From a candidate division WOR-3 bacterium (GTDB taxonomy: Bacteria; Hydrothermota; Hydrothermia; JBDRYB01), in NCBI GenBank assembly GCA_039803205.1, contig JBDRYB010000001.1:23998-87997 (forward strand): DNA of 64,000 bases, read 5' to 3'. Made by a program: the position numbers and the translations under genes. Under the pieces are notes generated by a model. It had not been told where the DNA came from. It did no database searches and worked only from the letters and a program-made list of their open reading frames with translations. Below are positions 1 through 64,000 of this stretch, piece after piece (within the stretch, counting starts at the first letter, position 1; each line of letters begins with the position of its first letter).

Positions 1-140
1 AAGGATGTGTGGTCTAGTTGCATAGTGCCCATATGGCCGTGGGCCAAAGAAAGAAATAAGGGGCAGAGCACGGGCAGAAAGGGCAGGATCCTGACCACCC
101 ACCAGCGCCTAGCCAAGGGAGCAAAATAGCGAATCCGGAA

Positions 141-2438
141 TCAGCCCCGGCCCTTCCAAACATACCCCTTCTTTCTCAGCCCTGTCATGTCCGCATCGGG
201 GCCAAAGCACTCCTCAAAAAGCTCGTGGAAGCTCCCCGAACCTATCTCGTGGACCAACCTTCTGCCCTCAACCGAAAGCCCCCGAACCTCGCTCAGGGGT
301 TCCAATCCCTCAGGGAGCTCATAGATTATCCCCACTATCTCGCCCCAGGCTGGCCTTCTGCCCTCCTCGCACGAGACCAGGCCAAACCCCTCAGGCAGGT
401 AATCTTCAAGCCTCTCCGAAAGCCCCTCATCCTCGCCTTCAATCTCAATGTAAAACATCTCCGCGTCCGAGGCCACCCCAAGAGGTGCTGGTGGGCCAGA
501 GCTCAGGCTCGGCCTCATCACATAGCCCTTCGTGTAGCACATGAAAAAGCCAGCCCTTGATATGGCTCTCGTGAGGACCCTCATGGTGTCGTTGCCGGAC
601 AAAAACCTCGCGGGGCCGTGCTTTGACAAATTTATTACGAAGCCCTTTTTCGGTCTCTCGCTCCCCGTCCCCCGTTTCCCGGTGGTGGATAAAACTGTGT
701 TCGGCTCCGGAAGCCCAAAGCAATACCTCCATCCCTGAGCTAGATATGGCCCGCAGTTGGCGCAAGAACCGCCCCGGCACGATGGGGTTACCTCAGCGCC
801 TATGGCTTTTGCTCTCTCCGAGAGGAGGAAATCCTCTTTTATGCCAGACTCAATTATATTATAAGGAAGAAATGAACCGGGCTCCTTCGGCTTCATGTAA
901 TCTTCAATCACCCTTCCAAATGATTCAAAGGCTCTGAGCCAGGCGCCAGGCCTCATTCCCTCGGTCCAATCATCAAAAAGCGCGCCCTCCCGATATGCCC
1001 CGAGGATCACCTCGCTCAGCTCCTCCCCTCCCCTGGCCAAAACACCTTCCAAAAGCGAGCCAAAGGGGTCCTTCATGGTGAGGCTCAGGTTCCTGGCCCT
1101 TGCTTCTGATTTAACTATACGGAAACGGGCTCTTGCCTCATCCGGGCCTATTTGGGGTTCCCACTGGAATGGGGTAAATGGCCTTGGGACGAATGTCGCG
1201 AACGAGGCCTTTATGTTGAGGGAAGGAAAAGCTCTCGCTATCTTGCGAAGGAAACGGCCTGTCTCCCTGAGATCCTCCTCGGTCTCTGTGGGGAGGCCTA
1301 TCATGAAATAGAGCTTGACATGCTTAACCCTGAAGCGGCTCGCGGCCTCAAGGCTCCTCAGGACCGACTCAGGGGGCACGGACTTGTTTATTACTCTAGC
1401 CAGCCTTTCGGATGCGGTCTCGGGCGCCAGGGTAAATGATGATGTTCTTGAGCCACCTATCAAGGGGAGGATCCTCTCAAGCGCGTCAGCGGGAAGGGAT
1501 GGGAGTGAGATCCTAACCCAGGGGAGATCCTCCCTTATCCGAGAAATAACCTCTTCAAGCCAGGGATACTCAGAGAGGGAAAAACCCGAAAGCCCTATCT
1601 CATCCCAACCTGTTGACATGAGTCCCTCTTTGGCCAGGGATGTCGCATCCTCCGGGTCCCTCAGCCTCAGGGGCCTTGAACAAAAACCCCCTTGACAGAA
1701 TCTGCATCCAGCTAGACAGCCGCGTGTCAGCTCAATCGTCAGCCTGTCGTGGGTTATGGCGATGTTGGGGACAACTGGCCTCCTAGGGAACCGGGGGAGC
1801 TCAGCGAACCTCCTGGCCGTTCCCCGATTGTATCCCGGAACATAAACCCCCCTGATCTTTGCGAGCTCCTTGAGAACCGCATCCCTATCCATATCCCTTC
1901 TGGCCCAAGCCAACAGGGGGCCCTCCATTTCCAGGATCACATCCTCCCCGTCGCCTATAACGAGAGCATCAAAAAACCGAGAGAGCGGGAGGGGATTCGC
2001 GGTGCAAGGGCCGCCGGCTATAACCAGAGGATGCTGGTTTCCCCTATGTTCTGATAAAATGGGTATCCCAGAGAGCTCAAGAACCTTGAGGGCGTTTGTG
2101 TATGTGAGCTCTGTCTGAAGGGTTATGCCCACGACATCAAAATCCAAAACCGGGCTCTTGGTCTCCAGGCTGAAGAGGGGAATCCGCTCAGCCTCCATCA
2201 ATCCAATGGCATCAACCCACGGAAGAAAAGCCCTCTCAGCGCACACCCCTGGCCTCGCGTTCAGCGCCTCGTAAAGGATGGCAAGGCCGAGATTGCTCAT
2301 GCCTATCTCATATGTGTCCGGATAAACGAGGCACCACCGGAGAAACGCTCCCTCTTTTATGGTTGAGTTGAACTCGCCGCCAGTGTAGCGGCCGGGCTTT
2401 TCTAGACGGAGGAGATGGGGATAAAGGGGGTGGATCAA
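141..2438 (-). CDS. radical SAM domain protein with long conserved C-terminal extension (TIGR03960/TIGR03936-like fusion)
   Basis: 765-aa ORF; CxxxCxxC motif (CLAGCRFC); lies downstream of rplQ on the same strand. Confidence 0.6.
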   Translation of the reverse strand: MIHPLYPHLLRLEKPGRYTGGEFNSTIKEGAFLRWCLVYPDTYEIGMSNLGLAILYEALNARPGVCAERAFLPWVDAIGLMEAERIPLFSLETKSPVLDFDVVGITLQTELTYTNALKVLELSGIPILSEHRGNQHPLVIAGGPCTANPLPLSRFFDALVIGDGEDVILEMEGPLLAWARRDMDRDAVLKELAKIRGVYVPGYNRGTARRFAELPRFPRRPVVPNIAITHDRLTIELTRGCLAGCRFCQGGFCSRPLRLRDPEDATSLAKEGLMSTGWDEIGLSGFSLSEYPWLEEVISRIREDLPWVRISLPSLPADALERILPLIGGSRTSSFTLAPETASERLARVINKSVPPESVLRSLEAASRFRVKHVKLYFMIGLPTETEEDLRETGRFLRKIARAFPSLNIKASFATFVPRPFTPFQWEPQIGPDEARARFRIVKSEARARNLSLTMKDPFGSLLEGVLARGGEELSEVILGAYREGALFDDWTEGMRPGAWLRAFESFGRVIEDYMKPKEPGSFLPYNIIESGIKEDFLLSERAKAIGAEVTPSCRGGSCANCGPYLAQGWRYCFGLPEPNTVLSTTGKRGTGSERPKKGFVINLSKHGPARFLSGNDTMRVLTRAISRAGFFMCYTKGYVMRPSLSSGPPAPLGVASDAEMFYIEIEGEDEGLSERLEDYLPEGFGLVSCEEGRRPAWGEIVGIIYELPEGLEPLSEVRGLSVEGRRLVHEIGSGSFHELFEECFGPDADMTGLRKKGYVWKGRG

Positions 2439-2551
2439 GTTAGAGAATAAAAAAGAACCTCTCTGTAGACAAGGGCAACACCTTTTGTCTCAAAAAGAAA
2501 AATGCACGCAAAATCTGGATTCGCGGGCCAGGTTTTTCAACCCAAGAGCAA

Positions 2552-2923
2552 TCATTTCTTCCCTTCCCCAAACTCAACCAGAGATAGAACCGCCATCTCA
2601 GCGCAGTCCCCGCGCCTGGGGCCCAGTTTGACTATCCGGGTGTAGCCTCCTGGCCTATCCCTGTAGAGAGGGGCTATATCAGTGAAGAGCTTGTTGGTCA
2701 AGACCCTGTCCACCAGAAAACGCCTTACCTCCCTCCTGTTGTGAACTGTGTCCTCTTTTGCCGTAGTTATCAAGCGCTCAGCGATCCGCCCGGCCGCCCG
2801 GGCCCTTGTCAGGGTTGTCTCCACCCTACCGCTCAGGAAAAGCCCCCTAACTATATTTCTCAGAATGGCCTTCCGGTGCTCCGGCTCCCTGTTGAGCTTA
2901 ATAACACGCTTGCGGTGCCTCAA
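2552..2923 (-). CDS. rplQ: 50S ribosomal protein L17
   Basis: 123-aa translation has the typical L17 N-terminus (MRHRKRVIKLNR...); position after rpoA. Confidence 0.95.
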   Translation of the reverse strand: MRHRKRVIKLNREPEHRKAILRNIVRGLFLSGRVETTLTRARAAGRIAERLITTAKEDTVHNRREVRRFLVDRVLTNKLFTDIAPLYRDRPGGYTRIVKLGPRRGDCAEMAVLSLVEFGEGKK

Positions 2924-3939
2924 AGCTCCTCCTCCTTCATAACCTCTGAGAGGTCCATGCCGAAATCGAGTCCAAACTTCTCAAGGACCTCCCTTATCTC
3001 CTTGAGGGACTTCTCGCCAAAGTTTTTCACCTTTAGCATCTCCTTAGCGGTTTTGGCAACAAGGTCCCCTATGGTGACGAAGCCCGCTTCCTTTAGGCAG
3101 GTAAGGGTTCTCTTCTGGAGCTCCAGGGATTCAATCGGCTCCGAGATGATGGCCCTGATGCGTTGGCGCTGTTCAAACCTGAGCCTCCGTTCCTCATATG
3201 AGGGCAGAGGCGGAGCCTCCAGTCTTATCTGTAATTTCTCGGCCAATTTTCCAAATATCTCCAAGGCCTCAGCGAGGACATCGTCCGGACGCCTCGTCCC
3301 ATCAGTCCATATCTCCAGGTTCAGCTTCTCTTTGTCCATCGCGGCCTTCACCCGAACATTCTCCACGGAGTAATTAACCCTCTTTACGGGATTGAAAAGC
3401 CCGTCAAGGAACAAGGTGCCGGCCGGGAAGCTCTCCCTGAGGGAGTCAGGATAGCCTTCAACGGGGACAAAACCGAGACCACGAATAGCCGTTAGCTCAG
3501 CGTATATCTCTTCATCCTTTAGCTGGCCCGTAATGGAAAAAAGGTATTCCTCTGGGTTGACTATCTTCACGCCCGGAGGAAGTTCTATGGCCTCTGCCCT
3601 GACCTCGCCCTTGCCCTTTGCTCTCAGATACAATTCCTGTCTATCATCCGCCTTGGGATCGAAAGCGAGCCGAACGCGCTTGAGGTTGAGAAGGATGATT
3701 GGAATCTCCTCCAAAACGCCTGGGATGGTTGAAAACTCGTGAAATACATCCTTTATCCGGACGGCAACTATAGCGGCTCCACTAATAGAGGAAAGAAGGA
3801 TGCGTCTCAGCGAATTGCCGACCGTATATCCATACCCCCTTTCTAGTGGGGATATGACAAACCTACCGTAACGGTCCTCAACCCTCTCCGCGTGAAAACC
3901 AACGGGCAGGACCAGCTCAAACATCTCTGTTTTTTTCAT
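2920..3939 (-). CDS. rpoA: DNA-directed RNA polymerase subunit alpha
   Basis: 339-aa translation with conserved alpha N-terminal domain and C-terminal domain; sits in the alpha operon. Confidence 0.95.
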   Translation of the reverse strand: MKKTEMFELVLPVGFHAERVEDRYGRFVISPLERGYGYTVGNSLRRILLSSISGAAIVAVRIKDVFHEFSTIPGVLEEIPIILLNLKRVRLAFDPKADDRQELYLRAKGKGEVRAEAIELPPGVKIVNPEEYLFSITGQLKDEEIYAELTAIRGLGFVPVEGYPDSLRESFPAGTLFLDGLFNPVKRVNYSVENVRVKAAMDKEKLNLEIWTDGTRRPDDVLAEALEIFGKLAEKLQIRLEAPPLPSYEERRLRFEQRQRIRAIISEPIESLELQKRTLTCLKEAGFVTIGDLVAKTAKEMLKVKNFGEKSLKEIREVLEKFGLDFGMDLSEVMKEEEL

Positions 3940-4565
3940 CGCGAGTAAAACTCCACTATGTGCCTTTCCGTTATTGGATGGGTAATATCTATCCTGGTGG
4001 GCAGATCTACGAGCGTTCCCGTAAAGGGCTCGGGTTTGCTGAGCCAGGAGGGCAAGGCTGATGATGATACCGAACTCACAGCTGATGCGACCTCCGGATT
4101 GGAAATGAAATCCTCATCAACCGAGACCCTATCCCCTTTCTTTAGGATTAAGGAGGGAATGTTAACCTTTCTGCCATTAACCCGTATGTGGCCGTGAGAA
4201 ACGAATTGCCTGGCCTGGACTCTTGACTTTGCAAAACCCAGACGGAAGACCACATTATCCAGACGCCTTTCAAGGAGAGAAAGAAAATTCTCGCCAGTGT
4301 TGCCTGGCAACCGGGAAGCAACAAGGTAATAGCGCCGGAATTGACGCTCTCCGACCCCATATATTCTCTTTACCTTCTGCTTTTCGCGCAGTTGGATTCC
4401 GTAGATGGACATCTTGCGGCCCTTTCTTCGGAAGCCATGCATTCCCGGTGGATAAGGCCTTTTTTCATACGGACACTTTCCGCCAATGCATTTTTCTCCT
4501 TTCAGAAAGAGCTTCTCTCCCTCTCGTCTGCACAACCTGCATTTTGGTCCAGTATAGCGTGCCAT
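3936..4565 (-). CDS. rpsD: 30S ribosomal protein S4
   Basis: 209 aa, MARYTGPKCRLCRREG N-terminus with zinc-ribbon cysteines. Confidence 0.95.
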   Translation of the reverse strand: MARYTGPKCRLCRREGEKLFLKGEKCIGGKCPYEKRPYPPGMHGFRRKGRKMSIYGIQLREKQKVKRIYGVGERQFRRYYLVASRLPGNTGENFLSLLERRLDNVVFRLGFAKSRVQARQFVSHGHIRVNGRKVNIPSLILKKGDRVSVDEDFISNPEVASAVSSVSSSALPSWLSKPEPFTGTLVDLPTRIDITHPITERHIVEFYSR

Positions 4566-4566
4566 C

Positions 4567-4968
4567 TTACATGCGTCTCCTCTTTGGGGGCCTACAACCG
4601 TTGTGGGGGATAGGTGTTACATCTTTTATGGCAAAAACAGTGAGTCCAGCGGCTCCCACAGCTCTCACTGCGGCTTCCCTTCCAGGCCCAGGGCCCTTAA
4701 CCCTTATCTCTACTTTTTCTATGCCGAGGTTTTTTGCTTCTCGGGCCGCTGATTCCGCGGCCCTGGAAGCGGCAAATGGGGTTCCCTTTCGGGTTCCGGT
4801 GAATCCAAGGGTTCCGGCCGATGACCAAGTTATGACATTTCCGTGGTTGTCGGTGACTGTGACTATGGTGTTGTTGAAGGTTGAGTGTATGTGGACAATA
4901 CCAACATTGTCAGCCCTTTTGGCCTTCCTCCTGTGCGCCGCAGAACGTGCTCTGTCTCTCCTTGCCAC
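4567..4968 (-). CDS. rpsK: 30S ribosomal protein S11
   Basis: 133 aa, conserved S11 core ([17 protein letters not shown]). Confidence 0.95.
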
Positions 4969-4970
4969 GG

Positions 4971-5342
4971 TTACCTCTTTTTGGTTTTCTTGAATATGTT
5001 ACCATGGGGGCCCTTGCGCGTCCGCGCGTTGGACCTCGTTCTCTGACCGCGAACGGGCAAGCCCTGCTTGTGCCTGAGGCCCCTGTAGCACTCAATGTCC
5101 GTCAAACGCTTGATGTTCTGACTGATCTCCGTTCGCAGAGCGCCCTCTATTTTATAAGCTTCTATGGCTCTTCTGAGCGCCTGAACTTCGTCATCCGTGA
5201 GGTCTTTCACCCTCTTGGCTGGGTCTATTCCTTCCCTTGCCAATAACATAAGGGCTCGGGAGCGACCTATTCCAAAGATGTGGGTCAAACCCACATCAAC
5301 TCTTTTGTTCTTCGGCAAATCAACGCCGCCTATCCTCGCCAT
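4971..5342 (-). CDS. rpsM: 30S ribosomal protein S13
   Basis: 123 aa, [11 protein letters not shown]-terminus. Confidence 0.95.
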
Positions 5343-5345
5343 AAG

Positions 5346-5459
5346 CTAACCCTGTCTTTGCTTGTGCTTGGGGTTATTGCAGATAACCCTAACCCTTCCC
5401 CGGCGCCTTATTATTCTGCACCGAGGACACATCTTCTTTACCGAAGCCCTTACCTTCAT
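5346..5459 (-). CDS. rpmJ: 50S ribosomal protein L36
   Basis: Not in the ORF track (below its size cut-off); manual minus-strand translation gives [37 protein letters not shown], a classic L36 zinc ribbon, immediately upstream of rpsM. Confidence 0.85.
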
Positions 5460-5628
5460 AAAATACTCCTATACCCTTTAACTGGGGCCGAAGATTATAA
5501 GGCAAACCCCAGGGAGGGATCAAGTTTTACAGCGCAATCCGTTCACGAGGTCTGGTTGCCCGGAGAAATAAATGGTTGGCCAGAATTGGTTGCCCCAGTT
5601 TGTCCTCCGGCCTTATCCTTTGTTACGC

Positions 5629-6198
5629 ATGAAAAGGATCGTCGTGATGGGTTCTGGAAATGGTAGCAATTTCCAAGCCATAGCGGAGTATATCAGGGAT
5701 AAAGGCCTCCCCATAGAAATATCCGCGATGATAACCGATAACCCCAAGGCATTCATAATAGAGAGGGCCAAAAACCTGGGGATTCAAGCGAAAGTGCTTG
5801 ACTACAAGTCCATAGGTGACAAGGCTCTCTACAACAGAATGCTCCTTGACCTCCTCCTGGAGCTTACGCCTGATCTCGTGGTCTTGGCTGGCTACATGCG
5901 TATCCTTCCACCTGAGATAGTAAAGGCTTTCAGGGGCAAGATCATCAACATACACCCCGCACTCTTGCCGTCTTTCCCTGGGCTTCACGCTATAGAACAG
6001 GCCTGGTCTCACGGGGTAAAGGTAACCGGCGTCACGGTCCACTATGTAGATGAGGGCGTTGACACGGGCCCAATAATAGACCAGGTTCCTGTCAGAATAG
6101 AGCCGGGAGATACCCTTGAGAGCCTTGAAGCAAAGATACACGAGGCAGAACATGAGCTATACCCAAAGGTCATCCAGAGAATCCTCCTGGGCGATTAG
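5629..6198 (+). CDS. purN: phosphoribosylglycinamide formyltransferase
   Basis: MKRIVVMGSGNGSNFQA N-terminus and formyltransferase core; start chosen at internal ATG 5629 rather than the track start. Confidence 0.85.
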   Translation: MKRIVVMGSGNGSNFQAIAEYIRDKGLPIEISAMITDNPKAFIIERAKNLGIQAKVLDYKSIGDKALYNRMLLDLLLELTPDLVVLAGYMRILPPEIVKAFRGKIINIHPALLPSFPGLHAIEQAWSHGVKVTGVTVHYVDEGVDTGPIIDQVPVRIEPGDTLESLEAKIHEAEHELYPKVIQRILLGD

Positions 6199-6676
6199 GG
6201 TCATATCAAGCTCCCCGGACAGAACCCGTGAAATAGGGGGATTGTTGACGGGTTTTGTGGTTCCAGGAACCTTTATTGCGCTCTTTGGCGCCCTGGGCAC
6301 CGGCAAGACGGAGCTCGTTAGGGGTTTTGTGGAGAGCTTGGGCCTTGCGGGAGTAAAAAGCCCTAGTTTCACCATCGCGAACATCTACGAAAAGAACGGG
6401 CTGAAGGTCTATCACTTTGACCTCTACAGGCTTCATGGCCCGGTTGACGCTGAGGAAACAGGGCTTCTGGACGCCCTGGCCCAGAAGGATGGCTTTATCT
6501 TCATGGAGTGGGCGGATAACGCTGATTGGCTCCCGCCTGAGCGGCTTGATGTTGCTCTAACCCACATGAGGGAACGGGAAAGGGCAATAGAGTTGATCAG
6601 CTACCTGGATTGGTTTGATGGGGAGGGCTTTACGGCCGCGCTGAACGAGCGCGGCTTCAGGTATGAGATTTATTGA
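6152..6676 (+). CDS. tsaE: tRNA threonylcarbamoyladenosine biosynthesis protein TsaE (P-loop ATPase)
   Basis: Walker A GALGTGKT, about 170 aa; start uncertain, overlaps the purN end. Confidence 0.75.
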   Translation: MSYTQRSSRESSWAIRVISSSPDRTREIGGLLTGFVVPGTFIALFGALGTGKTELVRGFVESLGLAGVKSPSFTIANIYEKNGLKVYHFDLYRLHGPVDAEETGLLDALAQKDGFIFMEWADNADWLPPERLDVALTHMRERERAIELISYLDWFDGEGFTAALNERGFRYEIY

Positions 6677-8411
6677 TCTGGGCCTCACGATCGTCCTGGG
6701 CCTCACGGGTTGCTTTCTGTCCGGCTCCCCCTCCTTTTCCTCAGCATTCCAGTCAGCTCTCTTCTTTCTTACGGTTCTCGCGGCGCTCAGCCTTGCAAGA
6801 AGCGCAATGAGGGTTCCCGGAAAGCCGAATCCCTTGGCATTGGCGCCCCTTCTGGTTTGGCCCCATCTTTTCGCGGCATCAGGGCATATGAACATCAGCT
6901 GGGCGGGGTTGCTCGCGATCGTGGGGTTTGGCCTAACGGTTTTCCTGGACAGCTCTCGTAGGGGATGGAAAAGGGCCTCCGCGGTTGCGGCTGTTTCATG
7001 CATCATGCCAGCCATTGGTTGGTTCATCTATCACGCGATCCCCCCGGCTGGCCCTAACCTCCTTTCCGACACGGCCGTATTCAGACTAGGGGCGATGGCC
7101 GCAGCGGCAACCATTCTGCTTTTGGTTCAAAAGGACCAAACCGCGTCCTTGTTTGATCCCAGGGGAATATCCCTCGCTGGGGCTGTGGTTCTCGGTTTCT
7201 CTTTGGGGTTCAGGTTCCTCTCCGGCATATACATATCTGTAAACTCGCTGGATTACCTCGCGCTCCTCGTTCCGCTCCTAGCCGCGATCTTCGCTGGGGT
7301 ATTCGCGAGGACGAGAAACCCTGCTCACCTCGCGCTTTCACTTGCTTGGGTTGGAATCATGGGCCCTCTTGGGTTCGCTCTGATGGCAGGGCCGGGCCTC
7401 GCTTTGATGCTCCTGGGAAGGGATAAAAGCGCTCCGGCGGCATTCGCCCTTGGAAGTGGGGCCCTCGTCTACCTGGGAGCGCTTCCTTGGGCAAAGGACG
7501 GGGTTATTGGATTCGTGCCCCCAGGCCTCGCGATCGGCCTCGCCACCTTGTTTTTCGCGGTGGCTTTCGCTAGGGCCCTGGATAACCGCTGGGCAAGAGC
7601 GATCACGAGCGCTCTCGGATACCTGATCCTCGCGGCCTTCATCCGGAGCCTACCCGCATTTACGCTCTCAGCGATCTTTGGGACCTCGGGCTTTCTCGTC
7701 GCGCTTCTCAGGCCCAGGTATATGTGGTGGCTTTTGGGTCTATTCACGCTACTACTCTCCGGACTAAGTTTCGTCTCGCCCTGGAGCCTCAGAGAGAGGC
7801 CGGAGGGCTTAGAAACAGCGCTCAGGGGCCGGGAGCTCTTCAGGGTCCGGGATTATTCGGGGGCGCTTGATGCGCTCTCGCGCTCCGCAATAGGGCCAAC
7901 AGACTGTTTAATGGCCGCAAAAGCCGCTTCTCTGTGCGGACATGACCCATCATTCCTTTATGAAAGCGGCATATCGCGCTTTCCACGGGATAAGGGTCTT
8001 TACCTCTCATACCTGAGGCATCTCTATGCCAAGGGCCACGAGGCAAGGCTGATCCTCTGGGCGAGAAAGGCGCTCACGACGGGAATAGTTGATCCCTTTG
8101 TTCTCAGGGCCCTGGGCAAAGGGCTCCTCATATCAGGGCAATACACCGAGGGAGCGCAGGCGTTCTTCAGTCAGTTCCTCCTGGGCGACCCGGACGGCCT
8201 GCTATATCTCGCTGACATATACCAGAAACCTGAGCTCTTCAAAGAAGCGGAGCTCCGGGGCGCTAACTTCGCTGAGGTCTACCGAGACCTGGTCCAGATA
8301 CACCTTATGAGGGGAGACGAGAATAGGGCTGTTTATTACCTGGATGCTTTGTTGGCCTCGTATCCGGAGGACACGGGGCTCAGATCCCTCAGAGAGAGGC
8401 TGAAGCGTTGA
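6663..8411 (+). CDS. polytopic membrane protein with C-terminal TPR-like region
   Basis: 582 aa; about 10 hydrophobic segments in the first 370 aa, then a helical repeat region; function unknown. Confidence 0.5.
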   Translation: MRFIDLGLTIVLGLTGCFLSGSPSFSSAFQSALFFLTVLAALSLARSAMRVPGKPNPLALAPLLVWPHLFAASGHMNISWAGLLAIVGFGLTVFLDSSRRGWKRASAVAAVSCIMPAIGWFIYHAIPPAGPNLLSDTAVFRLGAMAAAATILLLVQKDQTASLFDPRGISLAGAVVLGFSLGFRFLSGIYISVNSLDYLALLVPLLAAIFAGVFARTRNPAHLALSLAWVGIMGPLGFALMAGPGLALMLLGRDKSAPAAFALGSGALVYLGALPWAKDGVIGFVPPGLAIGLATLFFAVAFARALDNRWARAITSALGYLILAAFIRSLPAFTLSAIFGTSGFLVALLRPRYMWWLLGLFTLLLSGLSFVSPWSLRERPEGLETALRGRELFRVRDYSGALDALSRSAIGPTDCLMAAKAASLCGHDPSFLYESGISRFPRDKGLYLSYLRHLYAKGHEARLILWARKALTTGIVDPFVLRALGKGLLISGQYTEGAQAFFSQFLLGDPDGLLYLADIYQKPELFKEAELRGANFAEVYRDLVQIHLMRGDENRAVYYLDALLASYPEDTGLRSLRERLKR

Positions 8412-8483
8412 TCTGCCCGGAGAAGTTGTGGCGGCCTCTGACCAACCTGGAAAGCCTGTCCTGGGTTGCTTTATAATCTAGAT

Positions 8484-10283
8484 ATGAGAGCCCTCCTGTT
8501 GATCCCTTGGGGTTGTGGGCTTATCCTTGCCCAGGAGAAGATCCTGATCCCCATGGATGCCTCTCAAACAGACCATCTCAGAGCATATGGTGTTGCCTAC
8601 AGGACACTGGCAAGGGGGGTTAATGTTGAGTGGCTTTTGAACTGGGAAGGGGGGAGCTTCATGTGCGATCACAACAAGGCTACAGCGGCCGAGTGCGATT
8701 CCCTCGGGGTTTTATATAGGGTAATATCCCCGTCCGAGGCCTCATCCATACACGCGCGGATAGAGGAGGCGAACGCGAACGCGGTTCTTCTTGAAAAGGC
8801 ACCCAGGGTAGCGGTCTACATCCCGCCATACGAGGAACCATGGGACGATGCAGTTTCCCTTGCTCTTGAATACGCTGGAATACCCTATGACAGGATATGG
8901 GACAGGGAGGTTCTCTCGGGCCAGCTCAGGAAATACGACTGGCTTCACCTTCATCACGAGGACTTCACGGGCCAGTATGGCAAGTTCTATGGTTCATACC
9001 GAAACGCTCCGTGGTATCTTCAACAGGTTGAGATAAACGAGGCGATCGCGAAGGAGCTGGGATACCCCAATGTCCCTGAGGAAAAAAAGGCAGTCGCGAG
9101 GGCAATAAGGGAATATGTATCGGGGGGAGGGTTTCTGTTCGCGATGTGCTCGGGGCCCATTACCATGGACATAGCGCTTGCCGCGGAGGGCATTGACATC
9201 ACCGAGGAGGTGTATGACGGGGATCCGCCTGACCCGGATTTCCAATCAAGGCTTGATTTCAGCAAGGCCATGGCTCTCAAGGACGCGCGGCTCATAACCA
9301 GCCCATACATATACGAGCACTCAGATGTTGATGTAACACGGGAGGCGAGTCTGAGGGGCGAAAATACATATTTCAGCCTCTTTGAGTTCTCAGCGAAATT
9401 TGACCCCGTGCCCACCATGCTCACCCAGGACCACACTGGGGTTGTCAAGGAGTTCATGGGCCAGGATACGGGTTTCCGGAAGGACAAGCTTAAGCCAGAA
9501 GTGGTCGTAATGGGCCAGGTGGAGGGAACCGAGGAGGCAAAATACATATACGGGGCCTACGGAAAGGGCTTCTTCAGCTTTCTCGGAGGCCATGACCCTG
9601 AGGACTACCAGCACATGGTAGGCGACCCCCCGACGGACCTCAGACTCCACAGAAACAGCCCAGGCTACAGGCTCATACTCAACAATGTGCTTTTCCCAGC
9701 GGCCAAAAGGGAAAAATTAAAGACATCGGCGCCCGGATGGGGTTTTGCTCTGGTTGGTGGGCCGAGATACACGACCGCGGCTGGGCATGAATCGCCGGGC
9801 CTGTCCTGGGAAATAAGCGCGCTTGGACTCATGGGAATCTCCGCGGGACTAACGAGCGGCCTTGGTTTCGGATTATCATGGTTTGATAGCAGGTCAGGGG
9901 ATCTTCCGAATGGGGGCTGCGGCGAGGGTTACCTGGGGAAAGGTTTCAACGGAAGGCTCACTCTTATATGGGATCCCATGGCTGAAAGGATCTCGCAAAC
10001 CATCAGGCCACGGCTTACAGCAGAGGCTATCCTTTTCGGCATCCATTACCGCTATGAAGAAAGGGGTGCAGGTGGAACCCGTGTCTCTCCATGCACCTGG
10101 CGCGTTTTGCCTGTCATCCAGATGAGCGCTGGAGCGACCCTGGGGCCTCATCTGCAGATTGATCTTTCTGTTGCGACCGGGGCGGCCGCGCCAGGAGTCC
10201 ATCCCGGTGAAACAATCGGTTATCCGGCATACCCGTGGTCCTTTGCCCTTACCAGCAGGCTCTGGTCCCAAAAACGCGCATGA
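8484..10283 (+). CDS. secreted hypothetical protein (possible amidotransferase-like fold, possible C-terminal beta-rich domain)
   Basis: Signal-peptide-like N-terminus (MRALLLIPWGCGLILA); GGGFLFAMCSGP motif; stop overlaps the start of the next radical SAM gene. Confidence 0.5.
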   Translation: MRALLLIPWGCGLILAQEKILIPMDASQTDHLRAYGVAYRTLARGVNVEWLLNWEGGSFMCDHNKATAAECDSLGVLYRVISPSEASSIHARIEEANANAVLLEKAPRVAVYIPPYEEPWDDAVSLALEYAGIPYDRIWDREVLSGQLRKYDWLHLHHEDFTGQYGKFYGSYRNAPWYLQQVEINEAIAKELGYPNVPEEKKAVARAIREYVSGGGFLFAMCSGPITMDIALAAEGIDITEEVYDGDPPDPDFQSRLDFSKAMALKDARLITSPYIYEHSDVDVTREASLRGENTYFSLFEFSAKFDPVPTMLTQDHTGVVKEFMGQDTGFRKDKLKPEVVVMGQVEGTEEAKYIYGAYGKGFFSFLGGHDPEDYQHMVGDPPTDLRLHRNSPGYRLILNNVLFPAAKREKLKTSAPGWGFALVGGPRYTTAAGHESPGLSWEISALGLMGISAGLTSGLGFGLSWFDSRSGDLPNGGCGEGYLGKGFNGRLTLIWDPMAERISQTIRPRLTAEAILFGIHYRYEERGAGGTRVSPCTWRVLPVIQMSAGATLGPHLQIDLSVATGAAAPGVHPGETIGYPAYPWSFALTSRLWSQKRA

Positions 10284-11626
10284 TAATCGCAGAACCCCAG
10301 CTGATTGAACGCCTCGCTCTTTGGGCAATAAAGGAGCGAATTCCATTTCTGGGGCACTTTGGTCTCACGAGGCACTGCAACCTCATGTGCAGTTTCTGTC
10401 TGTGGGGGAAAAAACTGAAGCCTCGCGGTTTCATGTCACAGTTCCTTTTCAAAAAAGCCCTCTCGGAAATGAAGGAAATGGGCACCTTTGAGATAGAGCT
10501 GACGGGGGGCGATCCTCTTCTTCATCCGCATCTGCCTGATTTCATAAGGATAGCAACCGATCTCAGATTCGTGATAGCGATAACAACCAACGGCCTCAGG
10601 TTAACAGAAAGAAACCTGTCTGCGATAAAGGAGGGCCTGATCGCGCATGTTTCAGTGAGCATTCACGGAGCTAAGCCCGAAACCCACGACAGAATAGTGG
10701 GAAGACCAGGGGCCTGGAATATATCCCTCCGCAACATGGAGAAGCTTCTGGATAGTGGCGTAAGAACTATTGTTTGCTTCGTGATCACCAAGGAAAATCA
10801 CCAGGAAGTCAAAAATGCCAAAGCCCTCTTTGAGAGCATGGGAGCCAGGTTTCAGATGGTCCTGAAGTTGTATAATCCCTTCTGTCTTGAAGAAGTTGAG
10901 GCCTTGAAGCTCAGGGGCCATGCCCTCGCGGATCTGATGGGCCTCTTCCCTGATCCGCCGGTGTGCCCTCATCCTTGCGGCGCTTTCATGAACGCGGTAT
11001 ATATCAACCCCAACGGAGATGTTTGGCCCTGTATATCATTTCCCTTTAACCTGGGCAACATCGGTAAAACTAGCTTCAGGGAAATATGGGAAGGGATAAA
11101 CAAGGAGACCAGGGCGCTCCGGAGAAACCTTGTCCGCGCGAGAGAGAAGGGAGTCTACCGCGGAGTAGAGTATTTTTGCCCATCAATAAGTCGTGGATAT
11201 GACGGTTCTCTGGGAGGCCTTGAACCCCATGTAAAGGAGATAATAGACGCCTGGTTGAATGAGAGAAACGAATCGGCCAAGAGCAATTTTTCCCTGGATG
11301 AAGTAGTGTCCCCGGACAGACAAATCGCTATAAAGCTCGGGGAAAATCATGGATTCGTTCCCGAGGACGATGTTGCCTTCAGGTTACTGAGGGGAAGGGA
11401 AGAGACCTACCTTGTTCTTTGGAAGAGATCCACGAGGAGATATGCGGCTCTGGAGGGTCCCTGGGCGGAAGCGGTGAGCTGTATCCTCTCTGGCCAAAGG
11501 ATCAAGGATGCCCTAAAAATTTTGGAATCATCATTTAAGGGGTTCCGCATGAGCGAGGCCATAGTGGACATGGAAGCTCTTCTCAGCGAAATAGCCGGCA
11601 TGGGTTTCATCAAACTTGCCATTTGA
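10280..11626 (+). CDS. radical SAM/SPASM domain protein with C-terminal PqqD-like (RRE-like) extension
   Basis: CNLMCSFC radical SAM motif; cysteine-rich SPASM region (CPHPCGAF...WPCISFP, CPSIS); about 90-aa C-terminal tail resembling PqqD-type peptide-binding domains. Confidence 0.8.
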   Translation: MIIAEPQLIERLALWAIKERIPFLGHFGLTRHCNLMCSFCLWGKKLKPRGFMSQFLFKKALSEMKEMGTFEIELTGGDPLLHPHLPDFIRIATDLRFVIAITTNGLRLTERNLSAIKEGLIAHVSVSIHGAKPETHDRIVGRPGAWNISLRNMEKLLDSGVRTIVCFVITKENHQEVKNAKALFESMGARFQMVLKLYNPFCLEEVEALKLRGHALADLMGLFPDPPVCPHPCGAFMNAVYINPNGDVWPCISFPFNLGNIGKTSFREIWEGINKETRALRRNLVRAREKGVYRGVEYFCPSISRGYDGSLGGLEPHVKEIIDAWLNERNESAKSNFSLDEVVSPDRQIAIKLGENHGFVPEDDVAFRLLRGREETYLVLWKRSTRRYAALEGPWAEAVSCILSGQRIKDALKILESSFKGFRMSEAIVDMEALLSEIAGMGFIKLAI

Positions 11627-11664
11627 TCCGGATCACTTATCCGGATTCATGGCCCGGTTAAGCG

Positions 11665-11829
11665 CTATTCCTTTTTCGGAGGCGGCGGTGCTGCCTTAGC
11701 GACCCCTGTGAGGCTCAGGACATCAGCATTCCTTTCCGTGGCCAATATCCTCGGTTTCTCGTAAGGCTTTACCACACGGTCCTTTATCCTCGGGACCCTT
11801 CTTCCCTTATCCTCAGAAGATTTTGCCAT
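11665..11829 (-). CDS. candidate small basic protein (54 aa), unannotated
   Basis: Manual translation MAKSSEDKGRRVPRIKDRVVKPYEKPRILATERNADVLSLTGVAKAAPPPPKKE; AAGGA about 10 nt upstream of ATG; could be a chance ORF. Confidence 0.2.
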   Translation of the reverse strand: MAKSSEDKGRRVPRIKDRVVKPYEKPRILATERNADVLSLTGVAKAAPPPPKKE

Positions 11830-11843
11830 AATTATATCCTTCA

Positions 11844-12176
11844 TGGAGGCGGGGGGATTCGAACCCCCGTCCAGAGACCCAACCCGTAAAGCACCTACAC
11901 GCTTAGCTCGCCCTATTAACGCTCTGGAGGCTGGGCGAGCGAGCCCTTCCAGAGGTTTGCCCCTCTGTTTAACCGGACCCGCGGGGCACGAGCCCGGCGA
12001 CCCCGGATCTATGAGGCCCTTCTGGCGCGTCCGGGGAGCGCGGCCAGAGAACCTACGCCCTCAATTAGGCGTATGCGTATGCCTTTTCGGCAGTTATCTT
12101 TGCCGCTTTTTACGGGATGCGGCAACCCGACGTGCGCTTTATCGGGTCTATGGCCCTGTCAAGACCATTCGCCCCC
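11844..12176 (-). ncRNA. ssrA: transfer-messenger RNA (tmRNA, SsrA)
   Basis: 5' GGGGGCG pairs with 3' CGCCUCC acceptor stem including a G3:U70 pair, discriminator A, T-arm GGGGGUUCGAAUCCCCC; internal resume region GUAAAAAGCGGCAAAGAUAACU-GCC...UAA; CCA not encoded; the plus-strand ORF 11843..12184 is its antisense shadow. Confidence 0.85.
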
Positions 12177-12252
12177 AAAGCTAAGGCATATATAATAAAG
12201 GTTTTGCCGTGGAGGATCAAGTGCTTTTATGAGCGGGAATCTCTGGGACCCT

Positions 12253-12807
12253 CTAAATATCAATCAAAATCACCTTTATTGGCACGGCTGGAAAATGCCT
12301 CTTTAACCTCTCAATGTCCTCAATAAGCTGCTCTCCGTAGGAAACGCCGGATGACATTTCCTTGTGTAAGGCATAGGCAGGGACTATTTCTACGCCAGCA
12401 TCACAGTGGCCCTCGTTAAAGAAATACTGGAACTTAGCAAGATCGTAGAACATGAAAGCATACTTGCCCAGCTGAACTTCAACCAGAACCCTATCCTTCT
12501 GGAAATCTATCTGTTTAAACACCTTCACTGAATCAGAAACAAGTCTTTCGTCTTCGTATGGAAACCTCATATCATGATAGCTGCGGAGCTCCTTGAAGCC
12601 TCGCTTTGCAAACGCCCACCTGAACGCTCGGTTCATTTCCTTCGGATCGTAAAGGAGCTTACCTATCTTACCTTTCTCCTTGCTGATCTTGGTCTTCGTA
12701 GCTTGCACTTCTTCTATGATCTCGTCTATTTCGGACTCAATTACAGGGTATCTAACTCTCAATATCTCAAGCCCGCCCAAGTGCGAATACTCATAAACCT
12801 TTCTCAT
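12253..12807 (-). CDS. type II restriction endonuclease, BglII/BamHI-like fold (putative)
   Basis: 184 aa immediately downstream of and overlapping a DNA methyltransferase gene; D-x9-E-V-Q arrangement (IDFQKDRVLVEVQ) resembles the BglII active site; AT-richer than surroundings. Confidence 0.55.
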   Translation of the reverse strand: MRKVYEYSHLGGLEILRVRYPVIESEIDEIIEEVQATKTKISKEKGKIGKLLYDPKEMNRAFRWAFAKRGFKELRSYHDMRFPYEDERLVSDSVKVFKQIDFQKDRVLVEVQLGKYAFMFYDLAKFQYFFNEGHCDAGVEIVPAYALHKEMSSGVSYGEQLIEDIERLKRHFPAVPIKVILIDI

Positions 12808-13766
12808 AAGAGACTATCCTCCCAGGGTTGTTTTTTACCCGGCGGCTCATATATGGGCGTCCCCATCTCCCGAAGTCTAAGCTTGCCGCAGGAGAACAAA
12901 TTCAACCTTTCAAGCCCTATTTTGTAATATCTTTCATTTATCTCTGCTCCGACAAAGCGCCTTCTGTGCTTTATGGCCGCAATCGCGGATGAAGCCACGC
13001 CCATGAATGGATCGAAGACCCACTCGTCCTCGTTTGTTAATGAGAGGACAAGTCTCTCTATCAGCTCAACCGGAAACTGAGCTGGGTGCTCGGTCTTCTC
13101 CGGGTGATTACACTTGACATTCGGTATATCCCAGACATCTGTAGGGTTCTTGCCTAGGGGATTACAGGAAGGCTTACCTTTATTCGGCCCTTTGTGGAAC
13201 TTCTTGCCCGGATACCTCTGAGGAACCCGAACAGCATCAAGGTTAAAGACATAGGGCTCGCCCTTAGTGAACCACATTATAACCTCGTATCTACCAGAAA
13301 ATCTCTTGGACGCGTGAAGCCCGTGCCTGAAGTGCCATACTATCCGGTTGCGCATTACGAGGCCGAGATCCCTGAAAATAGGATAAAGCAGATAATCTAT
13401 TGGGATTATACTGCTGTTTTTAACCCAATTTCCGACCTGCCAGCATATAGAACCCCCGGTCTTTGTCACTCGTAAAGCCTCTTTTATTATCTCTCTGTGC
13501 CACCTTACATATTCATCAAGATCCATCTTTTGCTCGTATTCCTTGCCTATGTTGTATGGAGGAGAGGTTACTGTGAGCTGGACGCTTTCATCCGGTATGA
13601 AACGCACCAGATCAAAAGCTGAGCCCAGATAAAGGCAGGCCTGTGCAGAGCTATCATAGGTGTTCGTTATCCGTATTTCTCTCTGTTGGTGGGGAACATC
13701 CAACAGAACCGAAGCCTTGCCATTCAGAAGATCAGAAAGAATCCCCAAAGAATCTCGCTCTGCCAT
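12804..13766 (-). CDS. DNA methyltransferase, beta-class (N4-cytosine or N6-adenine)
   Basis: TSPPY motif IV near the N-terminus and DPFMGVASS motif I near the C-terminus (order IV then I). Confidence 0.85.
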   Translation of the reverse strand: MAERDSLGILSDLLNGKASVLLDVPHQQREIRITNTYDSSAQACLYLGSAFDLVRFIPDESVQLTVTSPPYNIGKEYEQKMDLDEYVRWHREIIKEALRVTKTGGSICWQVGNWVKNSSIIPIDYLLYPIFRDLGLVMRNRIVWHFRHGLHASKRFSGRYEVIMWFTKGEPYVFNLDAVRVPQRYPGKKFHKGPNKGKPSCNPLGKNPTDVWDIPNVKCNHPEKTEHPAQFPVELIERLVLSLTNEDEWVFDPFMGVASSAIAAIKHRRRFVGAEINERYYKIGLERLNLFSCGKLRLREMGTPIYEPPGKKQPWEDSLL

Positions 13767-13793
13767 GGAAACAAATTATAATCTTTTCGGCCC

Positions 13794-14822
13794 CTACGGT
13801 TCAAACACCCCAGGAACCCTCACTCCGCAATCCGGACACCTCCCCTCCTTTAACCTATTTTCAAGAAGGGAAAACCGCCACCTCCTTATGAGGGTTTTCC
13901 CGCAGGATGGGCAACGGGTATCCTCAAGCCCTCTCATTTCCCTGTTCCCGGGGTATACGAACAGTAAGCCCTCTTCACGGCCTATCTCCATGGCTTTCGT
14001 GATGGAGGAGACAGAAGTCGGGGGGATGCTGTGGACCTTGTAGGCAGGGTAAAAACCGGAGATGTGCCACGGGGTCTCAGGGCCAAGCTCCTGAGCTACG
14101 AACCTGGCCATTTCTCTGATCTCCCCCTCAGAATCGTTCACCCCTGGAACAAGGAGGGTGGTTACCTCAACCCACACCCCCATGCTCTTCATTATTTTCA
14201 ACGCATTCATCACTGGCCTAGGCCTCCCGCCGGTCCATTTCTGCATGGAGGACTTGTTCACAAACTTGAAATCAACATTGGCCGCGTCCAACAATCCCTT
14301 CAACTCACAAAGCGGTTTCGGGTTTATGAACCCATTCGTAACCCAATTGTTCTTTAGGCCTCGCTCCTTCGCCATTCTCATGGTGTCTAAAGCATATTCA
14401 TAGTATATCGTGGGTTCGGTGTATGTGTAGCTTATTGAGGGAACTCCAGCGCTCAGCGCGGCCCTGACTATCTCATTTGGCGGAACCTGTTTTCTCGCAA
14501 GGGCATCCATGGTCCTGGGCTCAAGAACCGGCAGTTGGCTTATCTCCCAGTTTTGGCACCAGAGGCAGGATAGATTACAGCCGGGCGCGGCAACCGAGAG
14601 GCTCGCGGTTCCTGGCAGAAAGTGATAGAGCGGCTTTTTTTCAATGGGGTCTATGTGCGCGGCAATGAGAACGCCGTAATTCAGGCTGATGAGCTCATGG
14701 CCCCGTCTCTCCCTAACCCCGCAGGTGCCGCGCTCGCCTTCTCTGAGCCTACAAGAATGGGGGCACAGGTTGCAGATGATCTCCTGATCCTTCTGGGTGA
14801 AAAAAAGCGCCTTTCTGCTCAT
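13794..14822 (-). CDS. AmmeMemoRadiSam-system radical SAM enzyme (AmrS-like)
   Basis: CNLCPHSC plus CNLSCLWCQNWEIS motifs and HIDPIEKKPLYHFLPG block typical of the AmrS / PFL-activase-like family. Confidence 0.75.
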   Translation of the reverse strand: MSRKALFFTQKDQEIICNLCPHSCRLREGERGTCGVRERRGHELISLNYGVLIAAHIDPIEKKPLYHFLPGTASLSVAAPGCNLSCLWCQNWEISQLPVLEPRTMDALARKQVPPNEIVRAALSAGVPSISYTYTEPTIYYEYALDTMRMAKERGLKNNWVTNGFINPKPLCELKGLLDAANVDFKFVNKSSMQKWTGGRPRPVMNALKIMKSMGVWVEVTTLLVPGVNDSEGEIREMARFVAQELGPETPWHISGFYPAYKVHSIPPTSVSSITKAMEIGREEGLLFVYPGNREMRGLEDTRCPSCGKTLIRRWRFSLLENRLKEGRCPDCGVRVPGVFEP

Positions 14823-14876
14823 CAAAACCCCCATAATAGCGGGAATATCACCTGGGCAACCATGGAGGGATTGCCC

Positions 14877-15998
14877 TTACTTCAGTTCAAAGATGTAATC
14901 AACCTCAAAAACCTCATCCTTCTCCGTGTAATACCTCCAGGACTTCACATTGCTAACAGCCGCGTTGTCCAGGGTCTGACTCCCTGAGCTCACCACAACC
15001 TCAACCCTATCAACCACGCCTTTCTTCTTGAGATATACCCTCAGAGTCGCTGTTCCGGCCTCCCAGTTTTCCTTCGCGGCTTTCGGATAGTCCAGGTTCG
15101 GCTTCTCCTTTATCTCAACCCCTGAGGGCTTCCTTATCTTCGTGGTGACCTGAGCAATGGCGGGGGTTTTTTTCGGTTTTCCGCTTATATCAAGCTCCGG
15201 AGTCGGGGTCTGGAGCCCTCCGGTGTATATTCCTCCAGCCGAGGGAAGCTGGGAACCTATCGTGAACTGGAACGAGATAAACCCCGTGTCAATAACCTCA
15301 GCCTTGGCAAAAACCCACCCCTTGGCGCACTCTATGGCCGCGTCGTCAAGGAGCTTTGAACCGGATGAGCTGTCAATCTTCGCTTGAGCAACAGTTCCTG
15401 ACTTTGAAACCACAACCTGAACCCTCACGGTTCCCTGAACCGACTTATCAAGCGCCTCCTTTGGGTATTCCGTGGAAGGGCTCTTGATCTTCTTCCGGAT
15501 CGCAACCGGGCCTTCTAGGGCTACTTTTACAAAGCCACTCTTCTTTACCCCTTCTGTTCCAAGAGAACCCGCGCCTATATCAATTACAGGGGACGGGGTC
15601 GTGCCAAGGCCGCCTACGCCCGTGGCGCCTATTTCCAGGAGGCCTGATCCCATGATAAACCTGAAAACAGCCACCCCGGTATCAGCCTTATCTCCCTTCG
15701 CGAAAACCCACCCTTTGACACAGTTCAGGGCAGCTGTGTCAAGGAGATTTGAGCCTGATGAGGAATCAACCCTTGACTTTGTCACCGTTCCAGCCTTTGA
15801 GACGACAAACCATATCCTCACTGTCCCCTGAATGGAATCGTCTAGAGCCTCCTGCGGATACTGGGGAGATGGGTTCTTGACCTTCTCCCTGAGAGCCACC
15901 GAGCCCTCCAGGGTAATCTTTACCGTGCCAGCCTTCTGCGCCTCAAGCTCAACTGAGAGCTGAGACAAAATACCCAATATCAAGAAATAAGGCATCAT
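14877..15998 (-). CDS. secreted protein with three tandem TonB C-terminal-like domains
   Basis: Three internal repeats of about 80 aa each with YP..A......G.V.....V...G.V.......SSGS..LD.AA...VK.W.F pattern; hydrophobic N-terminus. Confidence 0.7.
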   Translation of the reverse strand: MMPYFLILGILSQLSVELEAQKAGTVKITLEGSVALREKVKNPSPQYPQEALDDSIQGTVRIWFVVSKAGTVTKSRVDSSSGSNLLDTAALNCVKGWVFAKGDKADTGVAVFRFIMGSGLLEIGATGVGGLGTTPSPVIDIGAGSLGTEGVKKSGFVKVALEGPVAIRKKIKSPSTEYPKEALDKSVQGTVRVQVVVSKSGTVAQAKIDSSSGSKLLDDAAIECAKGWVFAKAEVIDTGFISFQFTIGSQLPSAGGIYTGGLQTPTPELDISGKPKKTPAIAQVTTKIRKPSGVEIKEKPNLDYPKAAKENWEAGTATLRVYLKKKGVVDRVEVVVSSGSQTLDNAAVSNVKSWRYYTEKDEVFEVDYIFELK

Positions 15999-16038
15999 GG
16001 CTTAATTATAAGGTCTAGCTGGGGTCTGAATTCAAGCT

Positions 16039-16947
16039 CTAGTACCCCACCATTTCCAGAAAGCAATAGCCCCTCTTGTTCCCTTTGGTTATCCGACAAG
16101 CGCCCTCCCATATGAGAGGCCCGCGCATCATCCTGAAGAACTGATCCCTCACAATAGCCTCTGTTGTTAATTCAATATCCGGATCCGGAACCGAGATGTG
16201 CCAGGAAAGGGGGCATCTTCCGGTGGAATCACCCGCGATCCAATAGTCTCCAAGGGGTTCGGCCTTGAATTTCTTTATTCGCGAGACCTCGCCATTTCTG
16301 TCAATGTATGTGCCAAAACTGCGATCCTCATCGCGAAACTGCCAAAGCATCATCTCGGTGGTGTCCTCAAAACGGAACGAGAACCAGGCATACCTGCCCC
16401 CGGTTTCGCCCCACTGGTGATCCATCCAAGCGTCTCCCCGGAGAAAGAGGGTCTCGGCTCCCACGATCATCCTGCCGGAGGAGGCCATCCTAGTATAGGA
16501 GTAATACCAAGAGGGTTCCTCTCCAATCAGAAACACAGAGCCCTCATTTCCGTGGCTCGCCGGGGGCTTGAGGGCCCGGACATCAAGGGATATGGAAAAA
16601 CCTGTGTCCATGAGTCCAAACGAGAAGGCATCTTCTCCAATAGCCTTGAGATAACCCTCTTCTGTTTTTATGTCCAGTGCAAGAGAAGGGTTTTCCGGAA
16701 CCAGCATGGGAAACGCTCTCGTTTTTCGGAAAACCGTCTCGCCTGTCCCCAGGTTCACCATGCTGAAAACATGAACTTCGGTCTGACTAGCCGGGAAATG
16801 AAAGATTATGAAGCAATACGAATATGAGTTTCCCTGGCTGTCCGTCAGGATCCCGCTGAAATACCACCATTCCTTGAGGACATCCTCATGGGGCGCGTGA
16901 TCCTGGGGAAAGATGAAGCCCGCGGCCATAAGAAGGGTGACTAGCAT
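16039..16947 (-). CDS. AttH/CrtC-like (hydroxyneurosporene synthase-like, lipocalin-like) secreted protein
   Basis: WWYFSG motif and overall AttH-like pattern; signal-like N-terminus. Confidence 0.6.
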   Translation of the reverse strand: MLVTLLMAAGFIFPQDHAPHEDVLKEWWYFSGILTDSQGNSYSYCFIIFHFPASQTEVHVFSMVNLGTGETVFRKTRAFPMLVPENPSLALDIKTEEGYLKAIGEDAFSFGLMDTGFSISLDVRALKPPASHGNEGSVFLIGEEPSWYYSYTRMASSGRMIVGAETLFLRGDAWMDHQWGETGGRYAWFSFRFEDTTEMMLWQFRDEDRSFGTYIDRNGEVSRIKKFKAEPLGDYWIAGDSTGRCPLSWHISVPDPDIELTTEAIVRDQFFRMMRGPLIWEGACRITKGNKRGYCFLEMVGY

Positions 16948-16950
16948 AGG

Positions 16951-18030
16951 CTATTTGCCAAGCTGACCCCACGACGAGACCACCTTCATCCGGAACCTGA
17001 GGCTGTCAGCCTTCGCCTCCTGACCCCTCTCCTCGTAGAGGTAGGCGGCGCGGCCCAATTCCTCACCCGCCTCAGCGTAGCGCTCGGTCTCCAGGTAAAG
17101 GAAAGCAATGAGCTCGTGGAGCCGAGGGTCATTCCTCATTTTCATGGCCTGCCTGTAGTGTTCCTCGGCCATCCCGAACAGGGTCTCGTCCCCCTTTTCC
17201 CTGGCCATGCTCCAAAGGAGGGATGCATATTCCTCGTGTGTTGTGGGGTTATAAGGGTCCTGTTGAAGGGAAAGTATGTAGCAGTTTTCAGCCTCCTTGT
17301 AGTTCCCCATAGCCCATGAACACCTCGCCATCTCCCTGAGCCCAGAGGGATCAAGCCTGTATGCCTCAAATGCCTGATCAAAGGAAACAGGGGCGTTATC
17401 TCGCGAACAAGCAATGAGCGCGCTTATTGGTTCTGGTTCAACCACATAAGCTACCCCGCTCCTTCCTGTGGCTGTTATCATTCCGACCACAACCCTCTGA
17501 GGACCGTATATGGGATCGCTGATGAGGGGCGAGCCGCTGTATCCGGGAACAGGCCCAGCTGAGATAACGAGGTTTCTCACCCCATCGCTCCAGGTCTCTT
17601 CCCTCAGAAAATCCAAACGCAGGGGCCTGAGGACAAATGAGCCCTGATTCCTGGCTCCCCAGGGATATGGAACGACCACCCCTGAGAGCCTGGCCTGATT
17701 ACTGGTCCCAATGGCAAGAAGGTTTCTCGTCGTATCCTTGACCGAGAGCAGACATATGTCGTTTTTTGGGTCCATTCCGAGAAGGCCCACTACTGGTATG
17801 CTATTTCCATCCCTTTTAAGGATGCGGATCTGCTTGATCCTGTCTTTTGGGCTCTGCGGGAACACTACATGACAACAAGTTGCTACCACGCCCCTGTCCA
17901 CGAAAAACCCGGTTCCGCGGCAGCTCCCGGATGCGAATTCTGCCTCTACGCCGACAACAGCCATGGTATCCACGCTTTCTAAATACCAAGGCACGCTCCC
18001 CACTAAGAGGACGGCGAGAAGCATGCTCAT
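16951..18030 (-). CDS. trypsin-like serine protease with C-terminal TPR repeats
   Basis: GTGFFV...CCHVV (His), DICLL (Asp), GYSGSPL (Ser) triad context; C-terminal helical TPR-like region. Confidence 0.7.
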   Translation of the reverse strand: MSMLLAVLLVGSVPWYLESVDTMAVVGVEAEFASGSCRGTGFFVDRGVVATCCHVVFPQSPKDRIKQIRILKRDGNSIPVVGLLGMDPKNDICLLSVKDTTRNLLAIGTSNQARLSGVVVPYPWGARNQGSFVLRPLRLDFLREETWSDGVRNLVISAGPVPGYSGSPLISDPIYGPQRVVVGMITATGRSGVAYVVEPEPISALIACSRDNAPVSFDQAFEAYRLDPSGLREMARCSWAMGNYKEAENCYILSLQQDPYNPTTHEEYASLLWSMAREKGDETLFGMAEEHYRQAMKMRNDPRLHELIAFLYLETERYAEAGEELGRAAYLYEERGQEAKADSLRFRMKVVSSWGQLGK

Positions 18031-18096
18031 ATTCTAAGGGAAACACTGTCCGCGATCAAGTTGGAATCCCCCTGGGTTCCGGGTTATAATCTCAGC

Positions 18097-18618
18097 ATGC
18101 CACTTATCCTGCCGTTCGAGGGAAAGTCTCCGAGGATCCGGGATGCCATATTCATAGCAGAGACAGCGGTTATCACCGGGGATGTTGAGCTCGGACCCGG
18201 AACATCCGTGTGGTATGGAGCGATCCTGAGGGGCGACACGAACAGCATAAGGATAGGGGAAAACACGAACATCCAGGACCTCTGCGTGCTCCACGGGGAT
18301 GCTGATTGGCCTGTTAAGGTAGGCAAGAGGGTGACGATAGGCCATGGCGCGATAGTCCACGGTTGCGAAATAGGGGATGACTGCCTTATCGGCATGGCCT
18401 CAGTGATAATGAACGGCTGTGTTGTCGGCCCTGAAAGCATAATAGCGGGCGGGACGGTTCTCACCCCAGGGAGCCAGATACCTCCGAGGAGCCTGGTTGC
18501 TGGGGTTCCCGGTAAAGTAAAACGAGAGCTCAGCCAGGAGGAGATTGACGGGCTCATCCGTCACTCCTGGGAGGTGTATGTGGAGCTGGCACACAGGAAC
18601 AGGAAGGGGAGTATTTGA
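18097..18618 (+). CDS. gamma-class carbonic anhydrase family protein (hexapeptide repeat)
   Basis: Left-handed beta-helix hexapeptide repeats; start at ATG 18097. Confidence 0.85.
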   Translation: MPLILPFEGKSPRIRDAIFIAETAVITGDVELGPGTSVWYGAILRGDTNSIRIGENTNIQDLCVLHGDADWPVKVGKRVTIGHGAIVHGCEIGDDCLIGMASVIMNGCVVGPESIIAGGTVLTPGSQIPPRSLVAGVPGKVKRELSQEEIDGLIRHSWEVYVELAHRNRKGSI

Positions 18619-19709
18619 GCGCTTTACTCGCTTTAGGGATCACAGCCGGGGGCGGAAGGATAACCCTCCCTCCTGTGATTGTCATGGTTCCATTATCAGG
18701 AGAGGTAGCCCCCTTAGGTGAGGAGTTCCTGAGGGGATGGAGAATGGCAGTGGGGGATGCCCTGAACTATGAGGTCGTTGACACATATGCATCCCCGGAC
18801 TCCGTGCTCAAGATCCTCAACATTTTGGCTGGTAGCGATGGAGCATCGCTGATCGTGGGGCCGTTGCTCTCGGTGACATCCCTGCCGGCCGCTGATTTCG
18901 CCATGCGCAACCGCATCCCCATACTCCTGCCCACGGCAACTGACCTCAGGTTGGGGACTTTCGGCAGTTATGTCTTTCCCTTCAATTACAATCTGTTCCT
19001 TGAAACCGCATACATAATGGAAGTGATGAGCGAACGCATGAGCAGGTCCGATTGGCTAATACTTTACACGGACATGGCCGAGGACAGGGCGATAACAGGA
19101 TGGTTCATCTCCCAATCAACGGAGTTCGGCATAGGCATCATGGATACCCTCGTGTATTCGGAAACCGAGATGGTGTATGATGGGCTTTCAAAGGCAGTGG
19201 TTGGGAAGAATCCAAAGGTAGTCTTCGCCCCTAGGGGCTCAAGGGCCTCCGCCCTGTTATTTCTTTCCCTGAGGAAGCGCGGCCTAAAGTGCCCTGTTGT
19301 GGGCCTTGATGGATGGCTTTCTCCGGATGTGGCGGAGATAGTTTCTGGCGCTATGGGAGGGCTTTATGTGGTTGGGCCAGAAAGGGGGGATTTCATGGCC
19401 AGGGCCCTTGCCCAGGCGCACAGGGAGGACTTTGAGGAAAGATACAGGGCTGAGTCTGGTTCGCCTCCCTCAGAGGTTGCGGGGAGGGGCTACGATGCTG
19501 GCTGTATAGCAAAGGAGGTCTGCTTTGACAATCCGGACAGGGAAACCGTGAAAAGGAGGCTTTTGCTCATGGGAGTCTACAAGGGGGTCACGGGGGACAT
19601 AATGCTCTCAAAGGACCCCAGGCTCCTGGCTGTATATACCCTGAAAAAGGGTGGATTCAAAAAGGAAGAAAGCTATGGCAAAGAAGAAGAAAAAAAAGGA
19701 AAGCCTTGA
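18615..19709 (+). CDS. periplasmic substrate-binding protein (type I PBP-like)
   Basis: 364 aa with PBP-like alternating pattern; weakly supported; start is TTG in the track. Confidence 0.5.
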   Translation: MSALLALGITAGGGRITLPPVIVMVPLSGEVAPLGEEFLRGWRMAVGDALNYEVVDTYASPDSVLKILNILAGSDGASLIVGPLLSVTSLPAADFAMRNRIPILLPTATDLRLGTFGSYVFPFNYNLFLETAYIMEVMSERMSRSDWLILYTDMAEDRAITGWFISQSTEFGIGIMDTLVYSETEMVYDGLSKAVVGKNPKVVFAPRGSRASALLFLSLRKRGLKCPVVGLDGWLSPDVAEIVSGAMGGLYVVGPERGDFMARALAQAHREDFEERYRAESGSPPSEVAGRGYDAGCIAKEVCFDNPDRETVKRRLLLMGVYKGVTGDIMLSKDPRLLAVYTLKKGGFKKEESYGKEEEKKGKP

Positions 19710-20097
19710 GGAGAGGCTGAGAAGGGCCGCGGCCAAGGAGAAGACCGAGGAACCAAAGCTAAAGGTGCCATCCAAGGTCGCTGAGGAAAGGGCCGCGATG
19801 GGCGGCGTGAAGCTCAGACGGCCAACGAGGTTATCCCAGGAACCCGTCGTGAAGACCGAGACGCCCTTTGGGCCCCTGAATTGGTGGCTCCTCGCCGGAG
19901 GCGTGATCCTGGCCGCTGTCGGGTTCGTGTTCCTGTATCTCGGTGATACCATAATCTCAACGACCCTGCTGGTCATGGGCTACTGCGTTGTTATACCCGT
20001 AGCGCTCTTAATCAGTCCCAATATACTCAAGAGGAAGCCGAAGGAAGAAGGCGAGACCGCCCAAGGGCCTGAGACACAAGAGGGGGACAAGGGCTAG
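19675..20097 (+). CDS. small membrane protein with lysine-rich N-terminus
   Basis: AAGGAAG RBS before ATG 19675; two predicted TM helices; overlaps the previous gene end across an A-rich tract. Confidence 0.4.
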   Translation: MAKKKKKKESLEERLRRAAAKEKTEEPKLKVPSKVAEERAAMGGVKLRRPTRLSQEPVVKTETPFGPLNWWLLAGGVILAAVGFVFLYLGDTIISTTLLVMGYCVVIPVALLISPNILKRKPKEEGETAQGPETQEGDKG

Positions 20098-20196
20098 CGC
20101 GAACCGGACGAGGCTGTTTGGGGTTTCTGGGTATTAACTATGGCCTAATCAACTGATGGCCTGGCTCTTGAAAGAGTGGCCGCGGGACTCGTAAAG

Positions 20197-21006
20197 TCAT
20201 TTCCTTATAAGCTTATTCAACAATTCTTCGCCTCTGGTAGTTCCAACCTCACGAAATACATCCAAAACAGCTTCGTAAGAACCTTCACCACCAATAAAAT
20301 CCCAGAATTCTTTGCCAATTAATATCTCATTATTCAGATCAAATAAAGAGAGGGTAAATCCCCACTTATAATTCACCTTTTCTTCGCCCCAGGGATTATA
20401 GGGGAAGCAAAATTTATAAACTCCATTCGGACCAATACCTGCTATAAAATAAAGGAACTTTTCTTTAGTTTGTGAACAAACATCCTTATTTGGCTCCGGA
20501 CTTTTTATCTCAAAAAAGTATTTTTTATCATTTTTATCCTCCAAATAAAGATCAGCTCTCAACAGAATCTCTTGACCTTCACTAGAAGAAGGCTCCAACC
20601 GAGGCAAGGGGGGTGGCGGATAGGGTCTCTCCTTCTTCCTTTTTACATTTTCTATAAAGGTAGCAATTGATTCCTTTATCCTATTATTTGTAGGAATTGC
20701 AAGGGTATAGTTTCGTTCCACCTTAACCCAAAAAGTATTATCGCTAGCTATAAGTTGTGCAATGTACTCAAATACCCCTTGCCCCAATGAAGTGTCAAAC
20801 GATCTGAAAAAGCTATGAAGTCTAAGAAAGTGGGGAGGAAGCAAAGCGGTGTGGAATGGCTTATATTTTCCTTTTTTAGGATCTAACCATACCTGTTTTA
20901 TAACAGCATTTTTCACAACATCCGGATCATACTTATTGACCAGACCTTGCAAAAATCCTTCTAGATATCCGATTATATTCTTTCGCGTAGTATCTTTTAG
21001 TTTCAT
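20197..21006 (-). CDS. putative type II restriction endonuclease
   Basis: 269-aa ORF directly downstream of and overlapping a DNA methyltransferase gene in a markedly AT-rich segment; assignment by context only. Confidence 0.4.
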   Translation of the reverse strand: MKLKDTTRKNIIGYLEGFLQGLVNKYDPDVVKNAVIKQVWLDPKKGKYKPFHTALLPPHFLRLHSFFRSFDTSLGQGVFEYIAQLIASDNTFWVKVERNYTLAIPTNNRIKESIATFIENVKRKKERPYPPPPLPRLEPSSSEGQEILLRADLYLEDKNDKKYFFEIKSPEPNKDVCSQTKEKFLYFIAGIGPNGVYKFCFPYNPWGEEKVNYKWGFTLSLFDLNNEILIGKEFWDFIGGEGSYEAVLDVFREVGTTRGEELLNKLIRK

Positions 21007-22373
21007 TCTTTGTATCCTTTCTGTAGAAATAAAACATATTCATATCTAAGTTTCGCAAACCCCCCCAGAATTGGCCTTCTCATAGCATAGACATCAGAAA
21101 AGCCTATTTCTGGAGCCCAGCTCTCTATCTTTTGACAAAAGTCGGTTCTTTTCCCGTCCACCACTACATCTCCCAATACTATGGCGGCCCATGCTCCTGG
21201 TTTCAGAACCCGGTGCATCTCTTCAACGCTTTTTCTAATGTCCTCCTCGTAGAACAATAATTTTTTATCTTTACCCCCCCTTAGACCCACCATTTGCTCT
21301 CTTAGCGGCGAGGTATCTATGCCCAAATAAGTAAGCAAGTGAAAGTCATTCTTCACATAGTCCAGGGCAATACTGTAAGGTGGGGAGGTTATTATTCCCG
21401 TTATGCTGTTGTCAGTGACCGGAAGGGCCATGGCCGAAGCAAGCTTTATCTCCGGTGCTTTAGGTTCCAGATTTAATTTCTTTAGAGTGAAATAGGTTCC
21501 CTTTATTGTCTGAAGGTATTCCGAAAGATTGATCAGGAAGAACTTTTCAAAAGACTTTTCTTTGGCTGTGCCCTTTAGATAAGTATAATCGGACAGGGCA
21601 TGTAGATATGCTAACAGCAGGAAATTCCTTATCTCAAAAGGTAGTTCTTTGATTTGAGAAGAGGGAAAACGAAATTCCCAGACATAATCAAGAATTTCTT
21701 TGGCATCAACCGGTTCGCTTTCGGGTAAGAATTTCTTGGTTTCAAGCTTTGCCGTCTTAAAGTATTCAAATATTCGTAACGGGGAACCTATCTGGTTTAT
21801 CGCGCTGTTCAGCTCATCATAGTTAATTCTCAGAGAATCTGTTTTTATTTGGGACACAATGCAAAGCGCAGGATTAATGTCTATCCCCAGTCCACCGGTT
21901 CTGAGGAGCGCTGTTTCCACAAGGGTGGTTCCTGATCCCAAAAACGGATCAAGGATGATATCCTCCTCGCCGGCGCCCATGAAGTTTATTATAGCCTTGA
22001 TCATCTGGCCGTGAAACTTGCCCTTGTAAGGGTAGAACCAGTGGGTCATGTATTGATTGCTATTTCCTATCTGACCCTTACCCCTTACTTTGGCTATTGA
22101 GGAGTGATAGCTGGGTTTCCCATCTACTATTTCAAAGTATGCTGACCTTTTCCGGAAGAGATCAAGGTCCTTCCCTAAGGTGGAGAACTCCATCCTTGCC
22201 AATTGAAGCTCATAAATCTGGCCAGCATCATCAAAGAGTTTGAAGCCGTTTCCGGGAAGGATGCCGCCAGTAGCCCAGGAAACAGGATCTATGGATTCTC
22301 CAAGAACACTCCGTAGAGAGACGGCATTCTCTTCTGTTTTTACTGGAAACAAGGCCTTTGCCTTCACCTTCAT
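21003..22373 (-). CDS. DNA methyltransferase (motif I DPFLGSGTT, motif IV TSPPY)
   Basis: Both MTase motifs present; start set at ATG 22373 preceded by GGAGG, just downstream of the purS stop. Confidence 0.8.
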   Translation of the reverse strand: MKVKAKALFPVKTEENAVSLRSVLGESIDPVSWATGGILPGNGFKLFDDAGQIYELQLARMEFSTLGKDLDLFRKRSAYFEIVDGKPSYHSSIAKVRGKGQIGNSNQYMTHWFYPYKGKFHGQMIKAIINFMGAGEEDIILDPFLGSGTTLVETALLRTGGLGIDINPALCIVSQIKTDSLRINYDELNSAINQIGSPLRIFEYFKTAKLETKKFLPESEPVDAKEILDYVWEFRFPSSQIKELPFEIRNFLLLAYLHALSDYTYLKGTAKEKSFEKFFLINLSEYLQTIKGTYFTLKKLNLEPKAPEIKLASAMALPVTDNSITGIITSPPYSIALDYVKNDFHLLTYLGIDTSPLREQMVGLRGGKDKKLLFYEEDIRKSVEEMHRVLKPGAWAAIVLGDVVVDGKRTDFCQKIESWAPEIGFSDVYAMRRPILGGFAKLRYEYVLFLQKGYKE

Positions 22374-22389
22374 ATTATACACCTCCCCT

Positions 22390-22641
22390 TCATTCCCTCT
22401 CCTCCATCTCATACCAGAACCTCTCTATTACCGGATTGGTGAGGAGTCTGCGGGACACATCCTCTATCTGAGCGCGCGCTGAGGCCTCGTCCGGAGCCTC
22501 AAGCGAAAACCGAACTATCTTTCCAACGCGCCCCTCTGAGACCGAAAGCCCAAGCCGCCTCATCGCGGCCTCAACAGCCATGCCCTGTGGATCTCTGAGA
22601 TCGTCGTGGGGCAGAATGAAGACATGAACCAGGTATCTCAT
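22390..22641 (-). CDS. purS: phosphoribosylformylglycinamidine synthase subunit PurS
   Basis: 83 aa with typical PurS sequence; adjacent to purC. Confidence 0.85.
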   Translation of the reverse strand: MRYLVHVFILPHDDLRDPQGMAVEAAMRRLGLSVSEGRVGKIVRFSLEAPDEASARAQIEDVSRRLLTNPVIERFWYEMEERE

Positions 22642-23330
22642 TCCAATCTCCTAGCGACCTCTCTGTAGGTCTCAAGCACATCCCCCTTGTCCTCCCTGAA
22701 GACATCCTTGTCCAGGCTCTCACCATCAGGCGTCCATAAGCGCATGGTATCAGGGCTTATCTCATCAGCAAGATAAAGCTTTCCATCATCGCCCACACCG
22801 AACTCAAACTTCATGTCCACGAGCTCAAGCCCTTTCTGAGCGAAAAGCCCCTTGAGGGCTATCCCTGCATCCAAGGCAATCTTCTGCATCTCCTGCACTT
22901 GCTCCTCGTCAGCGATGCCGAGAGCGAGAACGGTCATTGGGCATATCAGTGGGTCATGGAGGGAATCGTCCTTCAGGGTAAATTCCACGAGGGGGATCTC
23001 CAAGCGTCTCCCCCTTTCAATCCCATAACGCTTGCAGAGGGAGCCAGCGGCCCTGAAGCGAACCAGAACCTCAAGGGGTATTATCCTCACTCGGCGTGCC
23101 AGGAAGCTGGTGGCTGATAGTTGACCGAGGAAATGCGTCCTTATGCCCTTGCTCTCCAAGAACTGGAAGAGTTTGACGGATATTCCGCAATTCAAGGCTC
23201 CCTTTCCCTCAACGGTTGCCCTTTTCAGGGCGTCAAAAGCGGTTAAAGAATCCTTGAAATGGATTATAACCCTGCCTGGCTCATCAGCCTCGTATACCTG
23301 TTTTGCTTTGCCCTCGTGGAGGAGCTTCAT
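22638..23330 (-). CDS. purC: phosphoribosylaminoimidazole-succinocarboxamide synthase
   Basis: SAICAR synthetase pattern from MKLLHEGKAKQVYEAD; start trimmed to the internal ATG. Confidence 0.9.
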   Translation of the reverse strand: MKLLHEGKAKQVYEADEPGRVIIHFKDSLTAFDALKRATVEGKGALNCGISVKLFQFLESKGIRTHFLGQLSATSFLARRVRIIPLEVLVRFRAAGSLCKRYGIERGRRLEIPLVEFTLKDDSLHDPLICPMTVLALGIADEEQVQEMQKIALDAGIALKGLFAQKGLELVDMKFEFGVGDDGKLYLADEISPDTMRLWTPDGESLDKDVFREDKGDVLETYREVARRLE

Positions 23331-23344
23331 GCTGAGATTATAAC

Positions 23345-23372
23345 GGTTGCCGGTTGCCGGTTGCCAGTTGCC
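23345..23372. repeat. tandem heptamer repeat (GGTTGCC x3 plus AGTTGCC)
   Basis: Read directly: ggttgcc ggttgcc ggttgcc agttgcc, in the intergenic region between purC and the divergent PhaR-like gene. Confidence 0.9.
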
Positions 23373-23486
23373 GGTCAACTTGAAACAAGTAGGTATTGGC
23401 CGGCTCTTTAACTCAATCGGAGGTAAGGTTTTGGCGCGAAGGCGCGCGATTGATCCTTCTTTGACCCTTGCCTTATAATTTACGCA

Positions 23487-23822
23487 ATGCGTAAAAAAAT
23501 CAGGCTCATCCACAGGTATTCAAACAGGAAGATGTATGACACGGCAGGGAAAGCCTTCATAACCCTGGGACAGGTCCTGAGGATGATCGCCCAGGGCATA
23601 AGGGTCAAGGTCATAGACAAGGTCTCGGGGATTGATGTGACCAACCTAATAAGGATAAGGGCAATAGCCAATGAGGCAGAGCGTATCGCCAGAAGGATGT
23701 CATCGGCGGCCTCCAGGGACGCGATAAAGCTCCAGGAATTAGCCGTGGAGCTCGGAAACCTCATGAGAGAGATGGCGAGGCTCAGTAGAATAGTGAAAAA
23801 GGAGGCGCAGAATGGAAGTTAA
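23487..23822 (+). CDS. PhaR-like regulator (PHB/PHA accumulation regulator N-terminal DNA-binding domain)
   Basis: HRYSNRKMYDTAGKAFITLGQV matches the PHB_acc_N signature (KkYpNRRLYDT); C-terminal coiled coil. Confidence 0.6.
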   Translation: MRKKIRLIHRYSNRKMYDTAGKAFITLGQVLRMIAQGIRVKVIDKVSGIDVTNLIRIRAIANEAERIARRMSSAASRDAIKLQELAVELGNLMREMARLSRIVKKEAQNGS

Positions 23823-25290
23823 GGCACTATCCCCCAACATATCAAAGCTTCTCAAAGGCGCCAGCGGCCGAGAGATAATAACTAGGCTTTCGGCCCCTGC
23901 CTTCAAAAACAGGGCCGTGAGGAAGGGGCTTCTGCTATACATTAAGTCCCAGATAAACCGAGGGAACTACTCCGCGATCGTTGCGGGGAATAGGCCGCCC
24001 GGAGTCAAAAGGGATGTAGCGTGGGCCGCGTGGGCCTTGTTGAGATCACTAGATAGGGCCATAGAGGACAAAAGGCTCTCTCACAGGTTCGCGGGGAGGC
24101 TGGTTGAGGTTTTTCTGAACAACATGGTGGCAAGCTGGGCCGATAGGGGAGAAATAAGCGGGTTTTTCAAAAACAAGGGGGAGAAAGGCCCGCCCGGTTT
24201 CCTGGTCATCAGCCCCGCTAAGGCGTGCAACCTCAGGTGTCCGGATTGCTACGCGGCCTCAGGCGCAAACCCTGAGAAGCTCAGCGCGCGCGAGTTCCGG
24301 AGGATAATCACGGAGGCAAAGGAGCTCTGGGGGGTCCGTTTCTTCGTGATCTCCGGCGGAGAACCTTTTCTATGGAGGGACGGGGATACCCGGTTCCTTG
24401 ATGTGGTTGAGGAAAACCCCGATTGCTTTTTCATGGTTTATACGAACGGAACCCTGATAGAGGATGAGGTCGCTGACAGGCTCTCAGAGCTCGCTAATCT
24501 TACCCCGGCAATATCCCTGGAGGGCTTTGAGGAGGAGACGGACAGCAGAAGGGGAAAGGGCACATACGAGAAGGTCCTCGGCGCAATGGCAAGGCTCAGA
24601 AAGAGGGGTATACCCTTCGGAATATCCCTCACTGCTACCAAGAGAAATTACAGGCTTCTGCTTTCTGATGGGTTCCTCAGCGAGTTCTTTGAGCGTCAGG
24701 GCGCGACATACGGTTGGATATTCCAGTATATGCCCATAGGCAGGGATCTGGATCTCTCGCTGATGCCAAGCCCGGAAGAAAGGCTATGGATGTGGAGGCG
24801 CGGGTGGGATGTGATAAGGAAGAAGGGTTATTTCCTGATGGACTTCTGGAACCAGGGAACGGTCTCAGCCGGGTGCATATCTGGCGGAAGGCACACGGGA
24901 TACCTTTACATAGACTGGAACGCTAATGTGTATCCGTGCGTCTTTGTTCCCTATGCCGGCGCGAACCTCAGGGAGATATACGCCAGGGGAGGGACGATAA
25001 CCGAGGCTTACGATTCGCCGCTTTTCAGGGCAATAAGGCGATGGCACGACGCTTACGGGTATGGTAAAACAGAGCCCAATAAGCACAAGAACTGGCTCGC
25101 GCCGTGCCTCATAAGGGATCACTTCCGCGTGCTCAAGAGGCTTGTGGAAAGACACGGGGCAAGGCCGGCGGATACGGTGGCCGCTGAGCTCATAAAAAAC
25201 CCCGAACACGGGGCATTCATGGAGGAATACGATAGGGTTTTCTCTGAGCTCACTCAACCGATATGGAAAAAGGAATATCTAGGGCCGTAG
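23812..25290 (+). CDS. radical SAM protein with about 130-aa N-terminal extension and C-terminal auxiliary Cys cluster
   Basis: CNLRCPDC motif; GGEPF; downstream cysteines (GCISGG...YPCVFVP, APCLI) suggest an auxiliary Fe-S (SPASM/twitch-like) region. Confidence 0.75.
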   Translation: MEVKALSPNISKLLKGASGREIITRLSAPAFKNRAVRKGLLLYIKSQINRGNYSAIVAGNRPPGVKRDVAWAAWALLRSLDRAIEDKRLSHRFAGRLVEVFLNNMVASWADRGEISGFFKNKGEKGPPGFLVISPAKACNLRCPDCYAASGANPEKLSAREFRRIITEAKELWGVRFFVISGGEPFLWRDGDTRFLDVVEENPDCFFMVYTNGTLIEDEVADRLSELANLTPAISLEGFEEETDSRRGKGTYEKVLGAMARLRKRGIPFGISLTATKRNYRLLLSDGFLSEFFERQGATYGWIFQYMPIGRDLDLSLMPSPEERLWMWRRGWDVIRKKGYFLMDFWNQGTVSAGCISGGRHTGYLYIDWNANVYPCVFVPYAGANLREIYARGGTITEAYDSPLFRAIRRWHDAYGYGKTEPNKHKNWLAPCLIRDHFRVLKRLVERHGARPADTVAAELIKNPEHGAFMEEYDRVFSELTQPIWKKEYLGP

Positions 25291-25934
25291 GCCTCGGGGT
25301 CTTCGCAGTAGCAATGGCATACCTTGAGTCCGCCGTAGTTATTTATCTGAGAAGGCTTTATTACCCTGAGGGCTTCTCCTTCCCAATGAAGCTGGCAGAT
25401 CCGTTTGTTGCCGCGGTTGAGGTGGGTCGCGAGCTGGCTACCATAATCATGCTCGGGGCCCTTGGTTTTCTCTCAGAAAGAACTCACGCGAGGCGTTTTC
25501 TGGCGTTTCTCTTTGTTTTCGGAATATGGGATATGTTCTATTACCTATGGCTCAAGGTCTTTCTCGGTTGGCCATCTGGTTGGCTTGACTGGGATGTCCT
25601 CTTTCTCTTTCCGGTTCCATGGTTCGCTCCCTGGATAACACCGACCCTCGTTGCTCTCGTCCTCTCATTTGTATCTGGAACCCTGCTGTTGATGGCTCGG
25701 AACGGCCGGGAAATAAGGATCGGCCTCCCTGAAATCGCCCTTGGGGTCCTCGGGTCCCTCGCATGCCTGTTCTCCTTCACATTTGACGGGTTCAGGCTCG
25801 CTCTCCGCGGCGTTGATGCGATCAGGGCCTTCGTGCCGGTCAGGTTCCTGTGGGAGGCCTATTTGCCGGGGCTCACGCTCATCACGGTAGCTGGTGGGAT
25901 TGTCGTTGAGCGAAACCGGGGCTCTGGTGTATAA
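25263..25934 (+). CDS. integral membrane protein, function unknown
   Basis: 223 aa with 5-6 hydrophobic helices. Confidence 0.5.
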   Translation: MEKGISRAVGLGVFAVAMAYLESAVVIYLRRLYYPEGFSFPMKLADPFVAAVEVGRELATIIMLGALGFLSERTHARRFLAFLFVFGIWDMFYYLWLKVFLGWPSGWLDWDVLFLFPVPWFAPWITPTLVALVLSFVSGTLLLMARNGREIRIGLPEIALGVLGSLACLFSFTFDGFRLALRGVDAIRAFVPVRFLWEAYLPGLTLITVAGGIVVERNRGSGV

Positions 25935-25942
25935 TATGAGGT

Positions 25943-26476
25943 ATGGCCAAAATAAGACAAAATGTGCTTTCCGGAATAGGCAAGCTCTTTCTGAGAGCCG
26001 CGAAACGAGGCCTCATGCCAAAGAGGATCGCTTATACACTCGTCGGTCTCGCCACATCCCTTACAGGCGCGTCAAAAGGCCCCTGCGCTGTGATGTGCTA
26101 TGAGGTTCCACCAACAGAACCGTGGATCTCTAGGGTTCTGATCACCAAGAATCCGCTGAGGGGCAAATTCAGGCTAACAGCCACCATAAAAAGCAACGAG
26201 AGGCCTGTGGGCGGTGCTGATGTCAATTTTTGGGTATGGAAGGATGGCCAGGCAGAGGTGTTTCGCGTTGTCCCCATGAACCCGGCTGATGGGGCGTTTG
26301 ATTCTCTAACGGAGGAGGCATATGCCGATCTGGCCCTATGGGGATGGCCCCAAGGAACGAAGATGAACATTTCCGCTTACGACAAGGATGGGAATCACGG
26401 CACCCCACTCAGGATTGGCGTTGAGGTGATGTTCGGGATCCTTTCATTTGAATGCGAGGAGATAGTGGGCTATTGA
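25943..26476 (+). CDS. hypothetical protein
   Basis: 177-aa ORF whose end overlaps the start of the downstream radical SAM/SPASM gene. Confidence 0.35.
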   Translation: MAKIRQNVLSGIGKLFLRAAKRGLMPKRIAYTLVGLATSLTGASKGPCAVMCYEVPPTEPWISRVLITKNPLRGKFRLTATIKSNERPVGGADVNFWVWKDGQAEVFRVVPMNPADGAFDSLTEEAYADLALWGWPQGTKMNISAYDKDGNHGTPLRIGVEVMFGILSFECEEIVGY

Positions 26477-27498
26477 GCGACAAACCAGTTCTCGCGGCCG
26501 CTTTTGAGACAACTCCCAGGTGCAACGCCAACTGTTTGTATTGTTATAATGTCTGGAAGGCTCATCCGGACTATCCAAGGGGGGAACCGGACGCGGAGGG
26601 TCTCCTCCGGGTCCTTGATGCCATCCTTAAGAGCGAGCGGGTGACCATCGTGAGCCTAACCGGCGGAGAGCCACTGCTTCTGGGCGATCTCATCCTTGAG
26701 ATGGGCGCTATGGCGAGGCTTTCAGGAAAATCCGTGAACCTCGTCACCAACGGTTCTCTTATCAGCAAAGGCTTTGCCAAGAACCTCAAGAGGCTCAGCA
26801 TAAGGCCCGTAGAGATAACCCTCCTATCAGCAAGGGAGGAGTTGCACGATTCCTTGCAAAGAGCGAGGACATTCCGGAGCGCAGTTAGCGCCATAAGGAC
26901 AGTGGCTGATGTCGGCGGGGAAGCAATAGTTGGCATAGTCGGAACGAAAGCAAACATTCCCTTTCTCTCCGAGACCCTTGAATTCGCAAAGACCCTCGGA
27001 GCCAAGGGCGCCATGTTCACCAGGTTCAACCCCGGCGGCCAGGGGCTTAGGCACTGGCGGGAGCTCGGGCCTTCCAAGGAGGAACTCAGGTCAGCCATAA
27101 AAACCCTTATGAAATTTGCCGACGAAAACCCAAACCTGACTATAACCTGCGGCGTTCCTATTCCCCCATGCGTTCTAGGTTTCACTGACTACGGAAGGGT
27201 AAAGATGGGTTATTGCAACGCTGGGGGCGATCTCATAGCCATAGATTGGCTCGGAAACCTCCGTCCGTGCAACCATTCCTCCCTTATAGTGGGGAACATA
27301 CTCAAGGTGCCCCTTGATGAGCTTCTGGAATCAAAGCGGTTAAAGGATTTCATGCTCCCTGTGCCTAAGATGTGCGTCGGTTGCCAGTTCTACGATCTAT
27401 GCAAGGGGGGTTGCCGGGCCGCGGCATTTGAGATGGCTTGGTGGCTCAGGAAGGAAAGGTCTGCTGGGTCCATCCGGTTTTCCGGACACACCATCTAG
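26452..27498 (+). CDS. radical SAM/SPASM domain protein
   Basis: CNANCLYC radical SAM motif; SPASM cysteines (CNAGGD...LRPC, CVGCQFYDLCKGGC). Confidence 0.8.
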   Translation: MRGDSGLLSDKPVLAAAFETTPRCNANCLYCYNVWKAHPDYPRGEPDAEGLLRVLDAILKSERVTIVSLTGGEPLLLGDLILEMGAMARLSGKSVNLVTNGSLISKGFAKNLKRLSIRPVEITLLSAREELHDSLQRARTFRSAVSAIRTVADVGGEAIVGIVGTKANIPFLSETLEFAKTLGAKGAMFTRFNPGGQGLRHWRELGPSKEELRSAIKTLMKFADENPNLTITCGVPIPPCVLGFTDYGRVKMGYCNAGGDLIAIDWLGNLRPCNHSSLIVGNILKVPLDELLESKRLKDFMLPVPKMCVGCQFYDLCKGGCRAAAFEMAWWLRKERSAGSIRFSGHTI

Positions 27499-27559
27499 GG
27501 AAGCGTAAAGACCTCCGCTAACCACGAGAAAATGATTTCGGGGAGGGACCCATCTGAGT

Positions 27560-27565
27560 TATAAT
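27560..27565 (+). promoter_or_regulatory. candidate -10 box (TATAAT) for tRNA-Leu
   Basis: TATAAT 10 nt upstream of the mature tRNA 5' end; no clear -35 element. Confidence 0.3.
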
Positions 27566-27575
27566 TTGGGGCTAA

Positions 27576-27657
27576 GCGAGGGTGGCGGAAAGGCAGACGC
27601 GCCAGATTTAGGATCTGGTGGGCTAATCCCGTGCGGGTTCAAGTCCCGCCCCTCGCA
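27576..27657 (+). tRNA. tRNA-Leu (anticodon UAG), type II with long variable arm
   Basis: Manual fold: acceptor GCGAGGG/CCCUCGC, anticodon stem CCAGA/UCUGG with loop UUUAGGA, T-arm GCGGG-UUCAAGU-CCCGC, discriminator A; the track ORF 27566.. runs through it. Confidence 0.85.
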
Positions 27658-27694
27658 TATCCATTCCAGTTCAGAGAAACATTTTGGAATAAAA

Positions 27695-28651
27695 ATGAAG
27701 GTTGCTGTTGTCGGAGCGGCTGGCCTGGTTGGAAGGACCATGCTTCGCGTCCTTGAGAAGAGGGGCTTTCCGGTCTCGGAGCTGGCGGCTTATGACAAGC
27801 TATCGGGAGAAAGTCTGCTCTTCCGCGGCAATAAGCACCTGTGCATCAGGTTAACTCCAACATCCGTCAGGGGTTTTGACCTCGCGCTTTTTTCGGCAGG
27901 TGCGGATGTCTCCCTGAAATACGCGCCCCTGTTTGCCAAAAAGGGCGCGCTAGTGGTTGACAATTCCTCCGCCTGGCGCATGCATCCCAAGGTTCCACTT
28001 GTCGTCCCAGAGGTGAACCCAGAGGCGCTCATGGATATTCCAATGGGCATCGTGGCCAATCCAAATTGTTCAACGATCCAGATGGTCGTGGCTCTCAAGC
28101 CCCTGGTTCGCTTCGGCATAAAGGAGGTCTTCGTGGCGACATATCAGGCGGTCTCAGGGGCTGGAAAGGACGGGATTGACGCGCTCATATCGGAAGAGAA
28201 GGGCAAGAGGTCGTCAAATTCCCCTCACCTCGGCCCAATTCACAGGAATGTCTTGCCCGGAATAGGAAACTTTGAGGAGGGTTTCTACGAGGAGGAGACG
28301 AAGCTCATCCGTGAGACAAAGAAAATAATGGGCCTTGATGTTCCCGTTCATCCGACCGCGGTGAGGGTTCCTGTGATAGCTGGCCACTCCGAGGCCGTTG
28401 CGGTAAGGCTAAAGAAGAAGGTAAGCCTTGAGGAAATAAAAGCTTCTATGGGAGAGCAGGAGGGCCTCGTCCTCAGCGATGGTTTTGTCACCCCGAAGGA
28501 GGCCGAGGGCAAGGATGAGGTCTTTGTCTCCAGGCTCAGATTTTCGCCTGATGATCCGAGGGTTCTCCTGATGTGGGTTGTCTCAGATAACCTTCTGAAG
28601 GGAGCCGCTCTCAACGCGGTTCAAATAGCAGAGAGGGCCCTATTGCGGTGA
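27695..28651 (+). CDS. asd: aspartate-semialdehyde dehydrogenase
   Basis: MKVAVVGAAGLVGRTML Rossmann N-terminus and Asd core; start at internal ATG 27695. Confidence 0.9.
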   Translation: MKVAVVGAAGLVGRTMLRVLEKRGFPVSELAAYDKLSGESLLFRGNKHLCIRLTPTSVRGFDLALFSAGADVSLKYAPLFAKKGALVVDNSSAWRMHPKVPLVVPEVNPEALMDIPMGIVANPNCSTIQMVVALKPLVRFGIKEVFVATYQAVSGAGKDGIDALISEEKGKRSSNSPHLGPIHRNVLPGIGNFEEGFYEEETKLIRETKKIMGLDVPVHPTAVRVPVIAGHSEAVAVRLKKKVSLEEIKASMGEQEGLVLSDGFVTPKEAEGKDEVFVSRLRFSPDDPRVLLMWVVSDNLLKGAALNAVQIAERALLR

Positions 28652-30277
28652 AAGAGGAGCGTCCCCGAACAGCCTCTTCCTCAGCCTGTTATAGTATTGC
28701 CTGTATTCGTCAATGTGGCGGTCATAGGGGAATTCGGGAAGGAGCTCTCCTTTCGCCAGCTCGCGGGCCCGGGCGAGGAGTTCCTCTTTCTCGGCGGGAT
28801 CCCGGGTCGCGTCAGCGAGCCTCATCAGGTTCTCAAGCTCGCCAAGGTCTGTCCAGACATCCTCAAGCTGGTAATAATCCCCCTTTTTGATGAGGAGATC
28901 AGGCCTACCTAAGTTCCGTCTGGCGACCACCATAGCTGTGTAGAGCAACTCCCTGGATCTTTCGTTGTATTTTCTTCTCGGCCATATCAGATAAAAAAGG
29001 TGATCGTAGGGCAATCTGTGTTTTGGTGAAAGGAGCAGATAGACGAATGCTCTGGCTGATTTCTTGTTCCGCCACTCGCTCAAATGAACCTCTCTTCGGT
29101 CGACAAATATCCTCATCTCACCGATCAAATGTGCCCTTATACCGGATTGTCTCCTCTGATCAACCCCATAGGTAAGAAGGGGATAAATTGCCTCAAGAAA
29201 CGGGCCTAAAATGGGATCACGACTCATAGCCCGGTAAGAAGGGGCAAGGGGAACCAAGAATCTCATGGCCTCATGGAAGACCGTACCGCCGTGCTTCCAT
29301 GCCAAAAACGCGGAGGAGAGACCTGTCACGAAAGCCTCTACTGGTTGATAAGCGTTAAGATAATCTCTGGCGGCCTTCAAAAGCTCATGAGGAAGGTCCG
29401 CTTTGTCCTCAGATAATAGGGCCTCTATCTCTCTTAGGGCCGCGAGCTCACCCAGTCCACCTTTTTTAGCAAAGTCCATGCACCTATCCACCATTTCCCT
29501 TGGAGGAGGCTCCAGACCAGCAAATCTAGCGATTTCAAGGGCTTTCGCACAAGGAAACGCTGAGTATGCTGAGCCTATTTCCAGATATCCCAGGGCTGAC
29601 TTCGTGTATAACTTCACCGCTCCTCCTAGATCCCCTAGCATCCTGAGAGCAAAACCCTTGACCTCCAGCAAGGCAGAGAGATGGCGCTTATCCTTTTCCG
29701 TTTTGATCAAGGATCTGAGCATATCAAGAGCCCTTTCCGGCTTGCCAGTTATTATGCTCAGAAGGGCCAGCAGATACCTGGCTCTGGGACTCTTTGACGA
29801 GGTTAGCGTGGGAAGAACTCCTTTTATATCCATGTAAAGGGTGTCGTATTCGGCTCTGAAAAACTTCAGGGAAAGGAGGTTCACTTTGGCAAATGACCAC
29901 AACTCCCTATCCTCAGCGTGCTCAGCTATGTCCAGGGCCTTTAAATAACAGTTCTCAGCAACCTCCATCTCCCCTGTTTGTCTGTAAACTAGCCCAAGCA
30001 TGCCATATATCCTTCCGGTCATCTCCGGTTCGCCGCGAACACGAGCGAGAAGCCTTCTCCCCTTTTTGATGGCTTCTGGAGCACGGGAACCCAGAACTGC
30101 GGCGCAGAAGTCCAAGAACGCAAAACCCAAAGGGTCCTCAGATTTCAGCTTTTCGACATAATTAGCAAAGGCTCCGGGGGAGCCTGTCTTCAGGATCTCT
30201 AGCCCTCTTTCAACCCTTTCTAAGAGCTTCACCCCGATATGATAAAATTCAGAATGGAGCAAATTCAAGTCGCGCAA
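28640..30277 (-). CDS. transcriptional regulator: N-terminal TPR-like domain plus C-terminal SARP/OmpR-like winged helix and short BTAD-like tail
   Basis: C-terminal WRNKKSARAFVYLLLSPKHRLPYDHLFYLIWP resembles winged-helix DNA-binding domains; paralog of 33844..35442; start is TTG, uncertain. Confidence 0.6.
   Translation of the reverse strand: MRDLNLLHSEFYHIGVKLLERVERGLEILKTGSPGAFANYVEKLKSEDPLGFAFLDFCAAVLGSRAPEAIKKGRRLLARVRGEPEMTGRIYGMLGLVYRQTGEMEVAENCYLKALDIAEHAEDRELWSFAKVNLLSLKFFRAEYDTLYMDIKGVLPTLTSSKSPRARYLLALLSIITGKPERALDMLRSLIKTEKDKRHLSALLEVKGFALRMLGDLGGAVKLYTKSALGYLEIGSAYSAFPCAKALEIARFAGLEPPPREMVDRCMDFAKKGGLGELAALREIEALLSEDKADLPHELLKAARDYLNAYQPVEAFVTGLSSAFLAWKHGGTVFHEAMRFLVPLAPSYRAMSRDPILGPFLEAIYPLLTYGVDQRRQSGIRAHLIGEMRIFVDRREVHLSEWRNKKSARAFVYLLLSPKHRLPYDHLFYLIWPRRKYNERSRELLYTAMVVARRNLGRPDLLIKKGDYYQLEDVWTDLGELENLMRLADATRDPAEKEELLARARELAKGELLPEFPYDRHIDEYRQYYNRLRKRLFGDAPLSPQ
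28665..28873. repeat. about 209-bp near-identical duplicated segment (copy A), 3' end of the regulator gene
   Basis: Direct comparison with 33860..34068 shows a constant offset of 5195 and about 6 mismatches. Confidence 0.9.
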
Positions 30278-30295
30278 GATGATAATATCATTTTG

Positions 30296-30327
30296 TTTCG
30301 GAACTTTTTCGGAGGATCGCTTATAAT
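30296..30327 (+). promoter_or_regulatory. direct repeats TTTCGGA at 11-bp spacing followed by a TATAAT -10 box
   Basis: TTTCGGA at 30296-30302 and 30307-30313, TATAAT at 30322-30327; AAAGGAG RBS and ATG 30356 downstream; divergent from the regulator gene. Confidence 0.5.
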
Positions 30328-30355
30328 ATGGGCATGTTAAAAAGGAGTGAGCATC

Positions 30356-31882
30356 ATGACAGAAGCATACACGCTAATAGGCCTTTTGGTGTCCCAGGTC
30401 TCTTTTGCTAGATCCTATGGAGGGCCTGATACTGAGAGCGTTCGTGGAATAGTCCAAACAACCGATGGAGGCTTCATTGTTGCGGGAGAGACAAAGAGCT
30501 TTGGGGCAGGGAGCTATGATTTTATGGCCATGAGGCTTCTGAGCACGGGGGATCCCTTCTGGGTAAAGACTCTCGGAGGGACCGGTGACGACAGGGCCTT
30601 CTCAGTAGCTCTGGCTATTGACGGTGGATGCGTCATCGTAGGAGAAACAAAGAGCTATGGCGTAGGGGACTATGATGTTTTGGTTATGAAGCTTGGCCCT
30701 GCTGGGGGATTCCGGTGGGCAAAAACCTATGGAGGGTTATTGCGAGAAAGAGGCACCTGCATCAAGCCAACCAGCGATACGGGATACATCCTCGCGGGAT
30801 GGACGGTTAGCTCAGGCCAGGGGTCCGCGGATCTCCTCGTGATGAAAATGGATTCAGCGGGCAATCGCGTCTGGACCAGGACATTTGGAGGTGACACCTC
30901 TGATTACGCGCATCAAGTGATACAGACCCAGGATGGAGGCTTCTTGGTTGCGGGAACGAGTAGGAGCTTTGGGGCAGGCGACTTTGATTTTCTCGTGCTC
31001 AAGCTCAACAGCTCTGGCACGCTGAGCTGGGCCAGAGCAATTGGTGGCCCGGGCATAGAAGACGCCAGGATCCTGAGCCAGACTACGGATAATGGCTACA
31101 TAGTCGGTGGGTGGACGAACAGCTTTGGCAGTGGAGACTACGATGTTCTCCTTGTGAAGTTGAATTCATCCGGAGGTTTTCAGTGGGCAAAAACCTATGG
31201 GGGTGCCAGCCTTGATTGGGGGACATCCGGCATCCTCCTCCCGGACGGGGGTTTCCTCGTTGTAGGAGTCACTTTGACTTACGATCCCGAAGGCGATCTA
31301 TTTCTTCTCAGGCTGGACCCGGCAGGGAATCCTGATTGGCTTAAGGTTCTCAAGGAGGAGGGAGATGGGGTAAGTGGCGCGACTACTGTGATACAAACTG
31401 GAGATGGTGGTTTCGCGGTTGGAGGTTGGAAGGGTGACTCGTGGGATTTTCTGGTCATAAAGACCGACCAAGACGGAAACTATGACGAAGACTCCAATTG
31501 CATGAAGCCCGACATCCTTACAAGCCTGACCATTATGCCCAATCTTGAAACTCTGACGCTCGGGGCAAGCTGGGTTCCTCTAGTATCCAACCCAAACCCA
31601 TCCCAGAATACGCCCTCCTTGACGATGACAAACGTGACCTGTGAACCTGTTTATGAGGAAGTTGGGGAATCTCTGGTTGAGCCGAATGACATAGTCTGCT
31701 ATCCGATTCCAAGGGCCATTGCGTTTATTTCTTCCTGTGCCGCGGAGATAAGTATCTACTCATCTGACGGGTGCGTGGCCTATTCGGGCACTCTAGAGAA
31801 GGGCAAAAATATGATACCCATTGACCGAGGCATTTACTTTTGGCAGGCAGGAGCTTATAAAGGAAAAGCCGTTGTGAGGTAA
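30356..31882 (+). CDS. secreted beta-propeller repeat protein (SBBP-like repeats) with C-terminal sorting-domain-like tail
   Basis: Multiple repeats of about 50 aa (T.DGGF.VAG.T.SFG.G..D.L..KL...G...W.KTYGG); signal-like N-terminus; C-terminal beta-sandwich-like tail resembling T9SS-type CTDs. Confidence 0.6.
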   Translation: MTEAYTLIGLLVSQVSFARSYGGPDTESVRGIVQTTDGGFIVAGETKSFGAGSYDFMAMRLLSTGDPFWVKTLGGTGDDRAFSVALAIDGGCVIVGETKSYGVGDYDVLVMKLGPAGGFRWAKTYGGLLRERGTCIKPTSDTGYILAGWTVSSGQGSADLLVMKMDSAGNRVWTRTFGGDTSDYAHQVIQTQDGGFLVAGTSRSFGAGDFDFLVLKLNSSGTLSWARAIGGPGIEDARILSQTTDNGYIVGGWTNSFGSGDYDVLLVKLNSSGGFQWAKTYGGASLDWGTSGILLPDGGFLVVGVTLTYDPEGDLFLLRLDPAGNPDWLKVLKEEGDGVSGATTVIQTGDGGFAVGGWKGDSWDFLVIKTDQDGNYDEDSNCMKPDILTSLTIMPNLETLTLGASWVPLVSNPNPSQNTPSLTMTNVTCEPVYEEVGESLVEPNDIVCYPIPRAIAFISSCAAEISIYSSDGCVAYSGTLEKGKNMIPIDRGIYFWQAGAYKGKAVVR

Positions 31883-31900
31883 CCCACTTGTAGTCACTAG

Positions 31901-31948
31901 CCCCGGCCGGTAAAATCATTGCACCTCCCGTCCCGGCCGGGGGTTTTT
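31901..31948. terminator. hairpin terminator element, copy 1 (10-bp GC stem, 22-nt loop, T5)
   Basis: CCCCGGCCGG - taaaatcattgcacctcccgtc - CCGGCCGGGG g TTTTT between convergent genes. Confidence 0.65.
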
Positions 31949-31968
31949 ATTTCCCAGATGAGAAGCCC

Positions 31969-33804
31969 TTATTGCCTATCCCAACCCAAACCCCACATTC
32001 CCCTGGTCCAAGCCCTGCCGTTCCTGCAGGGGGTTCCTGCTGGATAGTTGTCCTTGCCTGATAGGTCAAGGAATATGCCAACGCCTCCAGCGTCCCGGGC
32101 CCTGTTCGCATCGCCGAGGCCTATGTCCTCCCTGGCGGAATATGTGTCATCCCCATCAGAATCCACGAAGATCCCAACGGAATTCGTCAAACCTATACCG
32201 AGGCCGCCGGAGACCTGGTAGTTGTCGTTGCCGCGCTTGTCAATTAGCCAGCCAACAGCGAGGTCGTGGCCCTCGCCCTGGGATGGGCCGTATCTTGAAT
32301 AATAGTGATCCGAGCCGGAGTAATCCCCGAGAAGTCCGACCGAGAGGTGGATTCCGGAGCCCTGCGCGTATTGCACAGCGGAATAGAAGTCGTCGCCAGA
32401 CAGATCGAGGAGAATGCCTGCCGAATACCAGTATGAACAGCCCTGCGCGTATACCTCGCCCTGATACAGGTCGTTGCCCTCGCGGTCCAAAAGAACTGAG
32501 ATCCCCCCAGAAGCGCGTGGTCTAATTCCGATTGAATAGCCTTGCGCGAACGCCCTGTAGTTGTGTTCAAGGAGGGGTTTGTGCAGGTATTCTCCTCCAG
32601 CGTAATAGACATCATCTCCCCCCACCTCGTCCAAGATAGCGCAGCCCTTGACCGATGAGAAGGCCTGAGCGCAAGAGAATGCCCTCATAACATCATCCCC
32701 TCCGCCCTCGTGCATGTAGGAGACCCCGAACATGGCCGCGGATTGTGCGAAAAAGCCGGAGTAATAGAGATCGTCTCCGGCCTTATCCGAGAGAAAACCC
32801 GCGCCGAAAAGCCCCATACCCATTGTGTAATGAGGGGCCCGATACAGGTCATCCCCTGAGAGGTCAACCAGGGCACCGTAGCCCATGAGGCCAGCGCCAA
32901 GGGAGACGAAATCTTCAGCCAGATAAGCGTCATTGCCGCAAAGATCAATCACGGCCGAGAGGGGCCTCCCCAGAAACCCAACCGATCCCCCAGGCCTCCC
33001 GTAGTAGGCGTCTGAGCCACCCTTGTCCAGTATAAGGTGATATAGGGCTGTGGTCTCGGCCGGATGAACATCATCCCCTTCTCCTTTGACCAAAACCCTC
33101 CACTGGCCAGCGGAATAGCTGCCCTCAGGAATTCCCTGTGAGAACATCGTGATCTCCTCTACCCCCATTGAGAACGCTAGGGCTCCGAGGGCTAGCTCAC
33201 GCCAATCAACCAGAGCCGCCAACTCCAGTATCCTTGAAGAGTCATCGCACCAGGCTGTGTCCACCGGAAACCCAAATTCCCTGAGCAGACAGCCCCGCAG
33301 AGTGTCCAGAAGGGTATCACCCTCGTCCGCCCAAAGGGAAAGGGAGTAGTAGAGGAGGGTATCAATCTGGGGCCTGCTCAGCCGCGAAAAGGCTTTTTGC
33401 CTGTGAGCATCAGCCTCGTCCCAGGAGGCTCTGAGGTATGCGAGGCCAGCTTCCCATCCCTTTTTGCCCGCCATGGCCTTTTCAAATCTCTTTCGCATCT
33501 CGTTCGTATCCTTGGGAGAGAGCCCGACATCGAGAAGGGAAAAGCCGAGGAACATGGTGGATGTCGGATTACCGGTTGATCTTGCTATTTCGGCCCTGCA
33601 GGAGTCAGCAAAATGAGGCACATCCATGGGCTTCGCCATCAATCTGTCAACCGTCTTGAGCCTGAATGAGTCGCGGTCGGCCCAGTCCTTGTTGTATGAG
33701 AGGTCCTCTGGGGCCAGATTAATGTAAGCTAGGGCCTGGATGATGGCACTTGTTTCGGCTGTATCAAGGAGAAACTGCGAGAGAAGCAAAAGCGTCATGT
33801 TCAA
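31969..33804 (-). CDS. secreted repeat protein (short G/D-rich repeats, possible beta-helix)
   Basis: Repeated pattern of about 22 aa (G.D.Y....Y.QG.G....G.L.D.SG.D.Y); hydrophobic N-terminus. Confidence 0.5.
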   Translation of the reverse strand: MNMTLLLLSQFLLDTAETSAIIQALAYINLAPEDLSYNKDWADRDSFRLKTVDRLMAKPMDVPHFADSCRAEIARSTGNPTSTMFLGFSLLDVGLSPKDTNEMRKRFEKAMAGKKGWEAGLAYLRASWDEADAHRQKAFSRLSRPQIDTLLYYSLSLWADEGDTLLDTLRGCLLREFGFPVDTAWCDDSSRILELAALVDWRELALGALAFSMGVEEITMFSQGIPEGSYSAGQWRVLVKGEGDDVHPAETTALYHLILDKGGSDAYYGRPGGSVGFLGRPLSAVIDLCGNDAYLAEDFVSLGAGLMGYGALVDLSGDDLYRAPHYTMGMGLFGAGFLSDKAGDDLYYSGFFAQSAAMFGVSYMHEGGGDDVMRAFSCAQAFSSVKGCAILDEVGGDDVYYAGGEYLHKPLLEHNYRAFAQGYSIGIRPRASGGISVLLDREGNDLYQGEVYAQGCSYWYSAGILLDLSGDDFYSAVQYAQGSGIHLSVGLLGDYSGSDHYYSRYGPSQGEGHDLAVGWLIDKRGNDNYQVSGGLGIGLTNSVGIFVDSDGDDTYSAREDIGLGDANRARDAGGVGIFLDLSGKDNYPAGTPCRNGRAWTRGMWGLGWDRQ

Positions 33805-33843
33805 AGGTTAAACCAGAAGGAGGCTGGAAGGCAAGGACGGCTT

Positions 33844-35442
33844 TCAGGTCTGATTATCTCCGAACAGCCTCTTCCTCAGCCTGTTATAGTATTGCCTGTA
33901 TTCGTCAATGTGGCTGTCATAGGGGAATTCGGGAAGGAGCTCGCCTTTCGCCAGCTCGCGGGCCCGGGCGAGGAGTTCCTCTTTCTCGGCGGGATCGCGG
34001 GTCGCGTCAGCGAGCCTCATGAGGTTCTCAATCTCTCCAAGGTCTGTCCAGACATCCTCAAGCTGGTAGAAGTCGCCTCGTTTGGTGAGCAATTGTGGTT
34101 TGCCCAGATTCCTGCGGATAGTGTAAATAGCAGTATAAAGCCACTTCCTCGTCCTGGCGTCGTATCTCCTCCTGGGCCACAGCAGATACGCAAGGTGATC
34201 CTGGGATATTCTGTGTTTAGGCGAGAGCAAGAGGTAGAGCAGAGCCATCAACGCCCTTGAGTTTCGCCACGCCCTAAGGGAAACCTCTTCCCCATCCACC
34301 TGGAGCATGAACTCACCAAGCAGGCTCGCCCTCACGCCCTGCACTGTCCTTTCGCCCTTCCCATATCTAAGCAGGGGTTCCACGCTGATCATGAATTCTC
34401 CTAGCAAAGGGTCGCGCCTGAACCCTGGGTGAAGAGGCAAGAGGGGCGCGAGTAACTTGAGGATCTTCGGGAAAACCGGGTGGTCGTCTTGCCATGCAAA
34501 AAGGGCTGCTGTGAGGCCTGTAAGGATGACCTCTATGTTCTGGTTGACCCTATAGTATCCGAGTGCGGCGTCAAAAAGGAGCTCGGTGGATCTTTTGGGG
34601 TCCTCACACAGGAGTGCTTCGATCTCCTGGGCCCCTGCCTTCTCTCCTGACGAACCCCTCCTGGCAAGTGCCAGACATCTCCTTACAAGCTTCTTGGGAG
34701 GAGGCTCCAGCCCAGCGAGTCGCGTGAGCTCAAGAGCCTTGGCACAAGGGAAGGTCGCGTAGGCAGAACCGAATTCAATGGCGATGTTCATGGACTCCAC
34801 ATATAGATCCCTCGCCTCCTGTAGTTTCCCCATCATCCTGCTGGCCAATCCCTTCATCTCTGTAGCACCCAAAAGGACTATACTGCCGCCCTCGCTGATG
34901 ATGGAATCCAAGAGTTTCAATGCCTTCTCTGGGTTTCCACGGATTATCTCAAGTGCGGCCACTAGGTACTTGGCACCCCCGGTGATCTCTGGACTCCTCA
35001 CCCGCGCGAGGAATCCCCTTGCTTCGTTGTAAAGCGGTTCGTATTCAGCTCTAAAGAATCTGTTGGTCAGAAGTCTCAATCTTGCAATGGAGGCCAGGGT
35101 CAGGTCTCCCGCCTGTCCGGCCATATCCTCTGCTCTAACAAAGTATCCATCGGCTGCATCCAGTTCTCCTATTAGTTCGTAAGCGGTGCCAAGGCAGTTG
35201 AAAAGAAAACTCGCAAGCCTGGGCTTGCCCGAAACTCTTGAAATGAGCCTGGTTCCTTTCCTTATGGCGCTAGAATTGTGATTGTAGACCGCCAGGCGAA
35301 CCTCCAGTAGTTCCGCGGCCAGAAGGTCTTCAAGCTTAAGGCAACGAATGTATCTCATTAAGTCATCCAACTGGCCTGACTTCATCATTGTTAGGCCGCG
35401 TTCAATCCTATCCAAAGTATCCACGTCTAGAGTATAAACCAA
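33844..35442 (-). CDS. transcriptional regulator paralog (TPR-like plus SARP/OmpR-like winged helix)
   Basis: Same architecture as 28640..30277; last 70 aa almost identical; start is TTG, uncertain. Confidence 0.6.
   Translation of the reverse strand: MVYTLDVDTLDRIERGLTMMKSGQLDDLMRYIRCLKLEDLLAAELLEVRLAVYNHNSSAIRKGTRLISRVSGKPRLASFLFNCLGTAYELIGELDAADGYFVRAEDMAGQAGDLTLASIARLRLLTNRFFRAEYEPLYNEARGFLARVRSPEITGGAKYLVAALEIIRGNPEKALKLLDSIISEGGSIVLLGATEMKGLASRMMGKLQEARDLYVESMNIAIEFGSAYATFPCAKALELTRLAGLEPPPKKLVRRCLALARRGSSGEKAGAQEIEALLCEDPKRSTELLFDAALGYYRVNQNIEVILTGLTAALFAWQDDHPVFPKILKLLAPLLPLHPGFRRDPLLGEFMISVEPLLRYGKGERTVQGVRASLLGEFMLQVDGEEVSLRAWRNSRALMALLYLLLSPKHRISQDHLAYLLWPRRRYDARTRKWLYTAIYTIRRNLGKPQLLTKRGDFYQLEDVWTDLGEIENLMRLADATRDPAEKEELLARARELAKGELLPEFPYDSHIDEYRQYYNRLRKRLFGDNQT
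33860..34068. repeat. about 209-bp near-identical duplicated segment (copy B)
   Basis: Matches 28665..28873. Confidence 0.9.
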
Positions 35443-35479
35443 TTGGGGAATCCACTGCTATATGCGCATTTGTCCTAAC

Positions 35480-35514
35480 TTGCTAGAGTTTTGCTAGAAA
35501 ACCCTACTTATAAT
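35480..35514 (+). promoter_or_regulatory. direct repeats TTGCTAGA at 11-bp spacing followed by a TATAAT -10 box
   Basis: TTGCTAGA at 35480-35487 and 35491-35498, TATAAT at 35509-35514, then GGAGG RBS and ATG 35551. Confidence 0.5.
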
Positions 35515-35550
35515 TTAGGGCCTTATGAAAAAGAGACACGGAGGTGTCAG

Positions 35551-37155
35551 ATGATAGGGATGATAGGAATCTTTATCGGTGCAACCACGGTCAACTGGCC
35601 CTGCTGGGGCGGAGACCCGGAGCGCCAGGGATTGCAGACCACTCCAGGAGCGTTCATAAGCGCTCCTTCAACAAAGTGGAAAGTCCAGACCTACCAACTC
35701 GTCAGGTGGGAATTCTCAGCGATAGCCGATGTTGACGGCGACGGCCAGATGGAGGTCCTCGTAGGATGCTACAACGGATACCCCGGCTTCTTTTGCATCA
35801 ATGGCTCCACGGGCACAGTTGAGTGGTCGGTTAACACATACCTAAGCGGAGTGCTTGCGGGTCCGGCCGTAGCTGATGTGGACAACGATGGCCAGAATGA
35901 GGTGATCTTCGCTAGCAGTGGTTCTGGTGCGGGAGACGATACGGTCTATTGTTACAGCGGAATGGGCTCTCGGAAGTGGGCCTTTTGTAATCCTTCTTCT
36001 GGGAGATACTGGTCCTCGCCGGCCATCGTTGATCTAGATGGAGACGGCAATATGGAGGTGTTAATAGGCAATTCTGACGGGGGGACAGACACTCTGAGCA
36101 GAAGAAGCCTCTATTGCCTGAATGGCTCTAATGGCACCCAGAAGTGGTCATACATTTCAGGCAACTCGGTGGACTGTGCATCCCCATCTGCGGCTGATGT
36201 TGATGGCGATGGCAAGCTAGAAGTGCTCTTCGTGAACTGGGCTAATAGGCTCTTCTGCATCAGCGATACCGTGGTGGCCGGCAACGACACATGCAGGGTG
36301 GAGTGGACATACCCATTCGGTGCTAGCGGTGGGATACAGTGCACCCCGGTTCTTCTCGATCTTGATGGCGACGGTAAGATGGAGATAGTTACTGCCAACG
36401 CGAATTTTAACTCTAATAACCTCTACTGCTTGAACACAGCCACCATCTCAGGCAACGATACAGCGGTTGTCAAGTGGACCTTCTCTGCTGGAAGATATAT
36501 ATACTCCTCTCTATCCGCCGCAGACGCTGACGGAAATGGTATCATAGATGTTTTCGTTGGTAGTTGGGACTCCCTATTATACTGCCTGGACGGAGCAACT
36601 GGCGCCAAGAAGTGGCAATTCGGAAAGGTGCCGGAGATACTCTATACACCTATATCAGTGATGGACGCGGACGGCGCTCATCCCAGCGGCGACCCTGGGC
36701 TTGAGGTTCTTCTTACAGCCAAGGACACCCTATACTGTGTGAACGCGGAGGATGGCTCTCTGCTTTGGAAAGCGAGGGTGGCGCCCCGTGTCAACACACC
36801 GTTCTCAGGGGACATAGACGGAGATGGGGCTTCTGAGATAATAGTCGGTGCAGACAGCGCGTTGTACGCGCTTGATACAGCAAGTCCGGTTTACGAGGGC
36901 ATAGGTGACAATAACAACAACGGAGACCTCGTCCTGTTCCGGTTCACAAACAACCGCTTTTATCTTTATCTGCCAGAAGAGGATGGGATCTCAATCGCTC
37001 TTTACGACGCTGGAGGGCGATTCGTTAAAAGTATCTTTGAAGGCCATCTGAGCTCTGGTAGCCACAACTTTGAGCTGAGTTCGGAGGCCAAGGGGGTCTA
37101 CATCGCTGTTCTCAGGCACAACGAGGGCATAAAGACCCTGAAGATAGCGAGGTAA
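35551..37155 (+). CDS. secreted FG-GAP/PQQ-like beta-propeller protein with C-terminal sorting-domain-like tail
   Basis: Repeated D(V/L)DGDG..E(V/I) and LYC(L/I)...G motifs; hydrophobic N-terminus; C-terminal tail similar to that of 37245..38753; start at ATG 35551 after GGAGG. Confidence 0.6.
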   Translation: MIGMIGIFIGATTVNWPCWGGDPERQGLQTTPGAFISAPSTKWKVQTYQLVRWEFSAIADVDGDGQMEVLVGCYNGYPGFFCINGSTGTVEWSVNTYLSGVLAGPAVADVDNDGQNEVIFASSGSGAGDDTVYCYSGMGSRKWAFCNPSSGRYWSSPAIVDLDGDGNMEVLIGNSDGGTDTLSRRSLYCLNGSNGTQKWSYISGNSVDCASPSAADVDGDGKLEVLFVNWANRLFCISDTVVAGNDTCRVEWTYPFGASGGIQCTPVLLDLDGDGKMEIVTANANFNSNNLYCLNTATISGNDTAVVKWTFSAGRYIYSSLSAADADGNGIIDVFVGSWDSLLYCLDGATGAKKWQFGKVPEILYTPISVMDADGAHPSGDPGLEVLLTAKDTLYCVNAEDGSLLWKARVAPRVNTPFSGDIDGDGASEIIVGADSALYALDTASPVYEGIGDNNNNGDLVLFRFTNNRFYLYLPEEDGISIALYDAGGRFVKSIFEGHLSSGSHNFELSSEAKGVYIAVLRHNEGIKTLKIAR

Positions 37156-37161
37156 AAACAT

Positions 37162-37224
37162 GACCGGCCGCGGAAACTTCGCACCCCCGGCACCTCCCGG
37201 ATGGACCGCGGCCGGTCCGGTTTT
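37162..37224 (+). terminator. hairpin terminator-like element (12-bp GC stem, 32-nt loop, T-rich tail)
   Basis: GACCGGCCGCGG ... CCGCGGCCGGTC perfect inverted repeat followed by cggTTTTg; loop contains gcacctcccgg as in the two other hairpin elements. Confidence 0.5.
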
Positions 37225-37244
37225 GTGAAAACAAGGAGATTACA

Positions 37245-38753
37245 ATGTCTGACATGTATATCATAGGAATGCTGGCCTCCCAAATCCTTGGGACCTGGCC
37301 TATGTGGGGCTATAACCCAGCACACTGGGCTGTCCAACCGGTGCCTGGCACTCATACAACTGCTCCGGTTATGAAGTGGAGTATCTCAACTGGTGATCAG
37401 GTTCAGTGGCTCTTTTCTGCCACAGGTGATGTTGATCGTGATGGCAGAAATGAGGTTCTGGCTGGCTCTTTTTCTGGAACTTTTTACTGCTTGGACGGAA
37501 CCACCGGGGCAACCAAATGGAGCTTTAACGTCGAATCCGAATCACCGATAGAAACCTGCCCGGCTCTTGCGGACATGGCTGGAAATGGTTCAGTAGAGGT
37601 AGTCTTCGCCACTTGGGGCGGAGAAGTCTATTGCCTTGATGGGACGGACGGGAGCGTAAAATGGCAATACGTAACCACCTACTACGATCAATACCACCAC
37701 GGCCCGGTTGTCGTTGATTGCGATGCTGATGGTGATCTGGATGTTGTTATCGGAAACATATATGGAAGTCTATACTGCTTCGATGGTGAGACGGGAACGC
37801 TGATCTGGAACGCTAACATGAGCTCCACAGAAAACTCTTCTCCTGCCGCCGGTGATATAGATGGAGATGGCAAGATAGAGATAGTTATAGGAGGCTCATC
37901 GGGGACCTATTCTTTGAACGGTTCAAACGGAGCCTTGGAGTGGTTGGCTTCAACGGGTATCTGTGCTAATTCATCTCCAGGAATAGCTGACTGCGATGGA
38001 GATGGTCTCGCTGAGGTGATTATAGGTTCTGAGGATTATAATATCTACTGTCTTGATGGTCAAACCGGAGCCGAGAAGTGGCGTTATTCTACCGGAAACA
38101 GGGTTTGGTCTTCTCCTGTGATCCTTGATGCTGACGGAGACGGGCTTCTTGAGATAATAATAGGGAGCTTTGACGGCTACGCTTACTGTCTGAGCGGGGA
38201 ATCCGGAACCCTCCAGTGGAGAACGCAGGTCGGCGACATCCGCGTGGGCATCCCTGCTGGGGATGTGGACGGCGATAACAGATATGAGGTGATCATAGGG
38301 AATACTAGTGGATACACATGCCTCAACGGTGAGGACGGCTCTGTTCTTTGGAGATCAGCACCATCTAGCGGCGGTAGGTCCGTTTACCTCGCGGATGTTG
38401 ACATGGACGGGTGTGTTGAAATTGTGGGTGGGTCAACCGGTTATGATATATATGTGCTTGATGATCCCGGAAACTCGTCGGGTTGTATGAGTATGGGAAA
38501 GGATGAAGAGGGGTATGGCCCAGATTCTCCTGAATTCAAGCCCATGGGTAAAAGTTTATATCTTTTTCTCCCCGAGGATGAGCAGGTTTCTCTGAGCCTA
38601 TACGATGCCTCAGGTAAGCTCGTTCAAAAGGTATATGATGGGGTCCTGAGGCAGGGAAGTCACACCTTCAGCCCCAACATAAACGCTAAAGGTATCTACT
38701 TCGCGGTTATGAGGTATCAGAAAGGGATGAAAACCCTGAAGATTGTGCGATAA
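37245..38753 (+). CDS. secreted FG-GAP/PQQ-like beta-propeller protein with C-terminal sorting-domain-like tail
   Basis: Paralog of 35551..37155; repeated D.DGDG and YCLDG motifs; C-terminal ...KGMKTLKIVR tail. Confidence 0.6.
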   Translation: MSDMYIIGMLASQILGTWPMWGYNPAHWAVQPVPGTHTTAPVMKWSISTGDQVQWLFSATGDVDRDGRNEVLAGSFSGTFYCLDGTTGATKWSFNVESESPIETCPALADMAGNGSVEVVFATWGGEVYCLDGTDGSVKWQYVTTYYDQYHHGPVVVDCDADGDLDVVIGNIYGSLYCFDGETGTLIWNANMSSTENSSPAAGDIDGDGKIEIVIGGSSGTYSLNGSNGALEWLASTGICANSSPGIADCDGDGLAEVIIGSEDYNIYCLDGQTGAEKWRYSTGNRVWSSPVILDADGDGLLEIIIGSFDGYAYCLSGESGTLQWRTQVGDIRVGIPAGDVDGDNRYEVIIGNTSGYTCLNGEDGSVLWRSAPSSGGRSVYLADVDMDGCVEIVGGSTGYDIYVLDDPGNSSGCMSMGKDEEGYGPDSPEFKPMGKSLYLFLPEDEQVSLSLYDASGKLVQKVYDGVLRQGSHTFSPNINAKGIYFAVMRYQKGMKTLKIVR

Positions 38754-38769
38754 TTCGCCAAATTAAAAA

Positions 38770-38816
38770 GCCCCGGCCGGTAAAATCATCGCACCTCCCG
38801 TTCCGGCCGGGGTTTT
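38770..38816. terminator. hairpin terminator element, copy 2 (near-identical to 31901..31948)
   Basis: CCCCGGCCGG - taaaatcatcgcacctcccgtt - CCGGCCGGGG TTTTT; 2 loop mismatches versus copy 1; between convergent genes. Confidence 0.65.
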
Positions 38817-39772
38817 TACACCTCCTCAGCCCAGGCCTCCCAGCACCAACTGTTCTCCGCGAACCAGGAAACGGTCTCCGAGAGCGCCTGATCAAAACTG
38901 AGCAAGGGCTCCCAGCCGAGCGCCTTTATCTTCCCCGAATCCATAAAATACCGGACATCGTGCCCAGGCCTATCCTCTACATGCTGAATGAGAGCATGGC
39001 TTTTCCCTAGGAGATCAAGTATCCTCTCCGCAACCGAGATGTTTTCTTCCTCGTGACCAGAGCCTATGTTGTAGACCTCGCCAGGGGATCCCTTCTCAAG
39101 AACAAGTAAAATAGCCCTCGCTATATCATCTGCCCAGAGCCACTCCCTCCGCTGTTTCCCCGTGCCGTAGACCGGCAGGGGTTTGTCCAGGATGGCCCTC
39201 AAGGTCATCCTCGGGATGAACTTCTCCGGATGCTGGAAGGGACCAAGGCCGTTGCACGGCCGGACGACTATTGCCTCGATGCCGTAAGTTTTCTGGTATG
39301 CCCTGACGAACGCCTCAGCCCCGACCTTGCTCGCTGAGTATGGCGAGGAGGGCAAAAGGGGCCAGTCCTCCCTTGCCGAGCCTTTCTCAACCGGGCCATA
39401 GACCTCATCCGTTGAGATGTGAAGGAAAAGCCCCTTCTTTTCCCACGCGAGCCTTGCGGCCTCCAAGAGGGTCTGGGTTCCTAGGACATTCGTCCTTATA
39501 AAGCCTCCGGGCCTCGCTATTGACTTATCAACATGGGTCTCAGCGGCAAAGTGCACGATAGCATCGTGATCAACGAGGAGGCCAACGGCAAGGTTTTGGT
39601 CCAGGATGTCGCCGTGGACGAAGTGAAAATGGACACCCTTGAGCCTCCTCATATCCCCAGCGTATGTGAGCTTGTCCAAGACGGTTATCTCCCAACCAGG
39701 TCGCTCGCGCGCGGCAAGTCGCACGAAAGCTGAACCGAGAAAACCAGCGCCGCCAGTGACTATAACGCGCAC
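38816..39772 (-). CDS. rfbB: dTDP-glucose 4,6-dehydratase
   Basis: MRVIVTGGAGFLGS Rossmann N-terminus, YSASK catalytic motif, RmlB-like length. Confidence 0.85.
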   Translation of the reverse strand: MRVIVTGGAGFLGSAFVRLAARERPGWEITVLDKLTYAGDMRRLKGVHFHFVHGDILDQNLAVGLLVDHDAIVHFAAETHVDKSIARPGGFIRTNVLGTQTLLEAARLAWEKKGLFLHISTDEVYGPVEKGSAREDWPLLPSSPYSASKVGAEAFVRAYQKTYGIEAIVVRPCNGLGPFQHPEKFIPRMTLRAILDKPLPVYGTGKQRREWLWADDIARAILLVLEKGSPGEVYNIGSGHEEENISVAERILDLLGKSHALIQHVEDRPGHDVRYFMDSGKIKALGWEPLLSFDQALSETVSWFAENSWCWEAWAEEV

Positions 39773-39817
39773 CCTGATATTATAATGTCTTCCGGATTAT
39801 CAGTGCTGGTTTTGGAG

Positions 39818-40240
39818 CTATCTTTTTCTAGGGGGTAGCCTCCTTGAGGCTCGGAGCTGGTTCTTTATGATCCGGCCTACCAGGAGTCCAACCCCAACCG
39901 GAAAACCCCTCCACCGGATTATCACTTGGCCATCCGGCCAGGGGAAATCCCCCTCTATGTTCTGGCCGTAAAGAAAGCCCTTGGCCTCGTTCTCCTCCAG
40001 ATCAAGGGCGCGCAGGGTCGCACTTTTCCCTATGGCCATCGCCCCCTCGGCGGTGAGCTTCCAGCCATCTGAGGTTCTCTGTGCTAGCTTTATCCCAGTT
40101 CTCAGGATAGGCCCTTTGATCTCGTGGGCTTCCGGCGTTGAAATCCAGGCCTCCTTGCCCTGGACCCTTATCGCCAATCCCTCCCAGAATCCCCCGGGAA
40201 TTCCGAATCTCTCTGAGAGGGGTCTCGTTATCTCTTTCAA
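39818..40240 (-). CDS. hypothetical protein
   Basis: 140-aa ORF with no recognised motif. Confidence 0.35.
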   Translation of the reverse strand: MKEITRPLSERFGIPGGFWEGLAIRVQGKEAWISTPEAHEIKGPILRTGIKLAQRTSDGWKLTAEGAMAIGKSATLRALDLEENEAKGFLYGQNIEGDFPWPDGQVIIRWRGFPVGVGLLVGRIIKNQLRASRRLPPRKR

Positions 40241-40509
40241 TATGCTACCGAACCACCGCTCTGCCTATAGGGCCGTATCCATCGGCTGTTACTTCCTCGG
40301 CTTGCAGGGAGAGTGAAGTTACCCTTTAGCACATATCTCGCATACTGGGCAAATGGGGTCGCGCGGACATCAGCCTCCTTATGATCGGTCCATCCGAGGC
40401 CAGTTTTCATTCCCGTGTCCGTAAGAGGGATCAGAGCAAAAAGATATACCATCAAAAACCTCCCGTCTGTCCAAGGGTAATTAATTATGGAGCTTTGGAA
40501 ATAGGCCAC
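40237..40509 (-). CDS. hypothetical small protein
   Basis: 90-aa ORF with a 4-nt overlap to the downstream ORF; could be spurious. Confidence 0.2.
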   Translation of the reverse strand: MAYFQSSIINYPWTDGRFLMVYLFALIPLTDTGMKTGLGWTDHKEADVRATPFAQYARYVLKGNFTLPASRGSNSRWIRPYRQSGGSVAY

Positions 40510-40680
40510 GCAAATTGTTGTATCCCGTAAGGAAGGGTTTCGGATTCACGAAGGACCCAAACAGCCGTGGGGCCGGGAACAAATTCTGGAAACCGGAGTC
40601 AAATGGAGAAAGGGGTTGATCCTTGACAGAGGATATACTTTATACTTTGGGTCTAAACCTAAACCGAAAGGAGGAACAGG

Positions 40681-42468
40681 ATGTTGTATAACATAGCTTT
40701 GGCCGTGGCCGTGGCTTACCCATCGGCTTTCGGGCCATCAGGATACTACGATGTGATATCGCCCTCAGTGATGGAAAGGTTTGAGAACCGGGCCTCTCTG
40801 ACGGTCGGCGGCTACTTCGGGTACATAGGAGGAACCTTCTGGGAGTATGAGAACTACGGAGGCGCTTCTGAGGAAGAGGTCATTTACCTCGGGAGGGCTG
40901 GCGTCTGCTACACTCCGTCGGACTGGTTTGAGATATTCTCCTTGCTCAGAGCTATTGAGTGGTATCCTGGCGCTGGATCGGATGGCATAGGAGGCTTCTC
41001 CGACGCGGATCTCGGAATGAAGATAAGGCTCTTCAAGGCAGGCATGCTCACGACCGGAATAATGGGCGTTCTCACCTTGCCCACGGGCGAAACCCAGACA
41101 TCTCCAATAGTTGTAGGCGGGAACAACCTCGGGACCTTCGTGATAACCGACAACGAACTGATATACGGTGGTTCTGTCTTGGCTGAGTTGGATTTCGGCA
41201 AGATCCACGATCTCACTGCTTTCCGCATAGCCCTGAACGCTGGATATTACACCGGAGGCGGATATGTCCCTGCTGGTGGAAAAGATACCATGGCTGATCC
41301 CCTGAGGCTCGGGGGGGCATTCATCCTCTCATCTCGCTACTTGGACTACATCGTGGAGGCCAAGTATTACGGAAGAACGAGCATGAAGGATAAGGCCTTC
41401 GTGACGCCAGCGCTCAGACTCAGGCCTTTTGAGGGAATTGGGCTTTCAGTCCTGGGCGGCGTCAACCTCAACACCACATACTATGTGCCCGAGAATCACT
41501 ACGAGTGGAACTACGATGTGGTAATGGGCATAGGCCTCATCACCCCTCTCTTCAAGACAGAGGAGCTGGCGCCTGGCGGCGGCGTGATGGGCAAGGTGTT
41601 TGATTCAAGGACAAAGGAACCCCTGAAAGCCAAGGTAAAGGTCGTTGAGGCAAACATGACCCTGGAGTCCGACACCAACGGCATCGTCCGGATAAAGCAC
41701 CTGCCTGAGGGCGTCTACACCCTCGTGGCTGAGAAGGATGGATACCGCAAGACCTACTCCCTGGTCAACATCAAGCGCAGGTCCCAGAACATGGTTGAGC
41801 TTCCCATGGACCCCGCGGCCGTCCTGGTTAAGGGAATAGTGATAGACTCCCTGACATCCGGAGTGGTTGAGGGAGCGAAGGTGGCTTTTGCTGGACCGGA
41901 GTCCAAGGAGGTGACATCCGGTGCCGCGGAGTTTGAGGTCTCGCTCAAGCCCGGAGCCTATTGGGTCTCTGCTTCAAAGGAGGGCTACTTCACGAAATAC
42001 ATGGATGTTGCCCTTTACGAGCCGAAGTTCGTGAAGATAGTCATTGGAAGGCCCATGATCCGCGAGCCAAAGCTCATAGAGACCGTCAACTTCGCGACCG
42101 CCTCCGCGGTCCTCTCGTCCAGCGACAAGGCCAAGCTGGACAAGGTTGGCAAGATGCTTCAGGAGGACCCAGCGGCCATAATCGTGATAACGGGCCACAC
42201 GGACAGGCACGGCTCAGTGTTCTACAACGAGCTCCTCTCAGAGAAGCGCGCCAAGGCTGTCAAGGATTACCTGGCTTCAAAGTATGACATACCTGATGAA
42301 AGGATGAGGATTGACTGGTATTCCGAGTTCCAAAAGGCCGGGAGCTCTGACTCCGGAAACCGCAGGGTTGAGATATACCTGCTCAAGCCCATAGAGGCTG
42401 AAAAGGCCAAACCCGAGGAGAAACCAAAAGAGGGCGGCAAGGAGCAACCCAAGGAAGGCGGCAAGTAG
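40681..42468 (+). CDS. OmpA family outer-membrane protein (N-terminal beta-rich domain, carboxypeptidase-regulatory-like middle, C-terminal OmpA-like domain)
   Basis: C-terminal peptidoglycan-binding OmpA-like block (NFATASAVL...ITGHTDRHGSVFYNELLSEKRAKAV); GGAGG RBS; Lys/Glu-rich tail. Confidence 0.75.
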   Translation: MLYNIALAVAVAYPSAFGPSGYYDVISPSVMERFENRASLTVGGYFGYIGGTFWEYENYGGASEEEVIYLGRAGVCYTPSDWFEIFSLLRAIEWYPGAGSDGIGGFSDADLGMKIRLFKAGMLTTGIMGVLTLPTGETQTSPIVVGGNNLGTFVITDNELIYGGSVLAELDFGKIHDLTAFRIALNAGYYTGGGYVPAGGKDTMADPLRLGGAFILSSRYLDYIVEAKYYGRTSMKDKAFVTPALRLRPFEGIGLSVLGGVNLNTTYYVPENHYEWNYDVVMGIGLITPLFKTEELAPGGGVMGKVFDSRTKEPLKAKVKVVEANMTLESDTNGIVRIKHLPEGVYTLVAEKDGYRKTYSLVNIKRRSQNMVELPMDPAAVLVKGIVIDSLTSGVVEGAKVAFAGPESKEVTSGAAEFEVSLKPGAYWVSASKEGYFTKYMDVALYEPKFVKIVIGRPMIREPKLIETVNFATASAVLSSSDKAKLDKVGKMLQEDPAAIIVITGHTDRHGSVFYNELLSEKRAKAVKDYLASKYDIPDERMRIDWYSEFQKAGSSDSGNRRVEIYLLKPIEAEKAKPEEKPKEGGKEQPKEGGK

Positions 42469-42490
42469 CTGAAAACATTTTGAAAAATAG

Positions 42491-42515
42491 GGCCGGCCGA
42501 AAGGTCGGCCTTTTT
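42491..42515 (+). terminator. Rho-independent terminator
   Basis: GGCCGA-aagg-TCGGCC hairpin followed by TTTTT, 22 nt after the OmpA-family stop. Confidence 0.6.
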
Positions 42516-42583
42516 ATTATACCCGGAAGTATCCCTCGCTGACGCGGGGTTGAACCGGGTTTCCTCTCCGGTTTACCATTTCG

Positions 42584-43693
42584 GTGTTGCGCATTCTGGT
42601 TGTCTCCATGGCCTACGGGTCTGGCCACACGATGGCCGCGCGAGCAATAGCCGACGCGCTTGAGGAAATGGACCCCGGGCTTGAAGTCATCCAGTTTGAT
42701 GGGATACTTGAGAGCAGTTCACGCATTGAAAGGTTTCCCCCTTCGTTCTACATATTCACCAACAAACACGCTCATTGGCTCTGGCACGCCTTCTACTACT
42801 GGCCGATATTTCGGACCCGGCTCTCCGAACAGCTCACCGAATACCTGTTCTCTCGCGGGATCATTGAGAAGATAAGGAATTTTGGCCCGGACGCGGTGAT
42901 CTCAACCCACCTCTCCGCAACCAGGGCCTCTGTGAGGCTTGGTATCCCGACATTCGTGGTTATAACCGACTATGTGTTTCACCCGTTCGTTTTTTCCGAC
43001 AAAGCGCGGGCATATTTTATTGCTTCCGAGGAGATAGAAAACGCTCTTATAGCCCGCGGTTTCCCCAGGGAAAGGATACACCTGACAGGCATCCCCATAA
43101 GGAGGATGTTTTGGAAAATGCCATCTCAGACGGCATCAAGGGCGAAGTTTGGGCTTCCGGCTGAGGACAAGATCGTTCTCCTCATGTCGGGCAATCAGGG
43201 CGTCACCCCTGTGGGTAGGATAGCTCGTGCGCTCAGGGATTCGGGCGCGTTCCTCCTCGTTGTAACTGGGAAAAACGAGCGCATGAGGAGGAGGATGAAA
43301 GCCCTTTTTGAGAAAAAGAAGATCAGAGGAAAGGCTATTGGCCATGTTGAGGACATGGCCAGCCTGTTGTCTGCTTGCGATGTGATCGTGACGAAGGGCG
43401 GCGGAATAATAAGCTCCGAGTGCTTGGCCGCGGGCCTACCCATGGTTTTCTATGACTGCATACCAGGCCAAGAAGAGGGGAACGCCAGGGTCATCTCTGA
43501 GTGGGGGGCTGGGGCGAGAGCCAGGAGCGCGGCAGAGGCCGCGGCGCTCATTAGGGAGATGATCACCGATCAGGCCAAGCTGGATCGGATAAAGGAGGCC
43601 GCAAGAGCCAGAGCAAAACCCCACGCGGCCCTGGATGTAGCGAAACGGGTTTTGGAATACTTGGGCTACCCCAAAACCCAGAATCAACCCTGA
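42584..43693 (+). CDS. glycosyltransferase family 28 (MGDG synthase / UgtP-like)
   Basis: N-terminal GSGH motif and C-terminal GT-B fold pattern similar to monoglycosyldiacylglycerol synthases; GTG start. Confidence 0.6.
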   Translation: MLRILVVSMAYGSGHTMAARAIADALEEMDPGLEVIQFDGILESSSRIERFPPSFYIFTNKHAHWLWHAFYYWPIFRTRLSEQLTEYLFSRGIIEKIRNFGPDAVISTHLSATRASVRLGIPTFVVITDYVFHPFVFSDKARAYFIASEEIENALIARGFPRERIHLTGIPIRRMFWKMPSQTASRAKFGLPAEDKIVLLMSGNQGVTPVGRIARALRDSGAFLLVVTGKNERMRRRMKALFEKKKIRGKAIGHVEDMASLLSACDVIVTKGGGIISSECLAAGLPMVFYDCIPGQEEGNARVISEWGAGARARSAAEAAALIREMITDQAKLDRIKEAARARAKPHAALDVAKRVLEYLGYPKTQNQP

Positions 43694-43709
43694 GCTATCG
43701 TATGATAGC

Positions 43710-44246
43710 CTACTTCACGATATTGAACCTCATCCCTCCGCGGAAGAATACGGTTATATAGGTATCCGAACCACCATCCGAACCCGATATGGAGAAGCCG
43801 TCAATCAACGCGCCTCCCTCCCCGAAAAACCTCATGGGAGATTTCTTCCCAAGGGGGAAGGATGCCCCTGCGCCTGCCTTGAGGCCATAGTTAAGGTCTC
43901 CGGCTAGGCTAATGAAATAGAGGCCTCCGAGCACATAAGGACTCATCTTGTATTTACCGGTCTTCTGCTTCGTGAAGTAATATAGGGCATCGCAGGACGC
44001 GCCTTCGAATCCGCTAACCCCTGAGCCAAAGCCTATACGGTTAGGTCCATCTTTGTCCCTAATGAAATAAAGTATGCCCATTCTCATGTAGAGCTGATCC
44101 TGCATGAGGTGCGCGAGGAACTTGGCCTCCGCGCCGTAGTATTTGGGCTGAGGGTCCTCAAGACCCATGTAGAAAACAGGGCCTACCTCTATGTCCATGG
44201 GCGTCGCAACGCCCGCTATCAGTGCTATAAGTATTTCTGACATCAT
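43710..44246 (-). CDS. hypothetical outer-membrane beta-barrel-like protein
   Basis: Signal-like N-terminus; alternating G/aromatic-rich pattern. Confidence 0.4.
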   Translation of the reverse strand: MMSEILIALIAGVATPMDIEVGPVFYMGLEDPQPKYYGAEAKFLAHLMQDQLYMRMGILYFIRDKDGPNRIGFGSGVSGFEGASCDALYYFTKQKTGKYKMSPYVLGGLYFISLAGDLNYGLKAGAGASFPLGKKSPMRFFGEGGALIDGFSISGSDGGSDTYITVFFRGGMRFNIVK

Positions 44247-44321
44247 AACCTCCAAAAAGGTTTGTAGCTCGCTCATTGATTAGACACCACGGGCCTGAAA
44301 ATTGTTTCCAGGCTCCCTTAT

Positions 44322-45431
44322 TCATCCTTCCTCCAAGATGCCCCTTAGCCATCTCTCGGTCTCCTCCGCGGCTCTTTCCCAGGAGAACTGAGATGCCCAG
44401 GCCCTCGCCTCAGAGGACATCCGGGCCCGAAGGTCTTGGTCCAGGAGCAAGTCCCGGAGGGCTTTCGCCAGGCCATTGAGGTCTCCAAAGGGAACGAGGA
44501 ACCCTGTTTTTCCAGGGGCAAGGGATTCCCTTATTCCCGGCACATCAAAAGCAACGACAGGGGTTCCGGAGGCCTGGGCCTCCGTGTTGACCAGGCCCCA
44601 ACCCTCCTTCACCGATGTGTTTATCAGCACCCACGCGCCGGAAAGGAGCTTGGACTTATCTTCCTGGGGTATGAACCCGTGGAATGTGGTGTATGCACTC
44701 ATCCCTCTCCTTCTGGCAAAGGCCTCAAGCGCTGGCCTGTATTCCCCATCGCCTATTATGTGAAATCTCAGGGGAACGCTCTCAGCAACCCGAGCAACCG
44801 CCTCCATTGACAGCTCTATCTTCTTGTATTTCTTCAGCCTGCCCACATATACAACGGTTGGCTCCGGAAACTTCTCTGTTGGCCTATACCTTTCGGTGTC
44901 CACCCCTGAATATATTATCTTTATATCATCCCTCCGAAATCCCCATCTCACCAGGTCCTCCCTCGTGCTCTCGGAGATCACGGCGAAAGGCAAGCCCTTG
45001 TAGCAATATCTAATGCTTATCTCGTAAAGATAAACATAGAGCGCTAAGGGGAAGGGCAGCTCCTGGAATATGGTTTTGCCGAAGAAATGCATGGCCATGC
45101 AGGCTATCTTCGGCCCTCTGACGAACCTCCTCGCGTAGAACGGCAGTTTGTTGAGGTCCTCAATTACCAGATCGAAGCCCTCGCGGGCGAATTCCTTCTT
45201 GTAAATGCCGGGGAGCTGATAGTTAAAGATGTTCCGGGAGCCGCGCCTGTGAACCATTATCCCATCCATCTCCTCGTCCCCAGGGAGACCCGGCACCCCG
45301 CATACTACGAGGTGGACATCGTGCCCCTTCCTGGCGATCCTGCCAAATACCTCGTGGAGATAAACCTCAGCCCCCCCTCCAAAGGGATTTTTTATGTCCT
45401 GCCAGTTTATAACCAGAACCTTCAAGCACAA
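44322..45431 (-). CDS. glycosyltransferase family 4 (GT-B, retaining)
   Basis: C-terminal EGWGLVNTEAQASGTPVVA signature of GT4 enzymes. Confidence 0.8.
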   Translation of the reverse strand: MCLKVLVINWQDIKNPFGGGAEVYLHEVFGRIARKGHDVHLVVCGVPGLPGDEEMDGIMVHRRGSRNIFNYQLPGIYKKEFAREGFDLVIEDLNKLPFYARRFVRGPKIACMAMHFFGKTIFQELPFPLALYVYLYEISIRYCYKGLPFAVISESTREDLVRWGFRRDDIKIIYSGVDTERYRPTEKFPEPTVVYVGRLKKYKKIELSMEAVARVAESVPLRFHIIGDGEYRPALEAFARRRGMSAYTTFHGFIPQEDKSKLLSGAWVLINTSVKEGWGLVNTEAQASGTPVVAFDVPGIRESLAPGKTGFLVPFGDLNGLAKALRDLLLDQDLRARMSSEARAWASQFSWERAAEETERWLRGILEEG

Positions 45432-45466
45432 AGCATATCGCAGGGAAGCGTCCTAAAACAAGCTGG

Positions 45467-46108
45467 TTATTGATACCGTCCGCCCTTCTTCTCAGCCTTC
45501 GCCTTCAGTAGTTTGAGCCTGAATGTATCCTCCCTCCCCCTGTCCTCAAGAACCTGCCTTATGAAGGCGATCTCACCATCAAGGTCCGGAATTATCTTCT
45601 GTTCAAGAGCGTTGACGCGCCGGGTCGTCTTCTTTATCTCCAGGCCCATCTTCTTGAGCTTGATCTCCGTTGGGACCAGGGCCAAAACAGCCTCAAGTAG
45701 CCTCTCAAACTCCTCTGCTGTCCAATCTATCCTGCTCGTTATGGAAAATGGGGAGTATCCCCTGGCGAGAAGCCCCTTGGTCGCGGCGCCCGGCTCAAGG
45801 GATGGAAGATGAACCCCCCAGACCTTCCTATCCTTGATTTCAACGGATAGATCCGCGCCAGAAGCCATGCCTGCCGAGGCGAGAGCCTCCGGACCATCAA
45901 TGCCCATGGCCACAGCCAGGGCCGAAAGGGCCTTTCTGGTTCTCTCGCTCAGGTCCCTCCGCTGAGCGAGAAGCGGTTTTATCAGGGCCATGAACTCCGC
46001 CAGAAGTGCCTCGCGTTTGTTCCTCAGGAGGCTCGCGCCATCTGTCGCGAGCTTGCGCTGGCGTTTTTTAGCCAGGAGGACCATCCTCGTTGGGGTTATC
46101 CTTGCCAC
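45467..46108 (-). CDS. V-type (A/V) ATP synthase subunit D homolog
   Basis: MARITPTRMVLLAKKRQRKLA N-terminus and TRRVNALE block characteristic of V/A-ATPase subunit D; no other V-ATPase subunits in the window. Confidence 0.75.
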   Translation of the reverse strand: MARITPTRMVLLAKKRQRKLATDGASLLRNKREALLAEFMALIKPLLAQRRDLSERTRKALSALAVAMGIDGPEALASAGMASGADLSVEIKDRKVWGVHLPSLEPGAATKGLLARGYSPFSITSRIDWTAEEFERLLEAVLALVPTEIKLKKMGLEIKKTTRRVNALEQKIIPDLDGEIAFIRQVLEDRGREDTFRLKLLKAKAEKKGGRYQ

Positions 46109-46161
46109 AGGCCGAAAAATCTAATGCAAGGTGGCAATAAGTTGCAAGGCCGGGGTTATAA

Positions 46162-47457
<1,296 letters not shown>

Positions 47458-47796
47458 TTGGCGAGAAAGGGAAGGACAAGGGCGGTTCTCAGGTGGTTTC
47501 TCATCCTGGGCGGGTTTATCTTTGTTTACTACATTGGAACAACCCTCTATGGCCTCATCCGGGTGAAGATTGAACACGCCAAAACCCAAAAAGAATTGCT
47601 TCACCTCAGGGCAAGGACCCTTGCTCTTGAAGCACGAAGGGAGGCCCTAAAGGACCCTGAAGTAATAAAAATGATAGCTGAGAGAAGGCTCGGGATGAGG
47701 CTCAGAAACCCCGTGAACCCAGTGGACAGCCTGAGGGGTGATAGCGCGGCTGGACATGGCCCGGATTCGGAGAAATCTCCAGCGCCAAAGCCGTGA
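47458..47796 (+). CDS. septum formation initiator (FtsB/DivIC-like)
   Basis: Single N-terminal TM helix followed by a coiled coil; position after eno; TTG start. Confidence 0.5.
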   Translation: MARKGRTRAVLRWFLILGGFIFVYYIGTTLYGLIRVKIEHAKTQKELLHLRARTLALEARREALKDPEVIKMIAERRLGMRLRNPVNPVDSLRGDSAAGHGPDSEKSPAPKP

Positions 47797-47797
47797 A

Positions 47798-48487
47798 CTA
47801 CTGAGCCAATCTCAGGCCCCAGGCCGCTATCTCAGTATCACCAGCTAGGATCGCGCCCAAAACCCCATCTTGGCCCTTTATAGCCTCCATGGCCTCGCGA
47901 ACAGGAACCCCGGGGCCCAGCTCGTTTCCGAGCCTCGTTGCCCACGCATCTGCCAGAGCACCTGATTCCGCGACAACGGTAGCGGCCCAGGCATTGCCCA
48001 GGCTGAGAGAGGGGCCTAATCTGCCTGAGGATGTCGCTATTCCCCACCTCCCTGGGGGGATAACGAGCCTCAGGCTGGGGAGCTTCGGGTTGCCGATGAA
48101 TGCCTCAGCGACCCTTTCCTCTCCTGTCCTAATGAAGACATCTCCACCGTTTTCTATGGCCATATCGCCTTCGTAGGCCTGGCATATCTCCTCAGCAAAG
48201 GCCCCAGCGACCCCTGCCATTGGGCCGACCCCAGCGGCTTCAGCCGCGCTACACATCTTTGCCACTATATCAGGAACAGGTGGAGATGGATCAACCGGCT
48301 CAAGGCTCATCTTGAATATGGGATGCCTAGCGATATACCCCTCTAGCTCAGACCAGAGCTCCTTCAATCTCTCGCAAGCTGGTCCAGAGGGGATGGGCTC
48401 CTCCGATAAAAGGAGGATATCGGAGTGTCTGTAGACTATCCTGATGGCATGCCGCCAACCGGAGACCCTTCCCCTGTATGGTTTCAT
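47798..48487 (-). CDS. UPF0280 (ApbE-like) family protein
   Basis: Sequence pattern typical of archaeal-type UPF0280 proteins; third gene of the DUF39 / NIL-ferredoxin operon. Confidence 0.55.
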   Translation of the reverse strand: MKPYRGRVSGWRHAIRIVYRHSDILLLSEEPIPSGPACERLKELWSELEGYIARHPIFKMSLEPVDPSPPVPDIVAKMCSAAEAAGVGPMAGVAGAFAEEICQAYEGDMAIENGGDVFIRTGEERVAEAFIGNPKLPSLRLVIPPGRWGIATSSGRLGPSLSLGNAWAATVVAESGALADAWATRLGNELGPGVPVREAMEAIKGQDGVLGAILAGDTEIAAWGLRLAQ

Positions 48488-48867
48488 TCAAGCGCCTCAA
48501 GAGCCTGAGTGGGGCAGGAATCTATGCAGAATAGGCAAAAAAAGCAGGCATCCGGGTCAAATTGAAGCGCGTCGTTCTTCATGTGGAGGGCACCAGATAG
48601 GCAAACACCAACGCAACTCCCGCAGTCAACGCATCGCTCCTCATGCCGAACTATCTTTTCAGCCAGGGGGATAACCGAGACCCCCGCGGCCTCCAGCCAC
48701 TCAATTGCTGGGCCCGCGTCCTCAGGTATATCTACTACCATCTCACCGATCTCCCGAGGGCTAACGCTCGCCCGCAGGATGTTTATCTCAACGCCCTTCT
48801 CCCTTATCAGGGCTGAGATTATTGGCTTGTCCAAAAGCTGGCTTGGAAACCTGAGAAATAGTTTCAT
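48484..48867 (-). CDS. NIL domain / 4Fe-4S ferredoxin protein
   Basis: N-terminal NIL-like segment and two CxxCxxCxxxCP ferredoxin motifs (CVDCGSCVGVC, CFFCLFCIDSCP); start set at Met-11. Confidence 0.75.
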   Translation of the reverse strand: MKLFLRFPSQLLDKPIISALIREKGVEINILRASVSPREIGEMVVDIPEDAGPAIEWLEAAGVSVIPLAEKIVRHEERCVDCGSCVGVCLSGALHMKNDALQFDPDACFFCLFCIDSCPTQALEALE

Positions 48868-48868
48868 T

Positions 48869-50014
48869 TCACGCCTCCAGGTTCCTGATCTGGCCATCCA
48901 CCGGAAGGGGAGCTGTTCGCTCGGATAGCCTGAACACGCCTCTCCTGATCCACTCCCTGAGGGTTTCCGCGACCTTCCTTGAGAGCCTCATGCTCGTCCG
49001 AGAGCCTGTTTTTACCGGTTTTCCCATTATCTCAACATAGCCGGATCTGAGCTCTCGGTATGAGACGAGTTTTACCCGGGGCCTTGCCCTTCTCGGGATT
49101 CCGTAGTCAAGAATGGCTGTCTTGATGAGGCTATCGGGCCTTGAGGCGGACTCAGCTATATCCTCGTCAAGTATGGGTATTGCGGTTCCTATGCCAAGAA
49201 AAAGGCTAATTCCGTATCCCGGGATGTAGGCGGCCCTCAGGAACTCAGCGCTCATCTCCTTCAGATTGCCAACAAGGGCAAGGGTCGCGCCGGGTGTGAG
49301 TGGCAGGCCGGACTCGTCCCTCATGGGGGATGCGTTGAACTGGGTTCCCTCCCAGGCAACATAGCCTATTGCTCCCCCGAGGAACACTCGCGTCCCTATG
49401 CCTATGGTCCTCAGATCAGGGTCCTTCAGGAGGGGTGAGAGCTCCCCTGATGTGGCATACATGACATTCCCGTAGCCGGGGAGGAGTTTCCCCATGTATG
49501 TGTATAGAACCCTCTCAGAGGAATTTGTGGCCGCTGGATAGTTCTGATACAGGTTTCTCGGGTTAAAGAGGAACGCCTGATTGATATCCTTCAGGGTTAT
49601 CTCCGCCTCAACATGCTCCCTTGGATAGCAATCCGTGCGGGCCCCTCTTGCTGAGAGCCTAACCCTCTCGCCCCTCAAAAGGGCCTCTATCACATGCGCG
49701 CCGCCATACCGAGGGTCGCTCTCAGAGGCCTGGGTTGCTCCCATGTAAAGGTCAACCGCGGCAAGGCCGCCGTGCGCCTCAACCCCGTTCAGGAAAACCC
49801 TCTGGAGCTTAGCTGGAGGGTCGGTGTGGCCAGTGTTCAGGAAAAGGCCAGAACTGCACATCATTCCAAAAGTCCCTGTTGTCACAACATCAACCCTTTG
49901 GGCTATTGCCTTTGTCCCCTCTGATTCTCGGAGCCTCGCGGCCTCCTCGGCCGTGAGAACGACAACATCGCCTCTTGCTATTTTTTCGTTTATCTGCTCT
50001 ATGGTTCTTCGCAT
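48869..50014 (-). CDS. DUF39 homocysteine biosynthesis protein (COG1900-like, aspartate-semialdehyde sulfurtransferase-type)
   Basis: 381-aa protein with DUF39-like conserved blocks, followed by NIL-ferredoxin as in the methanogen-type homocysteine locus. Confidence 0.7.
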   Translation of the reverse strand: MRRTIEQINEKIARGDVVVLTAEEAARLRESEGTKAIAQRVDVVTTGTFGMMCSSGLFLNTGHTDPPAKLQRVFLNGVEAHGGLAAVDLYMGATQASESDPRYGGAHVIEALLRGERVRLSARGARTDCYPREHVEAEITLKDINQAFLFNPRNLYQNYPAATNSSERVLYTYMGKLLPGYGNVMYATSGELSPLLKDPDLRTIGIGTRVFLGGAIGYVAWEGTQFNASPMRDESGLPLTPGATLALVGNLKEMSAEFLRAAYIPGYGISLFLGIGTAIPILDEDIAESASRPDSLIKTAILDYGIPRRARPRVKLVSYRELRSGYVEIMGKPVKTGSRTSMRLSRKVAETLREWIRRGVFRLSERTAPLPVDGQIRNLEA

Positions 50015-50257
50015 AAAAACATCTCCTTTTGTCTTGGGTTTCTCAGGGGAGAGCGCAGTGTAGCTCGCGCCAGATCACGCGCCTGTCTGCGAAGCAGACC
50101 CATGCCCCCGGCCCGGGGGCCGGAGAATGGCGCGCATGTCATAGGATCTCATTCGGTTGGGAGCAAATTATGGATCAAGCGGAGGGAGAGATTCAACCTG
50201 AAGCAACAAGCTTTCTCTACTGGCAAAATGAGGACTCCAACCATTATAATATTCAGG

Positions 50258-50605
50258 ATGACTTCCCTTGATGTGCTTTGGGTGGCGGTAGCTTTCTCAG
50301 TGATCCTTATTGCCGTTGGCCTTTTTATTGCCCTCTTGGAACTACGGAACCTACTCAGGGACGCCAGGAACACAGTTAGAATAACCAACGCGGAGCTTCC
50401 CGACATTCTGAAAAGCCTGTCGGGAGCTGTGGAAGAAATAAGGGGGGCCGCGTCAAACCTAAACCTTATCACGGGCGGACTGGCCTCGGTCTCCGGGGCC
50501 ATATCTTCGGTATCAGAGAAATTGAAGGGTGGTTGGTTCGGGACAGGCTTGGCCGCAGGCATAGACCTCATTAGAAACCTATTCAGAAGGAGGAAAGAGA
50601 AATGA
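50258..50605 (+). CDS. DUF948-like membrane-anchored protein
   Basis: N-terminal TM helix then coiled coil; paired with a YtxH-like gene; start uncertain. Confidence 0.45.
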   Translation: MTSLDVLWVAVAFSVILIAVGLFIALLELRNLLRDARNTVRITNAELPDILKSLSGAVEEIRGAASNLNLITGGLASVSGAISSVSEKLKGGWFGTGLAAGIDLIRNLFRRRKEK

Positions 50606-50817
50606 GCGATAGAGGCAGTTCAACCGGATGGGCCCTGGCGGGTTTTGCCCTGGGGGTCATAGTTGGGGCCGCTATAGGCGTGCTTCTAGCCCCGGCCTCC
50701 GGAGAAGAAACCAGGGAACGCCTGAAGGAGACCCTTGAAAAAGCAAAGGAGAAAGGCAAAGAGCTCGTTGAGAAGGCCAGGGAAAAGCTCTTTGAACAAG
50801 AAGAGGAAGAGGTATAG
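50602..50817 (+). CDS. YtxH-like small protein
   Basis: Gly-zipper hydrophobic N-terminus then charged helix; 4-nt overlap with the upstream gene. Confidence 0.45.
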   Translation: MSDRGSSTGWALAGFALGVIVGAAIGVLLAPASGEETRERLKETLEKAKEKGKELVEKAREKLFEQEEEEV

Positions 50818-50863
50818 GCCACGGAGGCAGGCCATCGCTTTGTCTCCATAAGGAGAGTCTACC

Positions 50864-51853
50864 ATGCTCATAGGTATAAATGGTTTCGGCCGGGTTGGCC
50901 GGCAGGTGTTTAAGATAGCCCTAGAGAGAGGGCACAAGGTCGTTGGCATAAACGACCTTTTTGACGCAAGCGTGCTCGCGCATCTTCTCAAGTATGACTC
51001 GGTCTACGGCAAATATGAGAAGAGGGTTGAGGCCGGAGAGGGCTTCATAGCCGTGGATGGCCTCAGGATCCCTGTCACCGCGCACAAGGACCCGAAGGAT
51101 ATACCGTGGGGAGACTGGAAGGCTGAGATCGTAATTGAGGCATCCGGAGCCTTCAGGTCAAAGGACAAGGCCTCCGCGCACCTAAGGGATACGGTTAAGA
51201 AGGTCATAATAACCGCACCGGCCAAAGGCGAGATAGACGCGACCTTCGTTATGGGCTGTAATGAGAACACATACGATCCCCAGAAGCACCATATCGTGTC
51301 CAACGCTTCCTGCACGACCAACGCCTTCGCGCACATGGTTCGGGTGATAAAGGAACGCTTCGGGATAAAGAGGGGCCTAATGACCACGGTCCACGCCTAC
51401 ACAAACGATCAACGCATACTTGACTCGCCCCACAAGGACCTGAGAAGGGCCAGGTCCGCTGGCATATCCATAATCCCCACATCAACCGGAGCGGCAAAGG
51501 CGATAACCATAATATACCCAGAGCTCAAAGGAAAGCTTGACGCTGTCGCCCTGAGGGTCCCAACCCAGGACGCTTCCCTCGTTGATTTCGCGGTTGAGGT
51601 TGAGAGGCCAACCACACCTGAGGAGGTCAATGAGGCATTCCGGGCCTACGCAGATGCAAATCCAAAATACATGGGGATAGCCGAGGACGAGCTCGTCTCC
51701 ATAGACATAGTTGGGGAGCGCAGGTCCGTAATATTTGACCCGTTCCTCACCCAGGTGGTTGACGGAACGCTCGTGAAGGTATTCGGCTGGTATGACAACG
51801 AGTGGGGCTATTCCGAGAGGGTCGTTGATCTGGCCGAGCACATGCTGAAATAA
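50864..51853 (+). CDS. gap: glyceraldehyde-3-phosphate dehydrogenase (type I)
   Basis: INGFGRVGR N-terminus, catalytic SNASCTTN motif. Confidence 0.95.
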   Translation: MLIGINGFGRVGRQVFKIALERGHKVVGINDLFDASVLAHLLKYDSVYGKYEKRVEAGEGFIAVDGLRIPVTAHKDPKDIPWGDWKAEIVIEASGAFRSKDKASAHLRDTVKKVIITAPAKGEIDATFVMGCNENTYDPQKHHIVSNASCTTNAFAHMVRVIKERFGIKRGLMTTVHAYTNDQRILDSPHKDLRRARSAGISIIPTSTGAAKAITIIYPELKGKLDAVALRVPTQDASLVDFAVEVERPTTPEEVNEAFRAYADANPKYMGIAEDELVSIDIVGERRSVIFDPFLTQVVDGTLVKVFGWYDNEWGYSERVVDLAEHMLK

Positions 51854-51855
51854 CC

Positions 51856-53202
51856 TTGATAGCTTCTTGGAAACCAGGGAGGGATGTTCGTTATCATCCC
51901 TCCCTTTCTCACGCCTTGGGGTCTGGAGCACCCCTCATACTTTCCCTGGACGGAGGCGCTTCCCTCTTCAAGGGTTCGCTTGACCGATTTCTCGTTGAGC
52001 TTCAGAAGCCAGGCGTCTCACTCGCTTACTCCTCATACGAAACGGATTCCGGCGCGGTTGAGGCAATGCCCTTTAATCGCGACATAACCGAGCGCTTCCC
52101 ATTTGGGCCGGTAAGGGCTTACCTCTCGGAAAAACTCATGGGAACCGGGGCAGAGGGGTTCACATATGCGTGGGAATACCACGCGAGGCTGGTTCTTGAG
52201 GAGCGAGGGCTTTTGCCATCAGCGATCCCGGAGCCCCTCTACTTTTACGAGCCGGATCTGAGACCGAGGCCGGACCTCAGGGAGTATTGGGACAAGGGTG
52301 AAAGGGGTTCTCATGACCTCTGGGAACCCTTCTCTTACCTGAATTATCCCCCGGAGGCGGACTCGGAGATCCGCGAAGTCTTCTACGCTATGCTCAGGAG
52401 GCGAGAGGCCTTCCTTGAGGATTTTGAGCCTGAGAGAAGATTTCCGCCCGGCAAAGGGGACTACAAACTCATGGCTTCTGTGGTGATCCCCGTCAGAAAC
52501 AGGGAGCAGTTTATTGGCCGAGCAATTGAATCCGCTCTCGCTCAGGACTTCTCAGACTACGAGGTTATCGTTGTTGACAACGCATCGGAGGACAAAACAA
52601 GGGATGTCGTGAGGAATTTTGACGATCCCAGGCTCCGGTTGATAGAGAACCCAAATGGCTCAATTGCTTTTGCTCTGAACACTGGCCTCAGGGCCGCGAG
52701 GGGAAAATACATTCTGCAGCTTGACTCGGATGACGCGTATGCCCCGGAGACCGTGCGCATCATGGTTGGTTTCATGGAGGCGCACCCGGAGTGCGGCCTT
52801 GCCATATCCTATTATCAGATAACCGACGAAAACCTAAATCCCCTGCCGGGCGGCATAGTTAGGCATCTGGAATACGACAGGAACAACATACTGAGGTGCG
52901 AGGGCGCTGGTGCTGTTCGCTGTTGGAGAAAGGAAGTATTGCTTGAGATAGGTGGTTTTGACGAGGAGTTCGGGATGTATGGTGAGGATTACGATGCTGT
53001 CATAAAGGTCTCTGAGAGATACGATGTCTGCCGCGTTCACGAGGTCCTTTACTTCTACAGGAGACACAAGGGCTCTCAGGATGTTGTCCAGTCCAGGTCC
53101 CATAGGCTTGATGCTAAGACCAGAATAAGGTTAAGAGCCATAGAAAGAAGAAGGGCGCTGGTCAAGAGCCGTGAAGCTAGAGGATATTCCAAAGATACTT
53201 GA
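51856..53202 (+). CDS. glycosyltransferase family 2 with N-terminal extension
   Basis: GT2 signature in the C-terminal half (VVIPVRNREQFIGRAIESALAQDF...VIVVDNASEDKT); start uncertain. Confidence 0.7.
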   Translation: MIASWKPGRDVRYHPSLSHALGSGAPLILSLDGGASLFKGSLDRFLVELQKPGVSLAYSSYETDSGAVEAMPFNRDITERFPFGPVRAYLSEKLMGTGAEGFTYAWEYHARLVLEERGLLPSAIPEPLYFYEPDLRPRPDLREYWDKGERGSHDLWEPFSYLNYPPEADSEIREVFYAMLRRREAFLEDFEPERRFPPGKGDYKLMASVVIPVRNREQFIGRAIESALAQDFSDYEVIVVDNASEDKTRDVVRNFDDPRLRLIENPNGSIAFALNTGLRAARGKYILQLDSDDAYAPETVRIMVGFMEAHPECGLAISYYQITDENLNPLPGGIVRHLEYDRNNILRCEGAGAVRCWRKEVLLEIGGFDEEFGMYGEDYDAVIKVSERYDVCRVHEVLYFYRRHKGSQDVVQSRSHRLDAKTRIRLRAIERRRALVKSREARGYSKDT

Positions 53203-53824
53203 GGCCAGATACGGAAGGCCTAAGAGAAAGCCAAAGCCCCTCCTTGATTGTCTGGTGAGGACCATACTTTCTCAGAACACAAACGATAAGCTCAGGGATG
53301 AGGCGTATTCCCAGCTCCTCAAGAGGTTCGGCTCCTGGAAAGAGGCGCGCGAGGCCACGGTTTCGGAAATAGCGCGCGCCATAAGGGTAGCAGGACTACA
53401 CAAACAAAAGGCCAGGGCCATAAAGGCTCTCATTGAACTGGCCTCAGCCTACGGATACGATCTCTCTTTCGTGAGCGAAATGGATCCGGACCAAGCTTAT
53501 GCCTTCCTCAGAAAGATCAGGGGTATAGGTGACAAGACCGCGAAGGTTTGCCTTCTTTTCTCTTTCGGAATGCCATTTTTCCCCGTTGATACGCACATAA
53601 ACCGCGTCGCTAAAAGGATAGGCTTGGCCCATAAAAACTGGACGAGGGAAAGGGTTTCCGAACGCCTTGAGAGGCTCTTTGAGCCGAGAGATTACTATTC
53701 TCTGCATCTAAACCTGATAGAACTGGGGCGCGATCTCTGCAAGCCGCGCGAGCCGAGGTGCGGGGAGTGCCCGATTAGGGCGGTCTGCTCTTTTGGGAAA
53801 CGCTCTTCAGGGTCCCCAGTTTGA
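53171..53824 (+). CDS. nth: endonuclease III family DNA glycosylase (HhH-GPD, 4Fe-4S)
   Basis: HhH motif, GIGDKTA, C-terminal C-x6-C-x2-C-x5-C cluster. Confidence 0.85.
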   Translation: MKLEDIPKILEARYGRPKRKPKPLLDCLVRTILSQNTNDKLRDEAYSQLLKRFGSWKEAREATVSEIARAIRVAGLHKQKARAIKALIELASAYGYDLSFVSEMDPDQAYAFLRKIRGIGDKTAKVCLLFSFGMPFFPVDTHINRVAKRIGLAHKNWTRERVSERLERLFEPRDYYSLHLNLIELGRDLCKPREPRCGECPIRAVCSFGKRSSGSPV

Positions 53825-53832
53825 GGGCCCGG

Positions 53833-54810
53833 TTAATGTCCCGCAAAATGGTCATAACCCGAGGATGCTAGGCTCTTCTCAGTCCCGTTAACTATTATTC
53901 TGGAGTCCGGCCTCCCCTCCCTCGCTGAACCCACCACAGTCGCGGGGAAATTCAGCTTTGAGAGCCAGGCCTCGTCCTTCGGGCTTATGGCAAGAAGAAC
54001 CTCGTATTCCTCCCCAGACTCTAAGGCGAGCTCCCACGGAGGCTTCTTCGCCCTCTCGGCTATAACCTTCACGGAATCATCTATGGGAAGACGATTGATG
54101 TCTATGACAACCTCAACCTCTGAGGCAATAGCGAGCCTCCAGGAATCAACTCCGAGGCCATCGGATATATCTATTGCCGCGTGGAGCTCCACATCCATGG
54201 CAAGGCGCTGTATCTGCCTTATGGCTGGCCATGGACGGGCAAACTTCTCCCGAAGGCGCCTGAGCCACGGTTCGTATCCTCGCGTTACTCCCATCTCCTC
54301 AGCAAGGAGCCAACCCCTAACCCTTCCTATGTCCCCCGTGATGACCAGGAGGTCTCCGGGCTGGACGCCTCTCCTGGTTATTGCCTTGCCTTTCGCTATC
54401 TCGCCTATGACCACAACGGAGAGCCCAAGCTTCTCCCCCCTAGAGAGATTTCCGCCGCACGGCGAGATGCAGAACGCTGACATCAACTCCTCCATTCCCT
54501 CGTATATCTCGGATGCCCTGCCCGCGAGCCTCTTCGGAAGCTGGATGTCAACCAGGAATGTGATGGGTTCCGCGCCCACTGCCGCGAGGTCGCTGAGAGC
54601 ACCAGCCAGGGCCCTGTGTCCTATCTCCCTGAGGGTCAGGACATCAAGGGTAAAGTGCACATCCTCATGCGATGAATCAACGGAAACAGCCAGCTCCTTG
54701 CCCGGTATTTCAAGGATAATGGCGGTGTCGTCTCCTGGCCCCAGGGAAACCCTCGGATGCTCCCTGAAGAATGTTGCGAGACTGGTTACTATCTCATCTT
54801 CTCTGATCAT
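53833..54810 (-). CDS. thiL: thiamine-monophosphate kinase
   Basis: PurM-like fold with ThiL N-terminal pattern (GPGDDTAI). Confidence 0.8.
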   Translation of the reverse strand: MIREDEIVTSLATFFREHPRVSLGPGDDTAIILEIPGKELAVSVDSSHEDVHFTLDVLTLREIGHRALAGALSDLAAVGAEPITFLVDIQLPKRLAGRASEIYEGMEELMSAFCISPCGGNLSRGEKLGLSVVVIGEIAKGKAITRRGVQPGDLLVITGDIGRVRGWLLAEEMGVTRGYEPWLRRLREKFARPWPAIRQIQRLAMDVELHAAIDISDGLGVDSWRLAIASEVEVVIDINRLPIDDSVKVIAERAKKPPWELALESGEEYEVLLAISPKDEAWLSKLNFPATVVGSAREGRPDSRIIVNGTEKSLASSGYDHFAGH

Positions 54811-55634
54811 AGCTCTTTCAAGGCCTTATCTAGCTGTTCCTTACTTGGTGCTATCCCGTGCCAGCTGGGGTCGTCCTCCATGAATGAGACACCCTTGCCC
54901 TTTACGGTCCTAGCCCTTACGAACACGGGCCCAAGACCGTAATCCCTCGCCCAGGCCAGCGTTTCTATGAGCTCGCGAAGGTCGTGCCCATCAACAGAAC
55001 GGGTCTCCCAGCCGAATGCCCTGAACTTCTCCTCTATTGGCTCCATGCAAAGCACATCCGAACACCTTCCCTCTATCTGAAGCCCATTATGGTCAAGTAT
55101 GGCGATGATGTTCCCTAGGCGGTAATGAGAGGCCGAGGCCGCTGCCTCCCAGACCTGGCCCTCGCCCAGCTCCCCATCTCCCAAAAGCACGAAAACCTTA
55201 GCCGGATTTCTGTCCAGGCGCAATGCCAGCGCCATCCCGACCGCGAAAGAGAAGCCCTGGCCCAGAGACCCTGTGGATGCCTCCACCCCCGGAACCGACC
55301 GGAAGTGCGGATGGCCCTGCAATAGGGAACCGGGTTTCCTCAGAGTCGCCAGGAGCTCGCGAGGGAAATAGCCACACCTCGCCAAGACCGCGTATAACCC
55401 GGGAACAGCGTGGCCCTTTGAGAGGATGAACCTGTCCCTCTCCGACCACCAGGGTTCATGAGGCCTGTGGTTCATGACGGCCCTGTAGAGAGCGAGGAGT
55501 ATCTCAACCTCAGAGAGCGAGCCACCCGGATGGCCAGAACCAGCCTCAGCGAGCATAACGAGGATGTCCCGGCGTATGAGCCTCGCCTCCTCCTGGAGCT
55601 CTTCAATGGATGGCGAGAGGTTTCCCTTTTTCAC
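54807..55634 (-). CDS. transketolase, N-terminal subunit (split type)
   Basis: SGHPGGSLS TPP-binding motif and GDGELGEG block; 275 aa as in split transketolase N-subunits. Confidence 0.8.
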   Translation of the reverse strand: MKKGNLSPSIEELQEEARLIRRDILVMLAEAGSGHPGGSLSEVEILLALYRAVMNHRPHEPWWSERDRFILSKGHAVPGLYAVLARCGYFPRELLATLRKPGSLLQGHPHFRSVPGVEASTGSLGQGFSFAVGMALALRLDRNPAKVFVLLGDGELGEGQVWEAAASASHYRLGNIIAILDHNGLQIEGRCSDVLCMEPIEEKFRAFGWETRSVDGHDLRELIETLAWARDYGLGPVFVRARTVKGKGVSFMEDDPSWHGIAPSKEQLDKALKEL

Positions 55635-55651
55635 GAGCGGATGGCGAGCAC

Positions 55652-57019
55652 TTAGAACTCCGTGGAGCTTGTGAACCTGAATCTCCTGAGCTTCACCGAA
55701 GGGAGGGTGTCCCCTGAGGGGAAGTGAAGATCATACCAGGATGTTCCACCAACTAGGACCTGATCAGAGCCCGGCTCCGCGTCCGAGAGGGCCTCAAGCA
55801 TGTTCTGGGTGAAGCGCATGTTCCTGAGCGCCTTCGTTATCTTGCCGTCTTCTATGAGGAAAAGCCCATCCCTCGTCATCCCCGTTAGGGTAAAGCTCAT
55901 GGGTTCAGCGACATTCACATACCACAGCTTTGTTATCAGTATTCCCCTCTCGGTCTCGGATATGAGCTCATCCCTGGTTTTGGTTCCGGGTTTCACAACG
56001 ATGTTCATGGCATACGGGTAGTTTCCAAAAGGAATAACGCCGTTTCCGGTTGATTCCTTGCCCTCTGCGGCCGCGCACTTGAGGTCATAAAGTAGGTTAA
56101 CGGGAACGCCCCTCTCAACGAGAGGGAATGGTTTTCTGGCAACCCCTTCCATGTCAAATGGGTATGGGAATCCCTGGGTTGGGTCCTCCCATATCTCTAT
56201 ATGCTCCGAGAATATACGCTTCCCCATCTTGTCCTTGAGGAAGCTCCTTCCTTCCTGAAAGGCCCTCGCAGAGAAACCCATCCAATTGGCGAATGCGATG
56301 ATCTCCGAGACGGCCAAGGGCTCCAGCACAACCTCATACTCGCCCGGGGAGATGTCCTCAGGGTTCTCGGTCATCTCAGCCCTCATCCTGGCTTTTTCAG
56401 CAACCCTCCTCGGTTCAACATCCCGGATCCTCACCGAAGATTCCTGACCCCAGGAGGATGCGAGACCCCTCATTGGGTTTATTGAGAAGTGAGCATCAGT
56501 CATCCTGTGATAAAGCCGAAGCCCTCTGGAATTGGCGATAACTATCTCCACCGAGCCCTTTGAGAATGAGCCGTATCCCTCGTATGGGCCGAGCACCCTA
56601 ACGGCATCTGAGACCTTCTGGCCCATGTATTCAGGGGGAGTCTCAGCGGTTTCCTCGTCAAACGCCCAAGGAACCCGATCCGGCTCCGAATGGCTAAGCG
56701 GCTCCGGAAGGTCCTGCTCAGGGCTATGGGACGCCACATCTCTTGCGCTAGAGATGAGCCTACTCAGAGCCTCATGCTCATCCGAGTTTATCCAAGCGAC
56801 CCCTACCCGTTTTCCGTATCTCACTCTGAGACCAATGCTCAGGTTCCTGATGGCGACATTCTGGTGAACCCTGGAACCCGAAAACCTCGTCAGGATGCTA
56901 TCCTCGCTCAGGATAACGATCTCAGAGGTATCCGCATCCGAAAGCCTAAGAACAGCATCAGCCAGCCCAAACAGCCTGTCAGGCCCGTAAAGACTGTTCA
57001 AAACCCTTTTCATTTCCAT
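55652..57019 (-). CDS. TldD/PmbA family metalloprotease
   Basis: 455 aa with PmbA/TldD-like conserved C-terminal region. Confidence 0.75.
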   Translation of the reverse strand: MEMKRVLNSLYGPDRLFGLADAVLRLSDADTSEIVILSEDSILTRFSGSRVHQNVAIRNLSIGLRVRYGKRVGVAWINSDEHEALSRLISSARDVASHSPEQDLPEPLSHSEPDRVPWAFDEETAETPPEYMGQKVSDAVRVLGPYEGYGSFSKGSVEIVIANSRGLRLYHRMTDAHFSINPMRGLASSWGQESSVRIRDVEPRRVAEKARMRAEMTENPEDISPGEYEVVLEPLAVSEIIAFANWMGFSARAFQEGRSFLKDKMGKRIFSEHIEIWEDPTQGFPYPFDMEGVARKPFPLVERGVPVNLLYDLKCAAAEGKESTGNGVIPFGNYPYAMNIVVKPGTKTRDELISETERGILITKLWYVNVAEPMSFTLTGMTRDGLFLIEDGKITKALRNMRFTQNMLEALSDAEPGSDQVLVGGTSWYDLHFPSGDTLPSVKLRRFRFTSSTEF

Positions 57020-58262
57020 CTATCCATACCCTCTTTGGTTTTGCTTTAAGCGTTTTCCCCAAAAACGGGGTGTTCCTTGAACGGGAAGCGAGATCCCTCA
57101 CCTCCCACTCCTCGTTCAGATCCCACGCTACGAGATCAGCCAGCGCGCCCTCTCTGATGTGCCCGATATCCTCAATGCCGAGAACCCTTGCCGGGCCAAC
57201 CGTGAGCGCCTCAACGAGGCGCTCCAGGGTTATGCGTCCTGGTATAACGAGGTCAGTATAAAGCGCGGAAAAGGCCAGCTCAAGCCAGATCATCCCCGGA
57301 GCCGCGAGTGGAAACTCATATTCCTTGTCCAAGGGGGAATGCGGCGCGTGATCCGTTGCGATGGCGTCTAGGGTCCCATCGCAAAGCGCTTCTATGAGCG
57401 CGGAGCGGTCCCGCTCCTCCCTGAGGGGCGGGTTCACCTTATAGACGGTATCATATGTTTCCAAAAGCTCGTATGTGAAGAGGAGATGGTGGGGCGTAAC
57501 CTCAGCGGAAACAGGAAGCCCCACATCCTTTGCCCTCCTTACGAGCTCAACTGACCCAACGGATGATATGTGTTGCAAGTGAAGCCTCGCACCAGTGAGC
57601 CCGCAGAGAAAGAGATCCCTTGAGACCGCTATGTCCTCGGCCTCCCGAGGAGCTGTCTCAAAACCGAGCTTCAGGGTAATGGGTCCCTCGTGCGCGCAAG
57701 CGTCCCCCGAGAGGGTTTTGTCCTCAGGGTGGGATGCTATTACCCCCCCGATACCCGAGGCGTATTCAAGGGCTCTTCGCATCACGGAGGAGGACGAAAC
57801 CCAGCTCCCGTCGTCAGTGAACATTAGGGCCCCCTCCATGGCCATGAGGCCCATCTCCGCCAGCTCCTTCCCTTCCCTGGCCTTGGTTATTGCGCCTGCT
57901 GGGAGAACCCTCGCTAGATCAGCCTCCCTTGCTCTCTTGATTATGAACTTTACCCCCTCAGGGCCGTCAATTGGCGGCTGGGTGTTTGGCATTGAAACTA
58001 TTGTTGTGTAACCTCCGCGAACAGCAGACAAGGCTCCTGTCTCTATGGTCTCCTTGTATTCTTCTCCCGGCTCCCTCAGGTGCGCGTGCAGGTCAACGAA
58101 ACCAGGCATTAGGGTCAGGCCAGAGAGATCAACGACCTCGTGGCCTCCAGGGTTAATCTCCCCTATCTGAGATATCCTCCCGTTCTCCACGAGGACATCG
58201 CCCTTCCGGTCAACTCCATCGCCCGGAGAAAAAAGCCTCGCTCCTTTAAGCAGAAGACCCAT
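56979..58262 (-). CDS. pyrC: dihydroorotase
   Basis: DLHAHLREPG metal-binding motif, amidohydrolase fold, adjacent to pyrB; start set at Met-9 (track start 58286). Confidence 0.85.
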   Translation of the reverse strand: MGLLLKGARLFSPGDGVDRKGDVLVENGRISQIGEINPGGHEVVDLSGLTLMPGFVDLHAHLREPGEEYKETIETGALSAVRGGYTTIVSMPNTQPPIDGPEGVKFIIKRAREADLARVLPAGAITKAREGKELAEMGLMAMEGALMFTDDGSWVSSSSVMRRALEYASGIGGVIASHPEDKTLSGDACAHEGPITLKLGFETAPREAEDIAVSRDLFLCGLTGARLHLQHISSVGSVELVRRAKDVGLPVSAEVTPHHLLFTYELLETYDTVYKVNPPLREERDRSALIEALCDGTLDAIATDHAPHSPLDKEYEFPLAAPGMIWLELAFSALYTDLVIPGRITLERLVEALTVGPARVLGIEDIGHIREGALADLVAWDLNEEWEVRDLASRSRNTPFLGKTLKAKPKRVWIDGNEKGFEQSLRA

Positions 58263-59196
58263 TTGATTCCTCCTTTGAACCTGCAAGAAGAAGGTAAAGA
58301 ATTGCCATTCTTATCGCTACCCCGTTTGTTACCTGGTCAAGTATGACGGTCTTAACCATCTCCGGAACCCTTGGATCAAGCTCAACCTCCCAATTAACCG
58401 GCCCTGGATGCATGAGTATCACGCCCTCTTTTGCTCTCGCTATCCTTTCCGCGGTTATCCCGAAAAGCCTCCTGTATTCCCGGACCGAGGGGAAGAAGCT
58501 CGCAGAGAGCCTTTCTCGTTGTATCCTCAAGGCCATTATCACATCGGCTTTAGGTATCTCAGCATCTATGTCCCACGAGACCTCAGCGCCCAAACCCCTG
58601 AACTCCTCAGGAACCAGGGGCCTCGGCCCGCAGAGGACGACATTCGCTCCCCAAGCCCTCATCCCAAAAATGTTGCTCCTGGCAACCCGGGAATGGAGTA
58701 TATCGCCCACAATGAGGACCCTCTTGCCGGAGAAATCGCCCATCTCCCTCATCAGGGTGAACATATCAAGGAGGGCTTGGGTTGGGTGCTCGTGAAGCCC
58801 ATCTCCGGCGTTTATCACGGATGCCTGGGTGTGCCTCGCGAGGAAGTGAGGAGCGCCCGGCGCGGAGTGTCTTATCACCACAGCGTCTATCTTCATCGCG
58901 TCTATGTTTCTCAGCGTATCAAGGAGGGTTTCGCCCTTCTCAACGGATGAGCCCTTTTTTGAGACAGAAACCGTGTCAGCTGAGAGCCTTTTTGCCGCGA
59001 GGTCAAAAGAGGCCTGGGTTCTCGTTGATGCCTCAAAGAACATGTTCAATATGGTCTTTCCCCTCAGGGTCGGGAGTTTTCTGATTGGCCTATCGAGGAA
59101 CTCCCTGAAGGTCTCAGCGGTTGAGAAGATGAGCTCCAGCTCTGGTTTCGTTATTCCTTCCAGTCCAACTAGGTCCTTGGAAAAGAGGGTCTCCAT
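58246..59196 (-). CDS. pyrB: aspartate carbamoyltransferase catalytic subunit
   Basis: STRTQ carbamoyl-phosphate binding motif, HPTQ and HPGP motifs; start set at Met-14. Confidence 0.9.
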   Translation of the reverse strand: METLFSKDLVGLEGITKPELELIFSTAETFREFLDRPIRKLPTLRGKTILNMFFEASTRTQASFDLAAKRLSADTVSVSKKGSSVEKGETLLDTLRNIDAMKIDAVVIRHSAPGAPHFLARHTQASVINAGDGLHEHPTQALLDMFTLMREMGDFSGKRVLIVGDILHSRVARSNIFGMRAWGANVVLCGPRPLVPEEFRGLGAEVSWDIDAEIPKADVIMALRIQRERLSASFFPSVREYRRLFGITAERIARAKEGVILMHPGPVNWEVELDPRVPEMVKTVILDQVTNGVAIRMAILYLLLAGSKEESNGSSA

Positions 59197-59270
59197 CAAA
59201 AGCAAATGATAACCCAGACGCAGGCGGCCGTTCAAGTTTATTGCGCCAGAGCCTGCCGAGGGATTAGAAT

Positions 59271-61691
59271 ATGGCGCGGATGGATTGGCTTTTGCCCCTC
59301 CTATACATACTCATTCTGATCGCGGTTCCTTGGGTCCTTCTCGCCGGCAAAAGGGAGCGCATATATCACCTTGTTGCGACGCTCTACATTCTCGTCGGGA
59401 TATTCCTGTTAATAAGCCTCATCTCATACAGGCCGTCTGCCCAGCCCTATCAGAACTGGGGAGGGTTTGTTGGCCACTACTCAGGCGCCGCACTCTACGG
59501 TTCGGTCGGGCTTATAACTGGCCTCGCCCTCGTGTGCCTCTCGTTCGTCGTTGGCGGCCTCCATTTTGCGAAGAGGCTCAGCCTGGGAAACCTTCTGAGA
59601 GGTTTCGGGGTGCTCGCGGCCTTCATATGCATAACATCCATGTTTCCTTCAACCGGCGGAACCGTCCAAAAGGGGTTATCGGGGTGGTTGGCTGGGCTTT
59701 TGGGCTGGGGAAGGTTCCTCCTACTTGGTTTCCTTTTCTTCGCTTTTCTATGGCCATTCTGGTGGCTAGTGAGGCCGGTCAAGGAGGGAATGGCAAGATT
59801 ATTCAGCCGGATCAGGTGGCCGAATACCAGAAATAGAAGGGGATCAACCACAGAGATTTTTGAGATCAAGCCAAGGCCATCCGATAGGATAGAGAGCAGA
59901 ATAGTGAAGGCCGAAAAGCCCGCGGATGCCCCTCAAAACGAACCGGAGGAGGAAACCGAAACCATTCTCGGGACAGTCTGGGATGCACCGCCAGAGGAAA
60001 AGCCTGAGCAGACAGAACCCTCTTATTACTCAGGCCAGAATCTAGACCCAATAACCCTTCTCTCCCTTTTCAACGAGCCTCCGGCCGTAAAAGAGATGGA
60101 CGACTCAGAGGCCAAAAGGATAGCAGGCCTGATAACCGAGCGCCTGAAGGAGTTCGGGGTTGAGGGGAAGATCGTTGATTACAAGAAGGGCCCGGTCGTA
60201 ACCAGATACGAGTATGAGCCAGCCCCAGGGATAAAGCTCTCAAGGGTCGTTGGGCTCGCGGATGACCTCGCTCTGAGGATAAAGGCGCTCTCCGTGAGGA
60301 TGGTCGCCCCTTTGCCCGGAAAGGGGCTTATCGGCATAGAGGTCCCGAACCCAAAGAGGAGGGTTGTTTATTTTAGGGAGCTAGCTGAGAGGGAGGAGTT
60401 TCTCAGGGCATCAGATCCCCTGACATTCGCTCTCGGGGTTGACCCAGGGGGAGAGCCCAAATACGAATCCCTCTCAAGGATGCCCCACCTACTCATAGCC
60501 GGGACAACTGGTTCAGGCAAGTCCGTCTGCATAAACACCATACTCTCCTGCTTCCTCATGGCTTACAGGCACAGGGATATGAGGCTTATACTCGTTGACC
60601 CGAAGAGGGTTGAGCTCTCCTTCTACGAAGGGGTCCCGCACCTCCTCATGCCAGTGATAAAGGACAGAAAGCAGGCAGGAGAAGCCCTGAAAAAGGCCGT
60701 GGCCTGGATGGAGATAAGATACAGGCACTTTGCCAGGGAAGGGGTAAGGGACATAGAGAGCCACAACAGGACAGCCCCATCAAGGGGGGACGACCCTATC
60801 CCATACATAGTCATAGTCATAGACGAGTTCTCCGACCTCATGCTCACGATGGGGAAGGAGGTTGAGGAACCGCTTGCCAGGCTCGCGCAGATGGCAAGGG
60901 CTGTTGGGATCCACCTAGTTGTAGCTACCCAGCGCCCATCAGTTGATGTGATAACAGGAATAATAAAGGCGAACTTTCCCGTCAGAATAGCGTTCAAGGT
61001 CCCATCAAGGGTTGACTCAAGGACAATACTTGATGAGATGGGCGCTGAGAAACTGCTGGGCAAAGGGGACATGCTGTTTATTCCTCCTGGATCAGCAGAA
61101 CCAACGAGACTCCACGGCCCATTTGTCTCCGAAGAGGAAACCACCCGTCTCGCGTCAGCTCTCACCCTTGACTACCTTAACCACAGGCTCGGCGAGGCAT
61201 TCGGAAAGATCAGCGAGGTCTACGATTGGGCCGCCTGGATAGTGAACGAGGGGCTTACGCCGGCTCTGACGAGGGAGGATGAGCCCGGAGCAGAGGACAG
61301 GCTCTCTATGATCGCGGAACGCGGGGCCAGGGTTTTGGGCAAGAATCAGGAGGATATAACCGAAGAGCTCCTCAACATAAGAAACACATATTACATGCCC
61401 ATAGAGGAGATGGAGGAGGCGCCAATAGAGACCCTCTCTGAGGAAGGCGTCACCATCTCGGGCGAGCTAGATCCTCTATTGCCGGAAGCGGCTCGTCTCA
61501 TTGTCTCCAGGGGCCAGGGGAGCGCGACAATGCTCCAGAGGAAAATAAAGGTGGGTTTCGCGAGGGCCGCGCGCATAATGGATCAGCTGGAGGAGCTCGG
61601 GATAGTTGAGCCGGGCGAGGGAACCAAGTCCCGAAGGCCCATCATCTCCCTGGAGGAATTAGAGGCAAAGCTCAGGAGCTTGGGCCTATAG
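59271..61691 (+). CDS. ftsK: DNA translocase FtsK/SpoIIIE
   Basis: N-terminal TM helices, linker, motor domain with Walker A (GTTGSGKS) and C-terminal gamma domain. Confidence 0.9.
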   Translation: MARMDWLLPLLYILILIAVPWVLLAGKRERIYHLVATLYILVGIFLLISLISYRPSAQPYQNWGGFVGHYSGAALYGSVGLITGLALVCLSFVVGGLHFAKRLSLGNLLRGFGVLAAFICITSMFPSTGGTVQKGLSGWLAGLLGWGRFLLLGFLFFAFLWPFWWLVRPVKEGMARLFSRIRWPNTRNRRGSTTEIFEIKPRPSDRIESRIVKAEKPADAPQNEPEEETETILGTVWDAPPEEKPEQTEPSYYSGQNLDPITLLSLFNEPPAVKEMDDSEAKRIAGLITERLKEFGVEGKIVDYKKGPVVTRYEYEPAPGIKLSRVVGLADDLALRIKALSVRMVAPLPGKGLIGIEVPNPKRRVVYFRELAEREEFLRASDPLTFALGVDPGGEPKYESLSRMPHLLIAGTTGSGKSVCINTILSCFLMAYRHRDMRLILVDPKRVELSFYEGVPHLLMPVIKDRKQAGEALKKAVAWMEIRYRHFAREGVRDIESHNRTAPSRGDDPIPYIVIVIDEFSDLMLTMGKEVEEPLARLAQMARAVGIHLVVATQRPSVDVITGIIKANFPVRIAFKVPSRVDSRTILDEMGAEKLLGKGDMLFIPPGSAEPTRLHGPFVSEEETTRLASALTLDYLNHRLGEAFGKISEVYDWAAWIVNEGLTPALTREDEPGAEDRLSMIAERGARVLGKNQEDITEELLNIRNTYYMPIEEMEEAPIETLSEEGVTISGELDPLLPEAARLIVSRGQGSATMLQRKIKVGFARAARIMDQLEELGIVEPGEGTKSRRPIISLEELEAKLRSLGL

Positions 61692-61755
61692 GGTGCATCT
61701 CACGAAAGGTTGGGGAGCTTGATCCGCGCCGGCGTCCGGGCTATAATTATGGCCT

Positions 61756-62493
61756 ATGAGAAGGTTTTTGTTTGCTTTGTCCGCTTTTTTGCTCTCTTGC
61801 TCCCCAAAAGAGGAACCGCCTGAGCCCCAGAGGTATTTCAACCTCACGAAGGGAAACTGGTGGGAGTATGAGACAGCGAAGGGTTTTAAACTGGACACAT
61901 CGTCATGGACCCTGGACTCGGTCACCGAGACCTACCACGAGACCCTTACGATAACAGACGAGGCAGATGGGGTCTATACCTGGGTGATAACCTACTCCTC
62001 AGATACCTTTGCTGATACCATGCAGGCCTTCATCTCCGGGGATACCCTCATGCTCTCAGTGGTAAAAACATTCGCCAACCCTCTGGATCCCACAGATACG
62101 ATAACTGTCTCGGACACGGTTCCCTACGCTCCTTGTCCTCTCGTGGTTGGCATGGCGTGGGGCTCCGAGGAGAAATTCGTCCTCGCCATGGACCTAGATG
62201 GGGACCTCTTGGAAGATTCAGTCTTCTATCACCTAGAGGCAAGGGTTGAGACACAAGCCGATGTCTCTGTTCCAAAGGGCACCTTCAACGCCTTCAGAAC
62301 CCTATACATTCACAAGTTCAGGATAAAATCCACATCCATGGGCCCACTGACCATTGATCTCATCCAGAGGATATGGTGGGTGGAGAGCGTTGGGCCTGTT
62401 CGCTGGATTGACAGGGACTACAGGGAGAACCCAAGCCCTCTTGACGCGCCCTGGCTGGTCAAGAACCTCTATGACATGGGAGGAGGCCAATGA
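61756..62493 (+). CDS. hypothetical lipoprotein
   Basis: Signal peptide with lipobox (LLSC). Confidence 0.5.
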   Translation: MRRFLFALSAFLLSCSPKEEPPEPQRYFNLTKGNWWEYETAKGFKLDTSSWTLDSVTETYHETLTITDEADGVYTWVITYSSDTFADTMQAFISGDTLMLSVVKTFANPLDPTDTITVSDTVPYAPCPLVVGMAWGSEEKFVLAMDLDGDLLEDSVFYHLEARVETQADVSVPKGTFNAFRTLYIHKFRIKSTSMGPLTIDLIQRIWWVESVGPVRWIDRDYRENPSPLDAPWLVKNLYDMGGGQ

Positions 62494-63260
62494 GAGGGAT
62501 TGTTCGTTTCCTGGGATTTGCCGGGGCCACAGCCGTTTCCCTGATCTCGTCCTGCGATTGCGACAAAGAAAAGGCTTTCAGCTATGAGTTCTACCCGTCT
62601 GTAGGAGACACCTGGTATTACAGAGAGGTTGAGGATGAGGCCGCTTCTTATTACCTTGATACCGTTATATGCGTTGGAACAACTGAATATCACGGGATTC
62701 CCGCTTGGCTACTGTTTTCAACCCACAAGAAGGACTCCTCTCAGCACGAGACGACCGTCGTCTTTTTCAGGCAAGACACATTCTACCATTACTCAAGGAC
62801 CACGGGTTTCTTCCCGGAGAGCATAACATACCAGGGAGAAAGGTATGTCTGCACATTCGATCATCCGTTCATAGAGATAGCCTGGCTTCCACGGTATATT
62901 GATATGGGGGATCAGTGGGAGGTCGCTACGGATGAGGGCAAGATAAAGAGGCTCTCTGATGGGCGCACATACGAGCTTACCGCGACCGTGACAGCTGTCT
63001 TTGACTCGGTGCAGAACCTTTCCTTCACGGATACCATATACGACACCCTATTCGGGTCCGATCCCCACACATACAACGAGTGCATCAGGGTGGTTTATAC
63101 GGGGAAATTGGAGTTTGAGGGCATACCCATAGAGCTCATCATAGGCAAAACCTGGTGGATGTCCGGCCCCGGCATGGTAAAGCAATACGCTTACGCTACG
63201 GATAGCTCGGGGAATTACGATCCCCTGGACATGTATCTCCTATATTACTCAGGGGATTAA
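62490..63260 (+). CDS. hypothetical lipoprotein
   Basis: Signal peptide with lipobox (ISSC); 4-nt overlap with the upstream lipoprotein gene. Confidence 0.5.
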   Translation: MRGIVRFLGFAGATAVSLISSCDCDKEKAFSYEFYPSVGDTWYYREVEDEAASYYLDTVICVGTTEYHGIPAWLLFSTHKKDSSQHETTVVFFRQDTFYHYSRTTGFFPESITYQGERYVCTFDHPFIEIAWLPRYIDMGDQWEVATDEGKIKRLSDGRTYELTATVTAVFDSVQNLSFTDTIYDTLFGSDPHTYNECIRVVYTGKLEFEGIPIELIIGKTWWMSGPGMVKQYAYATDSSGNYDPLDMYLLYYSGD

Positions 63261-63269
63261 TAAAGGGCT

Positions 63270-63689
63270 TTGAAGACCCTCTGGCCTCACAGAGGAACGA
63301 TATACTCGGTCGGTCATTCCAACCGGAAAATTGATGAATTCATCGCTATTCTCGTGAAAAACGGGGTGGAGCTGGTCGCTGATGTGAGGCGGTTTCCAGG
63401 CTCAAGAAAGCACCCATGGTTCTGCCGTGAGAACCTTGAGGCCTTTCTGAAAGAGCATGGGATCCGATACATCTGGCTTGGGGAATCGCTTGGCGGGTTC
63501 CGGAAAGGAGGATACGAGAAATACGCTAAGACGGAGGAATTTGAGAAGGGCTTGAAAGATCTTGAGAACCTAGCGGAGGAACACCGGGTCGCGTTCATGT
63601 GCGCGGAGGCTTTTGAGGGCAAATGCCACAGAAAGCACATAGCGCGCGAGCTGGAGGCCAGGGGATGGGAGGTTATACGAATAGGCTGA
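63270..63689 (+). CDS. DUF488 family protein
   Basis: IYSVGHSNR N-terminus and conserved pattern of DUF488. Confidence 0.5.
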   Translation: MKTLWPHRGTIYSVGHSNRKIDEFIAILVKNGVELVADVRRFPGSRKHPWFCRENLEAFLKEHGIRYIWLGESLGGFRKGGYEKYAKTEEFEKGLKDLENLAEEHRVAFMCAEAFEGKCHRKHIARELEARGWEVIRIG

Positions 63690-63730
63690 TGTTGTTGAAG
63701 CCATATCCCAGCATAATTTATAATTAGAAC

Positions 63731-64000
63731 ATGCTCTTCTGGAGGAAGAAGAAAAAGCCCCTGGAGGCCAAGAAGACGGAAGCCCCTGAGGATGCTTGGG
63801 TAAAGTGCTCGTGCGGAGAGGTTCACTACAGGGCCCAGCTTGACAGGAACTGGTGGGTTTGCCCAAAATGCGGCGCTCACATGCGCATTCCCGCTAGGAA
63901 GTTCGTTGAATACCTCCTGGATGGCGGAGGGTTCAGCGCGGAGATAGCGCCGAACCTGGTTCCAACCGATCCACTTGATTTCCCCGAATACAAGGAAAAG
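63731..64000 (+). CDS. accD: acetyl-CoA carboxylase carboxyltransferase subunit beta, N-terminal part (truncated by window end)
   Basis: Manual translation MLFWRKKKKP...CSCGEVHY...WVCPKCGAHMRIPARKFVEYLLDGG with the AccD zinc-finger. Confidence 0.8.
   Translation, partial: MLFWRKKKKPLEAKKTEAPEDAWVKCSCGEVHYRAQLDRNWWVCPKCGAHMRIPARKFVEYLLDGGGFSAEIAPNLVPTDPLDFPEYKEK

Follow-up and report, generated by a model that had tools for sequence, protein, structure and literature searches.

The window, that is, the whole stretch of 64,000 nucleotides of WOR-3 DNA that was analysed, carries three consecutive genes on its minus strand, encoding a DUF39/COG1900 protein, a NIL-domain ferredoxin and a UPF0280/COG2122 protein. 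The original prediction had placed three adjacent minus-strand genes here, and the ORF list contains them at the positions of Table 1, the middle ORF there extending to 48897. On public contigs of identical sequence, gene callers let the middle gene begin at 48867 (127 aa), and the upstream alternative start at 48897 is unlikely to be the one used. The stop codon of the DUF39 gene is separated by a 1-nt gap from the ATG of the NIL-ferredoxin gene, which is preceded by GGAGG, and the NIL-ferredoxin and UPF0280 genes overlap by ATGA. Shine-Dalgarno-like sequences (GGAGG and GAGG) lie ahead of both downstream starts as well, and all three genes of the operon appear to be translationally coupled. 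With a GC content of 0.563, similar to that of the window (0.535), the operon looks native, and it is identical across six independent assemblies. A promoter-like pair upstream is kept as TTGAAY...TATAMT among clade relatives (alignment A5), while no intrinsic terminator was found in the leader or 3' of the operon.

Table 1. Features of the DUF39 operon, its upstream region and the asd locus, with window coordinates
Feature	Position	Strand	Description
tRNA-Leu	27576..27657		Precedes asd
asd, aspartate-semialdehyde dehydrogenase	27695..28651	+	318 aa; PF01118 (Semialdhyde_dh) and PF02774 (Semialdhyde_dhC)
UPF0280/COG2122 gene	47798..48487	-	229 aa; PF27030, 2o34 match; putative pathway accessory factor
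NIL-domain ferredoxin gene	48484..48867	-	127 aa; PF09383 and Fer4; putative electron-donating/regulatory subunit
DUF39/COG1900a gene	48869..50014	-	381 aa; PF01837; putative L-aspartate semialdehyde sulfurtransferase catalytic subunit
Shine-Dalgarno AAGGAG	50023..50028	-	8 nt 5' of the DUF39 ATG; read from the sequence
Candidate cis-regulatory 5'-leader RNA	50072..50149	-	~80-92 nt; conserved, apparently structured
Leader P1 helix	within 50072..50149	-	AGAUC/GAUCU
Leader unpaired invariant AUGACAUG	50142..50135	-	Lies among the four helices
Leader P2 helix	within 50072..50149	-	GCGCGCC/GGCGCGU
Leader P3 hairpin	within 50104..50123	-	
Leader P4 hairpin	within 50072..50149	-	GUCUGC-UUCG-GCAGAC
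Promoter-like -35/-10 pair	50167..50196	-	TTGAAT, 18 nt, CATAAT; consensus scan

The assignment of the first protein to DUF39, on which the original prediction depended, is borne out by a profile search in which it matches PF01837 (HcyBio) over the full length of the model (positions 1-349 of 349; 453 bits, E = 7e-136), and NCBI names the very same protein 'homocysteine biosynthesis protein [candidate division WOR-3 bacterium]'. C53 and C129 are its sole cysteines, situated in the motifs TFGxMC and TDCYP, and both are invariant among 20 diverse DUF39 homologs. In a homolog from Methanosarcina (L063) they carry the numbers Cys54 and Cys131, and they are the equivalents of Cys54 and Cys131 of MA1821 of Methanosarcina acetivorans, residues that are nearly universal in the family, with Cys54 being essential and a persulfide being borne in vivo by a conserved cysteine (PMC12068725). 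The chain ends 18 residues past the DUF39 domain, and no CBS domain was matched in it. Bacterial DUF39 forms are mostly ~385 aa long, and the CBS pair is not a defining feature for them.

The second protein had been predicted to be a NIL-domain 4Fe-4S ferredoxin, and this holds: the profile search places the NIL domain (PF09383) at residues 15-75 of the 137-aa form, together with Fer4 models, and its eight cysteines form two complete CX2CX2CX3C motifs. The ferredoxin half resembles solved polyferredoxins and RnfB, and the NIL domain has been described as methionine-binding (PMC12068725).

For the third protein, which NCBI names 'UPF0280 family protein', sequence, profile and fold converge on the UPF0280 family as predicted. 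It has PF27030 (AbpE_bact) as its precomputed assignment and scores 155 bits against PRK04334 (UPF0280, among the NCBIfam equivalog models), below the cutoff of 271 bits. The structure of DVU1097 (PDB 2o34) is matched with E = 6e-20 when the single sequence is the query and with 3e-59 and 7e-65 when profiles are, and it is also the top fold match of the AlphaFold model (pLDDT 94), which superposes on it with a TM-score of 0.82. The protein had in addition been called ApbE-like, a description that stands for the fold and fails for the sequence. After 2o34, all Foldseek matches with E<=0.01 are ApbE/Ftp/FmnB proteins (E 2e-5 to 3e-3, TMq ~0.55; probability 1.0 for the ApbE/Ftp matches at E ~1e-5), and the core fold is common to UPF0280 and the ApbE/Ftp flavin transferases (PF02424; PDB 4xgx, 3pnd, 6nxi). 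The Pfam ApbE model (PF02424), in contrast, has no match in the window protein at E<=0.01 and is matched by just 4 of 38 UPF0280 family members (best E 0.034), PDB profile searches with the protein do not reach ApbE, and the ApbE structures comprise 290-330 residues as opposed to 229, with an identity of 12-18%. Membership of ApbE by sequence is thus not supported, and the likeness is restricted to the level of the fold; the part with which ApbE binds flavin is not shared by COG2122 (PMC5764234).

The UPF0280 protein carries the invariant motifs G-P-M, N-G-G-D, S-S..G.S.S.G and D..A....N (residues 88-90, 113-116, 153-164 and 180-188), of which N113, G114, G115, D116, S153, D180 and N188 are invariant in 120 homologs and the other positions in alignments of 20 and 38 sequences. 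Ala151 replaces the cysteine of a G-I-C-(T/S)-S-S-G motif, a candidate sulfur-relay residue, whereas DVU1097 has the cysteine in its G-x-C-x-S-S motif. This position is Cys in 78 and Ala in 42 of the 120 homologs, five of which are wholly Cys-free, and the cysteine therefore does not define the family. Cys-free UPF0280 proteins adjoin a NIL-ferredoxin, and at two of three such loci that were inspected DUF39 is a neighbour too. Their retention in operons argues against sulfur relay via a cysteine persulfide of COG2122 itself. Ala151 is neither a unique variant nor a sign of decay, being found in that third of the homologs and in operon members among them.

The arrangement of the three genes recurs widely. 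Among 73 informative GTDB loci, the order DUF39, NIL-ferredoxin, COG2122 is found in 55, spread over many bacterial and archaeal phyla, and DUF39 with NIL-ferredoxin in a further 14; since other species share this gene order so often, the arrangement is not a matter of chance. The trio is directly adjoined by MetH, the B12-dependent methionine synthase, in the nearest relatives (L090 and L091; ~77% identity). One metagenomic operon (L088) has upstream of it a gene resembling cysteine desulfurase, along with an Rrf2 regulator. That the three genes merely happen to be neighbours, or form a decaying and non-functional operon, has virtually no probability left: the sole point in its favour is the alanine in place of a commonly conserved cysteine in the UPF0280 protein, a variant widespread in the family, and it is already contradicted by the conservation data, all reading frames being intact, domain matches full-length, catalytic residues invariant, the sequence the same in every independent assembly, and synteny held both in the 77%-identity relatives and across phyla.

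The same family might act on another aldehyde, such as sulfoacetaldehyde, and so produce coenzyme M or another small thiol, given that COG1900 includes the CoM synthase MMP16/ComF and that L-ASST (L-aspartate semialdehyde sulfurtransferase) may partly replace CoM synthase in M. acetivorans, with sulfoacetaldehyde as a possible side activity (PMC12068725). An identity as MMP16/CoM synthase was rejected for the window protein, which scores 119 bits against TIGR03287 (MMP16; cutoff 364) and lacks the inserted ferredoxin domain, a chain with only two cysteines having no inserted Fe-S motif. Its cysteines are placed as in the COG1900a/L-ASST type, the partner carries a NIL domain, of a kind reported to bind methionine (PMC12068725), MetH adjoins the trio in relatives, and no CoM-using enzymes were seen within the window, all of which makes a different aldehyde substrate extremely unlikely.

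The set made up of DUF39, NIL/ferredoxin plus a COG2122 protein is the one described as needed for the formation of homocysteine from aspartate semialdehyde and sulfide in PMC5764234 and in PMC12068725, the latter citing Rauch 2014, Allen 2015 and Rauch & Perona 2016. In M. acetivorans, the same three families are represented by L-ASST, which PMC12068725 identifies as MA1821 (DUF39-CBS) and MA1822 (NIL-ferredoxin), and by MA1715 (COG2122), which helps sulfide assimilation. A Methanosarcina DUF39 protein is ~51% identical to that of the window over the whole domain, including both conserved cysteines, and a partner combining a NIL domain with two [4Fe-4S] motifs is encoded immediately downstream in both. 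The Methanosarcina protein is, however, ~500 aa long with a C-terminal CBS pair (as in MA1821 and MJ0100), whereas the 381-aa window protein is without it, so that the catalytic subunit is not expected to sense SAM here; COG2122, part of the operon in the window, has no hit in a Methanosarcinaceae locus (L065) despite ample downstream DNA. The designation of the trio as methanogen-type is apt for where the pathway was found, but the architecture seen here, with a CBS-less DUF39 protein, a separate NIL-ferredoxin and COG2122 next to them, is the one usual among bacteria. Desulfovibrio vulgaris Miyazaki (DvMF_1464, DUF39; DvMF_0262, NIL/ferredoxin; DvMF_0044, COG2122) has the same bacterial CBS-less type, although its genes, going by their widely separated locus tags, appear dispersed, unlike the single operon of the window. 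All three proteins are needed for methionine prototrophy in this organism, and homoserine is no intermediate (PMC5764234). DET0921:DET0919 of Dehalococcoides, cited by Price et al. as encoding the pathway, apparently form a three-gene cluster like that in the window.

Taken with this published genetics, the family assignments, the conserved cysteines, the cross-phylum synteny and the presence of MetH beside the trio of relatives support the prediction that the three genes make homocysteine from aspartate semialdehyde and sulfide in this WOR-3 bacterium, a reading to which we assign a probability of about 0.88. Family membership, residue conservation, operon structure, synteny and the MetH linkage in relatives are observed directly; what is said of the substrate and product, the path of the electrons and the regulation is deduced from published genetic and biochemical work on other species. 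On this basis, the DUF39 protein would bind aspartate semialdehyde, and sulfur would be moved onto the aldehyde carbon via both conserved cysteines, the NIL-ferredoxin giving, through its two putative [4Fe-4S] clusters, the two electrons with which the thio-intermediate is reduced to a thiol. The NIL domain would probably act as a methionine sensor for feedback control and the UPF0280/COG2122 protein as an accessory factor for efficient sulfide use, while a methionine synthase with its gene elsewhere would methylate the homocysteine formed, yielding methionine.

The trio might instead be a general sulfide-mobilising or sulfur-trafficking module, feeding Fe-S clusters, tRNA thiolation and cysteine and not specific to homocysteine. 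Mutants of M. acetivorans in MA1715 are rescued by cysteine or homocysteine and show a broad effect on sulfide assimilation, as described in PMC5764234 and PMC12068725, and the cysteine-desulfurase-like gene and Rrf2 regulator of the metagenomic operon would fit such a module. In D. vulgaris, by contrast, the fitness profile of COG2122 follows that of DUF39 with r=0.98 and methionine rescues the mutants (PMC5764234); with COG2122 also coupled so tightly to DUF39 and NIL-ferredoxin in the 55 loci, a general module is very unlikely, and homocysteine formation is the preferred function.

The presence of asd in the same window had been offered as further support for homocysteine formation. The gene is real and has the coordinates predicted, the longer ORF from 27566 overlapping the tRNA-Leu gene, so that 27695 is the correct start. 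It provides the substrate, but is a housekeeping gene that also feeds the synthesis of lysine, threonine and diaminopimelate. Located on the opposite strand at a distance of 20 kb, unlinked to the operon, and serving other pathways, it lends the argument no weight by being in the window. No metX, metY or metB gene was found within the 64-kb window.

Upstream of the operon, between the promoter-like pair and the Shine-Dalgarno sequence, lies a block whose conservation exceeds that of the spacer and of third codon positions. Independent minimum free energy (MFE) folds give a four-helix architecture common to the window and three relatives, and a covariance model built from the relatives alone finds its top match in the window at 50073..50142 (22.2 bits, E~0.005). 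The element is conserved solely in this WOR-3 clade, the motif giving no hits in ~1 Mb of DUF39 loci of other phyla. Searches of the window against Rfam 15 gave no match, either at the gathering score or with the limit relaxed to E<=10, and those of three relatives gave none at E<=1; the idea of a known riboswitch at this position, for SAM, SAH or otherwise, was rejected. For the window element the MFE z-score amounts to only -1.24. Covariation within the relatives lacks statistical backing, the sequences being too few and too alike: two pairs show double changes, as is also the case in 25 of 500 shuffles. In the full-length fold of the window the Shine-Dalgarno sequence pairs with UCCU beside P1, but no consistent platform sequestering it was found, the relatives being without a common pattern. 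Like the methionine-cycle riboswitches of Rfam (SAM-I to SAM-VI, SAM/SAH and SAH), the element occupies a 5'-leader position in the methionine pathway and is compactly folded into several helices, with a stretch that is unpaired and invariant; it differs from them in matching none of the models and in that neither a terminator nor a consistent sequestering platform was found. That it constitutes a new, lineage-restricted riboswitch or cis-regulatory RNA which senses SAM, SAH, methionine or homocysteine and controls the L-ASST operon is a tentative suggestion, and rather a doubtful one. To our knowledge, no regulatory RNA of methionine metabolism has been described in this phylum, and the leader is put forward as a mere candidate.

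The operon is of a type already described and ordinary for anaerobes, and it does not extend knowledge of the pathway, the leader being the sole item that looks new; with the trio genetically established in Methanosarcina and Desulfovibrio and the DUF39 protein already named by NCBI, its function is supported and not new. The anaerobic lifestyle of the host, likewise put forward in the original prediction, is a reasonable inference. The side observations, namely the Cys-free COG2122 proteins and the leader, could matter more than the operon itself. For the WOR-3/Hydrothermia lineage, the operon means that sulfide is probably turned directly into homocysteine, which is useful to the metabolic reconstruction of this uncultured phylum.

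The trio was recovered as three consecutive minus-strand genes at the coordinates originally predicted, and its family assignments held. The first protein aligns to the entire PF01837 (HcyBio/DUF39) profile with 453 bits, confirming it as a DUF39 protein; a methanogenesis-marker-16 identity was rejected, the score being only 119 bits against a cutoff of 364. The second is, as predicted, a NIL-domain 4Fe-4S ferredoxin, a NIL domain being followed by two complete CX2CX2CX3C motifs. Its gene, tabulated in its longest ORF form, starts at 48867 (127 aa) in the gene calls of six public contigs of identical sequence, 1 base past the upstream stop codon, and GGAGG precedes this ATG. AAGGAG lies 8 nt 5' of the DUF39 ATG and genes 2 and 3 share an ATGA stop/start overlap, so that, with these sites and tight gene junctions, the trio looks like one translationally coupled operon. 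Since its GC content (0.563) differs little from the window's (0.535), it also looks native to its genome.

Coordinates of the operon, its upstream signals and the corresponding features in relatives (L numbers: DUF39-containing loci from other genomes)
Feature	Position	Strand	Basis
DUF39 ORF, 381 aa	48869..50014	-	ORF positions as predicted
NIL-ferredoxin ORF	48484..48897	-	longest ORF form
UPF0280 ORF, 229 aa	47798..48487	-	ORF positions as predicted
Promoter-like TTGAAT, 18 nt, CATAAT	50196..50167	-	consensus scan
Leader element, window	50072..50149	-	conserved block downstream of promoter-like pair
Leader element, relatives (1)	L007 4318..4409; L090 1335..1426; L091 174..265
Leader element, relatives (2)	L095 851..942; L097 1053..1144
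MetH-type methionine synthase, convergent with trio	L090 3734..4146; L091 2590..2981	-	relatives

The DUF39 protein contains exactly two cysteines, C53 and C129, neither of which varies across 20 aligned homologs 54-76% identical to it. In a Methanosarcina homolog (L063, from GTDB), the TFGxMC and TDCYP cysteines are residues 54 and 131 counted from its own Met; these are equivalent to C53 and C129 and are the residues described for MA1821, in which a C54A mutant is non-functional and the conserved Cys131 can be replaced (C131A) with reduced activity retained (PMC12068725). Methanosarcina DUF39 proteins differ in being about 500 aa long with a C-terminal extension, a CBS domain (PMC12068725), which the window protein does not have. 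A synteny scan, run on a single genome for each GTDB species, yielded 80 loci in Bacillota, Bacteroidota, Spirochaetota, Atribacterota, Thermotogota, Synergistota, Actinomycetota, Neomarinimicrobiota and archaea, methanogenic and others, seven of which were left out for having too little downstream DNA. The order DUF39, NIL-ferredoxin, COG2122 was found at 55 of the 73 informative loci, DUF39 with NIL-ferredoxin only at 14, and DUF39 alone at one; the other three have COG2122 and no separate NIL-ferredoxin match, one of them (L083) carrying a C-terminal ferredoxin domain fused to the DUF39 protein. In the two closest relatives (L090 and L091, about 77% identity), a 780-aa cobalamin-dependent methionine synthase with S-methyl_trans, Pterin_bind and B12-binding domains lies directly past the trio, a link to methionine synthesis that does not depend on the literature. 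At the matching position the window has a DivIC-like gene and enolase, and it contains no methionine synthase.

The same set of proteins makes up a published pathway, and the window operon is thus a further, already annotated, instance of a described system: proteins identical to the first occur in several WOR-3 bacterium MAG assemblies (GCA_039803065.1 and others) under the NCBI name 'homocysteine biosynthesis protein', and a close relative carries the label Candidatus Hydrothermia. According to PMC12068725, citing Rauch 2014, Allen 2015 and Rauch & Perona 2016, L-aspartate semialdehyde sulfurtransferase consists of DUF39 (MA1821) and NIL-ferredoxin (MA1822), and efficient sulfide assimilation needs MA1715 (COG2122). 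In Desulfovibrio vulgaris Miyazaki all three proteins are required for methionine-free growth, fitness of COG2122 and DUF39 correlates at r=0.98, and the route does not pass through homoserine (PMC5764234); the same paper cites Dehalococcoides DET0921:DET0919 as pathway genes. Families, residues, synteny, MetH in relatives and published genetics together support the predicted role of the trio in homocysteine synthesis. Following this literature, sulfide would be loaded onto the DUF39 cysteines, a persulfide having been seen in vivo on MA1821 (PMC12068725); sulfur would pass to C4 of aspartate semialdehyde, the NIL-ferredoxin would supply two electrons from its two [4Fe-4S] clusters to yield the thiol, methionine feedback would probably act via the NIL domain, and COG2122 would help to mobilise sulfide. 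The asd gene, offered in the original prediction as the substrate supplier, is real, but as a housekeeping gene 20 kb away on the opposite strand it is no evidence for the pathway. Its ORF mechanically runs 43 codons further upstream (27566..27694, +), an extension which overlaps a tRNA-Leu gene (27576..27657) and is thus an artefact, the true start being 27695. No metX, metY, metB, hom, metE or metH was found within the 64-kb window, and its five radical-SAM genes fit an anaerobe without proving one.

Four of these radical-SAM genes lie at 141..2438, 13794..14834, 23812..25290 and 26452..27498; the fifth, a radical-SAM/SPASM enzyme, follows two large proteins without Pfam match (582 and 605 aa) at 6663..11626 (+). 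Two further large ORFs without Pfam match (611 and 532 aa; 31969..35442, -, and 35491..38753, +) adjoin two FG-GAP/beta-propeller repeat proteins. A TdeIII-type restriction endonuclease and DNA methylase at 20197..22412 (-), where GC is 41.6% compared with about 54% in the window, are probably a horizontally acquired restriction-modification island, and a second pair (BglII-like endonuclease and N6/N4 DNA methylase, 12253..13766, -) adjoins a tmRNA gene (11844..12176, -; tag peptide AEKAYAYA). A V-type ATPase subunit D gene (45467..46108, -) is flanked by a glycosyltransferase and enolase, and no further V-ATPase subunits occur within the annotated 10 kb on either side.

The DUF39 gene is preceded by a 213-nt upstream region whose promoter-like pair is kept in relatives as TTGAAY...TATAMT. 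Downstream of it, five distinct relatives share 68-90% identity across the leader block, compared with 39-62% for their block-to-ATG spacer and 48-63% for CDS third positions. Folded independently by MFE, the window element and three relatives share one topology, in which the unpaired, invariant AUGACAUG comes after an outer helix P1 and before P2, which encloses hairpins P3 (CCCCC/GGGGG) and P4. Pairing is retained despite unrelated sequences in P1 (AGAUC/GAUCU in the window, GACGAAGG/CCUUCGUC in relatives) and P2 (GCGCGCC/GGCGCGU and CAGGCC/GGCCUG), and compensatory changes are seen in P4. A covariance model derived from the relatives only and searched over both strands of the window gave the element as its best match (50073..50142, 22.2 bits, E about 0.005); it had zero matches in DUF39 loci of other phyla totalling about 1 Mb, and the element appears restricted to this WOR-3 clade. 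No Rfam family matched the window element or its relatives. We give a probability of roughly 0.6 to its being a genuine conserved 5'-UTR element. That it is a structured regulatory RNA, and a cis-regulatory candidate, is a more tentative reading, and a metabolite-sensing riboswitch is unlikely. The lead has several weaknesses: the distinct sequences number only six, there is little covariation among the relatives (double changes at two pairs, equalled by 25 of 500 shuffles), the MFE z-score of the window element is only -1.24, and neither a terminator nor a consistent SD-sequestering alternative was found.

The third protein has no match in the Pfam copy used and scores below the cutoffs of the NCBIfam PRK04334/UPF0280 models, but precomputed annotation (PF27030), its NCBI name ('UPF0280 family protein') and its match to the DVU1097 crystal structure 2o34 (E=6e-20 alone, 3e-59 as profile) establish it as UPF0280. 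The closest fold to its AlphaFold model (pLDDT 94, pTM 0.92) is again 2o34 (TM 0.82), and every other fold match at E<=0.01 is an ApbE/Ftp/FmnB flavin transferase (E about 1e-5, TMq about 0.55, identity 12-18%), of 290-330 residues versus 229. The label 'ApbE-like' therefore stands for the predicted fold and not for the sequence, sequence and profile comparisons detecting no such kinship. Among 20 aligned UPF0280 proteins with operon linkage, 18 carry the Cys of a G-I-C-(T/S)-S-S-G motif, as does DVU1097; the window protein has Ala151 there and its nearest relative also has Ala. This is no peculiarity of the window protein, the residue being Cys in 78 and Ala in 42 of the 120 nearest homologs, and the motifs that do not vary (GPM, NGGD, a Ser/Gly-rich loop and D..A....N) contain no cysteine. 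Five of the 120 have no cysteine at all, and the three that were located all lie directly 3' of a NIL-ferredoxin gene, two with DUF39 upstream. In one metagenomic operon (L088 666..4735), DUF39 is directly preceded by genes for a class-V aminotransferase (cysteine-desulfurase-like) and an Rrf2-family regulator, and followed by a NIL-Fd-like gene and one for a Cys-free UPF0280 protein; this operon may represent a different regulatory or sulfur-supply solution. Follow-up is merited only by the leader element and by the COG2122 proteins without cysteine; the position of the latter behind NIL-ferredoxin genes argues against an obligatory cysteine persulfide relay, such that COG2122 function would not universally need a persulfide on its own cysteine.
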